Shown: piece after piece, positions 1-63,692 of the stretch
Numbering within the stretch: the stretch's first letter is position 1
Layout: every line of letters begins with the position of its first letter
From: an uncultured archaeon
GTDB taxonomy: Archaea; Asgardarchaeota; Thorarchaeia; Thorarchaeales; Thorarchaeaceae
DNA length: 63,692 bases
Assembly: GCA_964473825.1 (NCBI GenBank)
Contig: CAYYQL010000014.1
Span: forward strand, 1-63,692
Reading direction: 5' to 3'
Notes under the pieces: model-generated
Database searches by the model: none
Told to the model about the DNA's origin: nothing
The model's input: the letters and a program-made list of their open reading frames with translations, nothing else
Translations under genes and position numbers: made by a program

Positions 1-1
1 T

Positions 2-1429
2 ATACTCCAATCGAACAACGTCACCCTCGTGTCTTGGAATGTTCATCGAATGGATAGCCTGAGCATACTACAGTCCGGCAATATCACAATCGCCAACTCT
101 ACGCTGGACTGTGATGTGTACATTGATAGCGACGATGTCACCTTCGTAGGCAACATCTTCGAGTCTGCTGAAACCACTGAAATATTCTCCGGAAAGAGTG
201 AGTCCCTTGTGACCATGTATATCAATGCATTTCGAACCGAATACTCATTCGGTCGAGGAGGATGGCCATATGCTGCCTTCATGCTCAACGGCACTGATTA
301 TGGCAACTACTGGCACAATCACGAAGGCGTTGACTCTGATGGTGACGGGATTGGCGACGACCCATTCTTGGTTTCTGGTTCGGGTGCTTATGACTATCTG
401 CCCCTAGTAGTAGATCCGCATGGATACGGCGTGTCCATTGAGATTATTCTTCCTTCTGATGGAGATGCTGTTTCAGGAGTGACAACCTTCTCGATTGACG
501 TTCTCGTCACAACTGGATTCTACGTCGAAGGGGACATCACTGTAGGCACCACGATAACCCTCAACGAGACAGAGGTCTTCAGTGGGGGAGTTGGAGAGAT
601 AGAGTTCGAGTTCGACACATCCCAGTTGAGTGATGGCTTCTATGTACTGACAGTGGTCACTACTGTGAATGCTGTCGACGAGTTCACTCAAGAGATACAC
701 ATCACGATTGATAACACGCCTCCATTACTGGCCCCCTCAATCGAAGATGAAGAAGTCACTACCACCTCTGATCCGTATTGGAGCGTTGAGGCGTCAGACG
801 CGCTCTCTGACCTGACATGGATTGCCGTATTACTAGATGGGGTGTTGGTCGATAACGAAACACAATACAGCTCGTCTGGCGTTCTGTACTTCGACCTTGT
901 ACTCACTCAGGAGAGAAGCTACGAATTATGCTTGCAGTCGATGGACAAAGCTGGAAATCTGGGAGAAACCAATCTGACCATCTACTATGATGTTACGTCG
1001 CCCGAGCTATCATCACTTGGCGATGTCAACTATGAGTACGGAACTACCGGAAACACCATTACTTGGGTGGCGAGCGATCTCACTCCCAGTCATTACAACA
1101 TCACAATCGATGGTGTACCGTTCGAAGATGCTGAATGGGATGGCTCTGATATTGTCGTGAACATTGATGGCCTAGATGTTGGTGTGTACACGTTGGATAT
1201 CGTAGTTCATGATCGAGCCGGAATGCAAACGGCCGACACTGTAGAGATTGAGGTGACTGAGGCCACAACAACGACCACAACAACAACCACGACTACAACA
1301 ACGACGACTACAACCATAGTTGAGCCGCCGGAGACCGATCCCATGATACTCATTGCAGTAGTCGGGGCAGTTGGAGTAGTGGCTGTACTCGTGATAGTGG
1401 TTATCCTCAAGAAGCGCGGCGTCCTTTGA
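2..1429 (+). CDS. Surface protein, probably 5'-truncated by the window: NosD/CASH-like C-terminal motif, Ig-like domains, poly-Thr linker, C-terminal TM anchor
   Basis: Frame is open from base 2. GNYW..DSDGDGIGD..D.LPL motif, DNTPP and D.AGN Ig-like motifs, 17 Thr, hydrophobic helix followed by KKR. Confidence 0.8.
   Translation: MLQSNNVTLVSWNVHRMDSLSILQSGNITIANSTLDCDVYIDSDDVTFVGNIFESAETTEIFSGKSESLVTMYINAFRTEYSFGRGGWPYAAFMLNGTDYGNYWHNHEGVDSDGDGIGDDPFLVSGSGAYDYLPLVVDPHGYGVSIEIILPSDGDAVSGVTTFSIDVLVTTGFYVEGDITVGTTITLNETEVFSGGVGEIEFEFDTSQLSDGFYVLTVVTTVNAVDEFTQEIHITIDNTPPLLAPSIEDEEVTTTSDPYWSVEASDALSDLTWIAVLLDGVLVDNETQYSSSGVLYFDLVLTQERSYELCLQSMDKAGNLGETNLTIYYDVTSPELSSLGDVNYEYGTTGNTITWVASDLTPSHYNITIDGVPFEDAEWDGSDIVVNIDGLDVGVYTLDIVVHDRAGMQTADTVEIEVTEATTTTTTTTTTTTTTTTTIVEPPETDPMILIAVVGAVGVVAVLVIVVILKKRGVL
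1265..1315 (+). repeat. Poly-Thr (17 codons) low-complexity linker
   Basis: 17 consecutive ACN codons with mixed third positions, so a protein-level rather than slippage repeat. Confidence 0.9.
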
Positions 1430-1439
1430 GATATCGTGA

Positions 1440-1480
1440 CCGGACTGGGCTTTACAGCCGAGTCCGGCTCTTTTCGCTTG
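1440..1480 (+). terminator. Hairpin plus pyrimidine tract after first gene
   Basis: CCGGACT(1440-46)/AGTCCGG(1461-67) stem with inner GGC/GCC, followed by CTCTTTTCGCTT. Confidence 0.5.
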
Positions 1481-1553
1481 CTAGAGAATGATTGGCAACC
1501 CTTCTTGTACGAAACATGATGTGAGTTGTGCTCTTTCCCCACGAGTCCCATTC

Positions 1554-2189
1554 TTAAGATGCATCGACCCAGTTGTATCGAAGAGTGAGGTCAATGTCCA
1601 CATCCCATACGTCGGACTTGGATGATGCATCAAACCAGACCACCCAAGTGTAGGTTTCTGGGTAGTTATAGAGGTCAATGAAATCTAGAACATCGCCTGT
1701 ATGTGAGTCACTACCTACAAGGTGGTTGTTGTCGAGATCAGTCCAACTCAAGGTGTCGAAAGTCGTTTGATCTACATCGTAGACAGCAATCTGGACACTG
1801 ACCATAACACTGTCCGAACCTGTATTCACATCTATCTCGAACAGCAGATCCGGCTGTATAGTTGTTTGAGTGTCTGATGAGCTCACGCTGAATTGTGACC
1901 TGTAGAATGTAGGATATAGGTCTATGTCTTGATTGGTGTAGGATGCAATCTCACGAGTTTGATAGTCGTCAGATCCGCCTGGACTTGATAATAGAATAAA
2001 GCCTACTGCTCCAACAACTATCACAATGATAACTACGGCGATAATCTTCGTGGAACAGGGACCACCGCCTGATTCCTTTTTTGGTCTTTGTTGGTCGTCA
2101 CCCATCGGCATCGGTATCTCTGTCATTCGCGTCTTTCTCCTGTTAGGCACCGAGGGAGCTGTGAACCTCTTCTCCTTATTAGAGTTCAT
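1554..2189 (-). CDS. Hypothetical membrane-anchored protein (N-terminal TM, beta-rich extracellular domain); start uncertain
   Basis: 211-aa ORF with IIAVVIIVIVVGAVGFILL helix then an acidic beta-rich domain. Confidence 0.7.
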   Translation of the reverse strand: MNSNKEKRFTAPSVPNRRKTRMTEIPMPMGDDQQRPKKESGGGPCSTKIIAVVIIVIVVGAVGFILLSSPGGSDDYQTREIASYTNQDIDLYPTFYRSQFSVSSSDTQTTIQPDLLFEIDVNTGSDSVMVSVQIAVYDVDQTTFDTLSWTDLDNNHLVGSDSHTGDVLDFIDLYNYPETYTWVVWFDASSKSDVWDVDIDLTLRYNWVDAS

Positions 2190-2429
2190 GGGATTGTTCT
2201 AGAATGACACCGGAACGGCTCCCTGTATTAGTCGTTGCGTGTCTCTATCTTGTGCTGTGACAGAACTCGGACGCGTGGACCGTATAGTTTCTGCTGCGTG
2301 ACCGGGTTATTCGCCATTGGCGGGCCCTCTTCATGGTCAATTTCTGGTGCCCGAGGATGTTCTTAATTCATGTGAGAACTGTTGAGGCGTGATTGAATAC
2401 CCTTAACTCACTATCTTTCTATTGGTTGC

Positions 2430-4022
2430 ATGTGGCCGAAATTGAGCTCGATGTCGACGAGTATACAAGGAAATAGAACCATTCTAGTGGTTGTTGCTGT
2501 TGGCCTATTACTTCTCATCATCATCTCCCCAGTTCAGGTTGTGTCGCCCACAGATGATCCGCGGTTGCCATGGCCCCTTCCCGTTGTGAGTCAGGACGAA
2601 TTCGAGATTACTTGGACCTCCCGCGAAACACCTCAGTCACAGCCCATCGAGGATGGCATCTCGTTGGTTGGAGATGGAATCAGGATGAATGTAACATATC
2701 TGGGTGAAGTTCAGTCCATGAATGTCACGTTCACTTCGTCAATTGACTTTTGCAGCTACGATCAGCTTGTGAAACCCGATGAGGAGTATAGCGCATTCTC
2801 AGGATCCATTGACACTACCCAGTTCGCATGGGAACGCATTGATGGCATCAAGGAGGGAGATCTTGTCAATCTCAGATGCGCATTTTCAGGTGGAAATAAT
2901 GATGTCATGGCTTGGTGGGCTGACACCGAGAACTCTACGTGGACATACGAGAACAACATCCTTGGGAACTCCATGGTCACTGCGGCCAATCCTGAGACCA
3001 CCTCCTTTGAGCCTGACAGGTCTCGTACGTTGATGGTGGGTATCTACAACACTCAGAAGCAGGGAGGCATCTATACTCTAAATGTAAGCTCTACGACCAC
3101 TATCTTCGAAACCAATGACAACAGCATCTGGATTGACGCATCAGTGTGGGGAACAGAAACGACCACCAACATGTCTGTCGCCGCGCGCGACAACCTTGGC
3201 AGTCTGGTCAACGCTTCAAGGTATGATCTGCATGTTGAGAACTTCTTCAGGCCCGAGGTTTCCCATGTGGAGGTTTCGGGGAATGAAACGGCTAAGATGA
3301 TCAGTTGGAACTTAAGTGACCGGAACACACTCGAAAGCCACCTTGCAGAGGTATACTTGTCGGCGGATCTTGGGCAGACATACCAGTTGCTAGCCTCTAG
3401 AATAGCCGAAGACCGATTCTTCATGGACTTCTCAGGTTTTACCTATCGAGAGAACTACAGGATACGAATCCGTGTCACTGACAGTCGAGGACTGAGGGAT
3501 ATGGGAGAGTCTGAGCCCTTTTCGGCAGGCGACTTGTCATTGTCGGTTGAATGGAATCTAACATGGAATGGTTTTTCAGATAACTTCAGTGTCGGGACAC
3601 CTTTCACAATCAACTGGACTCTCGACTACTACGTTCCTACCAGCACATTCATCGCCTATTTCGAGATCTATGTGAATGGAAGCTTCGAAGCAGGATGGTC
3701 CGATGGTTATGATGGTGGCAATGGTCAGATCCCAATCTCCTATCGGTTTGAGGGAATTCCCTCGGGACGCCATAATATCACGCTCTGGACTGCACTCATG
3801 TATCCTTATGTTGAAACGTATAGCTCTACTATTGTTAGCGTGATTGACGACCCACCAACAAGCAATGGAACTCCTACTACGACAACAACGGATCGAGGAA
3901 CTCCGGGAACGACAACCCCTTGGGCGATCTCTCCGCTTTCACTTGCTGTCACAGCTTTGGGCGTGGGAATCATGGTCCTCTTCGGGATTCCGTTGTATCG
4001 TGAGAGAACGCGATCAAGATGA
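2430..4022 (+). CDS. Surface protein with signal peptide, beta-sandwich domains, Thr-rich linker and C-terminal TM
   Basis: 530-aa ORF; N-terminal hydrophobic stretch, many N-x-S/T sequons, PTTTTT linker, TM then RERTRSR. Confidence 0.8.
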   Translation: MWPKLSSMSTSIQGNRTILVVVAVGLLLLIIISPVQVVSPTDDPRLPWPLPVVSQDEFEITWTSRETPQSQPIEDGISLVGDGIRMNVTYLGEVQSMNVTFTSSIDFCSYDQLVKPDEEYSAFSGSIDTTQFAWERIDGIKEGDLVNLRCAFSGGNNDVMAWWADTENSTWTYENNILGNSMVTAANPETTSFEPDRSRTLMVGIYNTQKQGGIYTLNVSSTTTIFETNDNSIWIDASVWGTETTTNMSVAARDNLGSLVNASRYDLHVENFFRPEVSHVEVSGNETAKMISWNLSDRNTLESHLAEVYLSADLGQTYQLLASRIAEDRFFMDFSGFTYRENYRIRIRVTDSRGLRDMGESEPFSAGDLSLSVEWNLTWNGFSDNFSVGTPFTINWTLDYYVPTSTFIAYFEIYVNGSFEAGWSDGYDGGNGQIPISYRFEGIPSGRHNITLWTALMYPYVETYSSTIVSVIDDPPTSNGTPTTTTTDRGTPGTTTPWAISPLSLAVTALGVGIMVLFGIPLYRERTRSR

Positions 4023-4072
4023 GCCACTCCTCACATTTGGGTCAGCGCACATCCCTGAGAATGCCAAGTCCT

Positions 4073-4165
4073 CTACCTGAGAACTATCCATCTATTGAGA
4101 TACGCTTCTGCGGCTGCTTTGGTTGACTGCTTTCTCTGAGCTGCGTCTGTGTTACCTTTATCCAC
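4073..4165 (-). CDS. Possible 30-aa microprotein (MDKGNTDAAQRKQSTKAAAEAYLNRWIVLR)
   Basis: GTG start with GAGGGA upstream in an otherwise empty intergenic gap; no homology evidence. Confidence 0.2.
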   Translation of the reverse strand: MDKGNTDAAQRKQSTKAAAEAYLNRWIVLR

Positions 4166-4375
4166 AGTCTTCACTTCCCTCTGGATTTGTAGTCTACTCC
4201 AAGTGATACAACGGTGTCTTTCGCAGCACCACTTGTGATATTCGTCTTAGCTTCGGGTACATGTTTCCACATCTTCTAGCACCAAGAAGTACTATGGATG
4301 GTCACTCCTATTGGCGTTGATGAGAAGTTCTGACCAGAAAACTGACCAGTGCGTGACCAGAAACAGTCAGCTCTA

Positions 4376-4418
4376 CAAAAGAAAGCGAAAGAACTCCGGA
4401 GAAAACACCGGAGGTTCT
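4376..4418 (-). terminator. Hairpin plus U-tract terminator of ppdK
   Basis: Minus strand AGAACCTCCGG-TGTTTTCT-CCGGAGTTCT followed by TTCGCTTTCTTTTT, about 10 nt after the ppdK stop. Confidence 0.65.
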
Positions 4419-4427
4419 ATTACTTGG

Positions 4428-7145
4428 CTATTCACTCTGCCTTGCTTCGATGGCCGCCTGAGCAGCTGCAAGTCGTGCGATTGGCAGTCTGAATGGGGAA
4501 CAAGATACATAGTCCAGTCCAATCTCATAGAAGAATTTCACAGACCGTGGGTCTCCTCCATGCTCACCGCAGACCCCCAGCTCGATGTCAGGACGGGTTT
4601 CTTTTCCTCTTCTGATAGCCTCTCTGATGAGATTCCCGATACCCCTCTTGTCGATGCTCTGGAATGGATCGTTTCGAAGGATATGTCTATCAAGATACTC
4701 GGGGAGGAACGAGTCGATATCATCACGGCTGAAACCGAAGCCCATCTGCGTCAGGTCATTTGTCCCAAAGGAAAAGAACTCGGCTGTTTCTGCCATATCA
4801 TTAGCTCTCATGCAGGCGCGGGGTAATTCGATCATCGTGCCGAGCATGAAGTCAATCTTCTCACCAGTATCCTCTTCGACCTCTTTGTGCACTTTGTCCA
4901 CAACCATCTTCATGGTCTTGAGCTCGGCAGAGCCAATAGTGACTGGTATCATGATCTCGAGGTGAACCTTCTTTCCGTCCTTCTGAAGCTCGGTGGCGGC
5001 CTCAAGAATGGCTCTCACCTGCATCTCATAGATCTCGGGATAGGTTATCGCCAGTCGGGCACCTCGGTGACCCATCATTGGATTGCTCTCACGTAGTACT
5101 TCTCCTCGTCTCCTTACCTCTTCAAGGGTGATGTTGAGAGCATGGGCCAGTCTATCTTGGCCAATCTTGCTTTGAGGGACGAATTCATGAAGTGGTGGGT
5201 CGAGTAGTCTGATCGTTACCGGTTTGCCCTCCATCACGGCCAGTGTGGATTTTATGTCTGCCTTTACATAGGGTTCGAGGTCTTCCAGTGCAGAGAGCCT
5301 CTCTGTCCTTGTCTGACTCATAATCATCTTTCTTAGAAGGAATAGGGGTTCGTCGGATCCCTCGCCATAGAACATATGTTCAGTTCTCAAGAGGCCGATT
5401 CCCTCAGCTCCAAAGTCCAGAGCTGCCTGAGCGTCCTCAGGGTTATCTGCGTTGGCTCTGACACCCATTTCACGATACTTATCGACAACCTGCATGAAAC
5501 GCTGAAGCCTAGGATTCCTGGTTGAGTCCATCATCGGTATCTCTTCATCATAGACGAGACCTTGGGTGCCATTGAGTGTGAATACATCTCCCTCGTTGTA
5601 TGTCTTGCCATTAACGGTGACCTTCTTCTGGAATGGGTCGATGCGTAGCGCACCTGCACCAACGATACAACACTTGCCCCAACCTCGCGTGACCAAGGCT
5701 GCGTGGCTGGTCATACCACCGCGGGCAGTGAGCAGGCCATCTGCAGCGCGCATTCCCTCTATGTCCTCGGGTGAGGTCTCTTCTCGGATAAGAATGACCT
5801 TCTTCCCATCTTCTGCCCATTCAACTGCATCTTCAGACGTGAACACGATGTGTCCCACCGCTCCACCTGGTCCTGCCGGTAGGCCCTCTGCAATGGGCTG
5901 GACCTTTGCCTCTTCATCGGGGTCTAGAATCGGATAGAGCAGCTGCCCAAGCTGATCGGGCTTCAGACGAAGCACCATTGTGGGTTCATCGATGAGGCCC
6001 TCTTTGAGCATGTCCATTGCAATGTTGAGCGCCGCTGTAGCAGTTCGTTTCCCTACACGATGCTGGACTAAGAAGAGATCACCTTCCTGAATTGTGAACT
6101 CTAGATCCAGCATATCCTTGGAGTGCTCCTCCAATGTGTTTCGAATCTCACACAATTCCTTGTAGATTTCTGGCATCTTCTCTTCGAGGGTTGGAAGATG
6201 CTTGTTCTGCTCATTCTTCGAAGCCTCATTCATGGGGTTGGGTGTTCTGATACCAGCAACCACATCCTCTCCTTGCGCGTTGAAGAGGCACTCTCCGTAG
6301 TATATGTTCTCGCCTGTTGCCGGATTTCTCGTGAAGGCGACACCTGTTGCCGAGTTCTCTCCCATGTTACCGAACACCATTGTCTGGACTGTGCAGCCAG
6401 TTCCCCACTCATCTGGAATGTTCTCTATGCGACGATAAGATACCGCACGGGCTCCATTCCAGCTCTTGAAGACTGCGGTAATTGCACCCCAGAGTTGTTC
6501 ATGAGGATCGTCAGGGAACTCTTCTCCAAGGACATCCTTGATACGTTGCTTGAACTCCACGACTAGTTCTTTCAGCATGTCAGTAGTGAGCTCGGTATCT
6601 AGCGTGATTCCCGCCTCTTCCTTCTTCTTGTTCATGAGCCATTCGAGCTGGTTTCTAATACCCTCTCCTTCATCTGGGCGTATTCCTTCTGCCTTTTCCA
6701 TCACTACGTCTGCGTACATCATTATGAGGCGTCTGTATGTATCATAGGCAAACTTCTCATTGTTGGTTCGTTCTATGAGGCCCTTGATGGTTTCTGATGT
6801 GAGCCCAATATTCAAGACCGTGTCCATCATTCCTGGCATCGATACTCTGGCCCCGGACCGACAGGATACGAGCAGAGGGTTCTTTTCATCGCCGAACTTC
6901 TCGCCCATGATATCTTCGACCCACGTGAGTGCGTTTTCTACCTGCTTCTGAACATCTTTGGGAATCTTACCTGTCTTCATATAGTCCACACAGACGTTCG
7001 TTGAAATCGTGAATCCCGGTGGTACGGGAAGGCCCAGAAGCGTTGCACTAGCAAGAGACGCTCCTTTTCCTCCCAGTGTATTCTTCATGGTGCCATCGCC
7101 ATCAGCGGTGCCATCGCCAAATCTGTAAACTTCTCTATCACTCAT
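4428..7145 (-). CDS. ppdK: Pyruvate, phosphate dikinase
   Basis: LGGKGA, RSGARVSMPGMMDTVLN, GGMTSHAA (phospho-His), FSFGTNDLTQ, GVCGEHGGDP motifs; 905 aa. Confidence 0.97.
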   Translation of the reverse strand: MSDREVYRFGDGTADGDGTMKNTLGGKGASLASATLLGLPVPPGFTISTNVCVDYMKTGKIPKDVQKQVENALTWVEDIMGEKFGDEKNPLLVSCRSGARVSMPGMMDTVLNIGLTSETIKGLIERTNNEKFAYDTYRRLIMMYADVVMEKAEGIRPDEGEGIRNQLEWLMNKKKEEAGITLDTELTTDMLKELVVEFKQRIKDVLGEEFPDDPHEQLWGAITAVFKSWNGARAVSYRRIENIPDEWGTGCTVQTMVFGNMGENSATGVAFTRNPATGENIYYGECLFNAQGEDVVAGIRTPNPMNEASKNEQNKHLPTLEEKMPEIYKELCEIRNTLEEHSKDMLDLEFTIQEGDLFLVQHRVGKRTATAALNIAMDMLKEGLIDEPTMVLRLKPDQLGQLLYPILDPDEEAKVQPIAEGLPAGPGGAVGHIVFTSEDAVEWAEDGKKVILIREETSPEDIEGMRAADGLLTARGGMTSHAALVTRGWGKCCIVGAGALRIDPFQKKVTVNGKTYNEGDVFTLNGTQGLVYDEEIPMMDSTRNPRLQRFMQVVDKYREMGVRANADNPEDAQAALDFGAEGIGLLRTEHMFYGEGSDEPLFLLRKMIMSQTRTERLSALEDLEPYVKADIKSTLAVMEGKPVTIRLLDPPLHEFVPQSKIGQDRLAHALNITLEEVRRRGEVLRESNPMMGHRGARLAITYPEIYEMQVRAILEAATELQKDGKKVHLEIMIPVTIGSAELKTMKMVVDKVHKEVEEDTGEKIDFMLGTMIELPRACMRANDMAETAEFFSFGTNDLTQMGFGFSRDDIDSFLPEYLDRHILRNDPFQSIDKRGIGNLIREAIRRGKETRPDIELGVCGEHGGDPRSVKFFYEIGLDYVSCSPFRLPIARLAAAQAAIEARQSE

Positions 7146-7434
7146 CTAATCACAGCCTATTAGTGGCCAGATACATTCTGCTTTGCGGGTGTCCGTTCAT
7201 ACATGACATACCCTAGTCTAGGAGCTGCGCTCTGTTGCTGTTGGAGTATTATCTCTCAACCTATTCTGATGCAGTTCTCCTCGAATGGGATTATATATCC
7301 AGCTAAAGGGGAACACTCTACTCAAAAGGGTGGCGATTTGTTTCCTCTGGCTCACACCCAATGTCGGGGCCTCGATAGAATCCTTTTTCTTGCTGACACG
7401 TTCTTCATTGCTATTAGCCCTGAGAGGTTCGATT

Positions 7435-8901
7435 ATGATAGACTTGACAGTTCACCCTGAGCAGCTTGAGAGGACCGTTGAAAGATGTCGAGAGCGAAAC
7501 ATCGTGGTTCCAACATTTGAGCAGATGAAGCATCCGGAGAATACCCCTGATAGGATTAGGGACGAACTCAAAGAGATTGGACTATGGGATATTGTTCCTG
7601 AGAACCTCTTCAGAATCACTTGGAAGAACGAGCCTGTCGAGAGAGGCGGTCTCTTTCGCGATATTGCAAACTACATGGAGATTCCATCTGAGCTTACCGG
7701 AGTTGAGGCGCGGATCATTGCACTGGTTGGCAAGTGGTTTCCTACAGGTGCTCATAAGGTAGGTGCCACCTTCGGCTGTTTGGTACCACCTCTTGTAACG
7801 GGACAGTTCGATCCCACCACACACAAGGCGGTCTGGCCGTCAACGGGCAATTACTGTCGAGGCGGTGCGTATGATGCCACGCTCTTGGGCTGTGATAGCA
7901 TAGCAATCCTCCCGGAGGAGATGTCTCAGGAACGATTTGACTGGCTGCAGAAGGTGGCTGGGGAGATTATTGCCACACCGGGTTCAGAGAGTAATGTCAA
8001 GGAGATCTATGACAAGGTCTGGGAGCTCCGTCGTACCCGAGAAGACATTTTTGTGTTCAATCAGTTCAGCGAGTTCGGCAACTACCTCTGGCACTATGAC
8101 GTGACCGGCCACGCAATGGAGAAGGTGCTTGACAGGGAGCTCGGGAATGATAGATATCATGGTCTCTGTCTGACGACGGGGTCGGCGGGAACTCTGGGCT
8201 GTGGTGACTACATGAAGCAGGCCTTTCCTAAATCCAAGGTTGTGGCTGGCGAGGCCTTACAATGTCCGACCCTGCTTCTTAATGGCTACGGCGCCCATCG
8301 CATCGAGGGAATAGGGGATAAGCATGTGCCCTGGATTCACAACGTACGAAACACAGACATGGTCATAGCCATCGACGATAACGATACCATGAGTCTCATT
8401 CGTCTGTTCAACGAGCCTGCTGGACGAGAGTATTTGGTTGACGTGGTTGGTCTCAGGGAGGAGTTTGTGAGTCAGCTGGACCTCCTAGGTATCTCCAGTG
8501 TGGCGAACCTCTTGATGTCCATCAAGTACGCCAAGTACTACGAGCTCACTGATAGCGATGTGGTCCTGACGGTATTTACCGACTCCATGGAACTCTACCA
8601 GTCGCGACTCAAGCAGGGCAGGGAACGGTACGGTGAGTATACTCGCGAGGACGCTATCCGTGATTATCATCGGCATCTGCAGGCCTTGAAGACCGACGCC
8701 ACGCAAGAGCTCACGTTCTACGAGCGGAAGCGGATACATCACCTGAAATATTTCACGTGGATAGAGCAGCAGATGTTTCCTCTGGATGAACTCAACCGTC
8801 AGTGGTATGAGTACGATGAGTACTGGCCTGCCATTCAGAACTCTGTGTCGAAAATCGATGAAAGGATTGAGGAGTTCAATGAGAGAGTGGGACTGGTTTG
8901 A
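7435..8901 (+). CDS. PLP-dependent fold-type II enzyme (cysteine/threonine synthase-like)
   Basis: FPTGAHKVGA (PLP Lys), STGNY, TTGSAGT, IEGIG motifs; start placed at ATG 7435. Confidence 0.85.
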   Translation: MIDLTVHPEQLERTVERCRERNIVVPTFEQMKHPENTPDRIRDELKEIGLWDIVPENLFRITWKNEPVERGGLFRDIANYMEIPSELTGVEARIIALVGKWFPTGAHKVGATFGCLVPPLVTGQFDPTTHKAVWPSTGNYCRGGAYDATLLGCDSIAILPEEMSQERFDWLQKVAGEIIATPGSESNVKEIYDKVWELRRTREDIFVFNQFSEFGNYLWHYDVTGHAMEKVLDRELGNDRYHGLCLTTGSAGTLGCGDYMKQAFPKSKVVAGEALQCPTLLLNGYGAHRIEGIGDKHVPWIHNVRNTDMVIAIDDNDTMSLIRLFNEPAGREYLVDVVGLREEFVSQLDLLGISSVANLLMSIKYAKYYELTDSDVVLTVFTDSMELYQSRLKQGRERYGEYTREDAIRDYHRHLQALKTDATQELTFYERKRIHHLKYFTWIEQQMFPLDELNRQWYEYDEYWPAIQNSVSKIDERIEEFNERVGLV

Positions 8902-9011
8902 TGCCTGTCACTGATTGCTAGAAGCCCCCTCAGGGAGAGGGTTTCAATGCTGATTTCCTGCTGATGCGGGACGCGGCACGGCTGCCCAAATACCTGCCCT
9001 TATCCTTAGGA

Positions 9012-10460
9012 CTAAGCTGAGTTGGCTCTCGACCGCGCATCTCTTCTCTGATAGTACTTCCATGCACGCGAGAGCGCATGGATGGCCTCGCCCATACTAC
9101 GGAACACGGGCAAGTTGTGCTTGACGAAGATCTCCCAAGCCAAAGTCCGTGACTCTTGGTATGCAAAGTCTGGTATTGCCACCAAGACTGGTTTCTTCTC
9201 GTTCGTCATGACATCAGAACCGGACTGGGCCATGGCTTCCCAAAACCCATCAACCACTTCTAGAGCACCCATTATAGTTGCAACTTGATGGATGTTGTGA
9301 ACATCTGCCTCGATGATGAGTGAGTCGAATCGAGGCTCGCTCCCTGCCATCTTGATAACCTCTGATATCGTTTGGTCCTGATAGTAGTCTGCAGCCATGT
9401 CAATCGGATTAGTCAGTCCCGTTCCTACATCTTTGATTAGCGGGTCAAGCTTGCGAATAGTTTCCTCCGAAGTTGGAGGAACTTGGAGACCCGCTTCTAC
9501 ACAGAGATCTGTATATATCACACTGGTCCCGCCACTGATGGTCACTAATCCCACTCGTGGGCTTTCTGGTCTAGGGCATTGCCCGAAGACCGCCAGTGTT
9601 GCGACTAGGTCTTCTATGGTTTCGACTGTTGGTATGTTTGCCTGGTTGAAGGCAGCCGTCCAGAGCTGATTGTTGCCGGCGAGTGCTCCTGTGTGCGATG
9701 ATGCCGCCCTTGAACCCTCAACTGACCTGCCTCCCTTAAGGGCAACAACGGGTTTCTTGGACGCTAACTCGCGGAGTGATTTCAAGAGATCCCTGCCCTC
9801 CTGTGAGCCTTCTAGATACATCCCGACCACACTTGTTTCTTCATCTTCAATGAAATAATCTACTATTTCCTTGGGCTTGATGTCCATCTGATTCCCGAAG
9901 CTGAAAAGCTTGCTAAATCCGATTCCTCCCTCCGCTCCCACCGTGTACGTTGCTATGGCAATACCGCCTGATTGGGAGAGAAATCCTATGTCACCGATTG
10001 AGCGCTTCACGGTGGGCATGAACGCAAATCCGAGCCTGGGGTAGCAGAGCCCCATGCAGTTAGGTCCTAGGACTCTGATCGGTAGCGAGTCGACTAGCTG
10101 TGAGAGTTCTTCCTCTCGTTGTCTTCCCTCTTCGGTTCCTAGTTCTGAATATCCACTGGTGAAGACAGTGAATCCCTTGGCGCCCTTCTCGGTACAGTCA
10201 CGTATTACTTCCGGAACGTGGGGGTAGGGAACGCGCACAATAGCGTAGTCAATTTTCTCAGGAATGTCCTGAACGCTCGGGTATATCCTGTGACCCAACG
10301 CTTCTCCACTCCTCTTGGAAACAAGCCAGATTCTTAAGTCGTGATCCCACTGAAGCATCGAGTGTGCCCAGTAGTAACCCATCTTCATAGAAGCCCCAAT
10401 AATGGCCACTGACTCAATATCAAGCATCTCTCGGATTGACGGTTTCTTCACAGGACTCAT
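9012..10460 (-). CDS. ADP-forming acyl-CoA synthetase alpha-type subunit (CoA-binding)
   Basis: SVAIIGAS, LGPNCMG, SQSGG, SHTGALAG (phospho-His), NPIDM. Confidence 0.9.
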   Translation of the reverse strand: MSPVKKPSIREMLDIESVAIIGASMKMGYYWAHSMLQWDHDLRIWLVSKRSGEALGHRIYPSVQDIPEKIDYAIVRVPYPHVPEVIRDCTEKGAKGFTVFTSGYSELGTEEGRQREEELSQLVDSLPIRVLGPNCMGLCYPRLGFAFMPTVKRSIGDIGFLSQSGGIAIATYTVGAEGGIGFSKLFSFGNQMDIKPKEIVDYFIEDEETSVVGMYLEGSQEGRDLLKSLRELASKKPVVALKGGRSVEGSRAASSHTGALAGNNQLWTAAFNQANIPTVETIEDLVATLAVFGQCPRPESPRVGLVTISGGTSVIYTDLCVEAGLQVPPTSEETIRKLDPLIKDVGTGLTNPIDMAADYYQDQTISEVIKMAGSEPRFDSLIIEADVHNIHQVATIMGALEVVDGFWEAMAQSGSDVMTNEKKPVLVAIPDFAYQESRTLAWEIFVKHNLPVFRSMGEAIHALSRAWKYYQRRDARSRANSA

Positions 10461-10724
10461 TGGGTTGACTCCTAGTATTGTGTGGAGGTTTTTGTGTGCG
10501 ATTTAAGCATAGCGACCTGGGAGCGTCTGGCTCTTTGAGACCTGAGTATCCTTTGACAAGGTAGAGCAGATGAGTGTTAGAACACAACCTTTAACCGAAC
10601 AAGAATAGACGAACCAGTAAGTGCTGAGCTGGGCTATCGAAAGCGATTAATACAGCCCAAAATACGAAAGGCCAATTGAAGGGTCTGTCCCATCGACTCA
10701 GCAAAGACGATAACACGGAGTAAC

Positions 10725-12548
10725 ATGACAGTGCGAGTATATCTAGACGCAAATTTCTTCATATCAGGATTCAGTGAAAGACCAAAGGATGTCCACTTGA
10801 TCAAACAGGCAGCTGACCAGCTGAACATGGAACTGTGGATCAGCCGGCAAGTCTTTCATGAACTGCGCTGGTACTTGAGGCGAGAGGTTGAAACCATAAT
10901 ACAGATTGATGAGACTCTCATGAAGGATATCAAGCGATTGATTGATGACATCAAGAGGCCCGAGAGCAGTCTTCCACAACCGAATGACATGTCTCTCATC
11001 CTTGCAGCCATGAGGGCTAAGGGTGCGAAGATTGTCACATCTGACATGAAACTACTCAACACAATCCAGGATTTGAAAATCGAAGTAGATGGGATTGTAG
11101 GTTCTGCTTTCGTGCTTGAGCTGATTGAGTCCTTGGAAGATGACGCCCTCAAGAAGAAGTTGTCCTCGATTCGTGAGAGAATCTACGCCGAAGAGGTCAG
11201 ATACAGCATTTCGAGAAGGGAGGCATATGACCCTGTCACGAGGATCAGGATTATTGAAGAACATGCGTTAAGAGTCATCAAGACCGTGAAGCGTCCCGCC
11301 CACGACTTAGACCGGAAGCTTTCGAAGGGTCAACCCCTGTTCGTGTTGGACTTCTTGGAAGACATCAAGGCAGGTATTCCTGACATGTTTGATGACTTCA
11401 AGTTGGGTCGGTATGATACTCTTGCTGACGAGATAGAAGCAGTTCAGAATGAAATAGAACGTCTGTTGATCGTGTCTACTCTTACACAAAACAGCGAAAC
11501 CCATCAGGCACTAGTAGAGCATGCCTCGAACCTCACGCTATTCCTCTATTATCTTCAGATGGTCTGTCAGCTGTACCGAGGAACCCGTGAAGGAGTCGAT
11601 GAGGCCATTGTGATCAGCGACGAGGCGTTCAGGTTGCTGATGTTTGCCGCCGTGACCAATGACGAGCTGAAAGCACTGGTGTTCTTCGTACGAATCATAC
11701 TTGGTCTCATCCGTGAAGATTACGAAGAGATAGACTACTACTATTCTCTCTATGACGGAATGCTCGACCGTGCCGGTCTGGAGCAGATGAAAGAGACCTC
11801 TGAGGGCCTCTATGTGACCATGCAGATACTACGGAAGTTCATGGGCGGTTTCTCTCTGAGAAAGACAAAGCTAGATTACGCAGAGGTGACCATTGCAATG
11901 CTCAATGACATTGCGAAATACTTCATTCAGTTTGACCAGCACCAGAATGCTTGGCAGCTCTCTGCCAATGCGTACAAGGTCGGTGTAGCCTATAATGTAG
12001 AGGAGGGAGCCAGACAGTCCTTTTTGATGCTCTATAAGGTCTCGTCTTCTGCAGACGACAAATACAACAACGGTCTTGAGAAGATAGCAGAGAACGCTCT
12101 AAAGATGTTCATCAAGAAACAGTGGAACACAAATCAGATTACTCCCATTCTCAATCAAGTTCAAGGCAATCCCAATCCCGTTGGTGACATAGGCACCGAA
12201 GGACCTGTTCCGCTTGAGGAGCTGCCAGAGGAATTGCATGGATGGATGGACGTTCTCTCTGTTCAAGCCATTGAGGGACACGAAACCCTCGTGGTATTCA
12301 GCGAGAAGATGAAAGCACGTGTTGGCGTAGACGTTTCAATGCACCCTGAACTCAGGGAGTTGAAGACGGGACACAAGATTGCCCTTGTAAGCGGCGAGTT
12401 TGATTTATCGATTGCACCGGACTATGTGGTTTCTAACTACGCAGTGATGCTCTTGGTTACTCCAAGTGAGGGTTCAGAGATATCCTACGAGGGAGAATAC
12501 GGCTTTCGGTATCTCGAAGTCGCAGAGCCAGATGAGATCGAGAACTGA
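10725..12548 (+). CDS. PIN-domain protein with long helical (TPR-like) middle and C-terminal beta domain
   Basis: YLDANFFI, V.HEL, NDMSLI, IVTSD acidic PIN motifs; amphipathic helices downstream. Confidence 0.75.
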   Translation: MTVRVYLDANFFISGFSERPKDVHLIKQAADQLNMELWISRQVFHELRWYLRREVETIIQIDETLMKDIKRLIDDIKRPESSLPQPNDMSLILAAMRAKGAKIVTSDMKLLNTIQDLKIEVDGIVGSAFVLELIESLEDDALKKKLSSIRERIYAEEVRYSISRREAYDPVTRIRIIEEHALRVIKTVKRPAHDLDRKLSKGQPLFVLDFLEDIKAGIPDMFDDFKLGRYDTLADEIEAVQNEIERLLIVSTLTQNSETHQALVEHASNLTLFLYYLQMVCQLYRGTREGVDEAIVISDEAFRLLMFAAVTNDELKALVFFVRIILGLIREDYEEIDYYYSLYDGMLDRAGLEQMKETSEGLYVTMQILRKFMGGFSLRKTKLDYAEVTIAMLNDIAKYFIQFDQHQNAWQLSANAYKVGVAYNVEEGARQSFLMLYKVSSSADDKYNNGLEKIAENALKMFIKKQWNTNQITPILNQVQGNPNPVGDIGTEGPVPLEELPEELHGWMDVLSVQAIEGHETLVVFSEKMKARVGVDVSMHPELRELKTGHKIALVSGEFDLSIAPDYVVSNYAVMLLVTPSEGSEISYEGEYGFRYLEVAEPDEIEN

Positions 12549-12571
12549 TAGTAAGTAGTTGGTGGAAAGGG

Positions 12572-13024
12572 TTGGATGCTCTTACAGTTGCTCTGGTTAG
12601 CATTGGTGTAGCTGTTGCAGCTCTGATCAACTACTATCTCAATAGAGCCCACGGGTCAGACCCAGATGATTTCTCGATTGGCCCTCCCCAATTGGGCATA
12701 AGATGTGATTGCATCTTCAATATTTTGGTTTTGGGCGGAATCGTGGTTATTGCGCTGGCCGTTTCTTCCTCCATCTTCTCAACGCGATCAGAACTTTATG
12801 TCATCGGTATCTCTGCCTTTTGTGTGATCACTGCAGCAGGATACCTTGGACGGAGGCGACGATACCAGGAGTGGCAAGAAATGGCCAAAGTCTTCAAAAG
12901 GGCTCTGCCGGACTCGAGTTTTAGCTACTCTTCTGACAGGCAGCAGGCAGGTCTCTCGTTCGACGATTATGCCTACGATGATGATGATGACGAGGATGAG
13001 TCTGACTATTGGTTTGAGGATTAG
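12572..13024 (+). CDS. Small 3-TM membrane protein with acidic C-tail
   Basis: TTG start after GGTGG; three hydrophobic segments; DDDDDEDESD tail. Confidence 0.75.
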   Translation: MDALTVALVSIGVAVAALINYYLNRAHGSDPDDFSIGPPQLGIRCDCIFNILVLGGIVVIALAVSSSIFSTRSELYVIGISAFCVITAAGYLGRRRRYQEWQEMAKVFKRALPDSSFSYSSDRQQAGLSFDDYAYDDDDDEDESDYWFED

Positions 13025-13029
13025 CGCGT

Positions 13030-13383
13030 TTAGCCTACTTTGTCATTCTTCAAGTTTGGTGTCTTGATTGCAATCACTCGGAGAGGAATCTCATGATTTG
13101 CTTCGAACCAATGCCGCTCGCCCCGTTCCACAACAACCACATCTCCCCCTTTGAGCTCAATTCCCTTGCCATCAATGCCTATTATTCCTTGGTCCAATGG
13201 AATGAAGATCTCTTCAAGATGATTGTGTGCATGTGGTTTGGTCTGCCCACCAGCCTCAATGTCAACGAGTATCACTCCTGCACTTCCTATGGCTTTACTG
13301 AACAGCAGGTCTGCCACATACGTTGCAGAATAGCCCTCTTTCATCACCGAGTCTACATCCTCCATTCTATAAATCTTCACCAT
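13030..13383 (-). CDS. Cupin domain protein
   Basis: PHAHNHLEEIF and GDVVVVERGERH cupin motifs. Confidence 0.9.
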   Translation of the reverse strand: MVKIYRMEDVDSVMKEGYSATYVADLLFSKAIGSAGVILVDIEAGGQTKPHAHNHLEEIFIPLDQGIIGIDGKGIELKGGDVVVVERGERHWFEANHEIPLRVIAIKTPNLKNDKVG

Positions 13384-13463
13384 TCTACTATCTCCCAGAG
13401 TCCTTCAACTGGATTTTTGTTCCGGTCAGTTGGTCTTCTAATTAGAGTCTGATGGTAGCAGTA

Positions 13464-13583
13464 TTATTCGGGTTCATCTTCGTCTACTTCCGGAATAACA
13501 TCCGGAAAGTCATCGTATTTCATTTCTCTATCGTTTCTGCAACGGAACTTGTGTTTGTTGAATCTGATTCTTGACAATGGCAA
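13464..13583 (-). CDS. Putative ~39-aa microprotein (basic N-half, acidic C-half)
   Basis: TTG start 5 nt after GGGAG; MPLSRIRFNKHKFRCRNDREMKYDDFPDVIPEVDEDEPE; co-oriented with cupin. Confidence 0.4.
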   Translation of the reverse strand: MPLSRIRFNKHKFRCRNDREMKYDDFPDVIPEVDEDEPE

Positions 13584-13806
13584 GTCTTCTCCCTTTGTGG
13601 CATATACAGTACTCTGATGCAAGTTATAGATTGGATATGCTATCCACACATATTGCGTGAATATGCATCCCTTCCCGGTTGAGCTCTTCGCGAGCTTCTT
13701 CCCTTATAGCCGTTGTCGCTACAAGGTATTTATCATCCTTCGAAAAACATGGAGTAGCACCGGATTATGCGGTGAGTTATCGGTTTTGGCTTGGATGTGA
13801 CTTGAA

Positions 13807-14310
13807 TTGAAACAGATGATTGCGGTAATTGGCGGTTCGTCGGCTGGAGACAAGGCGCTTACATACGCTGAGCAACTTGGAAAGGAGATTGCATCTCGCG
13901 GGGCAGTCTTGGTTTGTGGTGGCCTCGGAGGTGTCATGGAAGCGGCTTGTAAGGGCGCGAAGAGCATGGGCGGCACCACAGTGGGGATACTGCCCACGGA
14001 TACACACAACCATGCGAACCAGTTCGTTGACATTGCAATCCCCACTGGGCTGGGATACGCTCGGAATTTCCTTGTCGCCAAGAGTGGTCATGCAGTGATC
14101 GCCATCGATGGGTCGGCCGGAACTCTGAGCGAGATGGCGATTGCGTGGTTCTCCGACCGTCCAATCATAGCACTCGAGCCATCAGGCGGCTGGGCAGCTG
14201 AATTGGCCGGTAAGAAGATCGATAGTCGACGGGAAGACTGCGTCTATGCTGCTACGACCCCGAAGGACGCAGTTGATATCGCCTTTGAAGCATTGAAACG
14301 GAGCTCTTGA
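13807..14310 (+). CDS. LOG/TIGR00725-like Rossmann-fold nucleotide-binding protein
   Basis: IAVIGGS, CGGLGGVMEAA, TGLGYARN, GSAGTLSE. Confidence 0.9.
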   Translation: MKQMIAVIGGSSAGDKALTYAEQLGKEIASRGAVLVCGGLGGVMEAACKGAKSMGGTTVGILPTDTHNHANQFVDIAIPTGLGYARNFLVAKSGHAVIAIDGSAGTLSEMAIAWFSDRPIIALEPSGGWAAELAGKKIDSRREDCVYAATTPKDAVDIAFEALKRSS

Positions 14311-14350
14311 TTGGGAAGGACCCATAAGGAACAATGAATACTCACGCTCT

Positions 14351-15214
14351 GTGAGTGTGAAGGCCTGCATGAAGATAGCGCGTGACTTGGTGGAGAGAGG
14401 AAATGAACCTGACCGGGATGAGGTTCGACAGCTGATTCAAGAGGTTTCAGACCAGCTGGCATCCAAACCCAACGTTGTGCGGATACCAGAAGGGAATCTG
14501 GCTATAATAGGTGACTTACATGGTGAGTATTCTTCTCTGGATGCAGTAATGAGAGAATACCTTCGAACCGATCGACATTTGGTCTTCCTAGGGGATTACG
14601 CCGACAGAGGACCGGAGCAGGTTCGAACTATCAACACGGTGATTGCTCTCTCATTGCTCTACCCGGAGCGCGTGACAATCATACGGGGCAATCATGAATC
14701 GAGAGAGATTGCTCAAGTGTACGGATTCTATAATGCTGTCAATCGAGAGTATGGGCGAGACCTGTTCAGAGAGTACTGCCGATTCTTCGAGGTAATCCCT
14801 CTTGCGGCCTACAGCAACTCCGGCATCTTCTGCTGCCACGGAGGCATTCCCGAAGGACTCAACTCTCTTGACCAACTCCAGTCGATTGACCGCTTCGATC
14901 AGAATTTCAGGAATGATACTGTTTTCCAGATGGTTTGGAACGACCCGCAAGAGGGTGACTTCATGTTCCGACCCAACAGGAGGTCCGCTAGAGCACGGAT
15001 ATTTGGAAAGAAGGCCTTTGACAGATTCAGTGAGAATCTGGGTGTTTCTCGTATGTTTCGGGCCCACGAGGCCTTTGCCAATGGGTACCAGACATTCTTC
15101 GACAACCGTCTCATCAGTGTTTTCTCTGCCTCGTACAGAGGAATGGCTGAACCAAAAGTCATCTTGGCGAACACTGATGGTTCTTTCGACCTCCATAGTA
15201 TTGATTCAGAGTGA
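14351..15214 (+). CDS. PPP-family Ser/Thr protein phosphatase
   Basis: GDLHG, GDYADRG, RGNHE, HGG, WNDP, RAHE, SVFSASY motifs. Confidence 0.92.
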   Translation: MSVKACMKIARDLVERGNEPDRDEVRQLIQEVSDQLASKPNVVRIPEGNLAIIGDLHGEYSSLDAVMREYLRTDRHLVFLGDYADRGPEQVRTINTVIALSLLYPERVTIIRGNHESREIAQVYGFYNAVNREYGRDLFREYCRFFEVIPLAAYSNSGIFCCHGGIPEGLNSLDQLQSIDRFDQNFRNDTVFQMVWNDPQEGDFMFRPNRRSARARIFGKKAFDRFSENLGVSRMFRAHEAFANGYQTFFDNRLISVFSASYRGMAEPKVILANTDGSFDLHSIDSE

Positions 15215-15334
15215 TTCCCGACGGGACAGGTGCCAAGTAGTGCAGCTGTACAATGCCTTACATTGAGGCAAATTATTAAGGCAAGTCGTTCCGAACAGAC
15301 CCGTCACGCAAGACCCACGAGAGCAGCTTGAGAG

Positions 15335-16423
15335 ATGAATGCAATGCCCAAAGTCGCAGTGGTGAAGACCTCACCAAAGACAGTTTTCGATGATATCGCA
15401 CGATTAATGGATTTGGCGGAATACGATCGGCATATGTCGAAAAATGTTATGACAACCATCAAGCTGAACCTCTCTTGGAGCAAGTTCTACCCAGCCTGTT
15501 CTACCAATCCATATATCCTCGACGGCGTGCTTCGAAAACTCATCTCTGATGGATTTGACAATCAATCGATTCAGGCTGTTGAGAATGAGACTGTTGTTAC
15601 AAACATCTACGAGGGCGTCAAGAAGAACAACTGGTATCCTGTCATGCGCAAGCACAAGATTAGCTTTCTCCCACTCATCAATGCCAACTACGTTGATGTC
15701 GAACTCCCACAAGAGACCCTTGTCCTTGAGGATATCTTTGGAGAAGTCATCGCTCCTGAGGATATATTTGACACAAACATCATGCATCTTCCAACCATAA
15801 AGACACATGGCCATACTCAGATGACTGGTGCGATGAAGGACTCATTTGGTCTCTATCTCACGAAGAACCGTCATCTTGCTCATCTGAAGATACACGAAGT
15901 CCTTGTTGACCTCTTACTTCTTCAGAAGACAATTTCACACTCCGAGTTTGTTGTGACCGATGGAACGGTGATGGGTGACGGGGCGGGACCAAGAACAATG
16001 GAACCTAAGATTGGCAACATTCTCTTGGCTACACACGACATGGTTGCGGCGGATACAGTTCAGACGAGGCTCATGGGTCTCGACCAAATCCTGGTCAGAA
16101 AGCTTCAGATTGCGAAGGAACTGGGTCTTGGTGAGAATGATCCTGAAAGCATCAAGATTGTCGGAGATTTCGAGTCGTGGGAGGATCTGCCAAATTACCA
16201 TCTCAAGACCGGCAAGAGCCCAGTTATAACATGGAACCGAGGATTTCTACGTTTCCCCGGGATGGAAACATTTCTATTCAGGTCTCCTCTCATGTGGCTG
16301 CCTACTCAGCTATCGGGTCTCTATCATGACGGTATCTGGCTTCCTCTATTTGGAAGGAAATGGGTCAACTGGTTCCTTGAAGAAACTGAGTGGGGCGAGC
16401 TCTGGAATTCATACTCTCAATAA
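15335..16423 (+). CDS. DUF362 family protein
   Basis: IKLNL, LPTIKTH, TGAMKDSFG, DG..GDGAGP, DMVAADTV motifs. Confidence 0.8.
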   Translation: MNAMPKVAVVKTSPKTVFDDIARLMDLAEYDRHMSKNVMTTIKLNLSWSKFYPACSTNPYILDGVLRKLISDGFDNQSIQAVENETVVTNIYEGVKKNNWYPVMRKHKISFLPLINANYVDVELPQETLVLEDIFGEVIAPEDIFDTNIMHLPTIKTHGHTQMTGAMKDSFGLYLTKNRHLAHLKIHEVLVDLLLLQKTISHSEFVVTDGTVMGDGAGPRTMEPKIGNILLATHDMVAADTVQTRLMGLDQILVRKLQIAKELGLGENDPESIKIVGDFESWEDLPNYHLKTGKSPVITWNRGFLRFPGMETFLFRSPLMWLPTQLSGLYHDGIWLPLFGRKWVNWFLEETEWGELWNSYSQ

Positions 16424-16435
16424 AAGGTGAAATGC

Positions 16436-17383
16436 ATGGCGTTCAGCGACTATCTAAGAATGATGCGGCCACATCAATGGTATAAGAACACTCTTGTCTT
16501 CCTAGCTATCATCTTTGGAAGGATCACGATAGATGATATTGAATATCCCACTCTATTCCTCCTCGACAAGTACTTTCCATTACTTGTAGGCTTCGTCATT
16601 CTATGTATGATTTCTGGTGCAGGCTATCTGTTGAATGATATAGCAGATTTAGAGAAGGACGCTGCTCACCCTGAAAAGAGAGAACGTCCTCTTCCCTCAG
16701 GTTCTGCCTCCCCTCGAGTTGCGGCAGTCCTGGCTTTAGGTCTGATGGCCGGCGGTCTGATTCTTTCCACATTCAACACCATGTTCTTGCTGGTCGTCAT
16801 TCTCTACATCATCAACTCTCAAGCATACAATCACTTCCTGCGCAACTATGCTGTCGTTGACGTTTCTACAATAGCCATTGGCTTCATACTTCGAGCTATT
16901 GCGGGCGCGTTCCTGATACGAGTTCCCTTCACCTCTTGGTTGGTTATTGGGGTCTATTTCGTTGCGCTTGTGCTCGGATTCGGGAAGCGAAAGAATGAGT
17001 TGCAACTCATGGGCGAAGATGCTGCTGAGCATAAACCCGTGTTTACGCAATACACCGAGCAGATGCTTGATCAAGGTGTTCAGATGTCTGCAACATGGGT
17101 GGTTCTCTTCTATGCGCTCTATTGCTACGAGAACTACCGTGCGGTCATGCTGGAACAACCGGTCATGCTTACGATTCCGTTTGTTGCTGGGTTGGTACTG
17201 CGTTACCTGTATCTTCTCAACAATGGGAGTCCCGTTGGCCGTAAACCACATCTTGCAATCCGTGATAAGGGCATACTAGTGGGCAGCATCTTATTCGGGC
17301 TTGTGCTGTTCTGGACCCTCTTTTTCTGGGTTCCAGTTTTGGATTTCGTCTTGGAGTTATTTCCACCGCTCTACTATTGGTGA
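16436..17383 (+). CDS. UbiA-family prenyl-phosphate phosphoribosyltransferase (DPPR synthase-like)
   Basis: MRPHQWYKN, YLLNDIADLEKDAAHPEKRERPLPSG, GFILRAIAG, FGKRKNEL. Confidence 0.88.
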   Translation: MAFSDYLRMMRPHQWYKNTLVFLAIIFGRITIDDIEYPTLFLLDKYFPLLVGFVILCMISGAGYLLNDIADLEKDAAHPEKRERPLPSGSASPRVAAVLALGLMAGGLILSTFNTMFLLVVILYIINSQAYNHFLRNYAVVDVSTIAIGFILRAIAGAFLIRVPFTSWLVIGVYFVALVLGFGKRKNELQLMGEDAAEHKPVFTQYTEQMLDQGVQMSATWVVLFYALYCYENYRAVMLEQPVMLTIPFVAGLVLRYLYLLNNGSPVGRKPHLAIRDKGILVGSILFGLVLFWTLFFWVPVLDFVLELFPPLYYW

Positions 17384-17388
17384 GCTCT

Positions 17389-18060
17389 ATGAGTGGACGT
17401 ATGTCAGCCTTTGATATGCATAGTCACAGTTTCCACTCAAAAGATGGGATGATTCATCTCAGCGACTTCTTCCCCTTGATGAAGCGCCGAGGCCTCAGGG
17501 GGATGGCGCTTACAGAGCATGAGAAACCCTCTATACTCAAACCGATACAGCACGATGGCCGCTTTCTGCTAAATGGCTGCGAGTTCAAGTCCACGGATTT
17601 TGGAGAACTCATCGGATTATTCGTTTCAGAACCTATCACGAATCGATCCTTTGGTGAGATAGCCGAAGACATCCATGACCAGAATGGCCTCACCATCCTG
17701 CCCCACCCATGCGACCCACTACGGAAACATACAGCTGTTCGTAGAGGATTGCCGAAGGAATTGATTGTCAAGCATGTTGATCTGATTGAGGGTATCAACT
17801 CTAGGTGCATCATTGACCTATTCAACAAGAAAGCTCAGAAGCTTGCAAAACAACTTGAAAAGCCTATGACTGCGGGCAGTGATGGTCATAGCTTCCTTGA
17901 GGTGGGACATGCGAGGACTTGGTTACAAGATGTTGAAGATGTGGGAGATATCTATGAGGCGCTAAAGGCAGGGAGAACACAGATCTCTGGATATTGCTCA
18001 CTACCTTTATGGCACGTACCTACTGTTCTCTGGCAACGGGTAAGGAAGCTGGGAAGATGA
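17389..18060 (+). CDS. PHP-domain metal-dependent phosphoesterase
   Basis: DMHSHS.HS.DG, ALTEH, PHP, AGSDGH. Confidence 0.88.
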   Translation: MSGRMSAFDMHSHSFHSKDGMIHLSDFFPLMKRRGLRGMALTEHEKPSILKPIQHDGRFLLNGCEFKSTDFGELIGLFVSEPITNRSFGEIAEDIHDQNGLTILPHPCDPLRKHTAVRRGLPKELIVKHVDLIEGINSRCIIDLFNKKAQKLAKQLEKPMTAGSDGHSFLEVGHARTWLQDVEDVGDIYEALKAGRTQISGYCSLPLWHVPTVLWQRVRKLGR

Positions 18061-19100
18061 CCGAAGAATCGGAACTTGACGAAGGCAACGAGAAGCCTCT
18101 CATCAGCGTGCGCAACCTGATTCTGTTTGTATTCATTGGGATGATCATCTACTTGGTCATCCTATTCTATGGACGGATTGATGAAGTCCTGTCTGCGATA
18201 GGATCTATTCCATGGTGGTGGGCTATCCCTGCAATGATGGGGTTGTCTCTCATCAATTATGGTATTCGCTATCTGAAATGGAACTACTATCTTAGACGCA
18301 TTGATGTCAATCTTTCACACATAGACTCCTTCAGTATATTCCTGGCTGGATTCACATTGACTGTGTCTCCTGGTAAGATAGGGGAGGCCATCAAAGGCTA
18401 CTTCTGTAACGAGCTCGATGGAACACCTGTAGCTAAGACCTTTCCCGTGGTGATATCTGAGCGAGTGACGGACCTGTTGGCTATGGTCTTGCTGGCGATG
18501 CTGGCTTTCATCATCGGATTCGGTGGAGAGAATCAACTCGTCCTCCTTGGTCTTGTCGGAGTTGCTGTGGTGGTTGCAGCACTAGTACTTGGTAATCGAA
18601 CATTCTATGAGAGGATTCTGCAGAAACTGACTTCGATTGGTCCATTGAAGCGATTTCAGGACAGCTGTGATAAGATTGAAGAGACCATGACAAGCACGCT
18701 TTCACCGGAACCCCTTGTGGTGAGCACTCTGATCAGCATCCCTGGTTGGTTTATGGAGTGCCTTGAGCTCTGGCTTCTGCTTAGTCTTATCACTGGCGGA
18801 GGGTTACCGAGCCTGGCTCCCTCATCACTTGCACTGCTTGTTCAGGCGACATTTGTGCATGCCACTGCCTCTTCGATAGGAGCAGTCCTTATTTTCCTAC
18901 CCGGTGGTCTTGGAGGTTACGAGGGTGTGGCCATATCCATAATGGAGATTCTTGTCGGCATTGCAAGGAACCTCGCTGTTGCTTCAACGATAATCATCCG
19001 ATTTGTGACTCTGTGGTTCAGTGTGGCGGTCGGCTTTGTCGGCCTTGGAATCGTTCAGCATAGGAAACGCTTTCGAGAAGCGGCCATGCACCAAGCTTAA
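18057..19100 (+). CDS. UPF0104 / lysylphosphatidylglycerol synthase TM-domain (flippase-like) protein
   Basis: R..KW..YL, PGKIGE..K, ERVTD, PGGLGGYEG, IIRFVTLW; ATGA overlap with PHP gene. Confidence 0.85.
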   Translation: MTEESELDEGNEKPLISVRNLILFVFIGMIIYLVILFYGRIDEVLSAIGSIPWWWAIPAMMGLSLINYGIRYLKWNYYLRRIDVNLSHIDSFSIFLAGFTLTVSPGKIGEAIKGYFCNELDGTPVAKTFPVVISERVTDLLAMVLLAMLAFIIGFGGENQLVLLGLVGVAVVVAALVLGNRTFYERILQKLTSIGPLKRFQDSCDKIEETMTSTLSPEPLVVSTLISIPGWFMECLELWLLLSLITGGGLPSLAPSSLALLVQATFVHATASSIGAVLIFLPGGLGGYEGVAISIMEILVGIARNLAVASTIIIRFVTLWFSVAVGFVGLGIVQHRKRFREAAMHQA

Positions 19101-19127
19101 AACATCGTCAAGATTTCATTCGCAATT

Positions 19128-20174
19128 GTGAGGCAAATGTCGGGAATCAAGGACCCACAGAATCCGTCATTCGAGATTGCGGTCAAGAATGCTGAAGAAG
19201 TCGTGACCGAGGAAGAGATTCGGACAATAGTAGAAGGAAAATCTGGATTCAACTTCTATTATGGTACTGCACCGACAGGCCCATTTCATTTTGCATATCT
19301 GATTCCGCTCAACAAACTCGTTCAGTTGTCTGACATAGGCGGCCGTGGGACGATTCTCCTGGCTGACTATCACTCCCATCTTGACTCTCAGAAGACCTCT
19401 TTTGAGCTCATGGAGCTTCGATCCAAGTACTACGAGGAATGCATCCGTGGAGTGTTAGGTGAGCATTCGAAAAAGATGGAGTTCCGGCTCGGTTCTAGCT
19501 ATCAGCATAAGCGCGATTATGTTGAGGATCTTTATCGGGTTGCGGCCAAGGTCACAACAACGCGAGCAAAGAGAGCCGCTAGCGAAGTCGTCCGCATGCG
19601 AGGAGAAGCGAAGGTTTCCGAGCTTTTGTACCCTCTTCTGCAGATTCTTGATGTCAAGTACCTCAAAGCGGACATAACGGTCGGCGGCATCGATCAACGG
19701 AACATCTACATGCTGGGTCGTGAAGTCCTCGAGGATGTGGACTTCAAGAAGGGCAGCTACATCTTCATGCCATTGCTTCCATCTCTTAGAGGTGGGGGTG
19801 CAAAGATGTCCGCCAGTGACCCTCTTTCCCATATCCGGGTGACGGATGAACCTGCTGCTATTCGTCGAACAATCAAAAAGGCATACTGTCCTGCAGGTGA
19901 TCTAACAGCAAACGCAATCACCTCCACAGTCCGCTACATCATCATGCCTCGCTTCGGGAAGCTTGAGATTGAGAGAAAGGAGAGGTTCGGCGGAGATGTG
20001 AGCTTCGATTCGATTGATGCATTTGAGGAAGCATATGTCAGCGAAGATATCCATCCCATGGACGTAAAGAAGGCCGTTTCCGAGGCACTGATTGATCTGC
20101 TCGAACCTGCCCGCGAGTATTTCGTGAAGCATCAGGACTTGCTCGAAGAAGTTGAGAAGACCTTTGAGACCTAA
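19128..20174 (+). CDS. tyrS: Tyrosine--tRNA ligase (archaeal/eukaryal type)
   Basis: YYGTAPTG..HFAY (HIGH-like), LADYH, YPLLQILD, GGIDQR, KMSAS, IHPMDVK. Confidence 0.95.
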   Translation: MRQMSGIKDPQNPSFEIAVKNAEEVVTEEEIRTIVEGKSGFNFYYGTAPTGPFHFAYLIPLNKLVQLSDIGGRGTILLADYHSHLDSQKTSFELMELRSKYYEECIRGVLGEHSKKMEFRLGSSYQHKRDYVEDLYRVAAKVTTTRAKRAASEVVRMRGEAKVSELLYPLLQILDVKYLKADITVGGIDQRNIYMLGREVLEDVDFKKGSYIFMPLLPSLRGGGAKMSASDPLSHIRVTDEPAAIRRTIKKAYCPAGDLTANAITSTVRYIIMPRFGKLEIERKERFGGDVSFDSIDAFEEAYVSEDIHPMDVKKAVSEALIDLLEPAREYFVKHQDLLEEVEKTFET

Positions 20175-20202
20175 AGGGAGGACTAAGACTCCCCCATGGC
20201 CT

Positions 20203-23200
20203 CTAGTCTATGTCGATGCCCAGACTCTCCAGTAGCGCCTTGAGATCAGCCTTTGAGAGGTTCTTGGCCTCTTCAAGTATCGTATCTATCTCATCCGATG
20301 ACATACCCTTCTTTTCGAGTTTCATCTTCAGGTCCTGAAGTTCCTCAGGTAGGTCTCCGAGAGTCGGTTCTTCTTTGGCTTCCGACTCCTCTATCCCTGC
20401 GAGTTCGTCCGCCCTTCTTGCCTCCTCTTGGACTATGACCTCTTTGATGAATCCCGTTCTCTCACTCGGCTTCATCCTTGCAAGGTCAGCTCTGAAGGCC
20501 TCAATCTCTTCGTCGCCCAGGCCAGTAATCTCAGCAAGCCTCTCGAGAAGTTCATTCACCTCAGGCACGATTGCTTGGATAGTTTCACCCTCTACTTCCT
20601 CTAGTGTCTTGGTTACGCCAGAAGGTCGTAGCTCCTCATTCGCAATCTGAAGAATCGTCTTCCTACGAGATGGAACTTCTGCAGGCTTTGGCACTCCTCC
20701 TCTAGCTAGTTTCCGAATCATCGCGTTCATTACCCGTACGAGTTTGGGAACGCTCCAGATCCTCACATACATGAAGAGAAGGGCGGCTAAAATGATGAGT
20801 CCGATGCTTCCGTAGGTTGTTAGCGCCTGAGTCAGGACTTGTGCTGCAGATGGGTCCGAACGTATCTCGAACTGAATCGATCGAGTCTCATAGAGGTCTT
20901 TTGTGAAGGCGACAGTCATCCCAAAGGTGCCTGCTTCGTTTACTTGGAGTAATAGAACATATGTACCGTTACCTAGAGATTGGAGTCTGTCTGGATAGTA
21001 TGTGAGACTGCCGGTCCCGAAGCTCACATCTGGGATTACATCTTCTATTCCTACTCCGTGGTCTAAGTCCCAATAGGTGATGGTGACTTGGACTGCTGAG
21101 CCTGGTATCGTCTGGATGGTTGTATTGGATACCATCAATGTTGTCCGGATTCTTCGTATATCAAGGTCAATCGTGTGAACAGGGACAGAGTACATGGTCC
21201 CAGTGAAGATTACTTCTATGGTGTAGAGACCTATGGGGAGGTCACTGGGAACGTCCAACGCGAAGCTCCCGTTCCCCAGCTGGGTGAGTCCTGCCTGACC
21301 AATCCCCTCGAAGAAAGCCAGTCCATTCACATCTGTAATCGTTTCCTCTGTCAGGTCGTTGATAACAGTCAGAATAGCACTAGTTCCCTCACCTATCGGT
21401 ATCGATAAGCTCTCCGTTCCTTCTATATGGGCGGGTGTTCTAGCCATGGCAAGAATCAACCTGATCGATGCAGTGTCGTAGTTGTCAAGAGAACCCTGAA
21501 CCTGAATCTCATAGTTGCGCGGAACTGTCACATTGATGAACACAGTCACCGTATAAGTTCCATTGGCATTATCAGTAAACGTCCCTGACCCGCCATCCCA
21601 AATGACCGCCAATTCAGCACCGATTATTGGTTGATCATTGTAGGTGTCATTCAGATACAGCAAGTATGTGACATTGTAGTCATGGTATCCGGATTGTGTT
21701 GGCGTGCCTGTTTCGAACTTCGTTGGCAACGGAACAATACTTGCGAGAGATCTTAACTGGGATGTTGAATAACCAACTCTTGATGCGGTCAATCTCAGAT
21801 AGAGTGTTTGTGAGCCTATCAGAGTGGTGTTTATCGTTGCCCTGTAGCTGCCGTCAGGTTGCTCACTAAGTGCACCTGAGAGAGTGCCTAGGGTGTATGT
21901 AAGGTTCGCGCCAAGTATCTTCTGATTGTTGTTCTCGTTTATGTAGTCCACAGATATGACTATTGAGCTACCGTAGTAGACTGTGAGATGGGTGATGTCT
22001 TCATCGATCTGTAACCTAGTCGGAACTGGCACGATATTAACATCGACGGAGGTCTCCAAGAATGCGAAGTTTGTTTCTATTGCCCGAACTATCAACTCGT
22101 ATTCTCCCAGTGCAAACCCTGACGTATTTAGACTGACGGTGTAGAACCCTGGTGTGCCGTTACTGGGAATCACGTAGTCCGTTGCGTTCCACTCGATTGA
22201 TACCTCGTCTGCAATGACAGGCTCGTTTCGACCAGTATCATTGAGATAGATCCAGAAAACAAGGTCGGTGTCCGTGACCACATTGAATATTGATTGCTCA
22301 AGCACTATCTGGCCAGTTCCTCTCGACACTGACAGTGTGAATGTTCTCTGTCGCGTCTGATAGAACTCCCGTGATACTGTAATCTGGGGCTGATAGGTGC
22401 CGTAGTCGTTATCACGCGTGTTCAGGTACAGCTCGTAGGTACCGTCTTCGTTGTCTGTGAAGGTATATTCTGTATCGTTCCAGACAAGTATCGCATCCAT
22501 GCCCGGAACCAGCGTGCCGTAATAGGGTTCTTCCACTTCAATGACAATATGGACCATACTACCCCAATCGGCATAATATGTCGTTCTCTCCATTACTATC
22601 TCAACTGTGAGTGCGGCCGGCTGGATGGTAACAGATACAATACCTGTCGAGTAGTTCTCAAGCTGAGCTTGAATCTCGAACGGGTATTTCTGCGCTATCA
22701 GGCCCGAAGTATTGATTGCAATCTGATAGATGCCCTCAGCAGTTTCTGTTATGACTACGTCAGTCCCATAGAGCGCTTCCCAGTTTGTCGTTACAAGTGC
22801 ATCGCTCACGACACCGCCATGGTCGGCATCAGTGAATGTTACATTGACTCGGTGAATGTCACCTAACGGTTGTGATCCTAATGGGGGCGCTTCTGCAGTA
22901 AGCGTAGTCTGTATCAGCCTGATTGTTGCTGGAACATCGCTTGTGGTTCTATTCGAGTAGAACGGTATTCCGGTCTTTCCCATCGTGATATTGAAGAATA
23001 TGACCCCTGCACCTCCAAACTGGGAGGTGGGAATTCGAATCCTGTAGATTCCTTCACCTATCTCTTCCAAGTAGTAGGTTGCCGAAGTCAGGTTTGTGAA
23101 GGAGACTGTTGCAGAGGCGTTTTCTATACCCACCTCTGAGAGATAGTCCACAAATTCGAATTCAACAGTGATATTATCCAATAGAGGAGTATCTTCGACC

Positions 23201-26200
23201 AATGGAAACAGTATTTGTGTAGGCCGTTCGGTTGTGGTTGCCTGGGTTGTCTTCTCGCGACTAGCATAGTATGGTTCGACGCCGGACTTGTTGACCAGAA
23301 GGCGAATCTCGTGAGCAGTTACCAAGTTCTCTGAATCAAGAACCGTGGACAAGAGGCTTATCTGATATATATCGCCTGTCATATCTAGGCTGTATTCGTC
23401 TGAAGCGATTGGTGTACTAGTCGGTCCGTGAACGAGAGTAATGTGTGTCTTATTGATACTGATGACTTGACCTGTCAGGTAATCAGTGAAACGAAACGAG
23501 AATGTCACGTTTTCCTCGAACGGCGTTTCGCCAGGTGTTTCAGTCATTAGTATTTGGGTTGGCCGCTCCACAACTCTCGCGTTAATGAACCTGCCCGAGG
23601 TCGCGTAGTAAGGCTCTCCACTCCATGACAGGGTCACATTTAGTGAATAAGTCGCAAGCCCGCCGAGAGCTTGAGTGTCAACGAGTATCAGGTAGTCACC
23701 ATTTCCGACATCAGTGAACCAGTAGTTGTCGCCTAGCAGCAGCGAATCAGTTGAATCATCACAAGAAACAAGCACCGCTGCTCCGTTGATCTGGGTTCCA
23801 GTAGTGTCATCAGAATAGGAAACTGTGAAACTCACGTTAGTGCCATAGGGTGCGGGGTCCGGGCTGTCATAGCCAAGCTGTGTGACTCTATTCAATATGG
23901 AGAGACTGAATGTTTCTGTAGCATCAGCGGCGAAGTTGGTGCCGTTGTAGACTATGGTGGCGTTGATCATGAAGATGCCAGTTGTGGAGAAGGAGGTATT
24001 GAGTTTCACCAGATAGTGGCCGTTTCCTAGCCCCGTAACTTCATACCAACCTTCTAGACTGGTGTTTAGCACCAAGTTACCAGTCATGCCGGAGCTACTG
24101 CCTGTAATCAGATCTGTATACACAAACTCGATTGATACGTCGTTCCCCCACTGTGGAGGAGTGAACGAGAGATGTGTTAGCTGAGTGCTGCGTAGGGTCA
24201 CCGTGATGCTAAATGACTTGCTACTGATCGACGTGTAGTACGGCTCTCCCACCCACGATAGGTTCAGGTGTAGTGTAAAAGTACCCGTGCCACCAAGCGT
24301 TGCTGTGTCTATGGCCATCGCGAATGTTCTTGTTCCCGAATCATAGCCCAGTGAGTAACTAACGCCACCCTCATTCAGAGATATGGAGAGGGAACTGGAA
24401 TTCTCGATTTTCACACTCGTCAGGGAGTCTATGTAGCTAAACTGGAAGTATGCATCTTCTCCGTATGGAGTGATATCGGCAGATGAGTAGTCAACATAAG
24501 TTGGTCTCTCTAATATGATTAGACTCACCGTCAGAGTCTTGTTCTCATAGAGTGGACTCACGCCCTCGCTCCATTCGAAATCTATTTGGAACTTGAAGGT
24601 TCCCAGAAGCCCAAAGCGCGATGAATCGAGGGAGAACTTGTAGGTTCCGGGGTTCGCCACGAGCTCCGTTACTTCGAAATCGTTTTGCGTCACAGGGTGT
24701 CCGGAGGTTATTGCTGATATTCTAAGCCATACATCCCCTGTGGATGCATTTGAGATGCGGGTTCCATTCACAGTGTCATAGTAGACGACTGTGAACGTGA
24801 AGTTATTCAAGTAATAGGTTGCTGTTGGCGCCTGTTCGAGAAAGAGGTCGGTTGCCGTCCCAAGGACTCTGACTTCTGTTGATATGGTCTGATTGTAGTA
24901 CTTCTCGACGGCTCCTACCCACCTCGCTTCTATAATCAGATCCTTCCAACCGATGGTCCCCCATTGGTCGCTTGCGATCGTGATGTTATAGTGTCCCTCA
25001 CCCAAGCTGGATTCGGAGACTGAGTATAGCAAATCGGGTGCTCCTGAGGAGCTGACCGATATCTGAACGTTCCCGGAAACGTTGTTTATTCCCGTTCCTA
25101 GATCTGTGTCACGATACTCAACGAGGACAGTTATGTTCTGTCCGTAGGGTGTCTGCTCCACAGGGCTATCAAGAACGAACAGTGTGTTATGGCTTCGCAC
25201 CTGTACACCAATGCTGAAGGTGTGGTTCTGATAGTTTTGTCGTCTGACATTGAACACTACATCGTAGAAGTCATCTGTGCCTGTTATTTCGTCATCATCC
25301 TCAGTGAAGATTGTTATCTCATATACTCCGTCGTCTATCTCGACTACAGTGTAGTTCTGTTCACCGCTCTCGTGGAATGGAGTCCAATTGCAGGTTATGT
25401 AAGATTCGCCACCTGTGATTGGAACGTCGAGCTCGCTGTCAAACCATGTCAACGTGAACGAATCCGATTCTCCTACAGGAATCGACAATCGGTTTGCGGA
25501 ATGCGAAACACGGTTGTAAATCTCTCGTACCTCCACATACATGATCATATCAGCAGTTTCAACGAAAGGTGCCTTTGCTTGAACCGAAACAGGATATTCA
25601 TCCAGAGGTACTCCTGAGCTATCGAGGTCGATCGTATAGACCCCCAATCCCTGTTCGGTCACGTTGTAAGACTGGCTCCAGTTACATGTGACAAGTGCTC
25701 CCTGTATGCCGGTTCCGTTCACATTTTTGAAGGACACGTTGAAGCTTTGGTCGCTCCCTATTGCTCCAGATATTCCCGGGTATTGCGGTGATTCAAGCGT
25801 TGAAGCGTAGTTCACATTAAGTGTGATAGTGGCTTGAGACGAATCATAACTACTCTTGGACCAAGTGAGGTCCACATCATACTGCCCCTTTCCGGGGAGT
25901 ACAGATGTGTCCAGTACCTTGGTGTACTCGCCGTTGCCGCTGTCATCAAATGAATCTGTACCGTCATACCATGTATATTGTAGATTGCCACCAGGAACCA
26001 AGATGTCGCTATCGGTGTCATTGGCCTCTACGATAAGAAGAACAAGGTCTCCGAAGGTTACGTTGGTGGTCCATGTGCCCACTGCATCATCTGGATAGCT
26101 GATTACTAGCTCAGAAGAGTGGGTCACTGTGAAGGCTCTTCTGAAGAATCCAGTGTTCTGCCATTCCCCGTTAGCGGCAAAGTCATTAGTAGATGCCTGA

Positions 26201-27942
26201 ACCATCCAGCTTCCTGCTGAAGAGTTGCTGCCTGCTAGGTTGAAGAAGGGTGTGGCTGCATAACCTGATCCATCTGCAGTTGCATTGACAGAGTACATCT
26301 TGACTCCATCAGCGTCATAGACTGTGATATTGACAATGGCATCTTGGAATGTGCTTCCAACGTATGCACGGACACGTGTGCTATTGCCAGCCCTCAAGTC
26401 TGTTGTACGTTTCCACGTCGTGTCATTGGGGTCATATACCTCCAAGTCCTGAATCATGTTGGGAGCAGACGAGCGAATTCTCCAATAACCATAGCGACCT
26501 GCCTCTGTAGCTACATCGTAAGCTGACACATTGAGATAGCCGTCTCCGGGGTGACCGCCTGACCATCCAGAAGTGAGGTTCGTCGATGGCGCTAGAGGTT
26601 TTGCGACAGAGAACACATCTCGATTCAGAGGAATGGTCTGATTGAAGTAGTACCTGTTGACGTAGCCTGTTGGGATGGTGGCATAGAAATACGTCGTATA
26701 GTTCACTTCAGTTGCGTTTCGCACGACATACCTCTGCCCGTAAGAAGTGGGACTTATCTCATATACTGTGGGTATATCAAGGCGTCTTGCGAACATGTTG
26801 GTTTCGACATCGAACTCAACGATTATCTTGCGATTCGGATCCGGGTTGGTTGGTGTTGGGCTCCATGTGAAGTTGAGCACCACAGGATCATCGACCCAAG
26901 GAGAATCAGCCACCTCGGTCACATAACCTGAACCATACCCCGGGTCAGAGCTGACGCTGATACCGTTCATTGCGAGATTAACATCGGACGGTGCTGCTCT
27001 TGTCTTGACATAGAGTTCGAAATTGTCAACTTTGGCTCTTGGCCCAATCTCAGGGTCATAACCAACGGATGCCTTGCTCCAGAGTCCTATCTCGACAGTA
27101 ACATCTTGGTCTCCGGGCAGACCGAATATGTCTGGCGAAACATAGGTGAGTCCCGAGTCATACCAGGTTTCTTCAGCATCTATGTCGGTGAAGACCATTT
27201 GCCAGACCTGTGAAGCTTCTATGTTCAGATAAATGGCAAATGAGCCGGTCATTCCATAGTGGGTATCATCTTGGGTATCGGCCCAGTAGTCCGTTCTAAA
27301 TGCAGCCCATACAACGTCACCTCTAGGAATGGACATAGACTGGGTCGCATAGGCACGGTCGCCCTGATCATAGTAGAATGGCGCACTTGTTGAACCCGAA
27401 TCTATCTCGAAGTCGAAGGTGCCATCTCCCACCCCATGGCCCGATGAATTGTACGATGATACTGGAGTGCTGTACGAGCCGACGTCCGTGAAGCCGCCCG
27501 TCCAATCCGAGCTGGTCGGGGTGCTGTTGAAGTCCCAGTTCCTGACCCAAGATCTGTTTTCGGTCAACTGGGATATCTGCGCATCAACGCGGTACCCTTC
27601 CCACCCGCTTCCTGTAGGAACACTGACGTTTGTCCCTGTTGTAGTATTGGACGCCAGATACATCATTAGATTGCCTTGGAAGTGGTCTGTTGCATTTCCG
27701 AACTCACCACTGATCAGAGGATCTGCAGTACCTATCCATTCCAGATTGCCTTGTTCACTGACAACGAACTTGTGAAGCAATTCTCCTGGTTCCACCTCAA
27801 CCGTCTGTCCATTACCGACATCAATGGGGATTCCCCTTGTGAGGTCAGGCTTAGTAGCTGCTAAGTTATTCAGATTTGAGAGTATTGGGACAAGGAACAG
27901 GAATACAACTGCGCATGTTGGGAGTAGCCTGCGTCTATTCAT
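20203..27942 (-). CDS. Giant type-I membrane protein (2579 aa): signal peptide, N-terminal beta domain, tandem Ig-like repeats, TM, helical cytoplasmic tail
   Basis: Recurrent ~100-aa units (Y.D.D....I..A ... G.Y.I.LDT..L..G.Y ... T.L); TM followed by WSVPK and a charged tail. Confidence 0.9.
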   Translation of the reverse strand: MNRRRLLPTCAVVFLFLVPILSNLNNLAATKPDLTRGIPIDVGNGQTVEVEPGELLHKFVVSEQGNLEWIGTADPLISGEFGNATDHFQGNLMMYLASNTTTGTNVSVPTGSGWEGYRVDAQISQLTENRSWVRNWDFNSTPTSSDWTGGFTDVGSYSTPVSSYNSSGHGVGDGTFDFEIDSGSTSAPFYYDQGDRAYATQSMSIPRGDVVWAAFRTDYWADTQDDTHYGMTGSFAIYLNIEASQVWQMVFTDIDAEETWYDSGLTYVSPDIFGLPGDQDVTVEIGLWSKASVGYDPEIGPRAKVDNFELYVKTRAAPSDVNLAMNGISVSSDPGYGSGYVTEVADSPWVDDPVVLNFTWSPTPTNPDPNRKIIVEFDVETNMFARRLDIPTVYEISPTSYGQRYVVRNATEVNYTTYFYATIPTGYVNRYYFNQTIPLNRDVFSVAKPLAPSTNLTSGWSGGHPGDGYLNVSAYDVATEAGRYGYWRIRSSAPNMIQDLEVYDPNDTTWKRTTDLRAGNSTRVRAYVGSTFQDAIVNITVYDADGVKMYSVNATADGSGYAATPFFNLAGSNSSAGSWMVQASTNDFAANGEWQNTGFFRRAFTVTHSSELVISYPDDAVGTWTTNVTFGDLVLLIVEANDTDSDILVPGGNLQYTWYDGTDSFDDSGNGEYTKVLDTSVLPGKGQYDVDLTWSKSSYDSSQATITLNVNYASTLESPQYPGISGAIGSDQSFNVSFKNVNGTGIQGALVTCNWSQSYNVTEQGLGVYTIDLDSSGVPLDEYPVSVQAKAPFVETADMIMYVEVREIYNRVSHSANRLSIPVGESDSFTLTWFDSELDVPITGGESYITCNWTPFHESGEQNYTVVEIDDGVYEITIFTEDDDEITGTDDFYDVVFNVRRQNYQNHTFSIGVQVRSHNTLFVLDSPVEQTPYGQNITVLVEYRDTDLGTGINNVSGNVQISVSSSGAPDLLYSVSESSLGEGHYNITIASDQWGTIGWKDLIIEARWVGAVEKYYNQTISTEVRVLGTATDLFLEQAPTATYYLNNFTFTVVYYDTVNGTRISNASTGDVWLRISAITSGHPVTQNDFEVTELVANPGTYKFSLDSSRFGLLGTFKFQIDFEWSEGVSPLYENKTLTVSLIILERPTYVDYSSADITPYGEDAYFQFSYIDSLTSVKIENSSSLSISLNEGGVSYSLGYDSGTRTFAMAIDTATLGGTGTFTLHLNLSWVGEPYYTSISSKSFSITVTLRSTQLTHLSFTPPQWGNDVSIEFVYTDLITGSSSGMTGNLVLNTSLEGWYEVTGLGNGHYLVKLNTSFSTTGIFMINATIVYNGTNFAADATETFSLSILNRVTQLGYDSPDPAPYGTNVSFTVSYSDDTTGTQINGAAVLVSCDDSTDSLLLGDNYWFTDVGNGDYLILVDTQALGGLATYSLNVTLSWSGEPYYATSGRFINARVVERPTQILMTETPGETPFEENVTFSFRFTDYLTGQVISINKTHITLVHGPTSTPIASDEYSLDMTGDIYQISLLSTVLDSENLVTAHEIRLLVNKSGVEPYYASREKTTQATTTERPTQILFPLVEDTPLLDNITVEFEFVDYLSEVGIENASATVSFTNLTSATYYLEEIGEGIYRIRIPTSQFGGAGVIFFNITMGKTGIPFYSNRTTSDVPATIRLIQTTLTAEAPPLGSQPLGDIHRVNVTFTDADHGGVVSDALVTTNWEALYGTDVVITETAEGIYQIAINTSGLIAQKYPFEIQAQLENYSTGIVSVTIQPAALTVEIVMERTTYYADWGSMVHIVIEVEEPYYGTLVPGMDAILVWNDTEYTFTDNEDGTYELYLNTRDNDYGTYQPQITVSREFYQTRQRTFTLSVSRGTGQIVLEQSIFNVVTDTDLVFWIYLNDTGRNEPVIADEVSIEWNATDYVIPSNGTPGFYTVSLNTSGFALGEYELIVRAIETNFAFLETSVDVNIVPVPTRLQIDEDITHLTVYYGSSIVISVDYINENNNQKILGANLTYTLGTLSGALSEQPDGSYRATINTTLIGSQTLYLRLTASRVGYSTSQLRSLASIVPLPTKFETGTPTQSGYHDYNVTYLLYLNDTYNDQPIIGAELAVIWDGGSGTFTDNANGTYTVTVFINVTVPRNYEIQVQGSLDNYDTASIRLILAMARTPAHIEGTESLSIPIGEGTSAILTVINDLTEETITDVNGLAFFEGIGQAGLTQLGNGSFALDVPSDLPIGLYTIEVIFTGTMYSVPVHTIDLDIRRIRTTLMVSNTTIQTIPGSAVQVTITYWDLDHGVGIEDVIPDVSFGTGSLTYYPDRLQSLGNGTYVLLLQVNEAGTFGMTVAFTKDLYETRSIQFEIRSDPSAAQVLTQALTTYGSIGLIILAALLFMYVRIWSVPKLVRVMNAMIRKLARGGVPKPAEVPSRRKTILQIANEELRPSGVTKTLEEVEGETIQAIVPEVNELLERLAEITGLGDEEIEAFRADLARMKPSERTGFIKEVIVQEEARRADELAGIEESEAKEEPTLGDLPEELQDLKMKLEKKGMSSDEIDTILEEAKNLSKADLKALLESLGIDID

Positions 27943-30900
27943 TCTGCATCCCCTCCTAGCTGGTCAAGGAGAGCATCTATCTCCGCTTTCGAGAGGTTCC
28001 TCGCCTGTTCTATCATCAATTCGGCTTCTGCACCGTCGATACCCATCTCAACGAGTCTTTCGCGTAGATGATCCAGTTCTTCCTCGGTGAGTTTCCTCTC
28101 TAGTTCTATTGTTTCCTTGTCTGGTTCGGCAAGTTTCTCTGCCTCCACAATGTCCTTAGCACGTCGCGCACGTTCTTGTTTCAGGACTTCGCTGATGAAA
28201 CCTGCACGTTCACTGGGCCTCATTTTCTCAAGATCCCCTCTTAGCGTGTCTACATCTTCAGGTGCCAATCCGACGACAACTGCGAGTTCTTTCAAGAGCT
28301 CTTCGATATCAAGAGTTGATATGTCAACTGTCGAGGGCGCAACGTCAGCTGACCCCTTCATGATTCTCAGCGGCCGCAAATCCTCGTTCATCGTATCGAT
28401 GATTACCTGTTTTCTGTTACGGACAGGAGCTGGCTCAGGGATTTTCCCTCTGGATAGCTGTCGGACCATCGCCCTGATTCTCCTAAGCATTTTGGGAACT
28501 GACCAAACTCGGATGTAGGCTGCTGCAAAAGCGACAAGGCCAAGGATGGCAAGCGCCAGATAGCCGAAGCTTGTATAGAGGGCCTGTTGCTCAGGGCTGA
28601 GTGTGACGTAGACGATGCCAGAATAGGTGCTGGACTCGTAGTTGGTTTTGTTCAGTTGAATCCTGTACTCGTAACCCTGCACGTTAGTTCCCATGAAAGC
28701 GAATACATAGGTGCCATTTCCAAAGTCGATAGATGATTCTGGCAGCACCTGAAGTGATGTGCCTGACGTTGAGTTCACAGCCATGGGAATCCCTGTCTCA
28801 TGGTCGATATCCCAATATGTTACCCTCACGAATACTGTCTGACCTGAGAATACGGTTCCTGGCGGGGGCGTGACTAGTAGCTCAGTTCTGATCTGTCTGA
28901 TAGTCATTTCCACGATGATTTCTGCCCTGCTGTAATTCCCCCGAGTGAATGTAACTCGTATTATGTATGGGTTTTCGCGAACGTCGAGTGATTGAATACC
29001 TGATTCAACGGGCCCAAATCGGTATGATCCATTTCCTAGGTTTGTTAGGGGATCAGTACCGAATTCCCAGATCGCAGTTGCCGTAGCATCTGTAATCAGA
29101 ACGTGGTTCAAGGTATCATTGAGTTTGAACAACTGTGTGTAGTCATCGCTTACAGGGATGTCTACCTCAAGTGTTCCTATCACCTCTGTTGGAATGGGCA
29201 AGACTCGCAGTTTCACTGAGCTGTACCCGAACTCATAGCGGGCCTTCTGGAATGAAACAGATATGTCGTATGGAATGATGCCTGCTTGAACCAATGAAGT
29301 ATCCAGCGTGAACGAATATGTGCCATTTTCTTCCTGAAGAAGCATCCCCGTGTATTCGCCGATGGTGAATGATGTTGTTGCATCATCAACACCCATCGAA
29401 TTTGTTTCATCCCAGAATGAGAATGAGAAAGTAGTCAACTGTCCGTAATAGACATCTTGAGAAGCATCAGTGAGTATCTCAACTGTCGTCCGAATCCTTG
29501 TGACTGTTAGTGTGAATTGGATTGACGCAGAAGCATACCCGTCTTTAGTGCTTGACACTCTCAAGATGTACTCCTGGATGGCTAATTCGGTGGTGTTCAA
29601 AAGAGCGTAATACCACCCATTTTCGATCTCGGAGAGATTGCCGGAGGTGCCTGATATACTGTAGATTAGGTTAGCACCTGTCACCCCGGTGCCGAGGTCC
29701 GTATTGTTCAGATGGACAGTGACATTAGCGAGAGTTCCTGCAACGGCGCTTAGCACTGTCCGTCCGTCGACGGGTGTGATTTCTGTGTTTATCTCCCGAA
29801 CCTCAATCGTGAGCTGGATACTGACACTCTTGTAGTTTGTAGAGCTTGCTTGGACCTGAATCTGATAGTTGCGTATACTAGCTCCTTCGACTGTGAAATG
29901 CCCGACGTATCGTGAGAGGGTAGAGTTCCAAATCAAGGTGCCAGAGCCGCCTGTCCAAGCGAACGAAAGCGTCCCGTCTAGGATGATAGTGTCATTAGCT
30001 TGGACTAAGTATTGTGCTTCAATAGTGACATTCTGCCCATTCACCACTACCAATTCGTCCAGACTCCCGACAAGACGGGCGGGAACCTTGGATATTCGTA
30101 TTTGGAATTCCCTCTGTCTAGATTCGTAATTGGCCAAAGCGAAGGTTATGGAGAGCGTGTATTCTCCTGCGTTATAGGCCAACGTCGATAAATTCAGCGA
30201 GTAGGCACCGTTTTCTATCTCCACCATTGCAAATGTATCTGATAGAATCGTTAGGTTGACGTTTCCGCCCACAACGCCAGTACCATTTCTTGCGTTCGTG
30301 ATGTTTACGTTGATTGTGACAACTGTTCCCCACTCTGGACTCTCAGGTTGGGCATCTAAGTCGATGTCAACAGGGAGGGCTGCCAGAACTATGTCTGCTA
30401 TTATCGTCCTGTTGAAATGGAGATATAATGAAGCATATACTTCGAAGGTGTATTCTCCCGAATCGAGAGGGCGTGTGTCAATCGTGAGATAGTATACTCC
30501 GCCAGCGCCTTCTAGTATTGTAGCAGTAGAGCCGTAGAGTGACTGCCAGTTTGTAGTGACATTTGCTCCTTCGATGCCGAGACCTGTGTTTATGCTTGTG
30601 AACGTAACGTTCGCCTCTAGAGTATCGCCAAGATAGTATGTAACACCTGTTGGAACAACAAGAGCGAGCTCTGTTGACACGGGATTCAGGGTGATACTGA
30701 ATGACAACTGTGTCTTGTTCTGATAGAAGGGAGTCCCTATCCAGGTGAAATTCGCAGAAAAGCGATACTTGCCGATGGTTGAAAACCCGGTAGTGTTTAT
30801 TCTGACTTCATATGATCCGTCTTCACCGACAAGGACCCAGTACTCGATGACTGATACATTGGAGCAAGATACTGTGACTTCGGCTTCCGATATCCCGTTT

Positions 30901-33900
30901 CCTGTGAGATAGTCCGTGTATCTTAAGATGGCCGTTGCATTATAGAATATGTCTGCAGGGGGACTCGAGAGAACACTGGCCTGAGTGAGTCTCTGGGTGA
31001 TAGTTGCCTCTGTAGAGGTGCTGGAGTTTGCATAGAATGGTATTGAGTCTCCCCAGAAGAACTTTACAGATATTGGATGTTTGCTTACCAGTTCGGAAGC
31101 CAGCAGTGTGGACTGGATTGAAATCGAGTACACGCCGTTGGTGCCGGACAGAGAGTACTGGCTGCTGTTGAGCGTTTCCCCTGCTCCATGGCCAAGAAGG
31201 AGTTCCAGTTTGCTCACAGATATTCCTGAGCCGTCTAGATCATCCGTGACTGTTATTTCGAATGTGACGTTCGAAAGATATGGGGCGTTGAGTGGCGATT
31301 TTGATATGGTAATCGTCGCAGGTCGGCGAGATACCTCTACTTCAGCGATTCTGGTTCTATTCTGGTAGTAGGGACTTCCAGTATAGCTAGCCTCGATTAC
31401 TATTGAATACGTACCGAATCCTCCAAGAGCCTCAGTAGAGATTCTGATTCGGTATTGACCATTTCCAAGATAATCGACGAAGTAGTTCACTCCTAGTTCT
31501 AGGGGTTCTGAGGACGAATTGCATGCGGCAAGAATTGTTGCGTTCGAGATACCTCTATCGGTATTATCATCTGAGTAGGTTACCGTAATGTTTGCCTGTG
31601 TGAGATACGGTGCCAAATCAGGCAGGTCACTCGTTAGTTGTGCCCTTCTTACTACGACATTGAGATAGAAGTAATCGGTTGCGTCCTGACAGTATCTAGT
31701 TCCGCCGTAGATGATCGTCGCGTTTATTGTGAAGGTGCCCAAGGTTTCCAGTACACTTGTGTTCAGGATGACCGTGTAGGTTCCGTCAAGGTTGTCGTAT
31801 ACTGTGTAATTGCCCTCGAGTGAGGCATCTAGTGTGAGAGTGCCTCCCTGCATGCCTGTACTGGTGTAGTCATCAAGATCTGTGTATGTGACCAATAGGG
31901 TGAGATTGTTTGCGAACTGTACGGGCCCATACGCTCCGTGAGTGAGCTCAGTGAATCGTTCTCTCACCGTGATAGGAATCTCTACTGATGTTCTGTTTTG
32001 GTAAAAAGGCTCGCCAGCCCATGTGAAGTTCAAGTGGAATGAGTGACTTCCGGGTATCCAAGAAGAGGTATTAAGCTCTATGAAGAATGTTCCAGTTTCA
32101 TCTCCTTCGTAGTAGATGGTGTATCCTATTGCCTCTTGAATCGAAAGGTAGAGCGTCGATGCATTTAGAATTGCCTCTCCTGATAGAACATCCCTGTAGA
32201 CTACAGTCAGGTTCACGAGCTCATCATATGGCACTGTAGGAAGTGGTGTCCAGTCAACACTGGTCTGCCGCTGCGTTGTATAGACTGTGATTATGATGGT
32301 CTGATTCTCGTACAGCGGGAGTTGACCTTTCGTCCAGTTGAATTGAATACGCAAATCACAGGAAATGAGTCCACTGAGATAGGAAGTATCGAACTCAATC
32401 TGGTATTCTCCGGGGTTATTGATAGGATCGAGCTCGGTTATGACCATGAGGTCTTGAAACAGGGCTTGGCCAGCTGTCAACACATCGATGTATAGGTGAA
32501 CATTGAATGGATATGACCCAGTTGCATTCACTATCCCTGTGTCGTTTCCGACATCATAGTATATCACGCTGAAGGTGAGATTCTCTCCGTATGGTGTCAT
32601 GACCGGACTCTGTCCGATGAAGATGTCAGTCGGGGTACTCGTGATTCTGACACTTGTTGTCACGGTTTCATTGGAGAACTTGACTGTAGGTCCAGTCCAG
32701 TTAGCGTAGATAATCAGGTCTTTTGTTCCAGTGGAACCCCACTGGTTTGCAGGTAGTGATATGATATATTCCCCTGACTGGGTCCCGTTTACCACGTCAT
32801 AGATGATTGATGGGAGCCCCGGGCTCTCAATGTATATCAAGGCGTTAGAGCCAACTATTCCCGTATCGGCATCCACATCATAGTAGACAACAGATATGAT
32901 AACATCTGCTGTGTACGGGGTCGGATCGATTGGGTTTGTCAGATAGAATGATGTGAGATGGGTTTTGAGCTGCACCTTCACATTGAACGTATGATTCTGG
33001 GCGCCGTATCTCTTAACATTGAACTCCACTGTATAGGTGTCAAGAACATCATCATCCAGCGAGTATAGGTCGACACGGTAGACTCCGGGTGTGGCTGTTT
33101 CTGTGACATTGTAATCTTCGAAGCTATAGCCGTGCAGCTCTGACCAGTTGCAGGTTATGGCATCCGCCGAGTCTGTGATTGGCTGGTCATGATCCGTGTC
33201 AGTATAGGTTATGGTGAATGAGGTTGTGTATCCCACTGGAAGCGACAGCTGGCTTGTTGAGGGAATAGCCGATGTAAACAACTCGCGCACTTCCAAGGAG
33301 AGCACAATCGTCCGTGATTCGTAGTAGTCCTTTGTGGCAGTGATGGCAACGTCATAGTCACCGATGCTGACTCCGTCAGTGCCCAGTGCCAGAGTGTAAT
33401 AGCCTGGGTTTCCTGTCAGAGGTGCTACCGAGTAGCTGTCATATGTCCAATCCGTGGTAATCTGTGCATCAGTTATGGGGTCCCCTTTTTGGTCCTTGAA
33501 CTGCACTGTCATCTCGGCGTCGTAACTCATGGGAACGTCTACTCCTGGAGCATCAGGAGAGAGAAGATCCGTAGTGTAGATGGCGTTGATGGTGAAGTTT
33601 CTCGACAATGAGTCATAGAAGTCCTTGTTCCACTCAAGAGAAACACTGAACGCACCGTTTGATGCAAGCTCTCCGGTGTCCAGTGTTATGCTATACTCTC
33701 CCGTTCCCAGATCATTCATCGTTCCCGACCCGGCAGCCCAAGAATAGGTCATGACACCACCGGCAAGCAGATCTGTGTTATCGATATCTTGAACTCTTAG
33801 CTGCAGAAGAATCAGGTCACCATGAGTCACATTCTTCGTCCACGTCGCTTCAGAGCCCACTGGATATTGCACGCTCATGTCAGTGGAGTGCGTTACGCTG

Positions 33901-36617
33901 AACTTCCTTCTAAAGAAGCCGACATTGTGAATTGCAGATTGCGAGACCTGGTCCGTAACAAATGCTTGGACCTCCCAGTTTCCAACTGATGCATTATAGG
34001 GGTTAAGATTGACGAACTCCGTGACAGCATATCCAGAGCTGTTCACGGTAGCTTGAAGTGATGTCCAGAGCGTTCCGTTCGGCAAGTATATCGAGAAATG
34101 AACAATATCTGATGCATAGTCTGGCGAGAGTGAAACCATGAAACGTGTGTCATCATACGCTCTGAAGTCATTTGTTCTAAGCCATGATCCGGTATCATCA
34201 TGCCAGACCTTCAAGGTATCGATTATGTTGGGAGAAGCCCCCTTGAGGTACCAGAAGCCGTTCTGAGCACTGGTGGTTACGTCATAGACAGAAACGTTCA
34301 GAGCACCGTCACCAGGTTCTCCCAGACTCCAACCAGATGTGAGATTGTCCAAGCGGTAACTCGGCTCTCCCACATGATCTATATCTCGGTTGCTTGGTAG
34401 TGAAACATTGAAGAAGAAGCGGTTTTCATAGCCGCCGGGCACAGCAACGTAGTGGTTTGTGTCCCACCTTATATCGGTGCCATTTTGGGCGAGGTAGTTG
34501 TCACCATTTGTGAACGTCTCAGTGTCGGAGACCGTCTGCACACCGTATCTTCTTGCAAAGGCAGTTACGAGAACATCAATCTCAACTGTTATCTCTTCAT
34601 CAGGGTCTGGAGGATTGGGAGTGGGGGTCCATGAGAAGTTAGCATATGCACTGCCATCTGTCCATGGCGTTGTCGGCTGATATGAAACAGTTCCGAGTCC
34701 GAGAACGGGCGTTGCTCCCTCAAGTACGTTTGACACGTCTTTCCCATTCATCTGTAAATTGATTGACTCTGGAGTCGCCTTGGCCTTGATATAAACTGCA
34801 ATGTCGTCGAAACGTCCCTCGGGCTTGATATCATCTGTTCTGTACCATTCAGCATCAGTCACCCGCAGGCCAACCATGATTGAAACATTAGGGAGCGTGA
34901 GATAAGCGGGGTCTGTCGGAATCAAACCTGTTGAGTACCAGGTATTGTCATTAGCAATTCCATCAAACGCCATATTCCAGAGATAGTCTCCTCCTTCGTC
35001 TGGGTCACCGACAGTCACGAACAGCTCAAAGAATCCTGTTGGATTGTAGTTATCCCAATATCTCCCACGGTTATCAGCATAGTAGTCAAGTGAGACTCCG
35101 GCCCATGTGATCTCTCCTCGGTCTATCGTTATGTCTTGTTGGACAAATGCCTTATCACCCGGATTATACCAAAAACCATAGAGGCCTCCCTCATTCCTGT
35201 GATAGTATCCATCTATCATCGTTGTTGCTGCAGCGTCACCATCCCCTCCATCCGCCATCCGTCTGGCTATCTTGCGGGTGGTGCCGCTTCTCTCAGATGT
35301 GTATACATAGTTAGATCCGTTAAGGGCTATCCCGTAGTTGAATCTGAACTGACCGTTGCCACTTCCGTCAGTGCCCCACTGACCCTGATATGAACCAGTT
35401 GAGGAGAAGTACTGCACTCTGTCGTTCCCGACATCTGCGACGTAAATGATGCCACCTGAGCTGACTGCGACCCCTACTGGAGTCCTGAAGTATCCGTTCC
35501 CTCCTCCGCCATAGAACGAGTTCTGGCTACCGACCAGACTCTGGTAGCTACCCGTTGAGCTGAACCTCTGCACTCTACAGTTGCTAGTGTCTGACACAAT
35601 AACCTCGTCGTTGTTTTGATTGATTGCGATGCCCGTTGGGCGACGGAGCTGCCCAGTACTCGTCCCGGTTCCTCCAAATTGCCCCTGATAGATCCCGTGC
35701 ATATTGAAGTACTGCACTCTGTCATTGCCCATGTCTGCGACGTAGACGTATCCATTTGAGTTCCGGATTGCAACTCCCATCGGGCTGTGGAATTCGGATG
35801 CTACTTCCCCTGTGCTTCCCCACTGGCTGACGTATGCGCCTTGAGAATCAAACAGCTGGATTCTATCATTCCCAGAATCAGCAATATACACAAATCCAGT
35901 GGAGTTAATCGCAATCCCCGTGGGGTAACTGAACTCGCCATCGCCCGTGCCTGTACTTCCCCATTGAAACTGAAATACACCCGTGGTATCGAAGACCTGT
36001 ATTCGATTGTTGTAGCTGTCAACAACGTAGACATAGCCAGAGCTGTTAATAGCTATCCCCCAGGGATCCGTGAAGTTGCCATTTTCAGTACCCCTTGATC
36101 CCCACTGATTTTGATAGTTACCATTCGAAGTGAAGAACTGGACTCTGTTGTTTCCGTTGAAAGCCCCCTCAAGTTGCGAGCTTCCATACACCCATGCCCC
36201 TGATTCCTCGAAGTCGTTGTTAACTAACCAAGTCCGGTTTTCAGTGATATCTGTTACATTGCCGAAGACCTCATAGCCCTCCCAGTTGTCCCCTAGTGGC
36301 ACGGACAGGTTTGCAGTAGTGGTTGTCCCTGAAGGATGATAGACCATCTGTTCACTTGAGAACGAATCGGTGCGTGCACCGTATTCTGATGCGATGAGTG
36401 GATCTCCAATGCCCGTTACTTGATTTGGAGCAGAAGCTATCTCATACTTCATGAGTACTTCATCAGGACCCACATGTATCTTGGTTCCGTCATCAAGCGT
36501 TACCGTTTCTCCTTCCGGCAGGTTCCATTCAAGTCCCAAGTCGGGGAACAGATTAGTAGAACCAAACAGCAAGATAATAATCGCCACGAATACTAGTATC
36601 GTTTTTCGCTTCTGCAT
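27939..36617 (-). CDS. Giant type-I membrane protein (~2892 aa), paralog of the downstream gene, with inserted NHL beta-propeller
   Basis: ATG 36617 preceded by GGTGA; colinear similarity to 20203..27942; NHL repeats P.GIA....VYVAD..N.RVQ.F; ATGA overlap with next gene. Confidence 0.9.
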   Translation of the reverse strand: MQKRKTILVFVAIIILLFGSTNLFPDLGLEWNLPEGETVTLDDGTKIHVGPDEVLMKYEIASAPNQVTGIGDPLIASEYGARTDSFSSEQMVYHPSGTTTTANLSVPLGDNWEGYEVFGNVTDITENRTWLVNNDFEESGAWVYGSSQLEGAFNGNNRVQFFTSNGNYQNQWGSRGTENGNFTDPWGIAINSSGYVYVVDSYNNRIQVFDTTGVFQFQWGSTGTGDGEFSYPTGIAINSTGFVYIADSGNDRIQLFDSQGAYVSQWGSTGEVASEFHSPMGVAIRNSNGYVYVADMGNDRVQYFNMHGIYQGQFGGTGTSTGQLRRPTGIAINQNNDEVIVSDTSNCRVQRFSSTGSYQSLVGSQNSFYGGGGNGYFRTPVGVAVSSGGIIYVADVGNDRVQYFSSTGSYQGQWGTDGSGNGQFRFNYGIALNGSNYVYTSERSGTTRKIARRMADGGDGDAAATTMIDGYYHRNEGGLYGFWYNPGDKAFVQQDITIDRGEITWAGVSLDYYADNRGRYWDNYNPTGFFELFVTVGDPDEGGDYLWNMAFDGIANDNTWYSTGLIPTDPAYLTLPNVSIMVGLRVTDAEWYRTDDIKPEGRFDDIAVYIKAKATPESINLQMNGKDVSNVLEGATPVLGLGTVSYQPTTPWTDGSAYANFSWTPTPNPPDPDEEITVEIDVLVTAFARRYGVQTVSDTETFTNGDNYLAQNGTDIRWDTNHYVAVPGGYENRFFFNVSLPSNRDIDHVGEPSYRLDNLTSGWSLGEPGDGALNVSVYDVTTSAQNGFWYLKGASPNIIDTLKVWHDDTGSWLRTNDFRAYDDTRFMVSLSPDYASDIVHFSIYLPNGTLWTSLQATVNSSGYAVTEFVNLNPYNASVGNWEVQAFVTDQVSQSAIHNVGFFRRKFSVTHSTDMSVQYPVGSEATWTKNVTHGDLILLQLRVQDIDNTDLLAGGVMTYSWAAGSGTMNDLGTGEYSITLDTGELASNGAFSVSLEWNKDFYDSLSRNFTINAIYTTDLLSPDAPGVDVPMSYDAEMTVQFKDQKGDPITDAQITTDWTYDSYSVAPLTGNPGYYTLALGTDGVSIGDYDVAITATKDYYESRTIVLSLEVRELFTSAIPSTSQLSLPVGYTTSFTITYTDTDHDQPITDSADAITCNWSELHGYSFEDYNVTETATPGVYRVDLYSLDDDVLDTYTVEFNVKRYGAQNHTFNVKVQLKTHLTSFYLTNPIDPTPYTADVIISVVYYDVDADTGIVGSNALIYIESPGLPSIIYDVVNGTQSGEYIISLPANQWGSTGTKDLIIYANWTGPTVKFSNETVTTSVRITSTPTDIFIGQSPVMTPYGENLTFSVIYYDVGNDTGIVNATGSYPFNVHLYIDVLTAGQALFQDLMVITELDPINNPGEYQIEFDTSYLSGLISCDLRIQFNWTKGQLPLYENQTIIITVYTTQRQTSVDWTPLPTVPYDELVNLTVVYRDVLSGEAILNASTLYLSIQEAIGYTIYYEGDETGTFFIELNTSSWIPGSHSFHLNFTWAGEPFYQNRTSVEIPITVRERFTELTHGAYGPVQFANNLTLLVTYTDLDDYTSTGMQGGTLTLDASLEGNYTVYDNLDGTYTVILNTSVLETLGTFTINATIIYGGTRYCQDATDYFYLNVVVRRAQLTSDLPDLAPYLTQANITVTYSDDNTDRGISNATILAACNSSSEPLELGVNYFVDYLGNGQYRIRISTEALGGFGTYSIVIEASYTGSPYYQNRTRIAEVEVSRRPATITISKSPLNAPYLSNVTFEITVTDDLDGSGISVSKLELLLGHGAGETLNSSQYSLSGTNGVYSISIQSTLLASELVSKHPISVKFFWGDSIPFYANSSTSTEATITQRLTQASVLSSPPADIFYNATAILRYTDYLTGNGISEAEVTVSCSNVSVIEYWVLVGEDGSYEVRINTTGFSTIGKYRFSANFTWIGTPFYQNKTQLSFSITLNPVSTELALVVPTGVTYYLGDTLEANVTFTSINTGLGIEGANVTTNWQSLYGSTATILEGAGGVYYLTIDTRPLDSGEYTFEVYASLYLHFNRTIIADIVLAALPVDIDLDAQPESPEWGTVVTINVNITNARNGTGVVGGNVNLTILSDTFAMVEIENGAYSLNLSTLAYNAGEYTLSITFALANYESRQREFQIRISKVPARLVGSLDELVVVNGQNVTIEAQYLVQANDTIILDGTLSFAWTGGSGTLIWNSTLSRYVGHFTVEGASIRNYQIQVQASSTNYKSVSIQLTIEVREINTEITPVDGRTVLSAVAGTLANVTVHLNNTDLGTGVTGANLIYSISGTSGNLSEIENGWYYALLNTTELAIQEYILRVSSTKDGYASASIQFTLTVTRIRTTVEILTDASQDVYYGQLTTFSFSFWDETNSMGVDDATTSFTIGEYTGMLLQEENGTYSFTLDTSLVQAGIIPYDISVSFQKARYEFGYSSVKLRVLPIPTEVIGTLEVDIPVSDDYTQLFKLNDTLNHVLITDATATAIWEFGTDPLTNLGNGSYRFGPVESGIQSLDVRENPYIIRVTFTRGNYSRAEIIVEMTIRQIRTELLVTPPPGTVFSGQTVFVRVTYWDIDHETGIPMAVNSTSGTSLQVLPESSIDFGNGTYVFAFMGTNVQGYEYRIQLNKTNYESSTYSGIVYVTLSPEQQALYTSFGYLALAILGLVAFAAAYIRVWSVPKMLRRIRAMVRQLSRGKIPEPAPVRNRKQVIIDTMNEDLRPLRIMKGSADVAPSTVDISTLDIEELLKELAVVVGLAPEDVDTLRGDLEKMRPSERAGFISEVLKQERARRAKDIVEAEKLAEPDKETIELERKLTEEELDHLRERLVEMGIDGAEAELMIEQARNLSKAEIDALLDQLGGDAE
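35290..36165 (-). repeat. NHL repeats (5 full plus 2 half = 6 blades) inside giant protein; boundaries approximate
   Basis: Repeated F..P.GIA.....YVYVAD.GNDRVQ.F...G.Y..QWG..G...G units. Confidence 0.9.
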
Positions 36618-36778
36618 AGGACTTTCACCGGCAATTCTCGCTTGACGAATCTCGGACAACAGCTAGCTAGCTAGCGTTGTCTTCTCTTCTCAATGATGCA
36701 CTGTAATCTAGAGAGTCTTTTTAATAATACCCTCATCTTGTCGTTCTATAAAATGAGATGTTGTTCGTTTTTTCGCCA

Positions 36779-38968
36779 TTACCATGAAACCTGGGCCTGA
36801 GCCCCACGCTTCTTGAACCAGATCACAACAAGGACTACCAAGACCAATGAGAATGGAATTGTGAACATCATAATATACGGGGTGTATGTTCCGTTCGAAG
36901 TATCAGATGTCGGTTCGACAAGGGTCAACCAGTCGGTCGTTGCAAGATTCAGTCCTCTATCATAGGCCTGCATCGTCACTTGGACTCCATGTTCTGGTTG
37001 GAATGCGCCAATTGTGAGATCGGCTGTCCAGAGGCTTCCGTTGTGGGTGCACATAAACGCAAGAGTCGTTTCATTGAGCCTCACTAGGGCAGTTACATTC
37101 TTGACTCCTGCAATATCATCCGATACGTCTGCCCAGACGGAGAGGTCTCCGCCAGCGAAGTCGTCGGGCTCATATCCCCAGTTCCATATTGTGGGCGCAT
37201 TGGTGTCTGTTATCGAGAACATCATGTCGTGTTTTTTCTGCTTAGCCTGTTGCAGAGCATCATGGCAGCCCTGCCAATCCATAGACTCGTATTTCTCGCG
37301 CGCCAAGTCATAGTATTCCATTACACTGTTCTTAATCTGGAGAGTTTCAGGCCCTGCCCGATCCCTAATGGCGTCCCACGCGTCCAAAAAGTCCTGATAA
37401 TAATCATACTCCATCTGATCAAGATATGTTCCCTGGACCCAGTTCTTGTCAAAACTAGACGTTCCATTATGCATACCAAAGTATCCCATGGGAGAGGATG
37501 AAAAGTCCCCGACATAATGACGATAGTCCCACGTGTGCCCCATTCCAATTGCATGCATCGTTTCATGAAGCTGGACGCCCGACACACCCTCCCTCTTGGT
37601 TGTTTCGTTGTCGCGGTAATATCGCTCCCAGGATTTCAACACGCAAGTCTGACCTCCACCACCAAGCCCAGTGAATGATCCCATGGGCGTGTACATTGTC
37701 ATATTCTGTTTGATAAAGACTACTCCGAAGACATTGATGTTTTCATCAAAGATATCTACATAGCGCCATCTGACATTCTGATAGATGTCTTCGAACAGCG
37801 CATATCCATCGACCCATGTGTGCCCTTTTTCAACATAGGAGTGCTCATCAAACAAATCCATTATGTCGGGAAGATGGACGTGGTCTCTGAATTGCACAGT
37901 CACATTCCATGGTATGAAAGGTAAGAGTTCTGAGAGAAAACCTTCCAGTAGATCTTCACGTGTAACCCAAGTAAGGCTGCTTAGTGGGATTCCGCTGTCT
38001 GTGTCCATTGCAATGACAAGCGTGGTCAGGCTCCCAGTGTCAACAAATGCGGTGGGTTGGTGTTGGACTGGGAAGAAGACGTATCTAACAATATCACTCA
38101 GATAATTCCCAAGGTACGCGCTCAACTCCCATTGCCCTTCAGAGCTTGAAAGGTTCAGTCCCGCCACAACATCCTCCAGGTCTTCGGTGCAGTGTCTGGG
38201 GTATTGATCATAGGGAGCTGTCCCCCACCAGATTCGAGCCCACCTCAGATACCATTGGTCTGCGGACAGGTCGAGGACAAACACATTGTCCTTTCCACCG
38301 AAACCTGCGTACTGCAGTTTCACATCACGATTTAGCTCGTTGTCCCACTCGAGCCGCCACCAGTCAATCTCTTCACCACTGTCAGGATCCACAGGGTTGT
38401 AGTCGTACCAATGCTCAAGCTCATGGTCTGGTGAATCGAACTCGGAGAAGTTGAACAGATAGAGATTGTAATGCAAACCACTCGAGACTACCAGCGGGTT
38501 TTCTATGAGCCATTCCTCTATCGGGTCTGCTTCTATGGACATCCCGGCACGAGGATAGAAGATTCGCTGAGGTTCTTCTGGATTGGCCTTCTGGTATTCC
38601 AGGGCCTCCTCGTCCAGAGTAGTTCCTGTGGTGCTACCATTGATGTGGTTCTCAAGGATGAGATTTCTGATTGACTCGATGTAGCTCGAGTCAGCGTGGA
38701 AGACCTTGTATTGTATGCTGTAGCTTATGTCGCAGATTTCCGCGATATGTTCTCTCTGCGTCGGTAAGCATTCGTAGAGAGCAGTGTCTTGTATGACGTC
38801 AGAATTGTAATTCACGAGGATGATATTCACAGTCCAGTCACGTTCTATCTCTTGCATGGATACTGGGTCTTCCGAATGGGTCGTAGGCGAAAGTCCCACT
38901 AATGGCCGACCTGCTACAGCAGATGCAAGAAGAATGGCTAGTACTGCCGACGCGACCACAGACCGCAT
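36779..38968 (-). CDS. Membrane-anchored secreted zinc metalloprotease (metzincin-type)
   Basis: HETMHAIGMGH = HExxHxxGxxH, followed by SPMGY Met-turn; signal peptide; Ig-like domain; C-terminal TM plus KKR. Confidence 0.85.
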   Translation of the reverse strand: MRSVVASAVLAILLASAVAGRPLVGLSPTTHSEDPVSMQEIERDWTVNIILVNYNSDVIQDTALYECLPTQREHIAEICDISYSIQYKVFHADSSYIESIRNLILENHINGSTTGTTLDEEALEYQKANPEEPQRIFYPRAGMSIEADPIEEWLIENPLVVSSGLHYNLYLFNFSEFDSPDHELEHWYDYNPVDPDSGEEIDWWRLEWDNELNRDVKLQYAGFGGKDNVFVLDLSADQWYLRWARIWWGTAPYDQYPRHCTEDLEDVVAGLNLSSSEGQWELSAYLGNYLSDIVRYVFFPVQHQPTAFVDTGSLTTLVIAMDTDSGIPLSSLTWVTREDLLEGFLSELLPFIPWNVTVQFRDHVHLPDIMDLFDEHSYVEKGHTWVDGYALFEDIYQNVRWRYVDIFDENINVFGVVFIKQNMTMYTPMGSFTGLGGGGQTCVLKSWERYYRDNETTKREGVSGVQLHETMHAIGMGHTWDYRHYVGDFSSSPMGYFGMHNGTSSFDKNWVQGTYLDQMEYDYYQDFLDAWDAIRDRAGPETLQIKNSVMEYYDLAREKYESMDWQGCHDALQQAKQKKHDMMFSITDTNAPTIWNWGYEPDDFAGGDLSVWADVSDDIAGVKNVTALVRLNETTLAFMCTHNGSLWTADLTIGAFQPEHGVQVTMQAYDRGLNLATTDWLTLVEPTSDTSNGTYTPYIMMFTIPFSLVLVVLVVIWFKKRGAQAQVSW

Positions 38969-39361
38969 GTGTCACTTATCTCGTTGCCGAATATTAACGA
39001 AGCGGTACGGTTTCGTTAGAAGAAGCAAACCTTAAACCATATGCATAACTATATTAGGAGATAATGAAAGTGCATAGTAAGCGTCGGCACTTGAGCATCG
39101 ATTGACATGGACCAGTGAACACCTCTTAGGCAATTCGATTTCACATCAACAGCACCGAAAGCATTGACTTCGCTGACGCATCTCATCTTTCCACACCTTA
39201 GCTTATTCTCTTCAGTGGTGCCAAGAATGGGTGTGGTGGATGTATGACCGTTGGACGACCTGGAACTGACAGTGAACATTGGTGTACCCTATTCCTCCGA
39301 GTCCCATGCCTCATTGGACATCCGCGAAACCCTTTTGACTCGTTACTGAACGCTGAGTGCT

Positions 39362-41629
39362 TTGGTTTATGCCATGCTACGAGGTCGAAGACGAGATCTG
39401 ACAAAGGTAATCGTCTTCGTATCTCTTGCAATACTATCCATAGTGCTCACCATCGGTGCGGCCGGGATAGTATCTCTATCGTATGTTACAAGAGTGGGTG
39501 TTCATTCGCTTCTTGCATTCTGGGCATCTATCCCTGCCGCCGTTATCATCCTTGAGCTACAGCAAAGATACTCCCTCTCCAAGATGCTATTTGGAACATC
39601 ATTCATCTTCACCATGCTGATCCATGTCGCCAGTGCACTTCGAAATCTGCTTCAGTTTGGTGCTGAATCAATCGAGGTCACGACTGTGGACTCTGTTTCG
39701 ACACTGATCGAGCTGGCTACGATTGGGACACTGTTTGTTCTCTCTCTCCTATTTCGATACTTGCATGATGGCGAGTTTACCCGGCAGAGGCGGTGGGCTT
39801 CAGCAATTGTCATCATCGGAAGTCCTGTTATCTTCTATATTCTGTGTTCCAACCTGATACTTCCCTTCTTCTCCCCTGAAATGCTCGTTGCTGGGGGAAT
39901 TACCGCCTGCCTCATAGCGACACTCACCTTTGTCATTGTTCCGTTCATTGGATATCGTAGGCCTGAGAAGAGCATCCCGCTTGATCTGGGCTATATCACA
40001 TCCGCATCGATACTCATGATTCTCTCTGCAGTTCTTGTTCTCAGCGCTCTGATAGAGAACTCTGACATTTGGGTCTATGCGGAGAACACTCAGATCGCAG
40101 GTCTTCTGCTCTTTGGTTTCGCAACGGCAATACCCTTTCTGAAGAGTTCTGGTTTCTCCCGAGCGAGTCGGTATGGGGTTGTATCGGTCTTGGCGCTATC
40201 GACATATCTTCCCCTTCTTGTAACAACGATTATCGAGACTCTCTCAATCGATGTGCTGTTTGAAAACACACTGGCCTTTGGTATCATACACATTGGTACT
40301 TGTTGCCTTGCAGCGATGATGGCTGCCCTACTTTATGCATACTCTCGAATTCGTCCCTCTGGAATCCAATATCCACTGATCCTGCTGTTTACTCTCTGGG
40401 CTGGTGTCTTCTTTGCTTCGATTCTACCTATGTTCTGGCCTGAATACGGCGAGCAACTCTCACCTTATCTTGCCGGGAGCATAATTACTCTCATCCTGTT
40501 GAGAGATGTCGAGAAATGGTCATCGTCTGCTCTTGCCGAGAGGGCCATTCCCTCCACACGGACAATCCTCGTTCGTGTGCTGCTCATCCTGACAGTTATA
40601 TCCGTGGTTGAAATTCTGAATCTTCAAGTCCTTCTGAGGTTCGGGGAATTCGAGTGGACAGTCATCGGAAACTCTGTCTTGCTTGCATCGACTTCGATTT
40701 TGATGCTTGGATTCGCATATATGATATTTCTCCTTGCTCGCCGAGGACATGGTTCGCTATCCTTTGAGACCTATGTTGTTGCGTTTCTCTCTTTGTGGAT
40801 TGTCCCGGTGACATTGAAGAGCTTCTATTTGCAGTGGAGTGCAGGTTGGTGGCTTTCAGAGATTCTCCTCTTCATAGGTATGCTCATTGGGCCTGCGGTT
40901 CTCGGATTCCTGTACATCAGGGTGATGAGAGAGGCTGACAGATCTTATACCCGAGCTCGGCTCTTTGCTGGTCTTCTTATGCATGATATCACCAACTACA
41001 ATCAAGTAACACTCACAACACTGGAGCTATTGGGCTCAGGGGAGCTGCCGCAGGGAAGAATTGAGAGTCTAGTTGCTGACGCCAAGAGAGCGGTCTCTAT
41101 GGCAGAGGGTCTGGTTGAGAACGTTCGCCTACTGAGTAGTGGTGACAGTCTATCAACTGATGTGTTGAAGAAAGTCGACCTGGTATCCATGACCGTTCAA
41201 GCAATGGATAGTGTCGCCAGAAATGAGGATGGGGTGGTGCCGGTAATGAACTTTCAACCTGCAGCAGAGCACGCATTCGTAACGGGAAACAGCCTCTTGT
41301 TGGGGGCCTTGGTCAATCTGGTCTATGCGGCGCTGGAATTATCTTCAATCGGTGATGAAATACTCCTGAAGTTGGATTACAACCGGGGCTTGGGTCAGTC
41401 GTGGTGGGAAATTGAGATTGTGGTTCCAACAGCACTTGACTCCTTAGGAGATGCGGTCTTGCAGGATTCGGACATGCTTCCCGGAGAGACGAGAGTGAAT
41501 CTGAGATTTCAGGTGGCTGAGATGGTGGCTGAACAGCTTGGAGGATTCAGCTCTATGAAGATAAAGCGCGGAGACTCATTAGACAGGGGAGTTCGTTTCA
41601 CGTTGGCTCTACCTGCTTGGGATGAGTAG
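39362..41629 (+). CDS. Polytopic membrane sensor with His-kinase-like C-terminus, degenerate ATPase domain (start may be ATG 39374)
   Basis: More than a dozen hydrophobic segments; LMHDITNYNQ H-box; N/G boxes degenerate. Confidence 0.8.
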   Translation: MVYAMLRGRRRDLTKVIVFVSLAILSIVLTIGAAGIVSLSYVTRVGVHSLLAFWASIPAAVIILELQQRYSLSKMLFGTSFIFTMLIHVASALRNLLQFGAESIEVTTVDSVSTLIELATIGTLFVLSLLFRYLHDGEFTRQRRWASAIVIIGSPVIFYILCSNLILPFFSPEMLVAGGITACLIATLTFVIVPFIGYRRPEKSIPLDLGYITSASILMILSAVLVLSALIENSDIWVYAENTQIAGLLLFGFATAIPFLKSSGFSRASRYGVVSVLALSTYLPLLVTTIIETLSIDVLFENTLAFGIIHIGTCCLAAMMAALLYAYSRIRPSGIQYPLILLFTLWAGVFFASILPMFWPEYGEQLSPYLAGSIITLILLRDVEKWSSSALAERAIPSTRTILVRVLLILTVISVVEILNLQVLLRFGEFEWTVIGNSVLLASTSILMLGFAYMIFLLARRGHGSLSFETYVVAFLSLWIVPVTLKSFYLQWSAGWWLSEILLFIGMLIGPAVLGFLYIRVMREADRSYTRARLFAGLLMHDITNYNQVTLTTLELLGSGELPQGRIESLVADAKRAVSMAEGLVENVRLLSSGDSLSTDVLKKVDLVSMTVQAMDSVARNEDGVVPVMNFQPAAEHAFVTGNSLLLGALVNLVYAALELSSIGDEILLKLDYNRGLGQSWWEIEIVVPTALDSLGDAVLQDSDMLPGETRVNLRFQVAEMVAEQLGGFSSMKIKRGDSLDRGVRFTLALPAWDE

Positions 41630-43625
41630 ATCTGGATCTCATAGGTAGTTCAATAACGAACCTCGTCCCCTTTGTATGATCTCCATTCACCCTGTCTTCA
41701 ATCCAGATGCGACCTGAGTATCTGTCGATGATTCGTTTGACAAGTGTAAGACCTATCCCGTGACGAGCTCCCTTCCTGTCACCTATAGAGACCAAGATAT
41801 CTTCCTTCTCCTTATCGGGTATTCCCTGCCCGGAGTCCTCTATGGCGATGCTTAGAGTTTCTGCTCCTCTTGGCTTTGCTCTTGCCTCTATTCTCACAGT
41901 TGCTTCAGGATCAAAACGAACAGCATTATGAAGCAGATTATAGAATACATCCTCAAGAAATCTATCTGCTATAACGATATACTCTCCCGGCTTAAAGTCG
42001 GCCACGACTTCAAGTTGTTTATTGGGGAAAGACTCGCTGGCGGTTTCAGCGGCTCGTGTGAGCATCTTATGTGGACATACGGGGTGAAGAGTGACCGTGG
42101 CGCCTCTGAGCTGGGCCAGTCGCTTCACATTTGTGGTCAACAGGATTCCTCTCCTTGTAAGCAGAAATGCTGTGTCAACCAGCTGTCTAACATCGTCAGG
42201 AACGTTGCGTAGCTTCATGAGCTCAAGGCTTGCTATGATGCCCTGTTGTATATTTGCTAGATCATGCGCCAAGATGTCATTGTAGAATTCGGCGGTTCTC
42301 TTGGCCATCTGAAGCTCATTTTCCGTGTTCTTTCTCCTGGTTATGTCTCTGGCAACGCCTACTACTGCTGTAGGCCTATCTTTCTCATCACGGATGAAGG
42401 TTCGTGTGACTTCTATCCATATCAGGGAACCATCATGGCGTTCCGCCTCCAGTTCGAGTGGGGGCGCATCATAACCCTTCCTTCCGACCTCCTCATTGAT
42501 GACCCGCATCTTTCGTATCTCTTTGGCAATGATGCCCGTTGACTCTGGTGTCATGAATGTTGATATTGGGTTATTGAGTACCTCTTCTGGTGTGTAGCCG
42601 AATACCTCTTCGACAGACGGACTGACATAGTCCAGCTTCATATCAAGACTTAGGATCCATATGACATCTTTGATGTTATCTGCGAGCAGCCTGTATCGTC
42701 TCTCGCTATCCCGAAGTGCCTGGATGTAGAGTCTGCGTTCGGTAGTATCAATGAAAGTTCCTAGTACTGCAGGGCCCCCCTCATAATGTATCCGCGTCGC
42801 AGCTAATTCCCACCACCGAATTTCGCCGTTTCTTGTTATGACTCTTACAGTTGATCTACTTGGCCCGATTTCTCCTGTGAGGTGTTGCTCGAATCGTGAG
42901 AAGTACCATTCTCTGTCATCAGGATGGACGGTGTTTCTAATGCCTTCATCCCTCAGTGACAATAACTCATCTCTCGAGTAGCCAATCATTGAACAGAGCG
43001 CTGGATTGGCATAGACGAATCTCAGAGGGGTTCCCTTTGCAATGGCAATCCCCTGAATAGAGTTCTCAACGAGCATTCGGCATTTCTCTTCGCTCTTCCT
43101 TAGTGCCCTGAGGCTTTGCTGATGCTCAATGAGGGCTCCGAACGCTTGCGCTATCGATTCAAATAGCCGTTTGCCCTCTGTTTCCAGCGGTTTCTTAGTA
43201 TGGCTAGCAAGATTAACAACTCCTAGGAGTTTGCCATTGCCCCCTTTGATGGGCCAGAACACTAGCGTTCTTATCTTGAGTTCTCGAATAATCTCCAGAC
43301 GTGACTCCGGCAGGTCCTCTGCTGGCGCATCAAGCACGAAGATAGGTTCACCAGTGCGCGCGACAGAGGCTCCAAGATTCTCTGGATCATCAAGCGGGAG
43401 TTCTGGTATAAGTCTGTCCTCGGGCACCCCTCTGGCAGCAACCAGTCTGAGAACGTTGTTCTCTTCGTCTATTATTTGCAGTGTGCCAATGTCCAGATCC
43501 AAGGTGCTCAGAAGCCCTGCAAGCATTCTTGAGTAAACGTCCGGGGTTAACTCGTTCTGAAGTACGAATTCTGTGATGAGCTTGAGTACGTCTACTTCTT
43601 GCTGAAGCCTGGTTTCTTCTTCCAC
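41598..43625 (-). CDS. Soluble GAF-PAS-PAS sensor histidine kinase
   Basis: GAF (L.LVAARG..LGVVNL), two PAS/PAC (NPALCSMIGY, SPSVEEVFGY..RDITRRK), AHDLAN, NLLHNA, DSGQGI, GIGL. Confidence 0.92.
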   Translation of the reverse strand: MEEETRLQQEVDVLKLITEFVLQNELTPDVYSRMLAGLLSTLDLDIGTLQIIDEENNVLRLVAARGVPEDRLIPELPLDDPENLGASVARTGEPIFVLDAPAEDLPESRLEIIRELKIRTLVFWPIKGGNGKLLGVVNLASHTKKPLETEGKRLFESIAQAFGALIEHQQSLRALRKSEEKCRMLVENSIQGIAIAKGTPLRFVYANPALCSMIGYSRDELLSLRDEGIRNTVHPDDREWYFSRFEQHLTGEIGPSRSTVRVITRNGEIRWWELAATRIHYEGGPAVLGTFIDTTERRLYIQALRDSERRYRLLADNIKDVIWILSLDMKLDYVSPSVEEVFGYTPEEVLNNPISTFMTPESTGIIAKEIRKMRVINEEVGRKGYDAPPLELEAERHDGSLIWIEVTRTFIRDEKDRPTAVVGVARDITRRKNTENELQMAKRTAEFYNDILAHDLANIQQGIIASLELMKLRNVPDDVRQLVDTAFLLTRRGILLTTNVKRLAQLRGATVTLHPVCPHKMLTRAAETASESFPNKQLEVVADFKPGEYIVIADRFLEDVFYNLLHNAVRFDPEATVRIEARAKPRGAETLSIAIEDSGQGIPDKEKEDILVSIGDRKGARHGIGLTLVKRIIDRYSGRIWIEDRVNGDHTKGTRFVIELPMRSRSTHPKQVEPT

Positions 43626-43867
43626 GTCCGAAGTTCTCTCCCTCGTTTTTTGTATCTCTGCGTCTGTTTGCCGTTTCTCTCGTCATTACTGTAATTATGT
43701 CTATGGGTTTCTAACGAAAAACAGTCGTACGCGAATGGCTTACACTTTGCATTAAGTTGCTTTGAGACAATTAGTTGCCTACTTGGAAACTGGTCCTGAA
43801 GACAATGAACAGACTCGCCGTAACGATCAATTCCCCTTTCGATTCAGCCCGTTTATCCATGGAGAGT

Positions 43868-44254
43868 CTAAATGCGCCGTTTCACAGTGGGCATAGTCGC
43901 GCCACAATAAGGGCATTTTACTGTCAACGGTCCGGCCCACTCCACATTCTCAAGACTGATACTTGCACCACAGCTCTTACAGAGGCTTGGTGGCTCATGA
44001 ATGTAAGACGAGGCATCAGCTCCATTATGCTTACGCAATGAGCCAAGGAACCCAGTGGGACCACCATCCATTGATTTGACGATGAGCGGCACTCCTATGA
44101 TTATCCCAATAATGGGCACGACGAATATCCAGAAGAGAATCATGCCGATTCCTGTGTCCCCCGCTCGAAGTCCTCTAATCATCATGATGAAGCCGCTTAC
44201 GAAAAATATCATGATGATTCCAATACCGGCCCAGAGTTTGTTGATGTCGGTCAT
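43868..44254 (-). CDS. 2-TM membrane protein with C-terminal zinc ribbon
   Basis: Two hydrophobic helices; CKSC...CPYC; GGAG before ATG. Confidence 0.8.
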   Translation of the reverse strand: MTDINKLWAGIGIIMIFFVSGFIMMIRGLRAGDTGIGMILFWIFVVPIIGIIIGVPLIVKSMDGGPTGFLGSLRKHNGADASSYIHEPPSLCKSCGASISLENVEWAGPLTVKCPYCGATMPTVKRRI

Positions 44255-44590
44255 CTCCTTCAGCTCCTGGGAGTCGACTGAGGCAAAGAAAGCTCGTTCT
44301 TATAGACTCTTTCCTGTTCGTCCTGAAGTATAGTGTGGTTTGCTCAACATATCCCTTGGTTCCGCTTTTCGCAGGAGTCTGACTTTCATAGATGCAAAAC
44401 TGGAACGGTGAAGAAGCCAAGAATGGCGGCCAAGTGAGTAACCGCAGAGAAGAGGAGAATCTTAGTTGTATCCAAGGCGCTTGGAATCTGATCCCGATTC
44501 CGAACACTGGAGAGGCGACAAATGGGTATCATCAGTCTCTCAAAGAGTTTCACAGAGTTACAATATGTAATCAAAGACCAGAGCATCGTT

Positions 44591-44609
44591 AAGAAAATAA
44601 CACTTAAAT
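44591..44609 (+). promoter_or_regulatory. Putative BRE/TATA promoter of the mvhD-fdhAB operon
   Basis: Purine-rich AAGAAAA followed by CTTAAAT about 20-25 nt before the first ATG. Confidence 0.4.
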
Positions 44610-44627
44610 CTCACATTTCGTTCACGG

Positions 44628-45083
44628 ATGGAAAAAGGAGGAAGCACGATTTCAGCGACGGTTTTCGAACCAACAGTGATAGCATTTCTCTGTAATTGGT
44701 GCAGCTATGCTGGCGCAGACTTGACAGGAACTTCCAGAATCCAATATGCGCCTAATATCCACTCCGTCAGAGTGAATTGCTCCAGCCGCATCGATCCGAC
44801 TTTTCCTATCAAAGCTCTACTCTTGGGAGCTGATGGCGTTTTCATAGGAGGCTGTCATCCAGGAGATTGTCATTATAGCACCGGAAATCTCCTCACAAGA
44901 AGAAGGGTGATGATGCTGAAGCCACTGCTGGAAACAGTGGGAATAGACCCACAGAGGTTGAGACTGGAGTGGGTGTCCGCTTCGGAATCTACAAAGTTCG
45001 CTGAAGTGGTTGATGACTTCGTGGACCAGCTGAAGAAGCTGGGGCCAAATCCATTGAGGAGGTTATCCTTTGCTCACGTATGA
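44628..45083 (+). CDS. mvhD: Hydrogenase/Fdh iron-sulfur subunit MvhD/FlpD
   Basis: FLCNWCSYAGAD, VNCSSRIDP, GADGV..GGCHPGDCHY..GN. Confidence 0.93.
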   Translation: MEKGGSTISATVFEPTVIAFLCNWCSYAGADLTGTSRIQYAPNIHSVRVNCSSRIDPTFPIKALLLGADGVFIGGCHPGDCHYSTGNLLTRRRVMMLKPLLETVGIDPQRLRLEWVSASESTKFAEVVDDFVDQLKKLGPNPLRRLSFAHV

Positions 45084-47097
45084 GCCTACAATCTGTCCTT
45101 ACTGCAGTTGTGGGTGCGGAATCTTTCTTGTCATAGAAAACGGAAAGGTGATTGGCCAAGAACCTTGGAACGAGCATCCAATCAATGAGGGGGGCAACTG
45201 TCCGAAAGGGCGAAACTCGTATCAATTTTTGTACGCTGAAGACCGGCTCAAAAAACCTCTTATCAAGAGGAATGGCAAGTTTGTCGAGAGCACTTGGGAT
45301 GAGGCGCTTACCTTCATCACTGAGAAACTGAAGAAGGCCTCGCCTGATGAGTTCGGAATGCTTGCGTCAGGGAAGAATACGAATGAAGATGCCTATGTCA
45401 TCCAGAAATTCACACGAGTTGTGATGGGTACCAACAACGTGGAGTACTGCGGCCGTCTGTGTCACTCCTCTACTGCAGCCGGTCTTGGGCCAACAGTGGG
45501 TTCTGGTGTGATGCCTATCTCTCAACTCGATATTGACAAGGCAGACTGCTTTCTCTTAGTAGGCATCAATCCCAAGGAAACCTTCCCGATGATGGCAAAG
45601 AGAATCATGAGAGCCAAAGAGAAGGGGGCGAAGGTGATTCTAGTTGATCCTCGTAGGACAGTCACTGCGCGAGAACTGGCAGATATTCATCTTCAACTCA
45701 AACTTGGGACAGATGTGTCACTCATCAACTCAATGATGAAGATTGTCCTTGATGAAGGACTTGAGAACAAGGAGTTCATTGAGAAACGTACAACGGGTAT
45801 CGATGCCCTGCGGGAGCATCTCGAATCATTGGACCTTGACGAAATGGCCGAAGTTTCGGAAGTGTCTGTTGATAAGGTCAAGATGGCAGCCGAGTGCTTC
45901 GCAAGAGCAAAGACGGCTTGTGTTCTCTATAACCAAGGGCTCAATCAGCACACCACTGGCGCTGACGGTATTAAGGCATTGGCGACTCTTGCACTGCTCA
46001 CGGGTCAGTATGGCCGCCCCGCGACTGGTCTGTCCCCCACGCGTGGACAGATTAACGGGGAGGGAACCGGAGATATGGGCTGTCTCAATGTGTTCTATCC
46101 CGGATTCAAGAAGGTGGGAACTGGAGCTGAGAAGATATTCGAAGAGCTATGGAATGTTGAAAGCCTGCCGTCAGCACCTGGACTACCGTATACGAAGATG
46201 ATAGAACAGACCAAGTATCTCTGGGTAATTGGAACGAATCCCATGATGGCTGCACCAGATACAGACAATGTGAAGAAGGCTCTAGAGGAAAAGGAGCTAT
46301 TGGTGGTCCAAGACATTTTCCCCACAGAGACCGCAGAGCTTGCGGACGTGGTGCTTCCCGTCTGCACATGGATTGAGCGGACGGGGGTCCATGCATATGT
46401 TGATCGGAGAGTTCAGAAAATCACAAAGCTGGTTGAGTGTCCAGGTGAGGCTAGACCAGACTGGTGGATTGTAACCGAGGTAGCTCAACGAATGGGTCAG
46501 AAGGAACAATTTGACTTCTCCTCCTCGGAAGACGTATTCGATGAGATTCGCAGATGTGTTCCCCCTTACAAGGGTATCACCTACGAGAGGCTTGAGCAGA
46601 CTCCTGGGGGAATCCAGTGGCCATGTCCTTCAGAAGAACACCCGGGCACTCCAACATTCTTCACGGAGAAATTCAACACACCCGATGGTCTAGGTCATCT
46701 CCAGGTTGTTGATTTCAAGCCGCCGGCTGAAATACCGGATGAAGAGTACCCTTACTACTTGACCACGGGGAGAAGCATCTTTCATTACCATACTGGAACC
46801 ATGACCCGTCGAACGCCAAAATTGGACGATGAGATACCAAGTGCCTACTGTCAGATTAACCCAAATGACGCAGTGGCGGAGAGAATTACAGCAGGAAGCA
46901 GGATAGTGCTGAGGACACGCAGAGGAAGCATAGAGGCAGAGGCGCACGTGACTGATGATGTCCCAGAGGGACTGATTTTCCTGCCGTTCCACTTCAGTGA
47001 GTCGAGCGCCAACAAGATAACGAATCCAGTGCTTGACCCGGCCTGTGGAATGCCGGAGTACAAGGTATGTGCTGTTAAGCTTGAGGTGATTGAATGA
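45070..47097 (+). CDS. fdhA: Formate dehydrogenase alpha subunit (Mo/W-bisPGD, Cys-type)
   Basis: CPYCSCGC..CPKG, RLCHSST (Cys-His), VQDIF.TETAELADVVLP, LTTGR..HYHTGTMTRR, PEYKVCAV. Confidence 0.92.
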   Translation: MLTYEPTICPYCSCGCGIFLVIENGKVIGQEPWNEHPINEGGNCPKGRNSYQFLYAEDRLKKPLIKRNGKFVESTWDEALTFITEKLKKASPDEFGMLASGKNTNEDAYVIQKFTRVVMGTNNVEYCGRLCHSSTAAGLGPTVGSGVMPISQLDIDKADCFLLVGINPKETFPMMAKRIMRAKEKGAKVILVDPRRTVTARELADIHLQLKLGTDVSLINSMMKIVLDEGLENKEFIEKRTTGIDALREHLESLDLDEMAEVSEVSVDKVKMAAECFARAKTACVLYNQGLNQHTTGADGIKALATLALLTGQYGRPATGLSPTRGQINGEGTGDMGCLNVFYPGFKKVGTGAEKIFEELWNVESLPSAPGLPYTKMIEQTKYLWVIGTNPMMAAPDTDNVKKALEEKELLVVQDIFPTETAELADVVLPVCTWIERTGVHAYVDRRVQKITKLVECPGEARPDWWIVTEVAQRMGQKEQFDFSSSEDVFDEIRRCVPPYKGITYERLEQTPGGIQWPCPSEEHPGTPTFFTEKFNTPDGLGHLQVVDFKPPAEIPDEEYPYYLTTGRSIFHYHTGTMTRRTPKLDDEIPSAYCQINPNDAVAERITAGSRIVLRTRRGSIEAEAHVTDDVPEGLIFLPFHFSESSANKITNPVLDPACGMPEYKVCAVKLEVIE

Positions 47098-48344
47098 GTG
47101 ATGATTTCTACATTGGACGTTCACTAGACGAAGATCTGCTTGACAGAGCTGAATCTGGCGGGGTGGTGACTTCTCTACTGAGGTGCGCTCTGGAGGAATC
47201 AATCGTCGATGGAGTTGTCACAGTAAGATCGTTGAATGGAAATAGATTCACAGCTGTTCCCGTCCTGATCAGGGACCCAGAGGAACTGGCTGATACGGCC
47301 GGTTCGCTCCACTGCGCTGCTCCTAACATCGCTCGTTTTGTCAAAGAGTATCTCTCCGGTGCCTCGAAGATGAGACTTGTTGTCGTTGGCAAACCTTGTG
47401 ATATCAGAGCGATAATCGAGCTGCAGAAGCGGAGCCAGATTGACAAAGACAACGTGGTCCTAGTCGGGCTGAATTGTACAGGTACTCTTGCACCATCAAA
47501 GGCCAAGAGAATGCTCATTGAGCAGTTTGAGGTTGACCCCAAGGATGTTGTAGGGGAAGACATCGATGATGGGAAATTGACAATATATCTAGAAGATGGA
47601 TCTTCCAAATCGCTGGATTTGTTAGAGCTAGAGAAGAATGGATACGGCCGCAGAGACAATTGCAGAAGATGTGAAATCAAGATCCCGGTGTTTGCAGACA
47701 TAGCATGTGGGAAATGGGGCACAGAGGACGAGGAGAAGAAGAGTACATTCATCCAACTCTGTTCCGATAAGGGCCGATCTCTCTTTGATAAGGCACTCAA
47801 GAATGGATACATTGAAGCTCAGGCCGCAGGCGAAGAAGCACTGATAGTACGAGAGAAGAAGGTTGAGCAAGAGCGAGCAAGAGCACTCGAAGCAAGGGAG
47901 CTGGATTTCGCACCAATCGACGAAATGAGCTTAGATGAGAGACAGGAGTACTGGCTAGAGGAGTTCAACAAATGCATCAAGTGTTATGGGTGCAGAGACT
48001 CTTGTCCAATCTGCTATTGCGAACACTGTCTGCTAGAGGCAAGTAGGGATTTCGTGAAACCTGGTGTGATACCACCGAGTTCTGTCTTCCCATTAACCAG
48101 GCTAGCTCATGTTGCTGACTCTTGTGTGAACTGCGGACAATGTCAGGATGCTTGTCCGATGGAGCTTCCTTTGTCAAAGCTCTTCAGTTTCCTGAACTCG
48201 AAGCTCAGGGATGTCTTTGAGTACGTTCCCGGAGTTGATGCTGAGCAGGCTCCACCATTGGCGAAGGCAATGGACATTGAGATGCAGATAGATGACACCT
48301 TCCTCGATATTGCATCTATATTGGAGAAGGAGAAAGCGAAATAG
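47094..48344 (+). CDS. fdhB: Formate dehydrogenase beta subunit (FrhB/FdhB F420-type with 2x[4Fe-4S])
   Basis: ESGGVVTSLL, GSLHC, KPCD, GLNCTG, CRRC..ADIACGKWG, CIKCYGCRDSCPICYC, CVNCGQCQDACP; ATGA overlap. Confidence 0.9.
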   Translation: MSDDFYIGRSLDEDLLDRAESGGVVTSLLRCALEESIVDGVVTVRSLNGNRFTAVPVLIRDPEELADTAGSLHCAAPNIARFVKEYLSGASKMRLVVVGKPCDIRAIIELQKRSQIDKDNVVLVGLNCTGTLAPSKAKRMLIEQFEVDPKDVVGEDIDDGKLTIYLEDGSSKSLDLLELEKNGYGRRDNCRRCEIKIPVFADIACGKWGTEDEEKKSTFIQLCSDKGRSLFDKALKNGYIEAQAAGEEALIVREKKVEQERARALEARELDFAPIDEMSLDERQEYWLEEFNKCIKCYGCRDSCPICYCEHCLLEASRDFVKPGVIPPSSVFPLTRLAHVADSCVNCGQCQDACPMELPLSKLFSFLNSKLRDVFEYVPGVDAEQAPPLAKAMDIEMQIDDTFLDIASILEKEKAK

Positions 48345-48452
48345 AATTGGTTGAATCTTCTTCATCATGTGTTGTCTTCTTTTGACACATTGCTGAAGGA
48401 ATGTCCACGTGAAGCATCACATCGAAACACTTCCTGTGTCTACGATATATTG

Positions 48453-49217
48453 CTACATCAAGATGAGCCGCAGCGGGTCGACTCTCTCTCGTAGCGTCTT
48501 CAACTCCTCTTCGGTTGGTGGAGGCTCTACCTGAGACCTAGAGGTATCGATCTCGAAACCTGTGCAGGTCTGTATTTCTTCCGGATTTGTATACTCGAAA
48601 TGATTCTGCACATACATTCTCTTCGTGGTGCTCTCAAATGCCATAACCCCCAGAGTTGTGATAACGGCCTCAGGACCCCCTTGAGGAAGACCCGCGAGTC
48701 TTCTGGAGTCATATCCATCAAGCCAGCCAGGGCTTGTCAGATAGTCGAGCTTGTCCACAAATCGCCTTGGCTCGTGTTTCATGAAAATCATTGTTCTACC
48801 CACAGAGCATGCTACATCGCACGCCCCACCGCTACCGGGCAGACGGACGGTAGGCTTCCTATACTCGCCTATGACCGTGCTGTTCAGATTCCCATGGGGG
48901 TCTATCTGAGCTCCTGACAGAACGCCCAGAACATCTGCACCGCTGAACTTGTTCTGCATGTACGCGAAGGCATCAGCAAGCCCTCCGTGATGCGAGGCAC
49001 GGTACATGACTCTTGAGTCCGCGACGGTCATGGGAATCTCAACTAGCTCTGGGTCAATGGAGCCTGTCTCGAAGAAAACGATGCAGTTCGGGGCATGTGT
49101 GCACTTCGCAGTCATCACGGCAAGCATTGGCAGTCCAGTGCCGCAGAAGACCACATCATTATCGTTGATCCTTCTTGAACATGCAATAGCCATCATCTCG
49201 AGATGGTTGTACTTCAT
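48453..49217 (-). CDS. gctB: CoA-transferase subunit B (glutaconate CoA-transferase family)
   Basis: GTGLP, FETG (catalytic Glu), GAQID..GNLNST, RLPGSGGA, DYLTSPG; ATGA overlap fixes start at 49217. Confidence 0.85.
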   Translation of the reverse strand: MKYNHLEMMAIACSRRINDNDVVFCGTGLPMLAVMTAKCTHAPNCIVFFETGSIDPELVEIPMTVADSRVMYRASHHGGLADAFAYMQNKFSGADVLGVLSGAQIDPHGNLNSTVIGEYRKPTVRLPGSGGACDVACSVGRTMIFMKHEPRRFVDKLDYLTSPGWLDGYDSRRLAGLPQGGPEAVITTLGVMAFESTTKRMYVQNHFEYTNPEEIQTCTGFEIDTSRSQVEPPPTEEELKTLRERVDPLRLILM

Positions 49218-50197
49218 CTTCTCTGACACCTCCTTGCATATCCGAAGGATTGGTCCGCCTCAAGACTCTTCAGTCGTTCTCTCCCGATTACATCGAGATA
49301 CTCGTCAAATGACTGAGGCTCAAAGACATACTTCGTCAGATACTCTCCATATAGGCTGTCATCCCCCGCGAGTTTCCTATACTCCAGAAGATGTTCTGCA
49401 TCGTAATCGTAGCAACCGAAGCATGCAGTAGGATGTGCACCGAATGGCTGGTGAACCACTGCATCAACTAGTGTATGAGGTAGGCTGTTCGTCCAAGGTC
49501 TTTCTCTCATCACATCTGACGGATAAAGCTCTTCAGTGGAAACGACAACATGCTTTGATGCACGTGCCTGTTCAATATCTGCGAATGTCAGTCCCTCTAT
49601 GCTGATCGTTCCGTCTTCAGCGGCTTTCTGTACATGTAGTAGTGTAACATCTGGATTGACGGCAGGGACCAGCACCAAAGGCCTCTGTTCACTGCTGAAA
49701 GGGTCATGGGATTCAATGAGTTTCCTCTCAGGTAGGCTATCGCAAAGGGCTCTTAGCTCGGGGTCAAGACCCCACTTCATCAAGATGTCTGAACCAAGTG
49801 CAGATGTGGTCGGCAGAAATGGAACTCCCATTGCGCCAGCCATGAATCTCAGAGTCATGTGGTAATTGGTGTAGTCCTCGACCAAGATTGATGAGCCTTC
49901 CACTGCTTTTCTGAAGCGGACGCAGGTGGACGCGAATCTACCGTTTGCTCCATAGGCTAACTCGACAATTCGAACAAGCCCAGCTCCTACAAGTAGATCG
50001 AGTGCTTGCCCACCTGAGTGCATGACAATGTGCATATCACGTAGGTCCTGTCTGATCACTTCGTGGACTAAGCTCATTGGATTTCGACTGACGGTGAAGC
50101 CTCCTAGCGACATGCAGTTGCCGCTATGCACATATCGGCGTATGGCCTCTTCAGCACTCATTAGTTTGCCAGACGAGTTCGCTTTCATCTCTGTCAT
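49214..50197 (-). CDS. gctA: CoA-transferase subunit A (glutaconate CoA-transferase family)
   Basis: KLMSAEEAI, LGGF...RNPM, DLLVGAG, AGAMGVPFLP...LGSD, PDVTLLHVQKA, PFGAHP; start trimmed to 50197. Confidence 0.85.
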   Translation of the reverse strand: MTEMKANSSGKLMSAEEAIRRYVHSGNCMSLGGFTVSRNPMSLVHEVIRQDLRDMHIVMHSGGQALDLLVGAGLVRIVELAYGANGRFASTCVRFRKAVEGSSILVEDYTNYHMTLRFMAGAMGVPFLPTTSALGSDILMKWGLDPELRALCDSLPERKLIESHDPFSSEQRPLVLVPAVNPDVTLLHVQKAAEDGTISIEGLTFADIEQARASKHVVVSTEELYPSDVMRERPWTNSLPHTLVDAVVHQPFGAHPTACFGCYDYDAEHLLEYRKLAGDDSLYGEYLTKYVFEPQSFDEYLDVIGRERLKSLEADQSFGYARRCQRR

Positions 50198-50270
50198 GCT
50201 AGCAGCATCCACGCTACTCGCTACGATATACCACTCTTTTTTAGATACTGATTCAAAGAGGGGTTCACCG

Positions 50271-51611
50271 GTGCATGAGATGGTTCGAGACGATTTACCT
50301 AACATGAAGACAGCAGTTCCTGGAGAGCGATCTTCTGAGCTGATGAAGACCGCAGAGAAATACATCCCTAAGGCAGTATACACAGTGACTCCTCTATTTG
50401 TTTCCAAGGCAGAGGGAAGCGTCATTGAAGATGTGGATGGTAACCGGTTCATAGATTTTGCAACAGGAATAGCATCTGTGAATATGGGACATAGACATCC
50501 TAAGATAATGGGGGCGGTTTCCCAACAATTGGAGGAGTATCTCCACGTGTGCTACCATGTGACTCCGTATGAACCTTACGTTCGTCTGGCGGAGAAGGTC
50601 GCAACATTGGCTCCTGGCGAGTTCGACAAGAAGGTTGTGCTGCTAAACAGTGGTGCCGAGGCAGTTGAGAATGCTATCAAGATTGCCATGAAGCACACGG
50701 GCAGGCCAAAAGTCATTGCTTTTGAGAATGCCTTCCATGGACGGACCCGAGCTGCGCTGGGACTCACAGGCAATGTCAAACCGTATAAACACGGCTTCTT
50801 CCCGCTTGAGACGGGAGTACATCGAGTACCCTATGCCTACTGCTATCGTTGTGCCTTTGGACAGAGCTATCCCGATTGCGGTATGAGATGTTTGCAGCAC
50901 CTTAGAGAAAGATTAGACGTGAGCATCTCGCCCGATTCTGTGGCTGCAATCATTGTAGAACCTGTCATCGGGGAGGGTGGATTCATTGCTCCGCCCAAAG
51001 AGTTCCTGACTGGCCTTCGGGAGATATGCGATCAGCATGGGGTTCTGTTTGTTGCCGATGAGATACAGAGCGGGATGGGTAGAACGGGGCGGTTCTTCGC
51101 AGTCGAGCATTATGATGTAGTTCCAGATCTCATTACTCTGGCAAAGTCTCTTGGAGGTGGACTGCCCATCTCTGCTGTTGTCGGTCGAAGCGAGATCCTA
51201 GATTCAGTTCATATCGGCGGACTGGGAGGGACATTCATCGGTAACCCTTTGAGTTGTGCTGCTGGGGTAGCTGCGGTAGATGTCATAGACGATTGCATGG
51301 AGCACGGCAGGAAGCTTGCAGAGATTCTCTCTGGTAGAATGGACGAGTGGTATGAGCAATATGAGATCGTTGGAGATGTAAGAGGGTTGGGGCTCATGCG
51401 AGCTGTTGAACTGGTGAAGGACCGGGACACAAAGGAACCTGCGAAGAACGAAACAGCTGAGATTCTGAAGAGGTGTCGTGAGGCTGGGCTGATCCTACTG
51501 AGTACAGGCCCCTACAAGAATGTCATCAGATTTCTCCCTGCCATAAATATGGACGAGGAGCTCTTTGAGAAGGCACTTCAGATATTTGAATCATGCATGA
51601 GAGATGTATAA
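50271..51611 (+). CDS. gabT: Class III aminotransferase (4-aminobutyrate/5-aminovalerate transaminase)
   Basis: DVDGNRFIDF, NSGAEAVENA, AFHGRT, EPVIGEGG, DEIQSGMGRTG, AKSLGGG, GGTFIGNP; start GTG 50271 or ATG 50280. Confidence 0.9.
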   Translation: MHEMVRDDLPNMKTAVPGERSSELMKTAEKYIPKAVYTVTPLFVSKAEGSVIEDVDGNRFIDFATGIASVNMGHRHPKIMGAVSQQLEEYLHVCYHVTPYEPYVRLAEKVATLAPGEFDKKVVLLNSGAEAVENAIKIAMKHTGRPKVIAFENAFHGRTRAALGLTGNVKPYKHGFFPLETGVHRVPYAYCYRCAFGQSYPDCGMRCLQHLRERLDVSISPDSVAAIIVEPVIGEGGFIAPPKEFLTGLREICDQHGVLFVADEIQSGMGRTGRFFAVEHYDVVPDLITLAKSLGGGLPISAVVGRSEILDSVHIGGLGGTFIGNPLSCAAGVAAVDVIDDCMEHGRKLAEILSGRMDEWYEQYEIVGDVRGLGLMRAVELVKDRDTKEPAKNETAEILKRCREAGLILLSTGPYKNVIRFLPAINMDEELFEKALQIFESCMRDV

Positions 51612-51676
51612 TCGGCTGGTGCACCAGAGCGTTTCTCATGCGGATAGAGATTGCCATCCACGTTTCGTTGTGTATT

Positions 51677-51704
51677 GGGTGAGTACGGTGACCTGTACTC
51701 ACTC
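51677..51704 (+). terminator. Strong hairpin between convergent gabT and VIT-vWA genes
   Basis: GGGTGAGTACGG/CTGTACTCACTC 12-bp stem (2 G-U), 4-nt loop. Confidence 0.45.
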
Positions 51705-51857
51705 TGGTATTCTGAAACACACGCAAGGAATGCAACGACTTGGGAAGGACCTTTATGTTCACCTTGGGAGAGGCCACATGTTGGTCTAGTTCCTGTTTGC
51801 AGCAGTAGGTCTTTGGCCGCTTTCTGAGCCCAGTCCCTCTGACTGTATTGCTACTCC

Positions 51858-53777
51858 TCACCGACTCTTCTTCAGAACAACCAGTACTACAACAGAGAAG
51901 GCCCCTATGATAATCCATACCATGCCTATAGGTGGACTGAAGAGCCCCGGGGGCGCTGCAAAGACTCCTGTTGTCTGAGCTGTGGTTGTGGTAGTTGCCG
52001 TGATGCTCCAGGTGGCGGCGCGAGCTAACTCCCCTCCCTCCGTCACCTCGTAGGCAGTTAGAATAAGGGCGGTATACCCTGCCACAACCAATCCGTATCT
52101 CATAGCCAGCCCTATGATTTCATTTTCGAGTTCTTCCGTGGAAGCTTCAAGGCTTGTTTGTCTGAGCAGACAGGATATCCTCTGATGAGCCCATAATCTT
52201 TCAATGTGCGGCTTGTCAGTATCGCCGATTCCATGCGAGTTTGCGTATTGTTCAGGTCCTGTCGAATAGTTGATTGACGTGCTTATACTGATCGACTCTT
52301 CATATCGGCCCGTTACCACAACTTCTGTCCCATTGAAGAATGGGCTATCTCCCAGTGGCTGAAGAGAATCTACCTCTGAGGCACCAGTGAAATGGATTTC
52401 GTACGAGTCAGCAATCGGGGTTGAGAAGAGTCTATAGAAGTCCATGAGTCTTGTCGCCGCATCATCAAACGGCTCGATGAATGTGAAGAAGCCGTCATTC
52501 TGGGCGGCAAGGTTTGCCATCAGCCCCTCATCGGCACCTGCCCCAAATGCCACAGTTGAAATAGAAACGCTAAGATCGTTCGCCTCGGCGGCTGCACTAA
52601 GAATCACTTCCGGTTGTGTGCTAACGCCAGAAGTTGGTTGTCCATCGGAGAGAACCAGCATGACCTTCGTGGTGTCGTCAGAGCTGAACATGTTCAGCCC
52701 ATCAACAACCGCCCCATAGAAGTTGGTAGAGCCCCCTGCAACGAGGCCGTTTATCCATGACTTGGCTTCAGTCTTCGATGAATCACTTGCCTGATGTGGT
52801 TCAAGCCAGAGAGATCGTACCTCAGTATTGAACTCGATAACATTGAACAGGTCGTCCTTTTTCATGTCGTCCACCATAGCACTGAATGCAATCTTTGCCT
52901 GCTCAATCGGAGTGCCAGTCATCGAGCCAGACGTATCGACAACGAACACGAACTGTCTGCGTGTGGCATCCTCAACTTCCGTGATTGTTGGGGCAAGAAG
53001 ATATACGAAGAAGTTCTCTGTACCATTGTTGTAGGTGAGTAGCTGGCTACCCCCTGTCTGGCGTTCCGTTGCGTATTGGATAGCAAGTCCGCTAGGGATC
53101 ACCATATTGGCATCTTCATATTCGACTCTGAGACCATCTGCAATCGGTGTGGCCAGAAAACCTGATATCCCCTCTACCGAGTAGCCGATGATTTCTCCAT
53201 AATGCGACACAATTGACATCTCAAGGCTGAAAGCTGACTCGATGGGTGCATCTTTGGATATTGGCAGATCCAAGAGATATCGACCTGAGCTGCGCGTTAG
53301 AAGTCCCTCGATGAAGACTGTGAGAATCGCCTCAGTGTTGTTCTCTACGTTGAGACTCACTTCGTAACCGTTCCAATGCCGCGTAACCAGCACCGCAGTC
53401 TTGTTCAGTGTCACGCTCTCGTTATATGTTTCAATTGCCTGTTGTTCTATTTCGACCTTGCCCCAATAGATGAGGTCTTTGAGGGTTACACACATGTTGC
53501 TGAGTCGAAGACCAGACTGTAATCCGAACAGCCAAGAGATCTCTCTATCAGTGTCAGACTCAGTATTGTCGTACACCATAGTATAGCTGAGGTTGGCATA
53601 GTTGTCGACGATAGATCCTTCAACCGATACACTGCTTGGTCCTAAGGTGTCTTGGGATACCAGCCTGGTGACTCCTGGTGTTTCACCTACTCTCAGACTT
53701 ACCGCTGTGGTGGCTGTTGTACCGAGCAACAACAATATCACCATACACAGGGGTGCGATTAGTTTCCTCCTTCTCAT
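51858..53777 (-). CDS. Membrane-anchored VIT + vWA domain protein (inter-alpha-trypsin inhibitor heavy-chain-like)
   Basis: Signal peptide; VIT-like N-domain; FVVDTSGSM MIDAS, GGSTN, LSDGQPT; ERLWA; Thr-rich linker, TM, KKSR. Confidence 0.9.
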   Translation of the reverse strand: MRRRKLIAPLCMVILLLLGTTATTAVSLRVGETPGVTRLVSQDTLGPSSVSVEGSIVDNYANLSYTMVYDNTESDTDREISWLFGLQSGLRLSNMCVTLKDLIYWGKVEIEQQAIETYNESVTLNKTAVLVTRHWNGYEVSLNVENNTEAILTVFIEGLLTRSSGRYLLDLPISKDAPIESAFSLEMSIVSHYGEIIGYSVEGISGFLATPIADGLRVEYEDANMVIPSGLAIQYATERQTGGSQLLTYNNGTENFFVYLLAPTITEVEDATRRQFVFVVDTSGSMTGTPIEQAKIAFSAMVDDMKKDDLFNVIEFNTEVRSLWLEPHQASDSSKTEAKSWINGLVAGGSTNFYGAVVDGLNMFSSDDTTKVMLVLSDGQPTSGVSTQPEVILSAAAEANDLSVSISTVAFGAGADEGLMANLAAQNDGFFTFIEPFDDAATRLMDFYRLFSTPIADSYEIHFTGASEVDSLQPLGDSPFFNGTEVVVTGRYEESISISTSINYSTGPEQYANSHGIGDTDKPHIERLWAHQRISCLLRQTSLEASTEELENEIIGLAMRYGLVVAGYTALILTAYEVTEGGELARAATWSITATTTTTAQTTGVFAAPPGLFSPPIGMVWIIIGAFSVVVLVVLKKSR

Positions 53778-54072
53778 GATTCCTAGCCTCGTAGTTTCAT
53801 TGCATAAGATCCTGCTTATCTCCTCTGGTGCCTATGGGCACACATTGGATGACAAAACCCCCAAGATAGACCTTACAATATACTAGGACTAGCCTAGATA
53901 TTGCTCTAATTATTGAACAATCTGTTCAGGATTTAGAACCGTCCTTCTGGTAAGCAGAGTTTCAACTGGATGATTGTTTGTCACTTTGACGGTAAATGAA
54001 CGAGAGCGGGAGGTTGCTAGCTCCCTTATTTACAGCTAGGCTGATGTAATCTAATGTGAAGCATACCGGAAT

Positions 54073-54669
54073 TTATGGCCCTGCAAACATACTGGCGACT
54101 ATCATAATTCCAAATATCGCCAAGAAAGCTAGGCAACATATCAGTCGACAACCACAACCGCTGCCTTTGAAGAATATCCTGTCAACCACTATGGCTGAGG
54201 CCACGGCGTGCTTCCAGTCCATGTAGTCTCCTACCTCGACTCGGAATTGGTCTCGAACTGCGATTATCTTCTTGTCGAGTTTGAAGGCAAAGTGCCCTGA
54301 TCGGCTCGTAGCCTCGAAACCCCAGGCCATGATACCCCCTTGTGCATGAATCTCGTCATCGCGATAGTGCATCGTGAATTTTTTCCTGAACATAATCCAC
54401 GGGCGGGTAATCTTCGCAATCTTATTGCCAGATGGGTCCAACAGGTGGAATGTCTTGTCGAAGAATCCACCTTTCGCGGTTAGAATCTTGTTCCCCGCTG
54501 GGTCTTCAAAGTGGACCGTCGAGCGTAGGAAGCTAAGCCATGTTTGTCTGGCAACACCGACTTTTTCTCCGGTTTCTTCATCGTAGATTTCGTAGACTGG
54601 TCTTGCTGCGACCAGCTTCTGCTGTACTTTGTAGAAATGACGTCCTTCTTTCTTTGGTTCGACTTCCAA
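54073..54669 (-). CDS. LURP-one/scramblase (tubby-like) family protein with Cys-rich C-terminal TM
   Basis: F.V.QKL....YEIYDE, DKK....RD.F.V, A.AIVVD central helix; CGCRLICC then hydrophobic helix. Confidence 0.8.
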   Translation of the reverse strand: MEVEPKKEGRHFYKVQQKLVAARPVYEIYDEETGEKVGVARQTWLSFLRSTVHFEDPAGNKILTAKGGFFDKTFHLLDPSGNKIAKITRPWIMFRKKFTMHYRDDEIHAQGGIMAWGFEATSRSGHFAFKLDKKIIAVRDQFRVEVGDYMDWKHAVASAIVVDRIFFKGSGCGCRLICCLAFLAIFGIMIVASMFAGP

Positions 54670-54733
54670 TTCAATCTCCCTCTCAACCCCTAACCTCTAT
54701 TCCTTTTAAGAGCTTCTTCGACACGCTGCTATC

Positions 54734-55378
54734 CTACTTGATCGATAGTCCTGTGTCAGTGACTTGAAACCACCGGCCGCATTGTGGACAGTTGATGCCA
54801 CCTGAGCTGTCGAGTCGTGAAGGCCCAACCACAGACTGAGCTCCACAATGGGGACATGTCACATGCCTGTCATGGATTGATGCCAGTTCCTCTGACTCGC
54901 CAGATTCTTCAGGAAACTCGACTGCGACGTTTCGTCCGATATACCCCCCGGCAAGAGCTAAGATGAAGAATGCCACCACAAATGAACCTAAGCCAAGAAG
55001 CATTGTAGCTGCAAAGGCAATAATGACTAAATCAAGAACGGGGATTATCAGGAATTGTATGAATGTGAAGAGTATGCCCTGTCCAAGTACGCTGGTGATG
55101 CTCCTCCTCACTCTCGTTTTCCAGACCAGCTCCGTTACGAATGTGTTTACTCCACCGATTGTGACAAGATACCCGATGGTCACGAGGAGCAACAAGGTGA
55201 GCATCTCGGTAAAGTTGCTCATCAGCATCATCAGCAAGAAAAAGTCAAGCAAGTAGACAACCAGAAGTGATAGAATTGCAAACGGAATCCCATGAATGAA
55301 GTACCTGACCAAGTTGTCGACGTTTCGGTTCTCGTGATTACTCGTCTGTCCAATCTCCCACCGTTCGTTCTCATTCAT
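54734..55378 (-). CDS. 4-TM membrane protein with C-terminal zinc ribbon
   Basis: Four hydrophobic helices; CPHC...CPQC. Confidence 0.8.
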   Translation of the reverse strand: MNENERWEIGQTSNHENRNVDNLVRYFIHGIPFAILSLLVVYLLDFFLLMMLMSNFTEMLTLLLLVTIGYLVTIGGVNTFVTELVWKTRVRRSITSVLGQGILFTFIQFLIIPVLDLVIIAFAATMLLGLGSFVVAFFILALAGGYIGRNVAVEFPEESGESEELASIHDRHVTCPHCGAQSVVGPSRLDSSGGINCPQCGRWFQVTDTGLSIK

Positions 55379-55600
55379 GGTGGTTGTGTATGGACTTCCC
55401 GCATAAAAGCATGACCTCTTCTTGTCACTCAGTCACAGAATTAGCCTTCCCCCCACTGGCCAAACATACGCCCATTCCACCTTCTTGGTTGCTAGCTCCG
55501 AGGAAGACACCGAATGTTTTAAATGCGAATTATGAGGAGATAATAGTAGCTCATAGCACGCTTCATGACTGGGTAACCTTGTCGGTCACGAACCAGTAGC

Positions 55601-55606
55601 TTTAAC
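55601..55606 (+). promoter_or_regulatory. TATA-like box for putative ncRNA
   Basis: TTTAAC ends 25 nt before the GGG that opens the terminal stem, matching archaeal TATA-to-TSS spacing. Confidence 0.4.
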
Positions 55607-55631
55607 TACACGCGAGTCCCCGGTTAATTCC

Positions 55632-55779
55632 GGGCACACGAGGACGATGGGTCGACTGAGTACTTTGGCGTGCGGTGCCAGTCTTGCATAGGTTCTCAAA
55701 ATAGGCCTGTGGAGTGCAACGTGCAATTACTATTAGGTGGTGGCGCGGCAAGCGTTGCATTGCCCGGACTTGTGTGCCC
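55632..55779 (+). ncRNA. Putative structured ncRNA: kink-turn terminal stem plus four-way junction; family unrecognised
   Basis: P1 55632-42/55769-79; K-turn bulge GAC plus GA/GA; P2 55648-52/55762-66; P3 55654-64/55674-83; P4 55687-94/55704-11; P5 55713-21/55753-61; about 12 G-U pairs only valid on +; U-rich tail. Confidence 0.7.
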
Positions 55780-55950
55780 ACCTTATTCTTCTGATATCCT
55801 ACTATTAGCACAATTACGGATCATGACTATGGCGTCCACCTTTGTGTGTGGATGGTCACGGACGAAACGGACCATGTCTAGGACTCGAGCTGCTTCATGC
55901 GTCAATGGCAGAGATAAATAGGATTGGGACACAATCTCCAGCCGAATAAC

Positions 55951-56544
55951 ATGAAGGGCAAGAAGTCGATTCGTGCTGGGATGCCATTCCTGATGATTAC
56001 ACTTCTCATAGTTATAGGTGTATTGCCCTTCACAAGAGAAATGCCTCTTGATGTTGACACTGCCTACTCACTAAACAAGCTATCGCAAGACACGATCCGT
56101 CCGGAAATCAGCAGTTGGGGAATTGAAGGGAGACCCTCTGCGGGAGAGAGCTTCTTGGCATGGGCCAACGTGACCGACTATCAATCAGGTGTCAGGAATG
56201 TGTCACTGATACTGAACTCTGATAACGGAACTGTGAGAACGGTACAGAACTATCCTATGTTCGACAACGGAACACTATACGTGAGGCAGATTCCCGGTCT
56301 TCCTGTAAACCGAACATACCTACTTCGTGTGCTTGCGTTTGATCTGGTCAACAATTCTGCCATTAGCTACTCAAGGACTATCAATAGGTATCCGAGTCCT
56401 GACCCGCCGATAGACCCCAATATCACCATGCCGGTTGTTGTGACCAGCAGTTTCGTTTTGTTCGCGATTGTCTTGCTGCTTGCTTATGTGTACGACAGGC
56501 GACAACACAGTAGCCAGAGCATTGCCCCACCCCGTGAACCCTGA
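55951..56544 (+). CDS. Small surface protein (N-terminal hydrophobic segment, one Ig-like domain, C-terminal TM)
   Basis: WANVTD..SGVRNV, AFD..NN motifs; Pro-rich linker; TM plus RRQ; ATAAATA box upstream. Confidence 0.75.
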   Translation: MKGKKSIRAGMPFLMITLLIVIGVLPFTREMPLDVDTAYSLNKLSQDTIRPEISSWGIEGRPSAGESFLAWANVTDYQSGVRNVSLILNSDNGTVRTVQNYPMFDNGTLYVRQIPGLPVNRTYLLRVLAFDLVNNSAISYSRTINRYPSPDPPIDPNITMPVVVTSSFVLFAIVLLLAYVYDRRQHSSQSIAPPREP

Positions 56545-56610
56545 CTGTATGTATCATACACTCTCCTTATAATCGAAAACACAGGGTCTTGCTGCAGGCT
56601 GTGGACGAAG

Positions 56611-59379
56611 ATGCTGAGATATGCCTTCAAGCGGGTAATCCGTGGGTACCGACTGTTTGCCGCACTGACTGTAGGCGTACTCATCGCGACGACGTTCTTC
56701 GCCAGTATGATTATTTCAGCAGACGTTCTATCACGGGAGGCTCTTACTAGCGCCCTAGCTGAAATAGACTATGATGTACGTATCAATGCTAACAACATGA
56801 CTTGGACTAACACTCAGGCACAAGAACTGAATGAACTGCTTGAGGCGCTTCCTGAGGTATCAACTGCTCACCGCTATGGTCGCCTGCCATTTACATTCAA
56901 TGAGACATTAGGACAGTCATTCGATCTGATAGGACTTGAGAGCGACTCCACAGTGTGGCATACGCTAGAGCATGTGAATGGTAGTACTAGCCTTGGTGCG
57001 AACGAGACCTTGGTAGTTTCCAGTTCTGTGAATGCCTCGGTCTTTGATGTTGGCGATATAGTGGAGGTCCCGATTAGATATAGGACGACCGAATTCCCAT
57101 TCATTGAAACAGTCACACTGAATCTTACAATAGCAGGATTTGTCGATATTCCTGAGCGGACTGCTCGCCTCTTGAACCCCCCAAGGGCCATTGACCTAGG
57201 TTTTATCTCGATTGAGATCGGTAACTGGCGTGACTATAGCATACTTGTGGCTGACTGGACACTCACCTTCGAACCCGTAATCGAATGGTTTGGAACGCAG
57301 GAGAATGCAACCCAACTGGGCCTGGCTCAAGGTTTTTTGTGTCAATTGAACCGAGAGCTGGTCATTAATCCCTATGACTTGTCAGCCTCTTCGGCAAATG
57401 TAGGAAATGCCATCGCAAAGATCGAAGACCGCACTGTCGCCTACAATACGCAGGTAACGAACCTTGTTGGGAGAACTCTTTCTCTATTGTCTTTGACATC
57501 AGGAATCCTTGTTCTTGCCTTTGTAAGCCTGGCTGCACCCGTGATATTCATGAGCTGGTACTCTTCGACGATGTTGAGTGATGTCAGCTACAATCTCAGA
57601 CGACGTGAGTTTGGACTTCTCCAGACCAAGGGCTTTCAGCCGAAGGTCATCAAGCGTATGCTCGTCTTTGAGGGTCTCATAATCGGGCTCATCGGAGGTA
57701 TAGCAGGTCTCTCGCTGGGAACCATCCTTGCACATGTGATTGTGGATGTGGCGGTGGGCAATTTCCTTCTCGCCATGACAGGCAACTGGGTTAATGTCTT
57801 TGCTGTCATAGGTTTCGGACTATTCATCGCGTACTGGTCCGTACGCGGTCCGGCAGACAGAGCCTCGAAGCTCGAGCCTTTGGACACTCTCAAGCAGTAT
57901 GTCTACGTTGAGGAGCAGAGGCAATACAAGCGACTACTGCCCACAATCGCGCTGGTACTCGGGACCTACAAGATTGTTGCTTGGATTCTGGGAATCAATA
58001 TGCAGACTCTCCTTGGAGCCGCTGCAGGTTCTGGTCTGATTGTTATAATCGCCATAGCACTGTGGACTCCGGTAGACGCCTTTCTGAACTTCGCGGGCCC
58101 AATCATGTTTCTCTACGGTTTAACGAAGACTCTTCTAAGAGGATCTCAGAAGTTCCAGGAGTACGTGGTGCAGGCAGGCAGAAGATTCTTCGGAGCTTTT
58201 GGAAACCTGGCCACGAGAAATGTCAGACGAAATCCCGTGAGAAACGCGGCTCTCGTGTTTGTGGTTTCACTGATTGTGTCGTATGGCCTATTCAGTGTGG
58301 GGAGCCTGTTCTCAGAGCAGGACAGACTCAATCGGACGAATCTCTATGAGGTTGGCTCAGATGTCGCTGCCGTATTCAGCGCAGGAACCGATTTCTCTGA
58401 AAGCATCAACGCCATCAAGACGATTGATGGTGTTCAAGCAACTACTGTCGAGTATCATGTTTCCATGAGTTCAACCCGTGGAACAGTAACGACGCGGGGA
58501 ATATCGGCAGACAACTGGACAGAGGCAGCATTCTATGAAGAAAACTGGTTTTCAGGGGACACCATAGAAGGTATGTTGCAGGATTTCGCGGGGGCGAAAA
58601 TCATCCTGTCTGTTGCAGTGGCAAGGCAGCTTGAACTCCGAATCGGAAATCAGATTGCGCTACGTGCTCCAGACACCGGGACCTACCATCAGATGGAGAT
58701 AGTCGGGCTGGTCGGTTACGTGAGTCCCATTGAAGACGTTCTCGGGCAATTTGCGTTCAGTGGCTCTTATCCTTCATACATGCCGGCAGGATTCCTCAAA
58801 GATATCGGCTTGTTGCAGTATGCAGAGAGTCACGTACTCCTGAAGACGCAAACGAGCGTGAACGGGACACACATCGAACAGCGAATCCGCGAGATTGCCC
58901 CGGCTGTTTCTTCTACTGATTCGATGACCTCACGAACCACTGACGCTTCGAATAATCTGTTCCAGCTGGGGGGTACACGGGCACGATGGGTTGGCGTGGC
59001 ATTTGGTGCAGTCCTTGCTATACTCGGAACGGGACTTGTCGTGGGACTGACCTTGAAAGAGAAAGAATACGAAATCACTCTCCTAGCGGTCCGCGGCTTC
59101 ACAAAACGACAGGTGCTCAAGGTCTTGACTGCTGAGGTCATGGTGATGGTGCTCTTCTCCCTGATCTTAGGGATAGGTACTGGGTTTGTTCAGCTCTTCG
59201 GGGACATCGCGAATACTACTCAGAACGCACAGACGCTTGTCGTACCCCGAGTGGTCCTGACTCCTGTGTCAGTACTGAGTATGCTTGCCATAGGATTGGC
59301 AGTTGTGGTCTCGGCCACTGTTCCGGTGGTCTGGGCGGCACGATTCAATGAACAAAAGGTGGACGTTCTAAGAGAGTAG
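56611..59379 (+). CDS. ABC transporter permease, FtsX/MacB-like (duplicated)
   Basis: RRREFGLLQTKG and KEYEITLLAVRG motifs; two large extracytoplasmic domains; LATRNVRRN. Confidence 0.9.
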   Translation: MLRYAFKRVIRGYRLFAALTVGVLIATTFFASMIISADVLSREALTSALAEIDYDVRINANNMTWTNTQAQELNELLEALPEVSTAHRYGRLPFTFNETLGQSFDLIGLESDSTVWHTLEHVNGSTSLGANETLVVSSSVNASVFDVGDIVEVPIRYRTTEFPFIETVTLNLTIAGFVDIPERTARLLNPPRAIDLGFISIEIGNWRDYSILVADWTLTFEPVIEWFGTQENATQLGLAQGFLCQLNRELVINPYDLSASSANVGNAIAKIEDRTVAYNTQVTNLVGRTLSLLSLTSGILVLAFVSLAAPVIFMSWYSSTMLSDVSYNLRRREFGLLQTKGFQPKVIKRMLVFEGLIIGLIGGIAGLSLGTILAHVIVDVAVGNFLLAMTGNWVNVFAVIGFGLFIAYWSVRGPADRASKLEPLDTLKQYVYVEEQRQYKRLLPTIALVLGTYKIVAWILGINMQTLLGAAAGSGLIVIIAIALWTPVDAFLNFAGPIMFLYGLTKTLLRGSQKFQEYVVQAGRRFFGAFGNLATRNVRRNPVRNAALVFVVSLIVSYGLFSVGSLFSEQDRLNRTNLYEVGSDVAAVFSAGTDFSESINAIKTIDGVQATTVEYHVSMSSTRGTVTTRGISADNWTEAAFYEENWFSGDTIEGMLQDFAGAKIILSVAVARQLELRIGNQIALRAPDTGTYHQMEIVGLVGYVSPIEDVLGQFAFSGSYPSYMPAGFLKDIGLLQYAESHVLLKTQTSVNGTHIEQRIREIAPAVSSTDSMTSRTTDASNNLFQLGGTRARWVGVAFGAVLAILGTGLVVGLTLKEKEYEITLLAVRGFTKRQVLKVLTAEVMVMVLFSLILGIGTGFVQLFGDIANTTQNAQTLVVPRVVLTPVSVLSMLAIGLAVVVSATVPVVWAARFNEQKVDVLRE

Positions 59380-60270
59380 ATGAATATGGTATCTTACATT
59401 GAAACGAAGGACTTGGTTAAGGTCTATCGGCTTGGTGAAGTGGAAGTTCAGGCCTTGAGAGGTCTCTCCATGAAGATTGAGCAGGGTGAGATGGTTTCGA
59501 TTGTCGGACCAAGCGGTTCAGGCAAGACCACTCTCCTCAACATCATAGGCGGGTTGACTGGAGCCACGGCGGGGCAAACTTGGGTGGCAGGTCGGGAGAT
59601 CACAAATGCCAGTCCTGCCCAGCTCGGAATCATGCGCCAGAAGGTAGTCGGCCACATATTCCAGACGCTCAACCTCATCCCGACACTTACTGCCTATGAG
59701 AATGTGGAACTTCCCATGCTTGCGGTCAAGGCCCCTACTAGCGAACGAAAGACTCGAGTGAAGGAGCTTCTTGAGACCGTGGGTCTAGGTCTGCGGATGA
59801 ACCACAAACCGGACGAGCTCAGCGGTGGCGAGAAACAACGGGTAGCTATTGCCGCAGCTCTGGCCAACGACCCTCCAATCCTCATCTGTGACGAGCCCAC
59901 TGGAGACCTCGACACAGATACTGGTGCCATGATAATCGAGTTTCTGCATAGAGTGAACAAGGAGATGGGTAAGACTATCATAATCGTAACTCACGATCCC
60001 GCTCAGGCCAGACAGACCGAGAGAATCTATCGAATCATGGATGGTCGTATCATATCGGTCCAGAAGCCCAGCGAATCAGAAGAGGCAAACGCTGCGATGA
60101 GGGCGCAGATGTACAAAGACAGACTGGCTGAAACCAAGGCAGAACTCACAGACCTCAACTTGATGTTTCGTGAACAGAAGATATCTCCTGAGAATTTCGC
60201 AGAGCGTTACCAGAATCTCACTCAGACGAAACAGTTCTTGGAGCAAGAGCTCCACAGAATGGGTTTCTAG
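59380..60270 (+). CDS. ABC transporter ATP-binding protein (LolD/MacB-like) with C-terminal helical extension
   Basis: GPSGSGKT, LSGGEKQRVAIA, DEPTGDLD, VTHD. Confidence 0.95.
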   Translation: MNMVSYIETKDLVKVYRLGEVEVQALRGLSMKIEQGEMVSIVGPSGSGKTTLLNIIGGLTGATAGQTWVAGREITNASPAQLGIMRQKVVGHIFQTLNLIPTLTAYENVELPMLAVKAPTSERKTRVKELLETVGLGLRMNHKPDELSGGEKQRVAIAAALANDPPILICDEPTGDLDTDTGAMIIEFLHRVNKEMGKTIIIVTHDPAQARQTERIYRIMDGRIISVQKPSESEEANAAMRAQMYKDRLAETKAELTDLNLMFREQKISPENFAERYQNLTQTKQFLEQELHRMGF

Positions 60271-60488
60271 CAAGGCAATAAGTCCACCATGAGGAAACGT
60301 GCGGGGTTGGGTAAACATCGAACAAGAATCTCGTCCACAGATGAAGCAAAGATGATCTGATTGAACAGCAGTTTTCATGAGATGCGATGAAATGACCCTT
60401 AGTTCTCTTTGCGTGACAGCGCGACGCTTCTCACAAACACGATGCCGGTTGAGTGTTCGGTGAGAATGCAGACGTGGTTCTTCAGCGA

Positions 60489-60824
60489 CTACCACACCAT
60501 CGGGGTATAGCCCTTCTTGATTAGGTCTGCTATCTTAGCACCTACGTAGTCGACTTCGATTCCCATGCTCTCAATCGACTCTGTTAAGCCGTCTCTGTCT
60601 GCCAGGAACTTGCAGGCAAGAGGCTCCATATCATCAGCAAGACCTGCAGACTCTGCGGCGACTTCCGAATCATCCACAAGAAGTCTTTCTGCGGGCCCAA
60701 AGAATATCACTTTCACATCATCCAGCCACTCATACTTCTTGGTATTCCTCGCATACATTAGAGCGGTAAGGACTTTTTCTCGCTCAGCAGATGATATGAT
60801 GACAAGGATTCTGTTCTTCGACAT
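60489..60824 (-). CDS. DsrE-family protein
   Basis: ILVIISS, DVKVIFFGPAE, LACK, GY.PMVW. Confidence 0.8.
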   Translation of the reverse strand: MSKNRILVIISSAEREKVLTALMYARNTKKYEWLDDVKVIFFGPAERLLVDDSEVAAESAGLADDMEPLACKFLADRDGLTESIESMGIEVDYVGAKIADLIKKGYTPMVW

Positions 60825-61013
60825 GGCAATCACTAGAGACCCCATTCAGACACAGATAAACCTCCTGATTGGGGTGTTCTATAGAGACAAGAGGAATATC
60901 ATGGCAAGCGTATGGAGACGCGTACAAAGGTCCACTTGACTCAATACCTGCATCTACTGCAAACTCGATATCCTTTTCTTGAAACGAGCACCACGAGGTC
61001 TAAGTGGTTGACT

Positions 61014-61883
61014 ATGCCAGTTCCCATAATTGTTGTCCATGGCGGAGCAACTGAGTTTGAAGAAGAGAACCATGAGGCAATCATTGCCGCAGTCGAAAAG
61101 GCCGCTCGAGTTGGATACTGTACTATGGGCAACGGTGGGTCAGCGCTGGACGCTGTTGAAGCTGCAATCTGGCAACTGGAAGAGACCACTTTGTTCACCG
61201 CGGGCCGTGGTGCTAGACCCAACACTGAGGGTGAGATCGAGCTTGATGCCATGATAATGGACGGCAACCGCCTGCAGAGCGGAGCCGTTATGGCAATCAA
61301 GGGTATCGTTCATCCAATATCTCTTGCTCGGTACATCTTGGAACGAACGAACAATTCACAATTTGCATCGGAAGGTGCAAAGCGTATCTATGACAAGATG
61401 GTTCATGAAAGATACCGGCAACAGAGTGATGTTGATTCTACTCTTCCTCCAGTGGTTTCTCAGGGTTGTGATACAGTTGGTGCGGTGGCCGTAGACACGT
61501 CAGGCCGGGTTGTGGGAGGTTCATCAACTAGCGGCTGGACCGGAAAGCTTCCTGGGCGGATAGGTGATTCACCTATTATCGGAGCGGGTGTGTACGCCAA
61601 TGATGTGGCTGCGGCCAGTTGTACAGGTAGAGGAGAGCAGATACTTCGAATAGTGATGGCTCGCATGGCTGTCTACCACGTTGAATCGGGCAAAACTATC
61701 CAGCAAGCAGTTAACACAGTCATGAGGGAACTCAGGGAGAAGACCAGCGGCGAGGCCGGTCTGATCATGGCTGACCAGAACGGAGAGGTAGGCCTTGGAT
61801 TCGATACCGCACACATGCCTGTGGCAATCAACGGTGGGAACAAACTTCGGCCATATTCGTCTATGCAGCCCGAATGGTCATAG
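61014..61883 (+). CDS. Isoaspartyl peptidase / L-asparaginase (Ntn hydrolase)
   Basis: IIVVHGGA, ELDAMIMDG, D|TVGAVA (Thr nucleophile), STSG, GRIGDSP, TGRGE. Confidence 0.92.
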   Translation: MPVPIIVVHGGATEFEEENHEAIIAAVEKAARVGYCTMGNGGSALDAVEAAIWQLEETTLFTAGRGARPNTEGEIELDAMIMDGNRLQSGAVMAIKGIVHPISLARYILERTNNSQFASEGAKRIYDKMVHERYRQQSDVDSTLPPVVSQGCDTVGAVAVDTSGRVVGGSSTSGWTGKLPGRIGDSPIIGAGVYANDVAAASCTGRGEQILRIVMARMAVYHVESGKTIQQAVNTVMRELREKTSGEAGLIMADQNGEVGLGFDTAHMPVAINGGNKLRPYSSMQPEWS

Positions 61884-61922
61884 CAGAGACCAGCGGCTGG
61901 TAACTCGTGCACCAGAGGACTT

Positions 61923-62381
61923 TTGAGGGTAACTTCACATACGCAAGTAGTTTCAGAAAGGGAAGTTAAACCATTGAGTCCAAGAGATCGCGAAGCGGTT
62001 GAAGATTGTCCTGTATTCGAAACATCGCAAATCCTCGGTAAGAAATGGGCTATACTAGTTCTCCAGACGCTCATGACGCCCGAGGCTGACGATGGTTTGA
62101 GATTCAACGAGATACAGAAGGAGCTCAGCTGGGTGAGTCCCAAGGTCTTGACACAACGGCTCCGGGAGTTTGAAGACGAGGCGATTCTTTTGAGAAACGT
62201 AGATGCCTCGGAGGTTCCTCTCAAAGTATCATATTCACTTACTGCAAAAGGGCGAGATCTTCTTCCAGTTATTGAAGCAATGCAGAAATGGGGTCTGAAG
62301 CATGGCAAGACAGAGACTTCCCGATGTCTCGGGAACGGTCTCAGAAGCTGTTATGGTTGCCGTACATCGGCTCAAGAATAG
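61923..62381 (+). CDS. HxlR-family winged-helix transcriptional regulator
   Basis: CPV.....LGKKW, RFNEI, SPKVLTQRLRE, VSYSLT.KG.DL. Confidence 0.9.
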   Translation: MRVTSHTQVVSEREVKPLSPRDREAVEDCPVFETSQILGKKWAILVLQTLMTPEADDGLRFNEIQKELSWVSPKVLTQRLREFEDEAILLRNVDASEVPLKVSYSLTAKGRDLLPVIEAMQKWGLKHGKTETSRCLGNGLRSCYGCRTSAQE

Positions 62382-62384
62382 GCC

Positions 62385-62858
62385 CTACTTCTCGCTGTCC
62401 TTGATAATCCTCAGAATCTCCTCTTCGACTGTTGGGGTCATTTTGGGTCTAGTCTTTATCCTTCCTACTTCTTCTCCCGATTTCTTGAATACGATTATCG
62501 TCGGACTGCTAGTGATCTCGAATACATCCACCTCTTTAGGACTAGGTGGGACTGCCCAGTACTTGTCTGAACCGCGTGGAGGCTTCTGCATACCTCCGAG
62601 TGCCCGAACTTCTATGTCGATCTCTTTCTCAAGGAGAGAGAGCACGGGAATGGCTCGTCGAGCATCTCCACACCAATCAGCAAACACAGCCACGATGACA
62701 TAGTCATCGGCATACTTCTTCAGTTCTTCAACAACCTCGTTCTTCAGCTCATAGCTCTGGGCAAAACGCACAAACCCTCCTCTGTACACTGGGGTCATCT
62801 CTTCGATGTACTCCTCACATCTGGGGCATTCGTCTGTAACGTCGTTTAGTGTCGGCAT
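62385..62858 (-). CDS. Thioredoxin-fold protein (WCGDA)
   Basis: VFADWCGDARRAIP, SPTIIVF..GEEVGRI; start ATG 62858 after AGGTGAG. Confidence 0.85.
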   Translation of the reverse strand: MPTLNDVTDECPRCEEYIEEMTPVYRGGFVRFAQSYELKNEVVEELKKYADDYVIVAVFADWCGDARRAIPVLSLLEKEIDIEVRALGGMQKPPRGSDKYWAVPPSPKEVDVFEITSSPTIIVFKKSGEEVGRIKTRPKMTPTVEEEILRIIKDSEK

Positions 62859-62942
62859 ATTACTCACCTTCGCTTGCTATGTTCAGTATCATGGTCACTG
62901 TCCATAGAGTGTTTGTGTAGGGTATATTTCAGTGTCGCTGCT

Positions 62943-63425
62943 TCAGTCTGGAGGACACACGATATCTGTTCCCTTCTCGCCTTTCTTCGACTGAAGAGGA
63001 AGCTGCTTCACCAATGCGATCACTCTCTCCAGATTCCTCTCATGATTCTTTTCGTCCTCTGCGAGGTGCTCCAAGAGGAACTTGCCTATGGGGTCATCCA
63101 TTTGTTTGGCTGCCTTAGCAGAAAGTTTTGCCATGGCAGTTTCTTTGCTCATGACCGAACGCATCTTCCTCTCCATCTTCACACGGTCAACGTATCGTTG
63201 GACCTTGGCACTCCATTCGTCACACGGAGTTGTTGTTAGAGCTTCGATTACACCCTCGAGAAACTTGACGTGCTTCCAGGTGTCTAGCCTAAGGTCCAGA
63301 TAGACCAGTTTCACTGCAGTTTCTCCTGCCTGATTCTCAAGCTCTGCAAGCTCCTCTAGTGCTTTGTTCTCTATCTCTATCTGATTCCTTAGTGTATTGA
63401 TGAGGATAGTAGTATCACTTACCAT
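62943..63425 (-). CDS. Ferritin-like four-helix-bundle protein
   Basis: Twice-repeated E..../(D/E)xxH pattern (IEIE..DTWKH; SKE..DEKNH). Confidence 0.75.
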   Translation of the reverse strand: MVSDTTILINTLRNQIEIENKALEELAELENQAGETAVKLVYLDLRLDTWKHVKFLEGVIEALTTTPCDEWSAKVQRYVDRVKMERKMRSVMSKETAMAKLSAKAAKQMDDPIGKFLLEHLAEDEKNHERNLERVIALVKQLPLQSKKGEKGTDIVCPPD

Positions 63426-63692
63426 TCCGTTAATCTCCTGATCATAAGCCTGTTTCTTTATTGTTAAGTAACTATATTTAAGTTTATGGTAGGTCAGGGC
63501 TCTGTAAAATAACTCTCATATTGTTCACGAAATGAATTCTGTGAACAACGAAATGGGTCTCTTCTGATAGTTTTGAGTTGCTCCATACAAGTTTTCCTTT
63601 ATCTAAGCCATGTGAACTCGATTTATTTTACAGGGCCGTAGGTCAGAATACGTAAACGGTACGTCTATCATGAAACAGGGTTTTCGAAGTAT

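Follow-up and report, generated by a model that had tools for sequence, protein, structure and literature searches.

A class-wide, translationally coupled pair of giant paralogous proteins predicted at the cell surface of Thorarchaeia

Introduction

In the literature searched, no cultured or imaged member of the class Thorarchaeia was found. The window studied here, i.e., the whole stretch of 63,692 nucleotides of an uncultured archaeon of this class that was analysed, carries two giant genes in tandem, for which an original prediction had proposed a pair of paralogous, single-pass surface receptors or adhesins acting together. The question raised by this locus is whether the two products, A (upstream) and B (downstream), are subunits of one surface unit or two proteins that share an operon, and, if they form one unit, whether it is an adhesive rod, an ordered coat or a receptor that signals to the cell interior. 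An earlier characterisation of these proteins was also looked for, and no paper describing the A/B family was found in the literature searched.

Two Colinear Genes Joined by an Overlap

Both genes are encoded on the minus strand (Table 1). The open reading frame of gene A (27939..36659) begins at a TTG, and its first ATG, at 36617, yields the protein of 2,892 residues, which is also the form given by gene callers (P0069); the reading frame of gene B (20203..27942) encodes 2,579 residues. The ATGA overlap reported for these two colinear frames was confirmed on the sequence, and the GGAGG located 9 nt upstream of the ATG of gene B is found in the same arrangement in most of 20 other junctions examined. 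A fusion of A and B by read-through or frameshift was considered as well, and it was ruled out because B opens with its own signal peptide. The pair takes up 16.4 kb of a genome of approx. 3.3 Mb. Regarding codon usage, neither A nor B stands out on the first three RSCU axes or in GC3, in a genome that has no strong axis and whose ribosomal-protein reference cluster runs off a contig end. A search for RNA sequencing runs that contain the locus found none.

The two proteins align with 35% identity over 2,443 columns (BLASTP, E = 0), which bears out their description as colinear paralogues with a common layout, and the short head motifs that had been quoted are present in both translations.

Table 1. 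Position of the genes, junction signals and protein regions of the A/B pair within the window.
Feature	Position	Strand	Evidence
Candidate archaeal TATA box (TTTTATA), ~130 nt upstream of the ATG of A	36747..36753	-	inferred; read from sequence
Gene A, upstream member: predicted type I membrane glycoprotein, 2,892 aa, 318 kDa, pI 4.3	27939..36617	-	ORF and translation
A signal peptide, about residues 1-29	36531..36617	-	basic N-terminus, then hydrophobic stretch
A-specific six-bladed NHL beta-propeller, inserted in head loop	35175..36182	-	Pfam NHL, DUF5128
A head: remainder of jelly-roll, middle beta-sandwich, MG-like Ig domain	33873..35174	-	colinear with B residues 189-612; fold taken from B model
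A stalk: 17 Big-type Ig-like repeats	28620..33872	-	iterated repeat HMM, 17 hits
A transmembrane helix	28494..28583	-	hydropathy window; positive-inside flank
A cytoplasmic tail (predicted), 184 aa, helical, acidic	27942..28493	-	conserved with B tail; one sequon
GGAGG, Shine-Dalgarno-like site for B, within last codons of A	27952..27956	-	read from sequence
ATGA: A stop (TGA) overlapping B start (ATG)	27939..27942	-	read from sequence
Gene B, downstream member: predicted type I membrane glycoprotein, 2,579 aa, 283 kDa, pI 4.2	20203..27942	-	ORF and translation
B head: N-terminal segment, jelly-roll (CBM/MAM/lectin-like), middle beta-sandwich	26464..27855	-	AlphaFold2 model, pLDDT 86
B macroglobulin (MG)-type Ig-like domain	26107..26463	-	weak Pfam MG2 hit and fold match of model
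B stalk: 17 Big-type Ig-like repeats	20872..26106	-	repeat HMM, profile matches
B transmembrane helix	20737..20829	-	hydropathy, model, charge flank
B cytoplasmic tail (predicted), 177 aa, acidic	20206..20736	-	AlphaFold2 model, pLDDT 84

A Long Stalk and a Specialised Head

A and B share the same order of elements, i.e., a signal peptide, a lectin-like jelly-roll head, one macroglobulin-type Ig domain and a stalk of invasin/intimin-type Ig repeats. An iterated HMM placed 17 such repeats, of approx. 100 residues each, position for position in both proteins, and together with the preceding MG-type domain the total is 18 Ig-like domains per protein. Of the 18 to 20 repeats initially estimated, the low end is thus retained, provided that the MG-type domain is counted, and the higher values are not. 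The profile of the stalk repeat matches FdeC (4e9l, E 3.6e-7) and invasin (1cwv, E 0.053), and single repeats match Pfam Big_3_5 (E 8.6e-7) and, weakly, Invasin_D3 and Big_1.

A fold search with the AlphaFold2 model of B revealed that residues ~100-290 match CBM, MAM, legume-lectin and Eph ligand-binding domains (Z 9-10.4), and that residues 467-583 match the MG domains of alpha2-macroglobulin and C5 (Z ~10, rmsd 2.0-2.3). The single insertion by which the two layouts had been said to differ was identified as an NHL propeller in the head of A (Pfam PF01436, E 1.8e-33, 113 bits versus a cut-off of 20, in four stretches), which also matches the six-bladed propeller DUF5128 (E 2.9e-12). It comprises ~335 residues in A versus ~37 in B (a net difference of ~300 aa), and the head segments that flank it are contiguous in B. 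The propeller is absent from B and from those A orthologues of approx. 2,600 residues, and it is present in a subset of the A orthologues.

The density of glycosylation sequons that had been noticed is well above chance. The ectodomain of A contains 71 N-x-S/T sequons versus 32.2 +/- 5.0 in shuffles of the same sequence (z = 7.8), and that of B contains 67 versus 25.7 +/- 4.4 (z = 9.4). Both proteins are predicted to be Sec-exported, heavily N-glycosylated type I membrane proteins.

An Ancient Pair Kept in Order

The pair is a core feature of the class Thorarchaeia. A query with the tail found matches in 82 of 87 genomes of this class, including all 24 of the high-quality ones, and among the matches listed there are at least 35 genomes in which an A-type and a B-type tail lie 7.6-7.8 kb apart on the same strand, always with A first. 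A is the upstream gene in each of the 27 complete pairs that were extracted. Their junction is ATGA in 18 cases and TAATG in three, the rest having short gaps or non-ATG starts, and the GGAGG site is conserved; the same 4-nt overlap between A and B occurs in two metagenome contigs. Two genomes were not regarded as exceptions, G059, with A and B apparently unlinked, and G010, in which B is missing; both are single-'contig' assemblies, 77-86% complete and with truncated frames, and are probably concatenated bins. Homologues that usually occur singly or unlinked would have spoken against a pair; given the linkage and order observed throughout the class, this objection does not refute it.

The conserved core context of the pair includes tyrS, an LPG-synthase-like gene and a PHP gene, and the genes upstream of the pair differ between genomes. 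A metzincin-like gene located upstream in the window was rejected as a conserved partner, given that the upstream neighbours are different in other genomes.

In the phylogeny, the A sequences form one clade and the B sequences another (reciprocal monophyly, support 1.0), the branching of each mirrors that of the other, and at the base of both clades lies the other family of the class; the patristic distances of A and B are correlated with r = 0.97. The mirrored, reciprocally monophyletic clades indicate that the duplication is older than the class. The number of repeats has also been maintained, since all 54 A and B proteins of the 27 genomes have 17; these were detected outright in 39 of the 54, and each of the other 15 has one sub-threshold repeat at a gap of ~200 residues in a conserved position, except for one protein with two of them, including the last. 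Conservation along the ectodomain is even, with a mean identity among orthologues of 0.37-0.59 in every region and repeat. The stalks of typical adhesins are expandable, unlike those of A and B.

Where the system has been duplicated, it was copied as pair units: G061 carries A-B-A-B in tandem, and another genome has two separate pairs (EU527_02725/30 and EU527_06780/85). Besides, in an exploratory analysis in which the whole-protein background was removed, it is in the heads that A and B diverge most closely in step (partial r 0.70-0.82); a partial Mantel test on related genomes overstates significance.

These results bear on the possibility that A and B are independent, subfunctionalised adhesins encoded in one operon, each a monomer or homo-oligomer with its own ligands, and that the coupling of their genes means co-expression only. 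In agreement with this idea, the same genome contains, on another contig, a third, solitary paralogue that bears the tail and exceeds 3,500 residues, so that the architecture needs no partner in principle, and members of the tail family elsewhere range from 2,000 to 5,500 residues. The prediction that the pair is conserved holds in that it is linked, ordered and translationally coupled across the class; strict pairing does not, given this solitary paralogue. It was also observed that in G030 and G053 the NHL-bearing head of A groups with distant NHL-bearing lineages and the head of B stays with its own genus, which indicates that the head of A can be exchanged, or the propeller gained or lost, without a matching change in B. 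The many invariant residues of the tail that are specific to A or to B would likewise fit separate partners. Nevertheless, both the order A-then-B and the overlap date from before the divergence of the class and have been retained, the duplications involve whole pairs, A and B have the same domain number everywhere, and their heads show a region-specific co-variation. We therefore regard two independent adhesins as unlikely.

A Conserved Tail without a Match among Known Folds

Each protein has one hydrophobic helix near its C-terminus. The 40 residues after this helix contain 9-11 K+R versus 0-2 in the 20 residues before it, which fits a cytoplasmic tail, and each tail contains a single sequon; the single membrane helix and the conserved, cytoplasmic tail that had been proposed are thus in accordance with the present results. 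The tails are acidic (pI 4.9 in A and 4.6 in B) and end in E and D, respectively. According to the AlphaFold2 model, the B tail runs from a juxtamembrane amphipathic helix through a proline-rich segment, a three-helix bundle and an acidic linker to a small helical unit at the C-terminus. The best-conserved region of both proteins is the middle part of the tail, with a mean identity among orthologues of 0.70-0.71, and the juxtamembrane proline-rich segment is invariant.

The tail is folded and strongly conserved, and no match to a described family or to a solved fold was found. Among 1.84 billion representatives there are 157 matches; in full-length proteins these are C-terminal, and the short ones look like contig fragments. 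Only giant surface proteins carry this tail, those of Thorarchaeia and, with a more distant relationship, those of Hermodarchaeia. In P0244 (5,830 aa), the last 30 positions of the profile matched 23 times; these matches were judged spurious because this protein is a LapA-type repetitive bacterial adhesin. The comparison with Pfam, at E values up to 10, gave sub-threshold scraps alone (DUF5333, SAP, RecX_HTH1, Pex14_N). Regarding the fold, the best match in the wide VIA search had Z 7.4 over 62 residues, which is below the noise level for helical models; Foldseek returned no PDB match at E <= 0.001, TM values did not exceed 0.26 in the shape search of the ESM Atlas, and the feature search of the Atlas yielded no usable hit. 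An internal duplication of the tail, i.e., of the middle bundle and the C-terminal unit, is unsupported (hhalign probability 3.4%), and a helix-hairpin-helix or UBA-like reading of the motifs h..h.G(L/I/M)G...E(I/K), which lacks Pfam or fold support, was dropped. Among archaea, it is unusual for a surface rod to have a large folded tail.

It could be argued that such a tail belongs to an integrin-like transmembrane signalling receptor, in which ligand binding by the head would be transmitted through the membrane helix so that the tails recruit a signalling or cytoskeletal effector. The conservation of the middle part of the tail, the invariance of the proline-rich segment and the restriction of the tail to one family of giant surface proteins are consistent with this proposal. 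On the other hand, Pfam revealed in the tail neither a kinase, HAMP, GGDEF or GTPase-binding domain nor any other known output domain, the fold matches of the tail stay within the noise, and no conserved signalling gene lies nearby, where the upstream neighbours vary; moreover, it is mechanically implausible that a conformational signal would be relayed through 18 Ig domains in series. The intracellular output originally attributed to the tail is accordingly not borne out, and we consider a signalling receptor highly improbable.

Comparison with Other Surface Proteins

The closest analogues are a colossal S-layer protein known from Pyrobaculum and, in cultured Lokiarchaeia, a set of adhesin-like membrane proteins. 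The former, PySLP, found in Pyrobaculum arsenaticum and Thermoproteota relatives, is a protein of 292 kDa with 19 Ig domains that stands 37 nm tall; it is encoded by one gene, forms homohexamers and has a short, highly basic tail that ends in lysine (bioRxiv 10.64898/2026.08.21.746120). With A and B it shares a mass of ~290 kDa, a signal peptide, a distal specialised region, a long Ig series (19 versus 18) and a single C-terminal membrane helix followed by a conserved tail. By comparison, A and B derive from an ancient duplication and are encoded as a coupled pair, and their tails have 184 and 177 residues. In a search with B, no chain matched at E <= 0.01 in a copy of the PDB that may lack the coordinates of PySLP. 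The contrast with S-layer proteins that was originally drawn is weaker than assumed, because a C-terminally anchored S-layer protein with 19 Ig domains exists; what persists as the main difference is the large acidic tail in place of a short basic one.

A and B could together form an ordered S-layer of this colossal type, in which the heads and distal Ig domains would be the lattice canopy, the proximal Ig domains the pillars, and the tail would do no more than reinforce the anchor. The size and layout shared with PySLP, the universality of the pair at a single core locus, the invariant domain number, the even conservation of the stalk and the dense glycosylation predicted are all compatible with such a lattice, and the structures that Foldseek matched to the head include, at a low TM-score, the Nitrosopumilus S-layer protein. 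However, the tail of the PySLP family is short and highly basic and that of A and B is long, acidic and folded, no sequence match to a solved S-layer protein was found at E <= 0.01, and the surfaces of cultured Asgard archaea (Lokiarchaeia) are irregular and non-crystalline (10.1101/2025.07.22.663070). An ordered S-layer is thus quite unlikely.

In the cultured Lokiarchaeia, Nerearchaeum marumarumayae has diverse, single-gene, adhesin-like membrane proteins with FN3 repeats, and WD40 propellers (bioRxiv 10.1101/2025.07.22.663070). These are similar to A and B in being proteins of an Asgard surface with a signal peptide, many beta-sandwich repeats, a membrane anchor and, in some cases, a distal beta-propeller, as the NHL propeller of A; however, no conserved pairing, fixed repeat number or large conserved cytoplasmic tail has been reported for them. 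The bacterial adhesins with Big repeats (intimin/invasin, FdeC, SiiE- and LapA-type) share with A and B the Ig-like stalk and the logic of head, stalk and anchor. In contrast, A and B are predicted to be N-glycosylated archaeal proteins anchored by a C-terminal membrane helix and tail, instead of an outer-membrane barrel, a T1SS retention module or a sortase, and no beta-barrel, T1SS retention domain or LPXTG module was detected in them with Pfam. In addition, the repeat number of the bacterial proteins varies between strains and that of A and B is fixed.

A Possible Working of the Pair

Since the class keeps an ordered, translationally coupled pair, A and B probably work as one unit; that they are the two subunits of a single, constitutive unit of the Thorarchaeia cell surface has, in our view, about an even chance of being right. 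In such a unit, translational coupling would provide equal amounts of both chains. The membrane-proximal tail of A would be made last, when the signal peptide of B emerges at the same stretch of membrane, and this proximity would favour the assembly of A beside B. Once assembled, the rods would extend for tens of nanometres and hold the heads far from the membrane, where they may bind glycans or partner cells, and the rods would form a tall outer coat of the cell. At full extension their length is estimated at approx. 70-90 nm, compared with 37 nm in PySLP. Both tails may dock a cytoplasmic partner that fixes or positions the rods.

A more specific version holds that A and B are an obligate heterodimeric adhesion receptor, whose lectin and propeller heads would bind partner cells or matrix and whose family-specific tails would connect the rod with the cytoskeleton or the membrane-remodelling machinery of the Asgard cell; we consider this very doubtful. 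A complex prediction with the membrane helix and tail of each protein, run without alignments, yielded no verdict either way (score 0.00). As an analogy only, the pair resembles the integrin alpha/beta and cadherin-type receptors of animals in having two single-pass type I chains encoded together, a propeller in the head of one chain and tails that could dock partners. The alpha chain of integrins, with a seven-bladed propeller, and the beta chain, with a VWA-like beta-I domain, are unrelated; A and B, however, are paralogues, and the propeller of A is six-bladed, of the NHL type and present in only part of its orthologues. No VWA/beta-I domain, no NPxY motif in the tails and no homology with integrins or cadherins were found in A and B.

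Concluding Remarks

The pair is the most conspicuous conserved envelope component that the genomes of Thorarchaeia offer, and being near-universal in the class it provides a concrete target for antibodies, proteomics and cryo-ET. If A and B were merely a two-component coat, they would widen the known designs of archaeal envelopes, with paralogous hetero-subunits versus one S-layer protein. If the heterodimeric adhesion receptor were true, it would represent an integrin-like link between the outside and the inside of the cell, evolved independently in archaeal relatives of eukaryotes. The partner of the tail, once identified, would tell whether the surface of Asgard archaea is physically connected with structures inside the cell, a matter that bears on the origin of the eukaryotic cell surface and cortex.

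Gene organization and junction

Two long minus-strand open reading frames within positions 20203–36659 encode the giant paralogous proteins A (upstream gene) and B (downstream gene), which share 35% identity across 2,443 alignment columns and both contain the head motifs cited in the original prediction. The start of A is most plausibly the ATG at 36617, because GGTGA is located 7 nt before it, gene callers give this form, and an orthologue from the same genus has an equal length. At the junction, the start codon of B overlaps the stop codon of A in the sequence ATGA, and GGAGG is present 9 nt upstream of this ATG, within the last codons of A. The presumed 5' leader of A contains a series of CTAG repeats, gctagctagctagct, approximately 45–60 nt before the ATG, and a TTTTATA is found about 130 nt upstream of the same codon.

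Coordinates of the gene pair and of other features in the window
Feature	Position	Strand	Description
Gene A	36617–27939	-	2,892 aa; ATG start, form given by gene callers
Gene B	27942–20203	-	2,579 aa
A/B overlap	27939–27942	-	ATGA
CTAG repeat run	36658–36673	-	presumed leader of A
Metzincin-pattern gene	36779–38968	-	729 aa
Multi-helix membrane protein gene	39362–41629	+	755 aa
Histidine kinase gene	41598–43625	-	GAF-PAS-PAS
VIT/von Willebrand factor A gene	51858–53777	-	639 aa

Immediately upstream of A lies a gene whose product has a signal peptide, a membrane helix at its C-terminus and the exact metzincin zinc-site pattern HExxHxxGxxH, in the form HETMHAIGMGH; this product gave no match against Pfam, and conservation of its gene as a neighbour of the pair does not extend to other genomes. 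The 755-aa protein is rich in membrane helices, contains the H-box-like motif HDITN and in its C-terminal part looks like a kinase ATPase domain, with no Pfam match at 1e-3; its gene is convergent with that of the histidine kinase. The VIT and von Willebrand factor A domains of the 639-aa protein form a pair typical of extracellular proteins.

Ectodomain

Both proteins start with a typical signal peptide. In the ectodomains, N-x-S/T sequons number 71 in A and 67 in B, compared with 32 ± 5 and 26 ± 4 in shuffled sequences (z of 7.8 and 9.4), an excess which suggests that they are densely glycosylated; each tail has a single sequon. The head of B was modelled with AlphaFold2 (residues 28–640, 52 orthologues, mean pLDDT 86), and shows a jelly-roll β-sandwich at model residues ~100–290 that resembles carbohydrate-binding modules, MAM domains, legume lectins and Eph ligand-binding domains (Z 9–10.4); this likeness of a predicted structure implies no function, given that the fold is widespread. 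A macroglobulin-type Ig domain follows at model residues 467–583 (Z ~10, rmsd 2.0–2.3). The sole insertion in A is a six-bladed NHL propeller (PF01436, E 1.8e-33) that occupies a head loop whose counterpart in B has approximately 37 residues.

Behind the head, A and B each have exactly 17 repeats of about 100 aa. A profile of these 34 repeats matches the Big domains of FdeC (4e9l, E 3.6e-7), and single repeats match Big_3_5 in Pfam (up to 8.6e-7) and, weakly, Invasin_D3 and Big_1; therefore, the stalk is formed by Ig-like domains of the invasin/intimin type, and it shares the Big type with bacterial Big adhesins.

Membrane helix and tail

A second hydrophobic helix is located near the C-terminus of each protein. 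Since 9–11 Lys and Arg residues occur in the 40 residues past this helix versus 0–2 in the 20 residues before it, the last 177–184 residues should be cytoplasmic. The tail model is all-helical (pLDDT 84), and combines an amphipathic helix next to the membrane with a proline-rich segment, a bundle of three helices, an acidic linker and, at the C-terminus, a small helical unit. Fold comparisons assigned the tail to no known fold. Conservation reaches its maximum in the middle of the tail (mean identity 0.70–0.71). That the pair acts as a signalling receptor is, in our view, improbable. The integrin hallmark of two unrelated chains, one with a seven-bladed propeller and the other with a VWA-like domain, was looked for in A and B and not found, and the likeness to integrins and cadherins is one of analogy only.

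That the pair builds a true, ordered S-layer of the colossal type is unlikely. By architecture, the nearest analogue of A and B is PySLP, the colossal S-layer protein of Pyrobaculum arsenaticum, of 292 kDa with 19 Ig-like domains and a C-terminal helix; however, the tail in the PySLP family is short and basic (bioRxiv 10.64898/2026.08.21.746120), whereas here it is large, folded and acidic. By lineage, the nearest analogues are the adhesin-like repeat-plus-anchor proteins of Nerearchaeum, a cultured member of Lokiarchaeia, and the surfaces of cultured Lokiarchaeia are irregular (bioRxiv 10.1101/2025.07.22.663070). The large acidic tail and these irregular surfaces together speak against a classic S-layer.

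Distribution and wider family

The pair is genuine, ancient and spread across the class. A search with the B tail gave matches in 82 of the 87 genomes of the class Thorarchaeia, including all 24 high-quality genomes and all 17 genera. Among the matches listed, at least 35 genomes have A-type and B-type tails 7.6–7.8 kb apart on the same strand, always with A upstream of B. Twenty-seven complete pairs were extracted, that of the window counted in: the ATGA overlap is seen in 18 and TAATG in 3, while the remainder show gaps of 4–14 nt or a first ATG further inside the B frame, in which case the start is likely GTG or TTG. A GGAGG upstream of the B start recurs among the junctions. The 4-nt overlap is also present on two metagenome contigs that share with the window the downstream neighbours (tyrosyl-tRNA synthetase, an LPG-synthase-like membrane protein and a PHP protein); on the upstream side the neighbours are different. 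Second copies of the system come as pairs, i.e., a tandem A-B-A-B in one genome (G061:C22, ~5900–30200) and two separate loci in one MAG (EU527_02725/30 and EU527_06780/85), one with the propeller and one without.

With a profile of the membrane helix and tail, no more than 157 of 1.84 billion representatives matched at E <= 0.001. In the full-length matches, which are very large proteins, the tail is C-terminal, and the short ones look like contig fragments. P0270 (182 aa) has the A-tail consensus in its C-terminal 50 residues, behind an unrelated N-terminal part with a membrane helix; it could be a genuine small protein with the tail motif, or else a chimera of the assembly. In addition to A and B, the family includes a looser C-type group of ~2,000–5,500 aa. 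The genome of the window has one such member on another contig (C43, locus L008 1–10569, +), solitary and more than 3,500 aa long. Its stalk repeats and tail are of the same kind, its frame continues past the start of the contig, and a run of N marks an assembly gap within it. Remote relatives keep the same layout: some tail matches bear Hermodarchaeia names, and a MAG labelled 'Promethearchaeota archaeon' has two adjacent giant tail-bearing paralogues, 32% identical (ACFFCJ_05405/05410; P0263, P0275), with the related tail motifs KIPGLG..EK and then IP.KDR.WF. In a phylum-wide genome search beyond Thorarchaeia, tail matches were weak (E 1e-4 to 1e-11).

Evolutionary history and constraint

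A tree built from an alignment of 2,547 columns separates A and B into two reciprocally monophyletic clades (support 1.0) with mirrored topologies (patristic distances, r = 0.97); at the base of each clade is the sole genome from the second family of the class. Therefore, the duplication is older than the class. Judging from the sequences, A and B copies have co-diverged, with no visible gene conversion. Seventeen repeats occur in 54 of 54 proteins; where only 15 or 16 pass the threshold, the missing one falls in a conserved gap of ~200 aa or is the last repeat. B measures 2,554–2,601 aa, and A 2,564–2,622 aa without and 2,845–2,901 aa with the propeller, ranges that exclude four B proteins (2,493–2,568 aa) whose first ATG is well within the frame. 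Conservation along the rod is even (mean identity of 0.37–0.59 per ectodomain region). The invariant domain number and this even conservation favour a structural assembly with position-specific contacts.

After removal of the whole-protein background, A and B distance matrices correlate most strongly in the heads and stalk repeats 1–3 (exploratory partial r of 0.70 for the jelly-roll and 0.82 for the middle sandwich), which is a hint only, because the kinship of genomes inflates such tests. In two genomes, G030 (L039) and G053 (L041), the NHL-bearing A heads cluster with distant NHL-bearing lineages, whereas the B heads and the rest of A cluster with their own genus. This speaks against a strict joint change of the heads, and suggests that these A heads were replaced through recombination. 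That A and B are independent adhesins with a common operon is rather unlikely.

Proposed function

There is about an even chance that A and B form a coupled two-chain surface unit, with equal amounts of the two chains assembled side by side into a tall coat or fibre layer and with docked tails. Coupling would supply both chains in equal amounts, and B would be inserted next to A, because the ribosome finishing A sits at the membrane, favouring A-B assembly. The putative heterodimer put forward in the original prediction is well motivated. The assembled rods would hold the lectin-like heads far off the membrane and constitute a tall outer coat or adhesive fibre layer, and the tails would dock a putative cytoplasmic partner. 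In a literature search, no paper was found that describes the A/B family. It belongs to the theme of giant Ig-repeat surface proteins, from which it is set apart by its paralogous, coupled subunits and its family-specific cytoplasmic tail.

Follow-up and report, generated by a model that had tools for sequence, protein, structure and literature searches.

The sequence at 55632–55782 on the forward strand of the window, the whole 63,692-nt stretch of archaeal DNA analyzed here, almost certainly encodes a real structured RNA of a new family. The best explanation, and on balance a probable one, is a stand-alone gene whose small, compactly folded RNA product acts in trans and forms the core of an RNP in one family of Asgard archaea. 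The independence of the RNA and its action in trans are likely; its assignment as an RNP core, rather than as a ribozyme or a ligand sensor, is tentative. Asgard archaea are the closest prokaryotic relatives of eukaryotes, and to our knowledge, very few structured RNAs are known in them beyond the universal ones. At 151 nt, the RNA is a well-defined target, for which a covariance model and an aligned set of over 50 distinct sequences are available; its role may be that of an RNP subunit, of a sensor, or of a catalyst.

Extent, fold, and conservation of the RNA

The locus is a 550-nt gap between two divergent ORFs. The original prediction had flagged 55632–55779 as an unannotated structured RNA, and a reading of the sequence at 55300–56100 found each element that it had listed; the stretch is a real structured-RNA gene. 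The start of the predicted span was correct, but the conserved unit extends 3 nt further, to 55782, and thereby includes an ACC tail. Both the start and end positions are common to all homologues. The features of the locus are as follows.

55601–55606, + strand: TATA-like box TTTAAC, 25 nt before the first G (from sequence reading)
55632–55782, + strand: whole conserved RNA, 151 nt, a full-length covariance-model match (131 bits)
55632–55642, + strand: 5′ strand of the closing stem P1, pairing with 55769–55779; first 4 nt almost invariant
55643–55648, + strand: bulged strand of the K-turn, consisting of the 3-nt bulge, the G and A of the tandem sheared pairs, and the U of the U·G pair
55649–55652, + strand: 5′ strand of the inner closing stem P1b, with its partner at 55762–55765
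55654–55683, + strand: hairpin 1, with an almost invariant 9–11-nt loop (55665–55675)
55687–55711, + strand: hairpin 2, with an A-rich loop
55713–55761, + strand: hairpin 3, with a 10-bp stem and a loop of ~30 nt
55735–55751, + strand: core of the hairpin-3 loop, two blocks, invariant and single-stranded according to the alignments
55762–55768, + strand: 3′ strand of P1b (55762–55765), G55766 of the U·G pair, and the unbulged G-A of the K-turn (55767–55768)
55769–55779, + strand: 3′ strand of the closing stem P1
55780–55782, + strand: unpaired ACC tail, present in 53 of 53 complete distinct homologues
55783–55795, + strand: T-rich trailer, a likely archaeal terminator

The 11-bp closing stem and the three hairpins, joined by linkers of 1, 3, 1, and 0 nt, were recovered as described in the original prediction. 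About 12 G–U pairs had been counted, and the minimum-energy fold has 12 among its 54 pairs. The folding energy of the + strand (−63.2 kcal/mol) was better than that of dinucleotide shuffles (−51.1 ± 4.1 kcal/mol, z = −2.9), with three of the 200 shuffles reaching an equal value. The fold is also strand specific, as had been claimed, since the − strand gave a z value of +0.5. The additional pairs (3 + 6) drawn within hairpin 3 failed: only 45–51% of the corresponding alignment cells are paired, with zero compensatory change, and this segment is, on the alignments, an invariant single-stranded loop. A palindrome at 55618–55634 (5-bp arms, 6-nt spacer) overlaps with its 3′ arm the first three bases of the RNA and, in the primary transcript, might form at the expense of the closing stem. 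The palindrome is intact in the window and in G002, and the third member of the genus, G001, keeps the 5′ arm only.

The consensus obtained from a MAFFT alignment of 21 sequences contains 43 pairs, and 29 of them exhibit compensatory changes. A covariance model was built from the homologues, and 32 sequences were re-aligned to it. In this model-fitted alignment, which by its nature favours structure, 95.7% of the pair cells are standard pairs (32 homologues, 43 pairs), and the value drops to 31–47% when the partners are slid by 1–3 columns. The unfitted MAFFT alignment gives the same picture. Changes on both sides were found in 33 of the 43 pairs, and the observed covariation values were reached by none of 500 shuffles. 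By helix, such changes occur in six of the nine modeled pairs of P1, five of five in P1b, seven of nine in hairpin 1, six of seven in hairpin 2, and nine of ten in hairpin 3; the first three pairs of P1 are identical in all 31 complete sequences. At the level of sequence comparison, the closing stem, the inner stem, and each of the three hairpins are supported. A scan of all column pairs for extra tertiary pairs gave only weak correlations of the transition type, which are attributed to shared ancestry.

Conservation was compared with that of two universal RNAs over the same six genera.

This RNA: mean pairwise identity 67%, invariant positions 44%
SRP RNA: mean pairwise identity 74%, invariant positions 50%
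RNase P RNA: mean pairwise identity 75%, invariant positions 51%

Judged by these values, the RNA is nearly as conserved across the family as SRP RNA and RNase P RNA. Outside the helices, the invariant positions fall in the hairpin-1 loop, the junction linkers, a few As of the hairpin-2 loop, and the two hairpin-3 blocks (55735–55751). The ends, namely the first four pairs of the closing stem and the ACC tail, are near-invariant as well; in the family relatives that were fetched, the first four and the last seven bases are identical, and the final three are the unpaired ACC. Conservation close to that of SRP RNA and RNase P RNA, together with the look of a tertiary-folded core, indicates that the RNA very likely does something specific.

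The spacing of the two hairpin-3 loop blocks is 0, 3, or about 30 or more nt, depending on the genome, and the blocks therefore appear to act as separate elements. The loop evidently tolerates insertions. Some homologues carry an insertion of ~30–60 nt, at least partly a hairpin, between the blocks (L050:1501–1688 of G012, L225:1459–1676 of G352, and G389:C402:1993–2103), and in G017, 3 nt are missing at this site. A pseudoknot had been proposed between the loops of hairpin 1 (55669–55673) and hairpin 3 (55743–55747). It is possible in all 32 aligned sequences, and the bases involved never vary.

The original prediction also described a standard K-turn that binds L7Ae-family proteins. In the window, the K-turn is present: the bulge (55643–55645) is followed by G-A at 55646–55647 facing 55767–55768, then by the U·G pair and an inner stem of four standard pairs (55649–55652 with 55762–55765). 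As a trait of the whole RNA family, the K-turn, and L7Ae binding with it, could not be upheld. When the closing stem was required to form a canonical stem, together with a 3-nt bulge and G-A on each strand, the consensus was found in only four of the 53 distinct homologues, which comprise three members of the window's genus and one from another genus. Most of the other homologues have, at the same site, an asymmetric loop with 5–9 nt on the 5′ strand and 0–3 nt on the 3′ strand, and in a few, the site shows no more than a small bulge or the 3′ side is longer. Because an asymmetric loop is kept with other sequences, the bend looks conserved, and the K-turn would be one local way of forming it. 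The K-turn thus looks like a lineage-specific variant of a conserved kink. L7Ae binding is plausible in the window's genus, given the match to the K-turn consensus, and on the same consensus it is not a defining property of the RNA family. The exchange of the K-turn for other asymmetric loops among the homologues should be useful for understanding the purpose of the kink.

Distribution and comparison with known RNA families

A BLAST search detected relatives of the RNA in most genomes of the window's family. The covariance model was run on 151 genomes sampled from the phylum and matched 24 of the 26 genomes of this family and none of the 124 others. The two remaining family genomes, one of which is 97% complete in 20 contigs, and the single genome of the sister family were without a match even at E values up to 1. 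The absence from a 97%-complete family genome implies that the RNA may not be essential. This genome (G010) belongs to the same genus as the RNA-positive G024, and its lack of a match reflects either a true loss or a gap in the assembly. Genomes with the RNA carry a single copy, as does the source genome, G000. A scan of 400 genomes of the phylum with the core pattern was positive for 59 of the 85 family genomes; six matches lay outside the family, and all of them failed the model. The exact core was present in 28 metagenome contigs, every one of which is a full-length model match. A loose form of the core pattern retrieved, among the matches listed, GC-rich bacterial chance matches, none of which was confirmed by the model, and the core pattern was not found in viral contigs. 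Among the genomes searched, the RNA is confined to one Asgard family, probably Thorarchaeota. This placement agrees with contig names that begin with SMTZ1, a prefix of the estuary samples in which that group was first described, and with the taxon label of a cluster of look-alike proteins.

The suggestion that the RNA belongs to a class outside the known families was borne out. Rfam 15 gave nothing at gathering scores across the whole window, and in a search of 55400–56000 at E values up to 10, no match fell within 55632–55782. A match to a box C/D snoRNA model at 55906–55986 (15.8 bits against a cut-off of 39) lies over the start of the next ORF and was dismissed as chance. The RNA was not recognized as a tRNA, to which it could not be matched originally either: ARAGORN found none in the window, Rfam gave no tRNA match at E values up to 10, and neither a T-loop nor an anticodon-loop signature was seen in the homologues, in which the hairpin-2 loop triplet varies. 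RNase P RNA, SRP RNA, and 5S rRNA, likewise unmatched in the original prediction, have no model match here, and each was detected above its own cut-off elsewhere in G000, with the three genes located on other contigs. No Rfam riboswitch family matched, and no description of this RNA was found in a literature search. Three further candidates were rejected. Box C/D and H/ACA guide RNAs do not fit the ACC tail of all homologues or the interior, which is a four-way junction without a guide pocket. The SRP Alu domain has a different branching order and gave no model match. For Y RNA, there was no TROVE/Ro60 gene in G000 (95.7% complete) and no Rfam Y RNA match.

Gene layout and RNA ends

The promoter-like box and the T-rich trailer attributed to the gene were both confirmed, with TTTAAC located 25 nt before the first G. 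A BRE/TATA-like box lies 22–38 nt before the first G in the ~20 homologues with a pattern match, and this gap is 24–25 nt in the window's genus. In the SRP RNA genes, the corresponding gap looks constant (~22–23 nt in four of six upstream sequences, counted by hand). Archaeal transcription starts ~22–25 nt downstream of the box, and the variable gap therefore means that most homologues should carry a 5′ leader of up to ~15 nt. From the same spacing, almost no leader should be present in the window's genus.

At the other end, the base after ACC is T in 40 and C in 13 of the 53 homologues, and never A. The first 15 nt after the RNA contain 53% T (mean over homologues). The last seven bases of the RNA are identical to the end of the tRNA-Val, Met, Pro, and Gly genes of G000, up to C75. 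The helix, the A, and the CC are invariant, but the final A is never encoded, whereas nearly all plausible ARAGORN tRNA genes of G000 encode the full CCA and have comparable T-rich trailers behind it. Introns are listed for about half of the ARAGORN tRNA calls in G000, and a few calls with introns of 460–1900 nt look like false positives. A tRNA-Sec gene is found on contig C35 of G000, and the source organism accordingly probably uses selenocysteine.

The SRP RNA genes share this design of the ends. In all six family genomes examined, they have a terminal helix formed by the 5′ and 3′ ends and ACC, followed by T or C. The trailer of the G000 SRP RNA gene (L025:1480–1830, contig C2) is nearly identical to 55783–55795 of the window; the SRP RNA loci of the other five genomes are L200–L204. 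Because the ACC end is also present on SRP RNA genes, the overhang seems to be a shared stable-RNA design and not a mark of tRNA alone. Both are stable small-RNA genes with a comparable family-wide conservation. They differ in architecture, as three hairpins emanate from one junction here, while helices 2–5 are nested in SRP RNA.

A metatranscriptome contig of 185 nt from a salt lake covers 55640–55811 with two differences and includes neither flanking gene. Its 5′ edge falls within ~5–8 nt of the predicted 5′ terminus, and on the other side it extends ~30–40 nt past the ACC. The contig is a weak hint of a discrete short transcript with a 3′ trailer, as contigs from sequencing runs carry no information on transcript ends or levels, their uncovered parts have no meaning, and DNA may contaminate RNA libraries. 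DNA runs from other sites yielded longer contigs that span the region and contain the copies of relatives.

In the window, the RNA is followed at 55924–60270 by genes for a protein of ~190–206 aa (N-terminal membrane segment, no Pfam match), a 922-aa FtsX-type permease, and a 296-aa ORF that starts one base past the permease stop codon. This block is probably an ABC exporter operon. The look-alikes of the ~190-aa protein in the protein atlas were unnamed archaeal proteins only, and the permease is of the ordinary FtsX type; neither protein points to RNA biology. About 2 kb upstream (51858–53777, − strand) is a gene for a 639-aa protein that contains VIT and von Willebrand A domains, for which no link to the RNA was found. 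In a search of G000 for antisense targets of the invariant loops, only scattered matches with 1–3 mismatches appeared. Att-like partial copies of either RNA end were absent from G000, and there is thus no sign of an integration-site role.

Proposed architecture and alternative explanations

Based on the alignments, the RNA is a closing stem with an asymmetric loop at a fixed site that leads into a tight four-way junction with three hairpins. The internal loop would bend the closing stem, and in the window's genus it would do so as a standard K-turn with a predicted L7Ae site. The short linkers (1, 3, 1, and 0 nt) would force coaxial stacking. Hairpins 1 and 3, whose stems keep a constant and nearly equal length (9 and 10 pairs), would lie next to each other, and the invariant loops of the two may join, for example through the 5-bp contact between 55669–55673 and 55743–55747. 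The bend in the closing stem may bring the invariant helix end and the tail back toward the core. All of these contacts would be made by bases that do not vary and that accordingly give no covariation signal. The joined loops would form one conserved surface for a partner, most likely a protein, and the RNA would serve as the RNP core. Trimming of the short 5′ leader, whose length varies, is probable, with RNase P as a possible enzyme, and the mature end would be a helix with a 3′ ACC overhang. Of the two readings offered originally, that of an independent L7Ae-bound RNA of a possibly new class is supported with respect to the independent new class (outside Rfam, single-copy, with its own box and trailer) and is not supported with respect to L7Ae as a family-wide partner (K-turn in four of 53).

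The other original reading, a riboswitch-like leader, is unlikely in our assessment. Here, the RNA would act in cis on the downstream operon of the ~190-aa membrane protein and the FtsX-type ABC permease, either through termination in the T-rich stretch or through processing. Neighborhoods were compared over 29 loci of ~3 kb. The gene for the ~190-aa protein follows the RNA on the same strand at 15 loci (directly at 14) from at least eight genera, mostly with the permease gene after it, while the upstream genes change and are more varied than the downstream genes. Where a downstream ORF was called (28 loci), it has the orientation of the RNA in 26, and a link in cis therefore survives as a minority possibility. 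Riboswitch aptamers often contain K-turns and tight junctions of several helices. The RNA resembles the SAM-I and lysine riboswitch aptamers in its multi-helix junction, where a kinked arm would bring distant elements into contact, and in its invariant loops and junctions between covarying stems. The kink, however, is located here in the closing stem and not in an inner arm, and Rfam gave no match to such aptamers. About half of the loci have unrelated genes downstream, which encode a ferredoxin-domain protein, an LRR protein, a Trp/Tyr-tRNA synthetase, a response regulator, unnamed proteins, or, on the opposite strand, a peptidase; this is not a coherent regulated gene set. The single copy per genome also argues against a leader, as does the invariant end of the closing stem, because the P1 stems of riboswitches usually vary freely. 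An alternative terminator/antiterminator pairing was not seen, and the contig from the RNA library ends before the ORF. No steady neighbor encoding an RNA-binding protein was found among the 29 loci.

The identity of the RNA end with tRNA genes raises the idea of a tRNA-end mimic or sensor, which we regard as quite improbable. The UGGU within the invariant loop of hairpin 3, complementary to ACCA, could hold the RNA's own 3′ end or uncharged tRNAs with A73, on the same principle as the T-box bulge in bacteria. Like tRNA, the RNA has a four-way junction with short linkers, a 5′ leader of short and variable length, and a T-rich trailer; its first pairs and ACC are invariant while the remaining stem covaries, and the kink of the closing stem could fold the end back toward the core. 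The RNA is nevertheless twice as long as a tRNA and displays no D-, anticodon-, or T-loop signature in addition to the negative ARAGORN and Rfam results, and the triplet of its hairpin-2 loop is not conserved. The absence of the encoded final A sets it apart from the tRNA genes of the same genome, the ACC end is not specific to tRNA because SRP RNA genes have it too, and all bases concerned are invariant, so that they provide no covariation signal. The more specific form, an archaeal reader of tRNA 3′ ends whose own tRNA-like ACC(A), folded back by the kink, sits on the hairpin-3 UGGU in competition with uncharged A73 tRNAs, is very unlikely; if true, it would be the Asgard counterpart of the bacterial T-box principle, acting in trans or on the co-oriented downstream gene. 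There is even less to recommend a ribozyme, such as one that cuts itself free of the 5′ leader. The invariant loops and junctions amid covarying helices resemble catalytic cores, and the first base of the conserved unit is a fixed G despite a ~15-nt variation in promoter distance, but RNase P cleavage accounts for these observations with no need for a new activity, and no self-cleaving ribozyme family in Rfam matched. The remotest reading is that of a divergent representative of an established family (SRP Alu domain, RNase P RNA, Y RNA, or an H/ACA or C/D guide) or a small protein gene. The helix-plus-ACC end is in common with SRP RNA, the strands of the K-turn each come within one or two changes of the C and D boxes, and ORFs of 69 and 83 aa overlap the region. 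Against this, Rfam found nothing on the RNA at E values up to 10, the true SRP, RNase P, and 5S genes are elsewhere in the genome, the TROVE/Ro60 gene expected beside a Y RNA was not found, and the tail is ACC instead of the ACA of a guide RNA, whose pocket is absent as well. The many 1- and 2-nt indels and the compensatory pair changes fit an RNA and not a reading frame.

The RNA can also be compared with orphan structured RNAs such as raiA, OLE, and ROOL, which are lineage-restricted and well conserved and have a complex fold. It shares these properties, as well as having no assigned partner. It differs from them in being archaeal, small (151 nt), and restricted, among the genomes searched, to one Asgard family.
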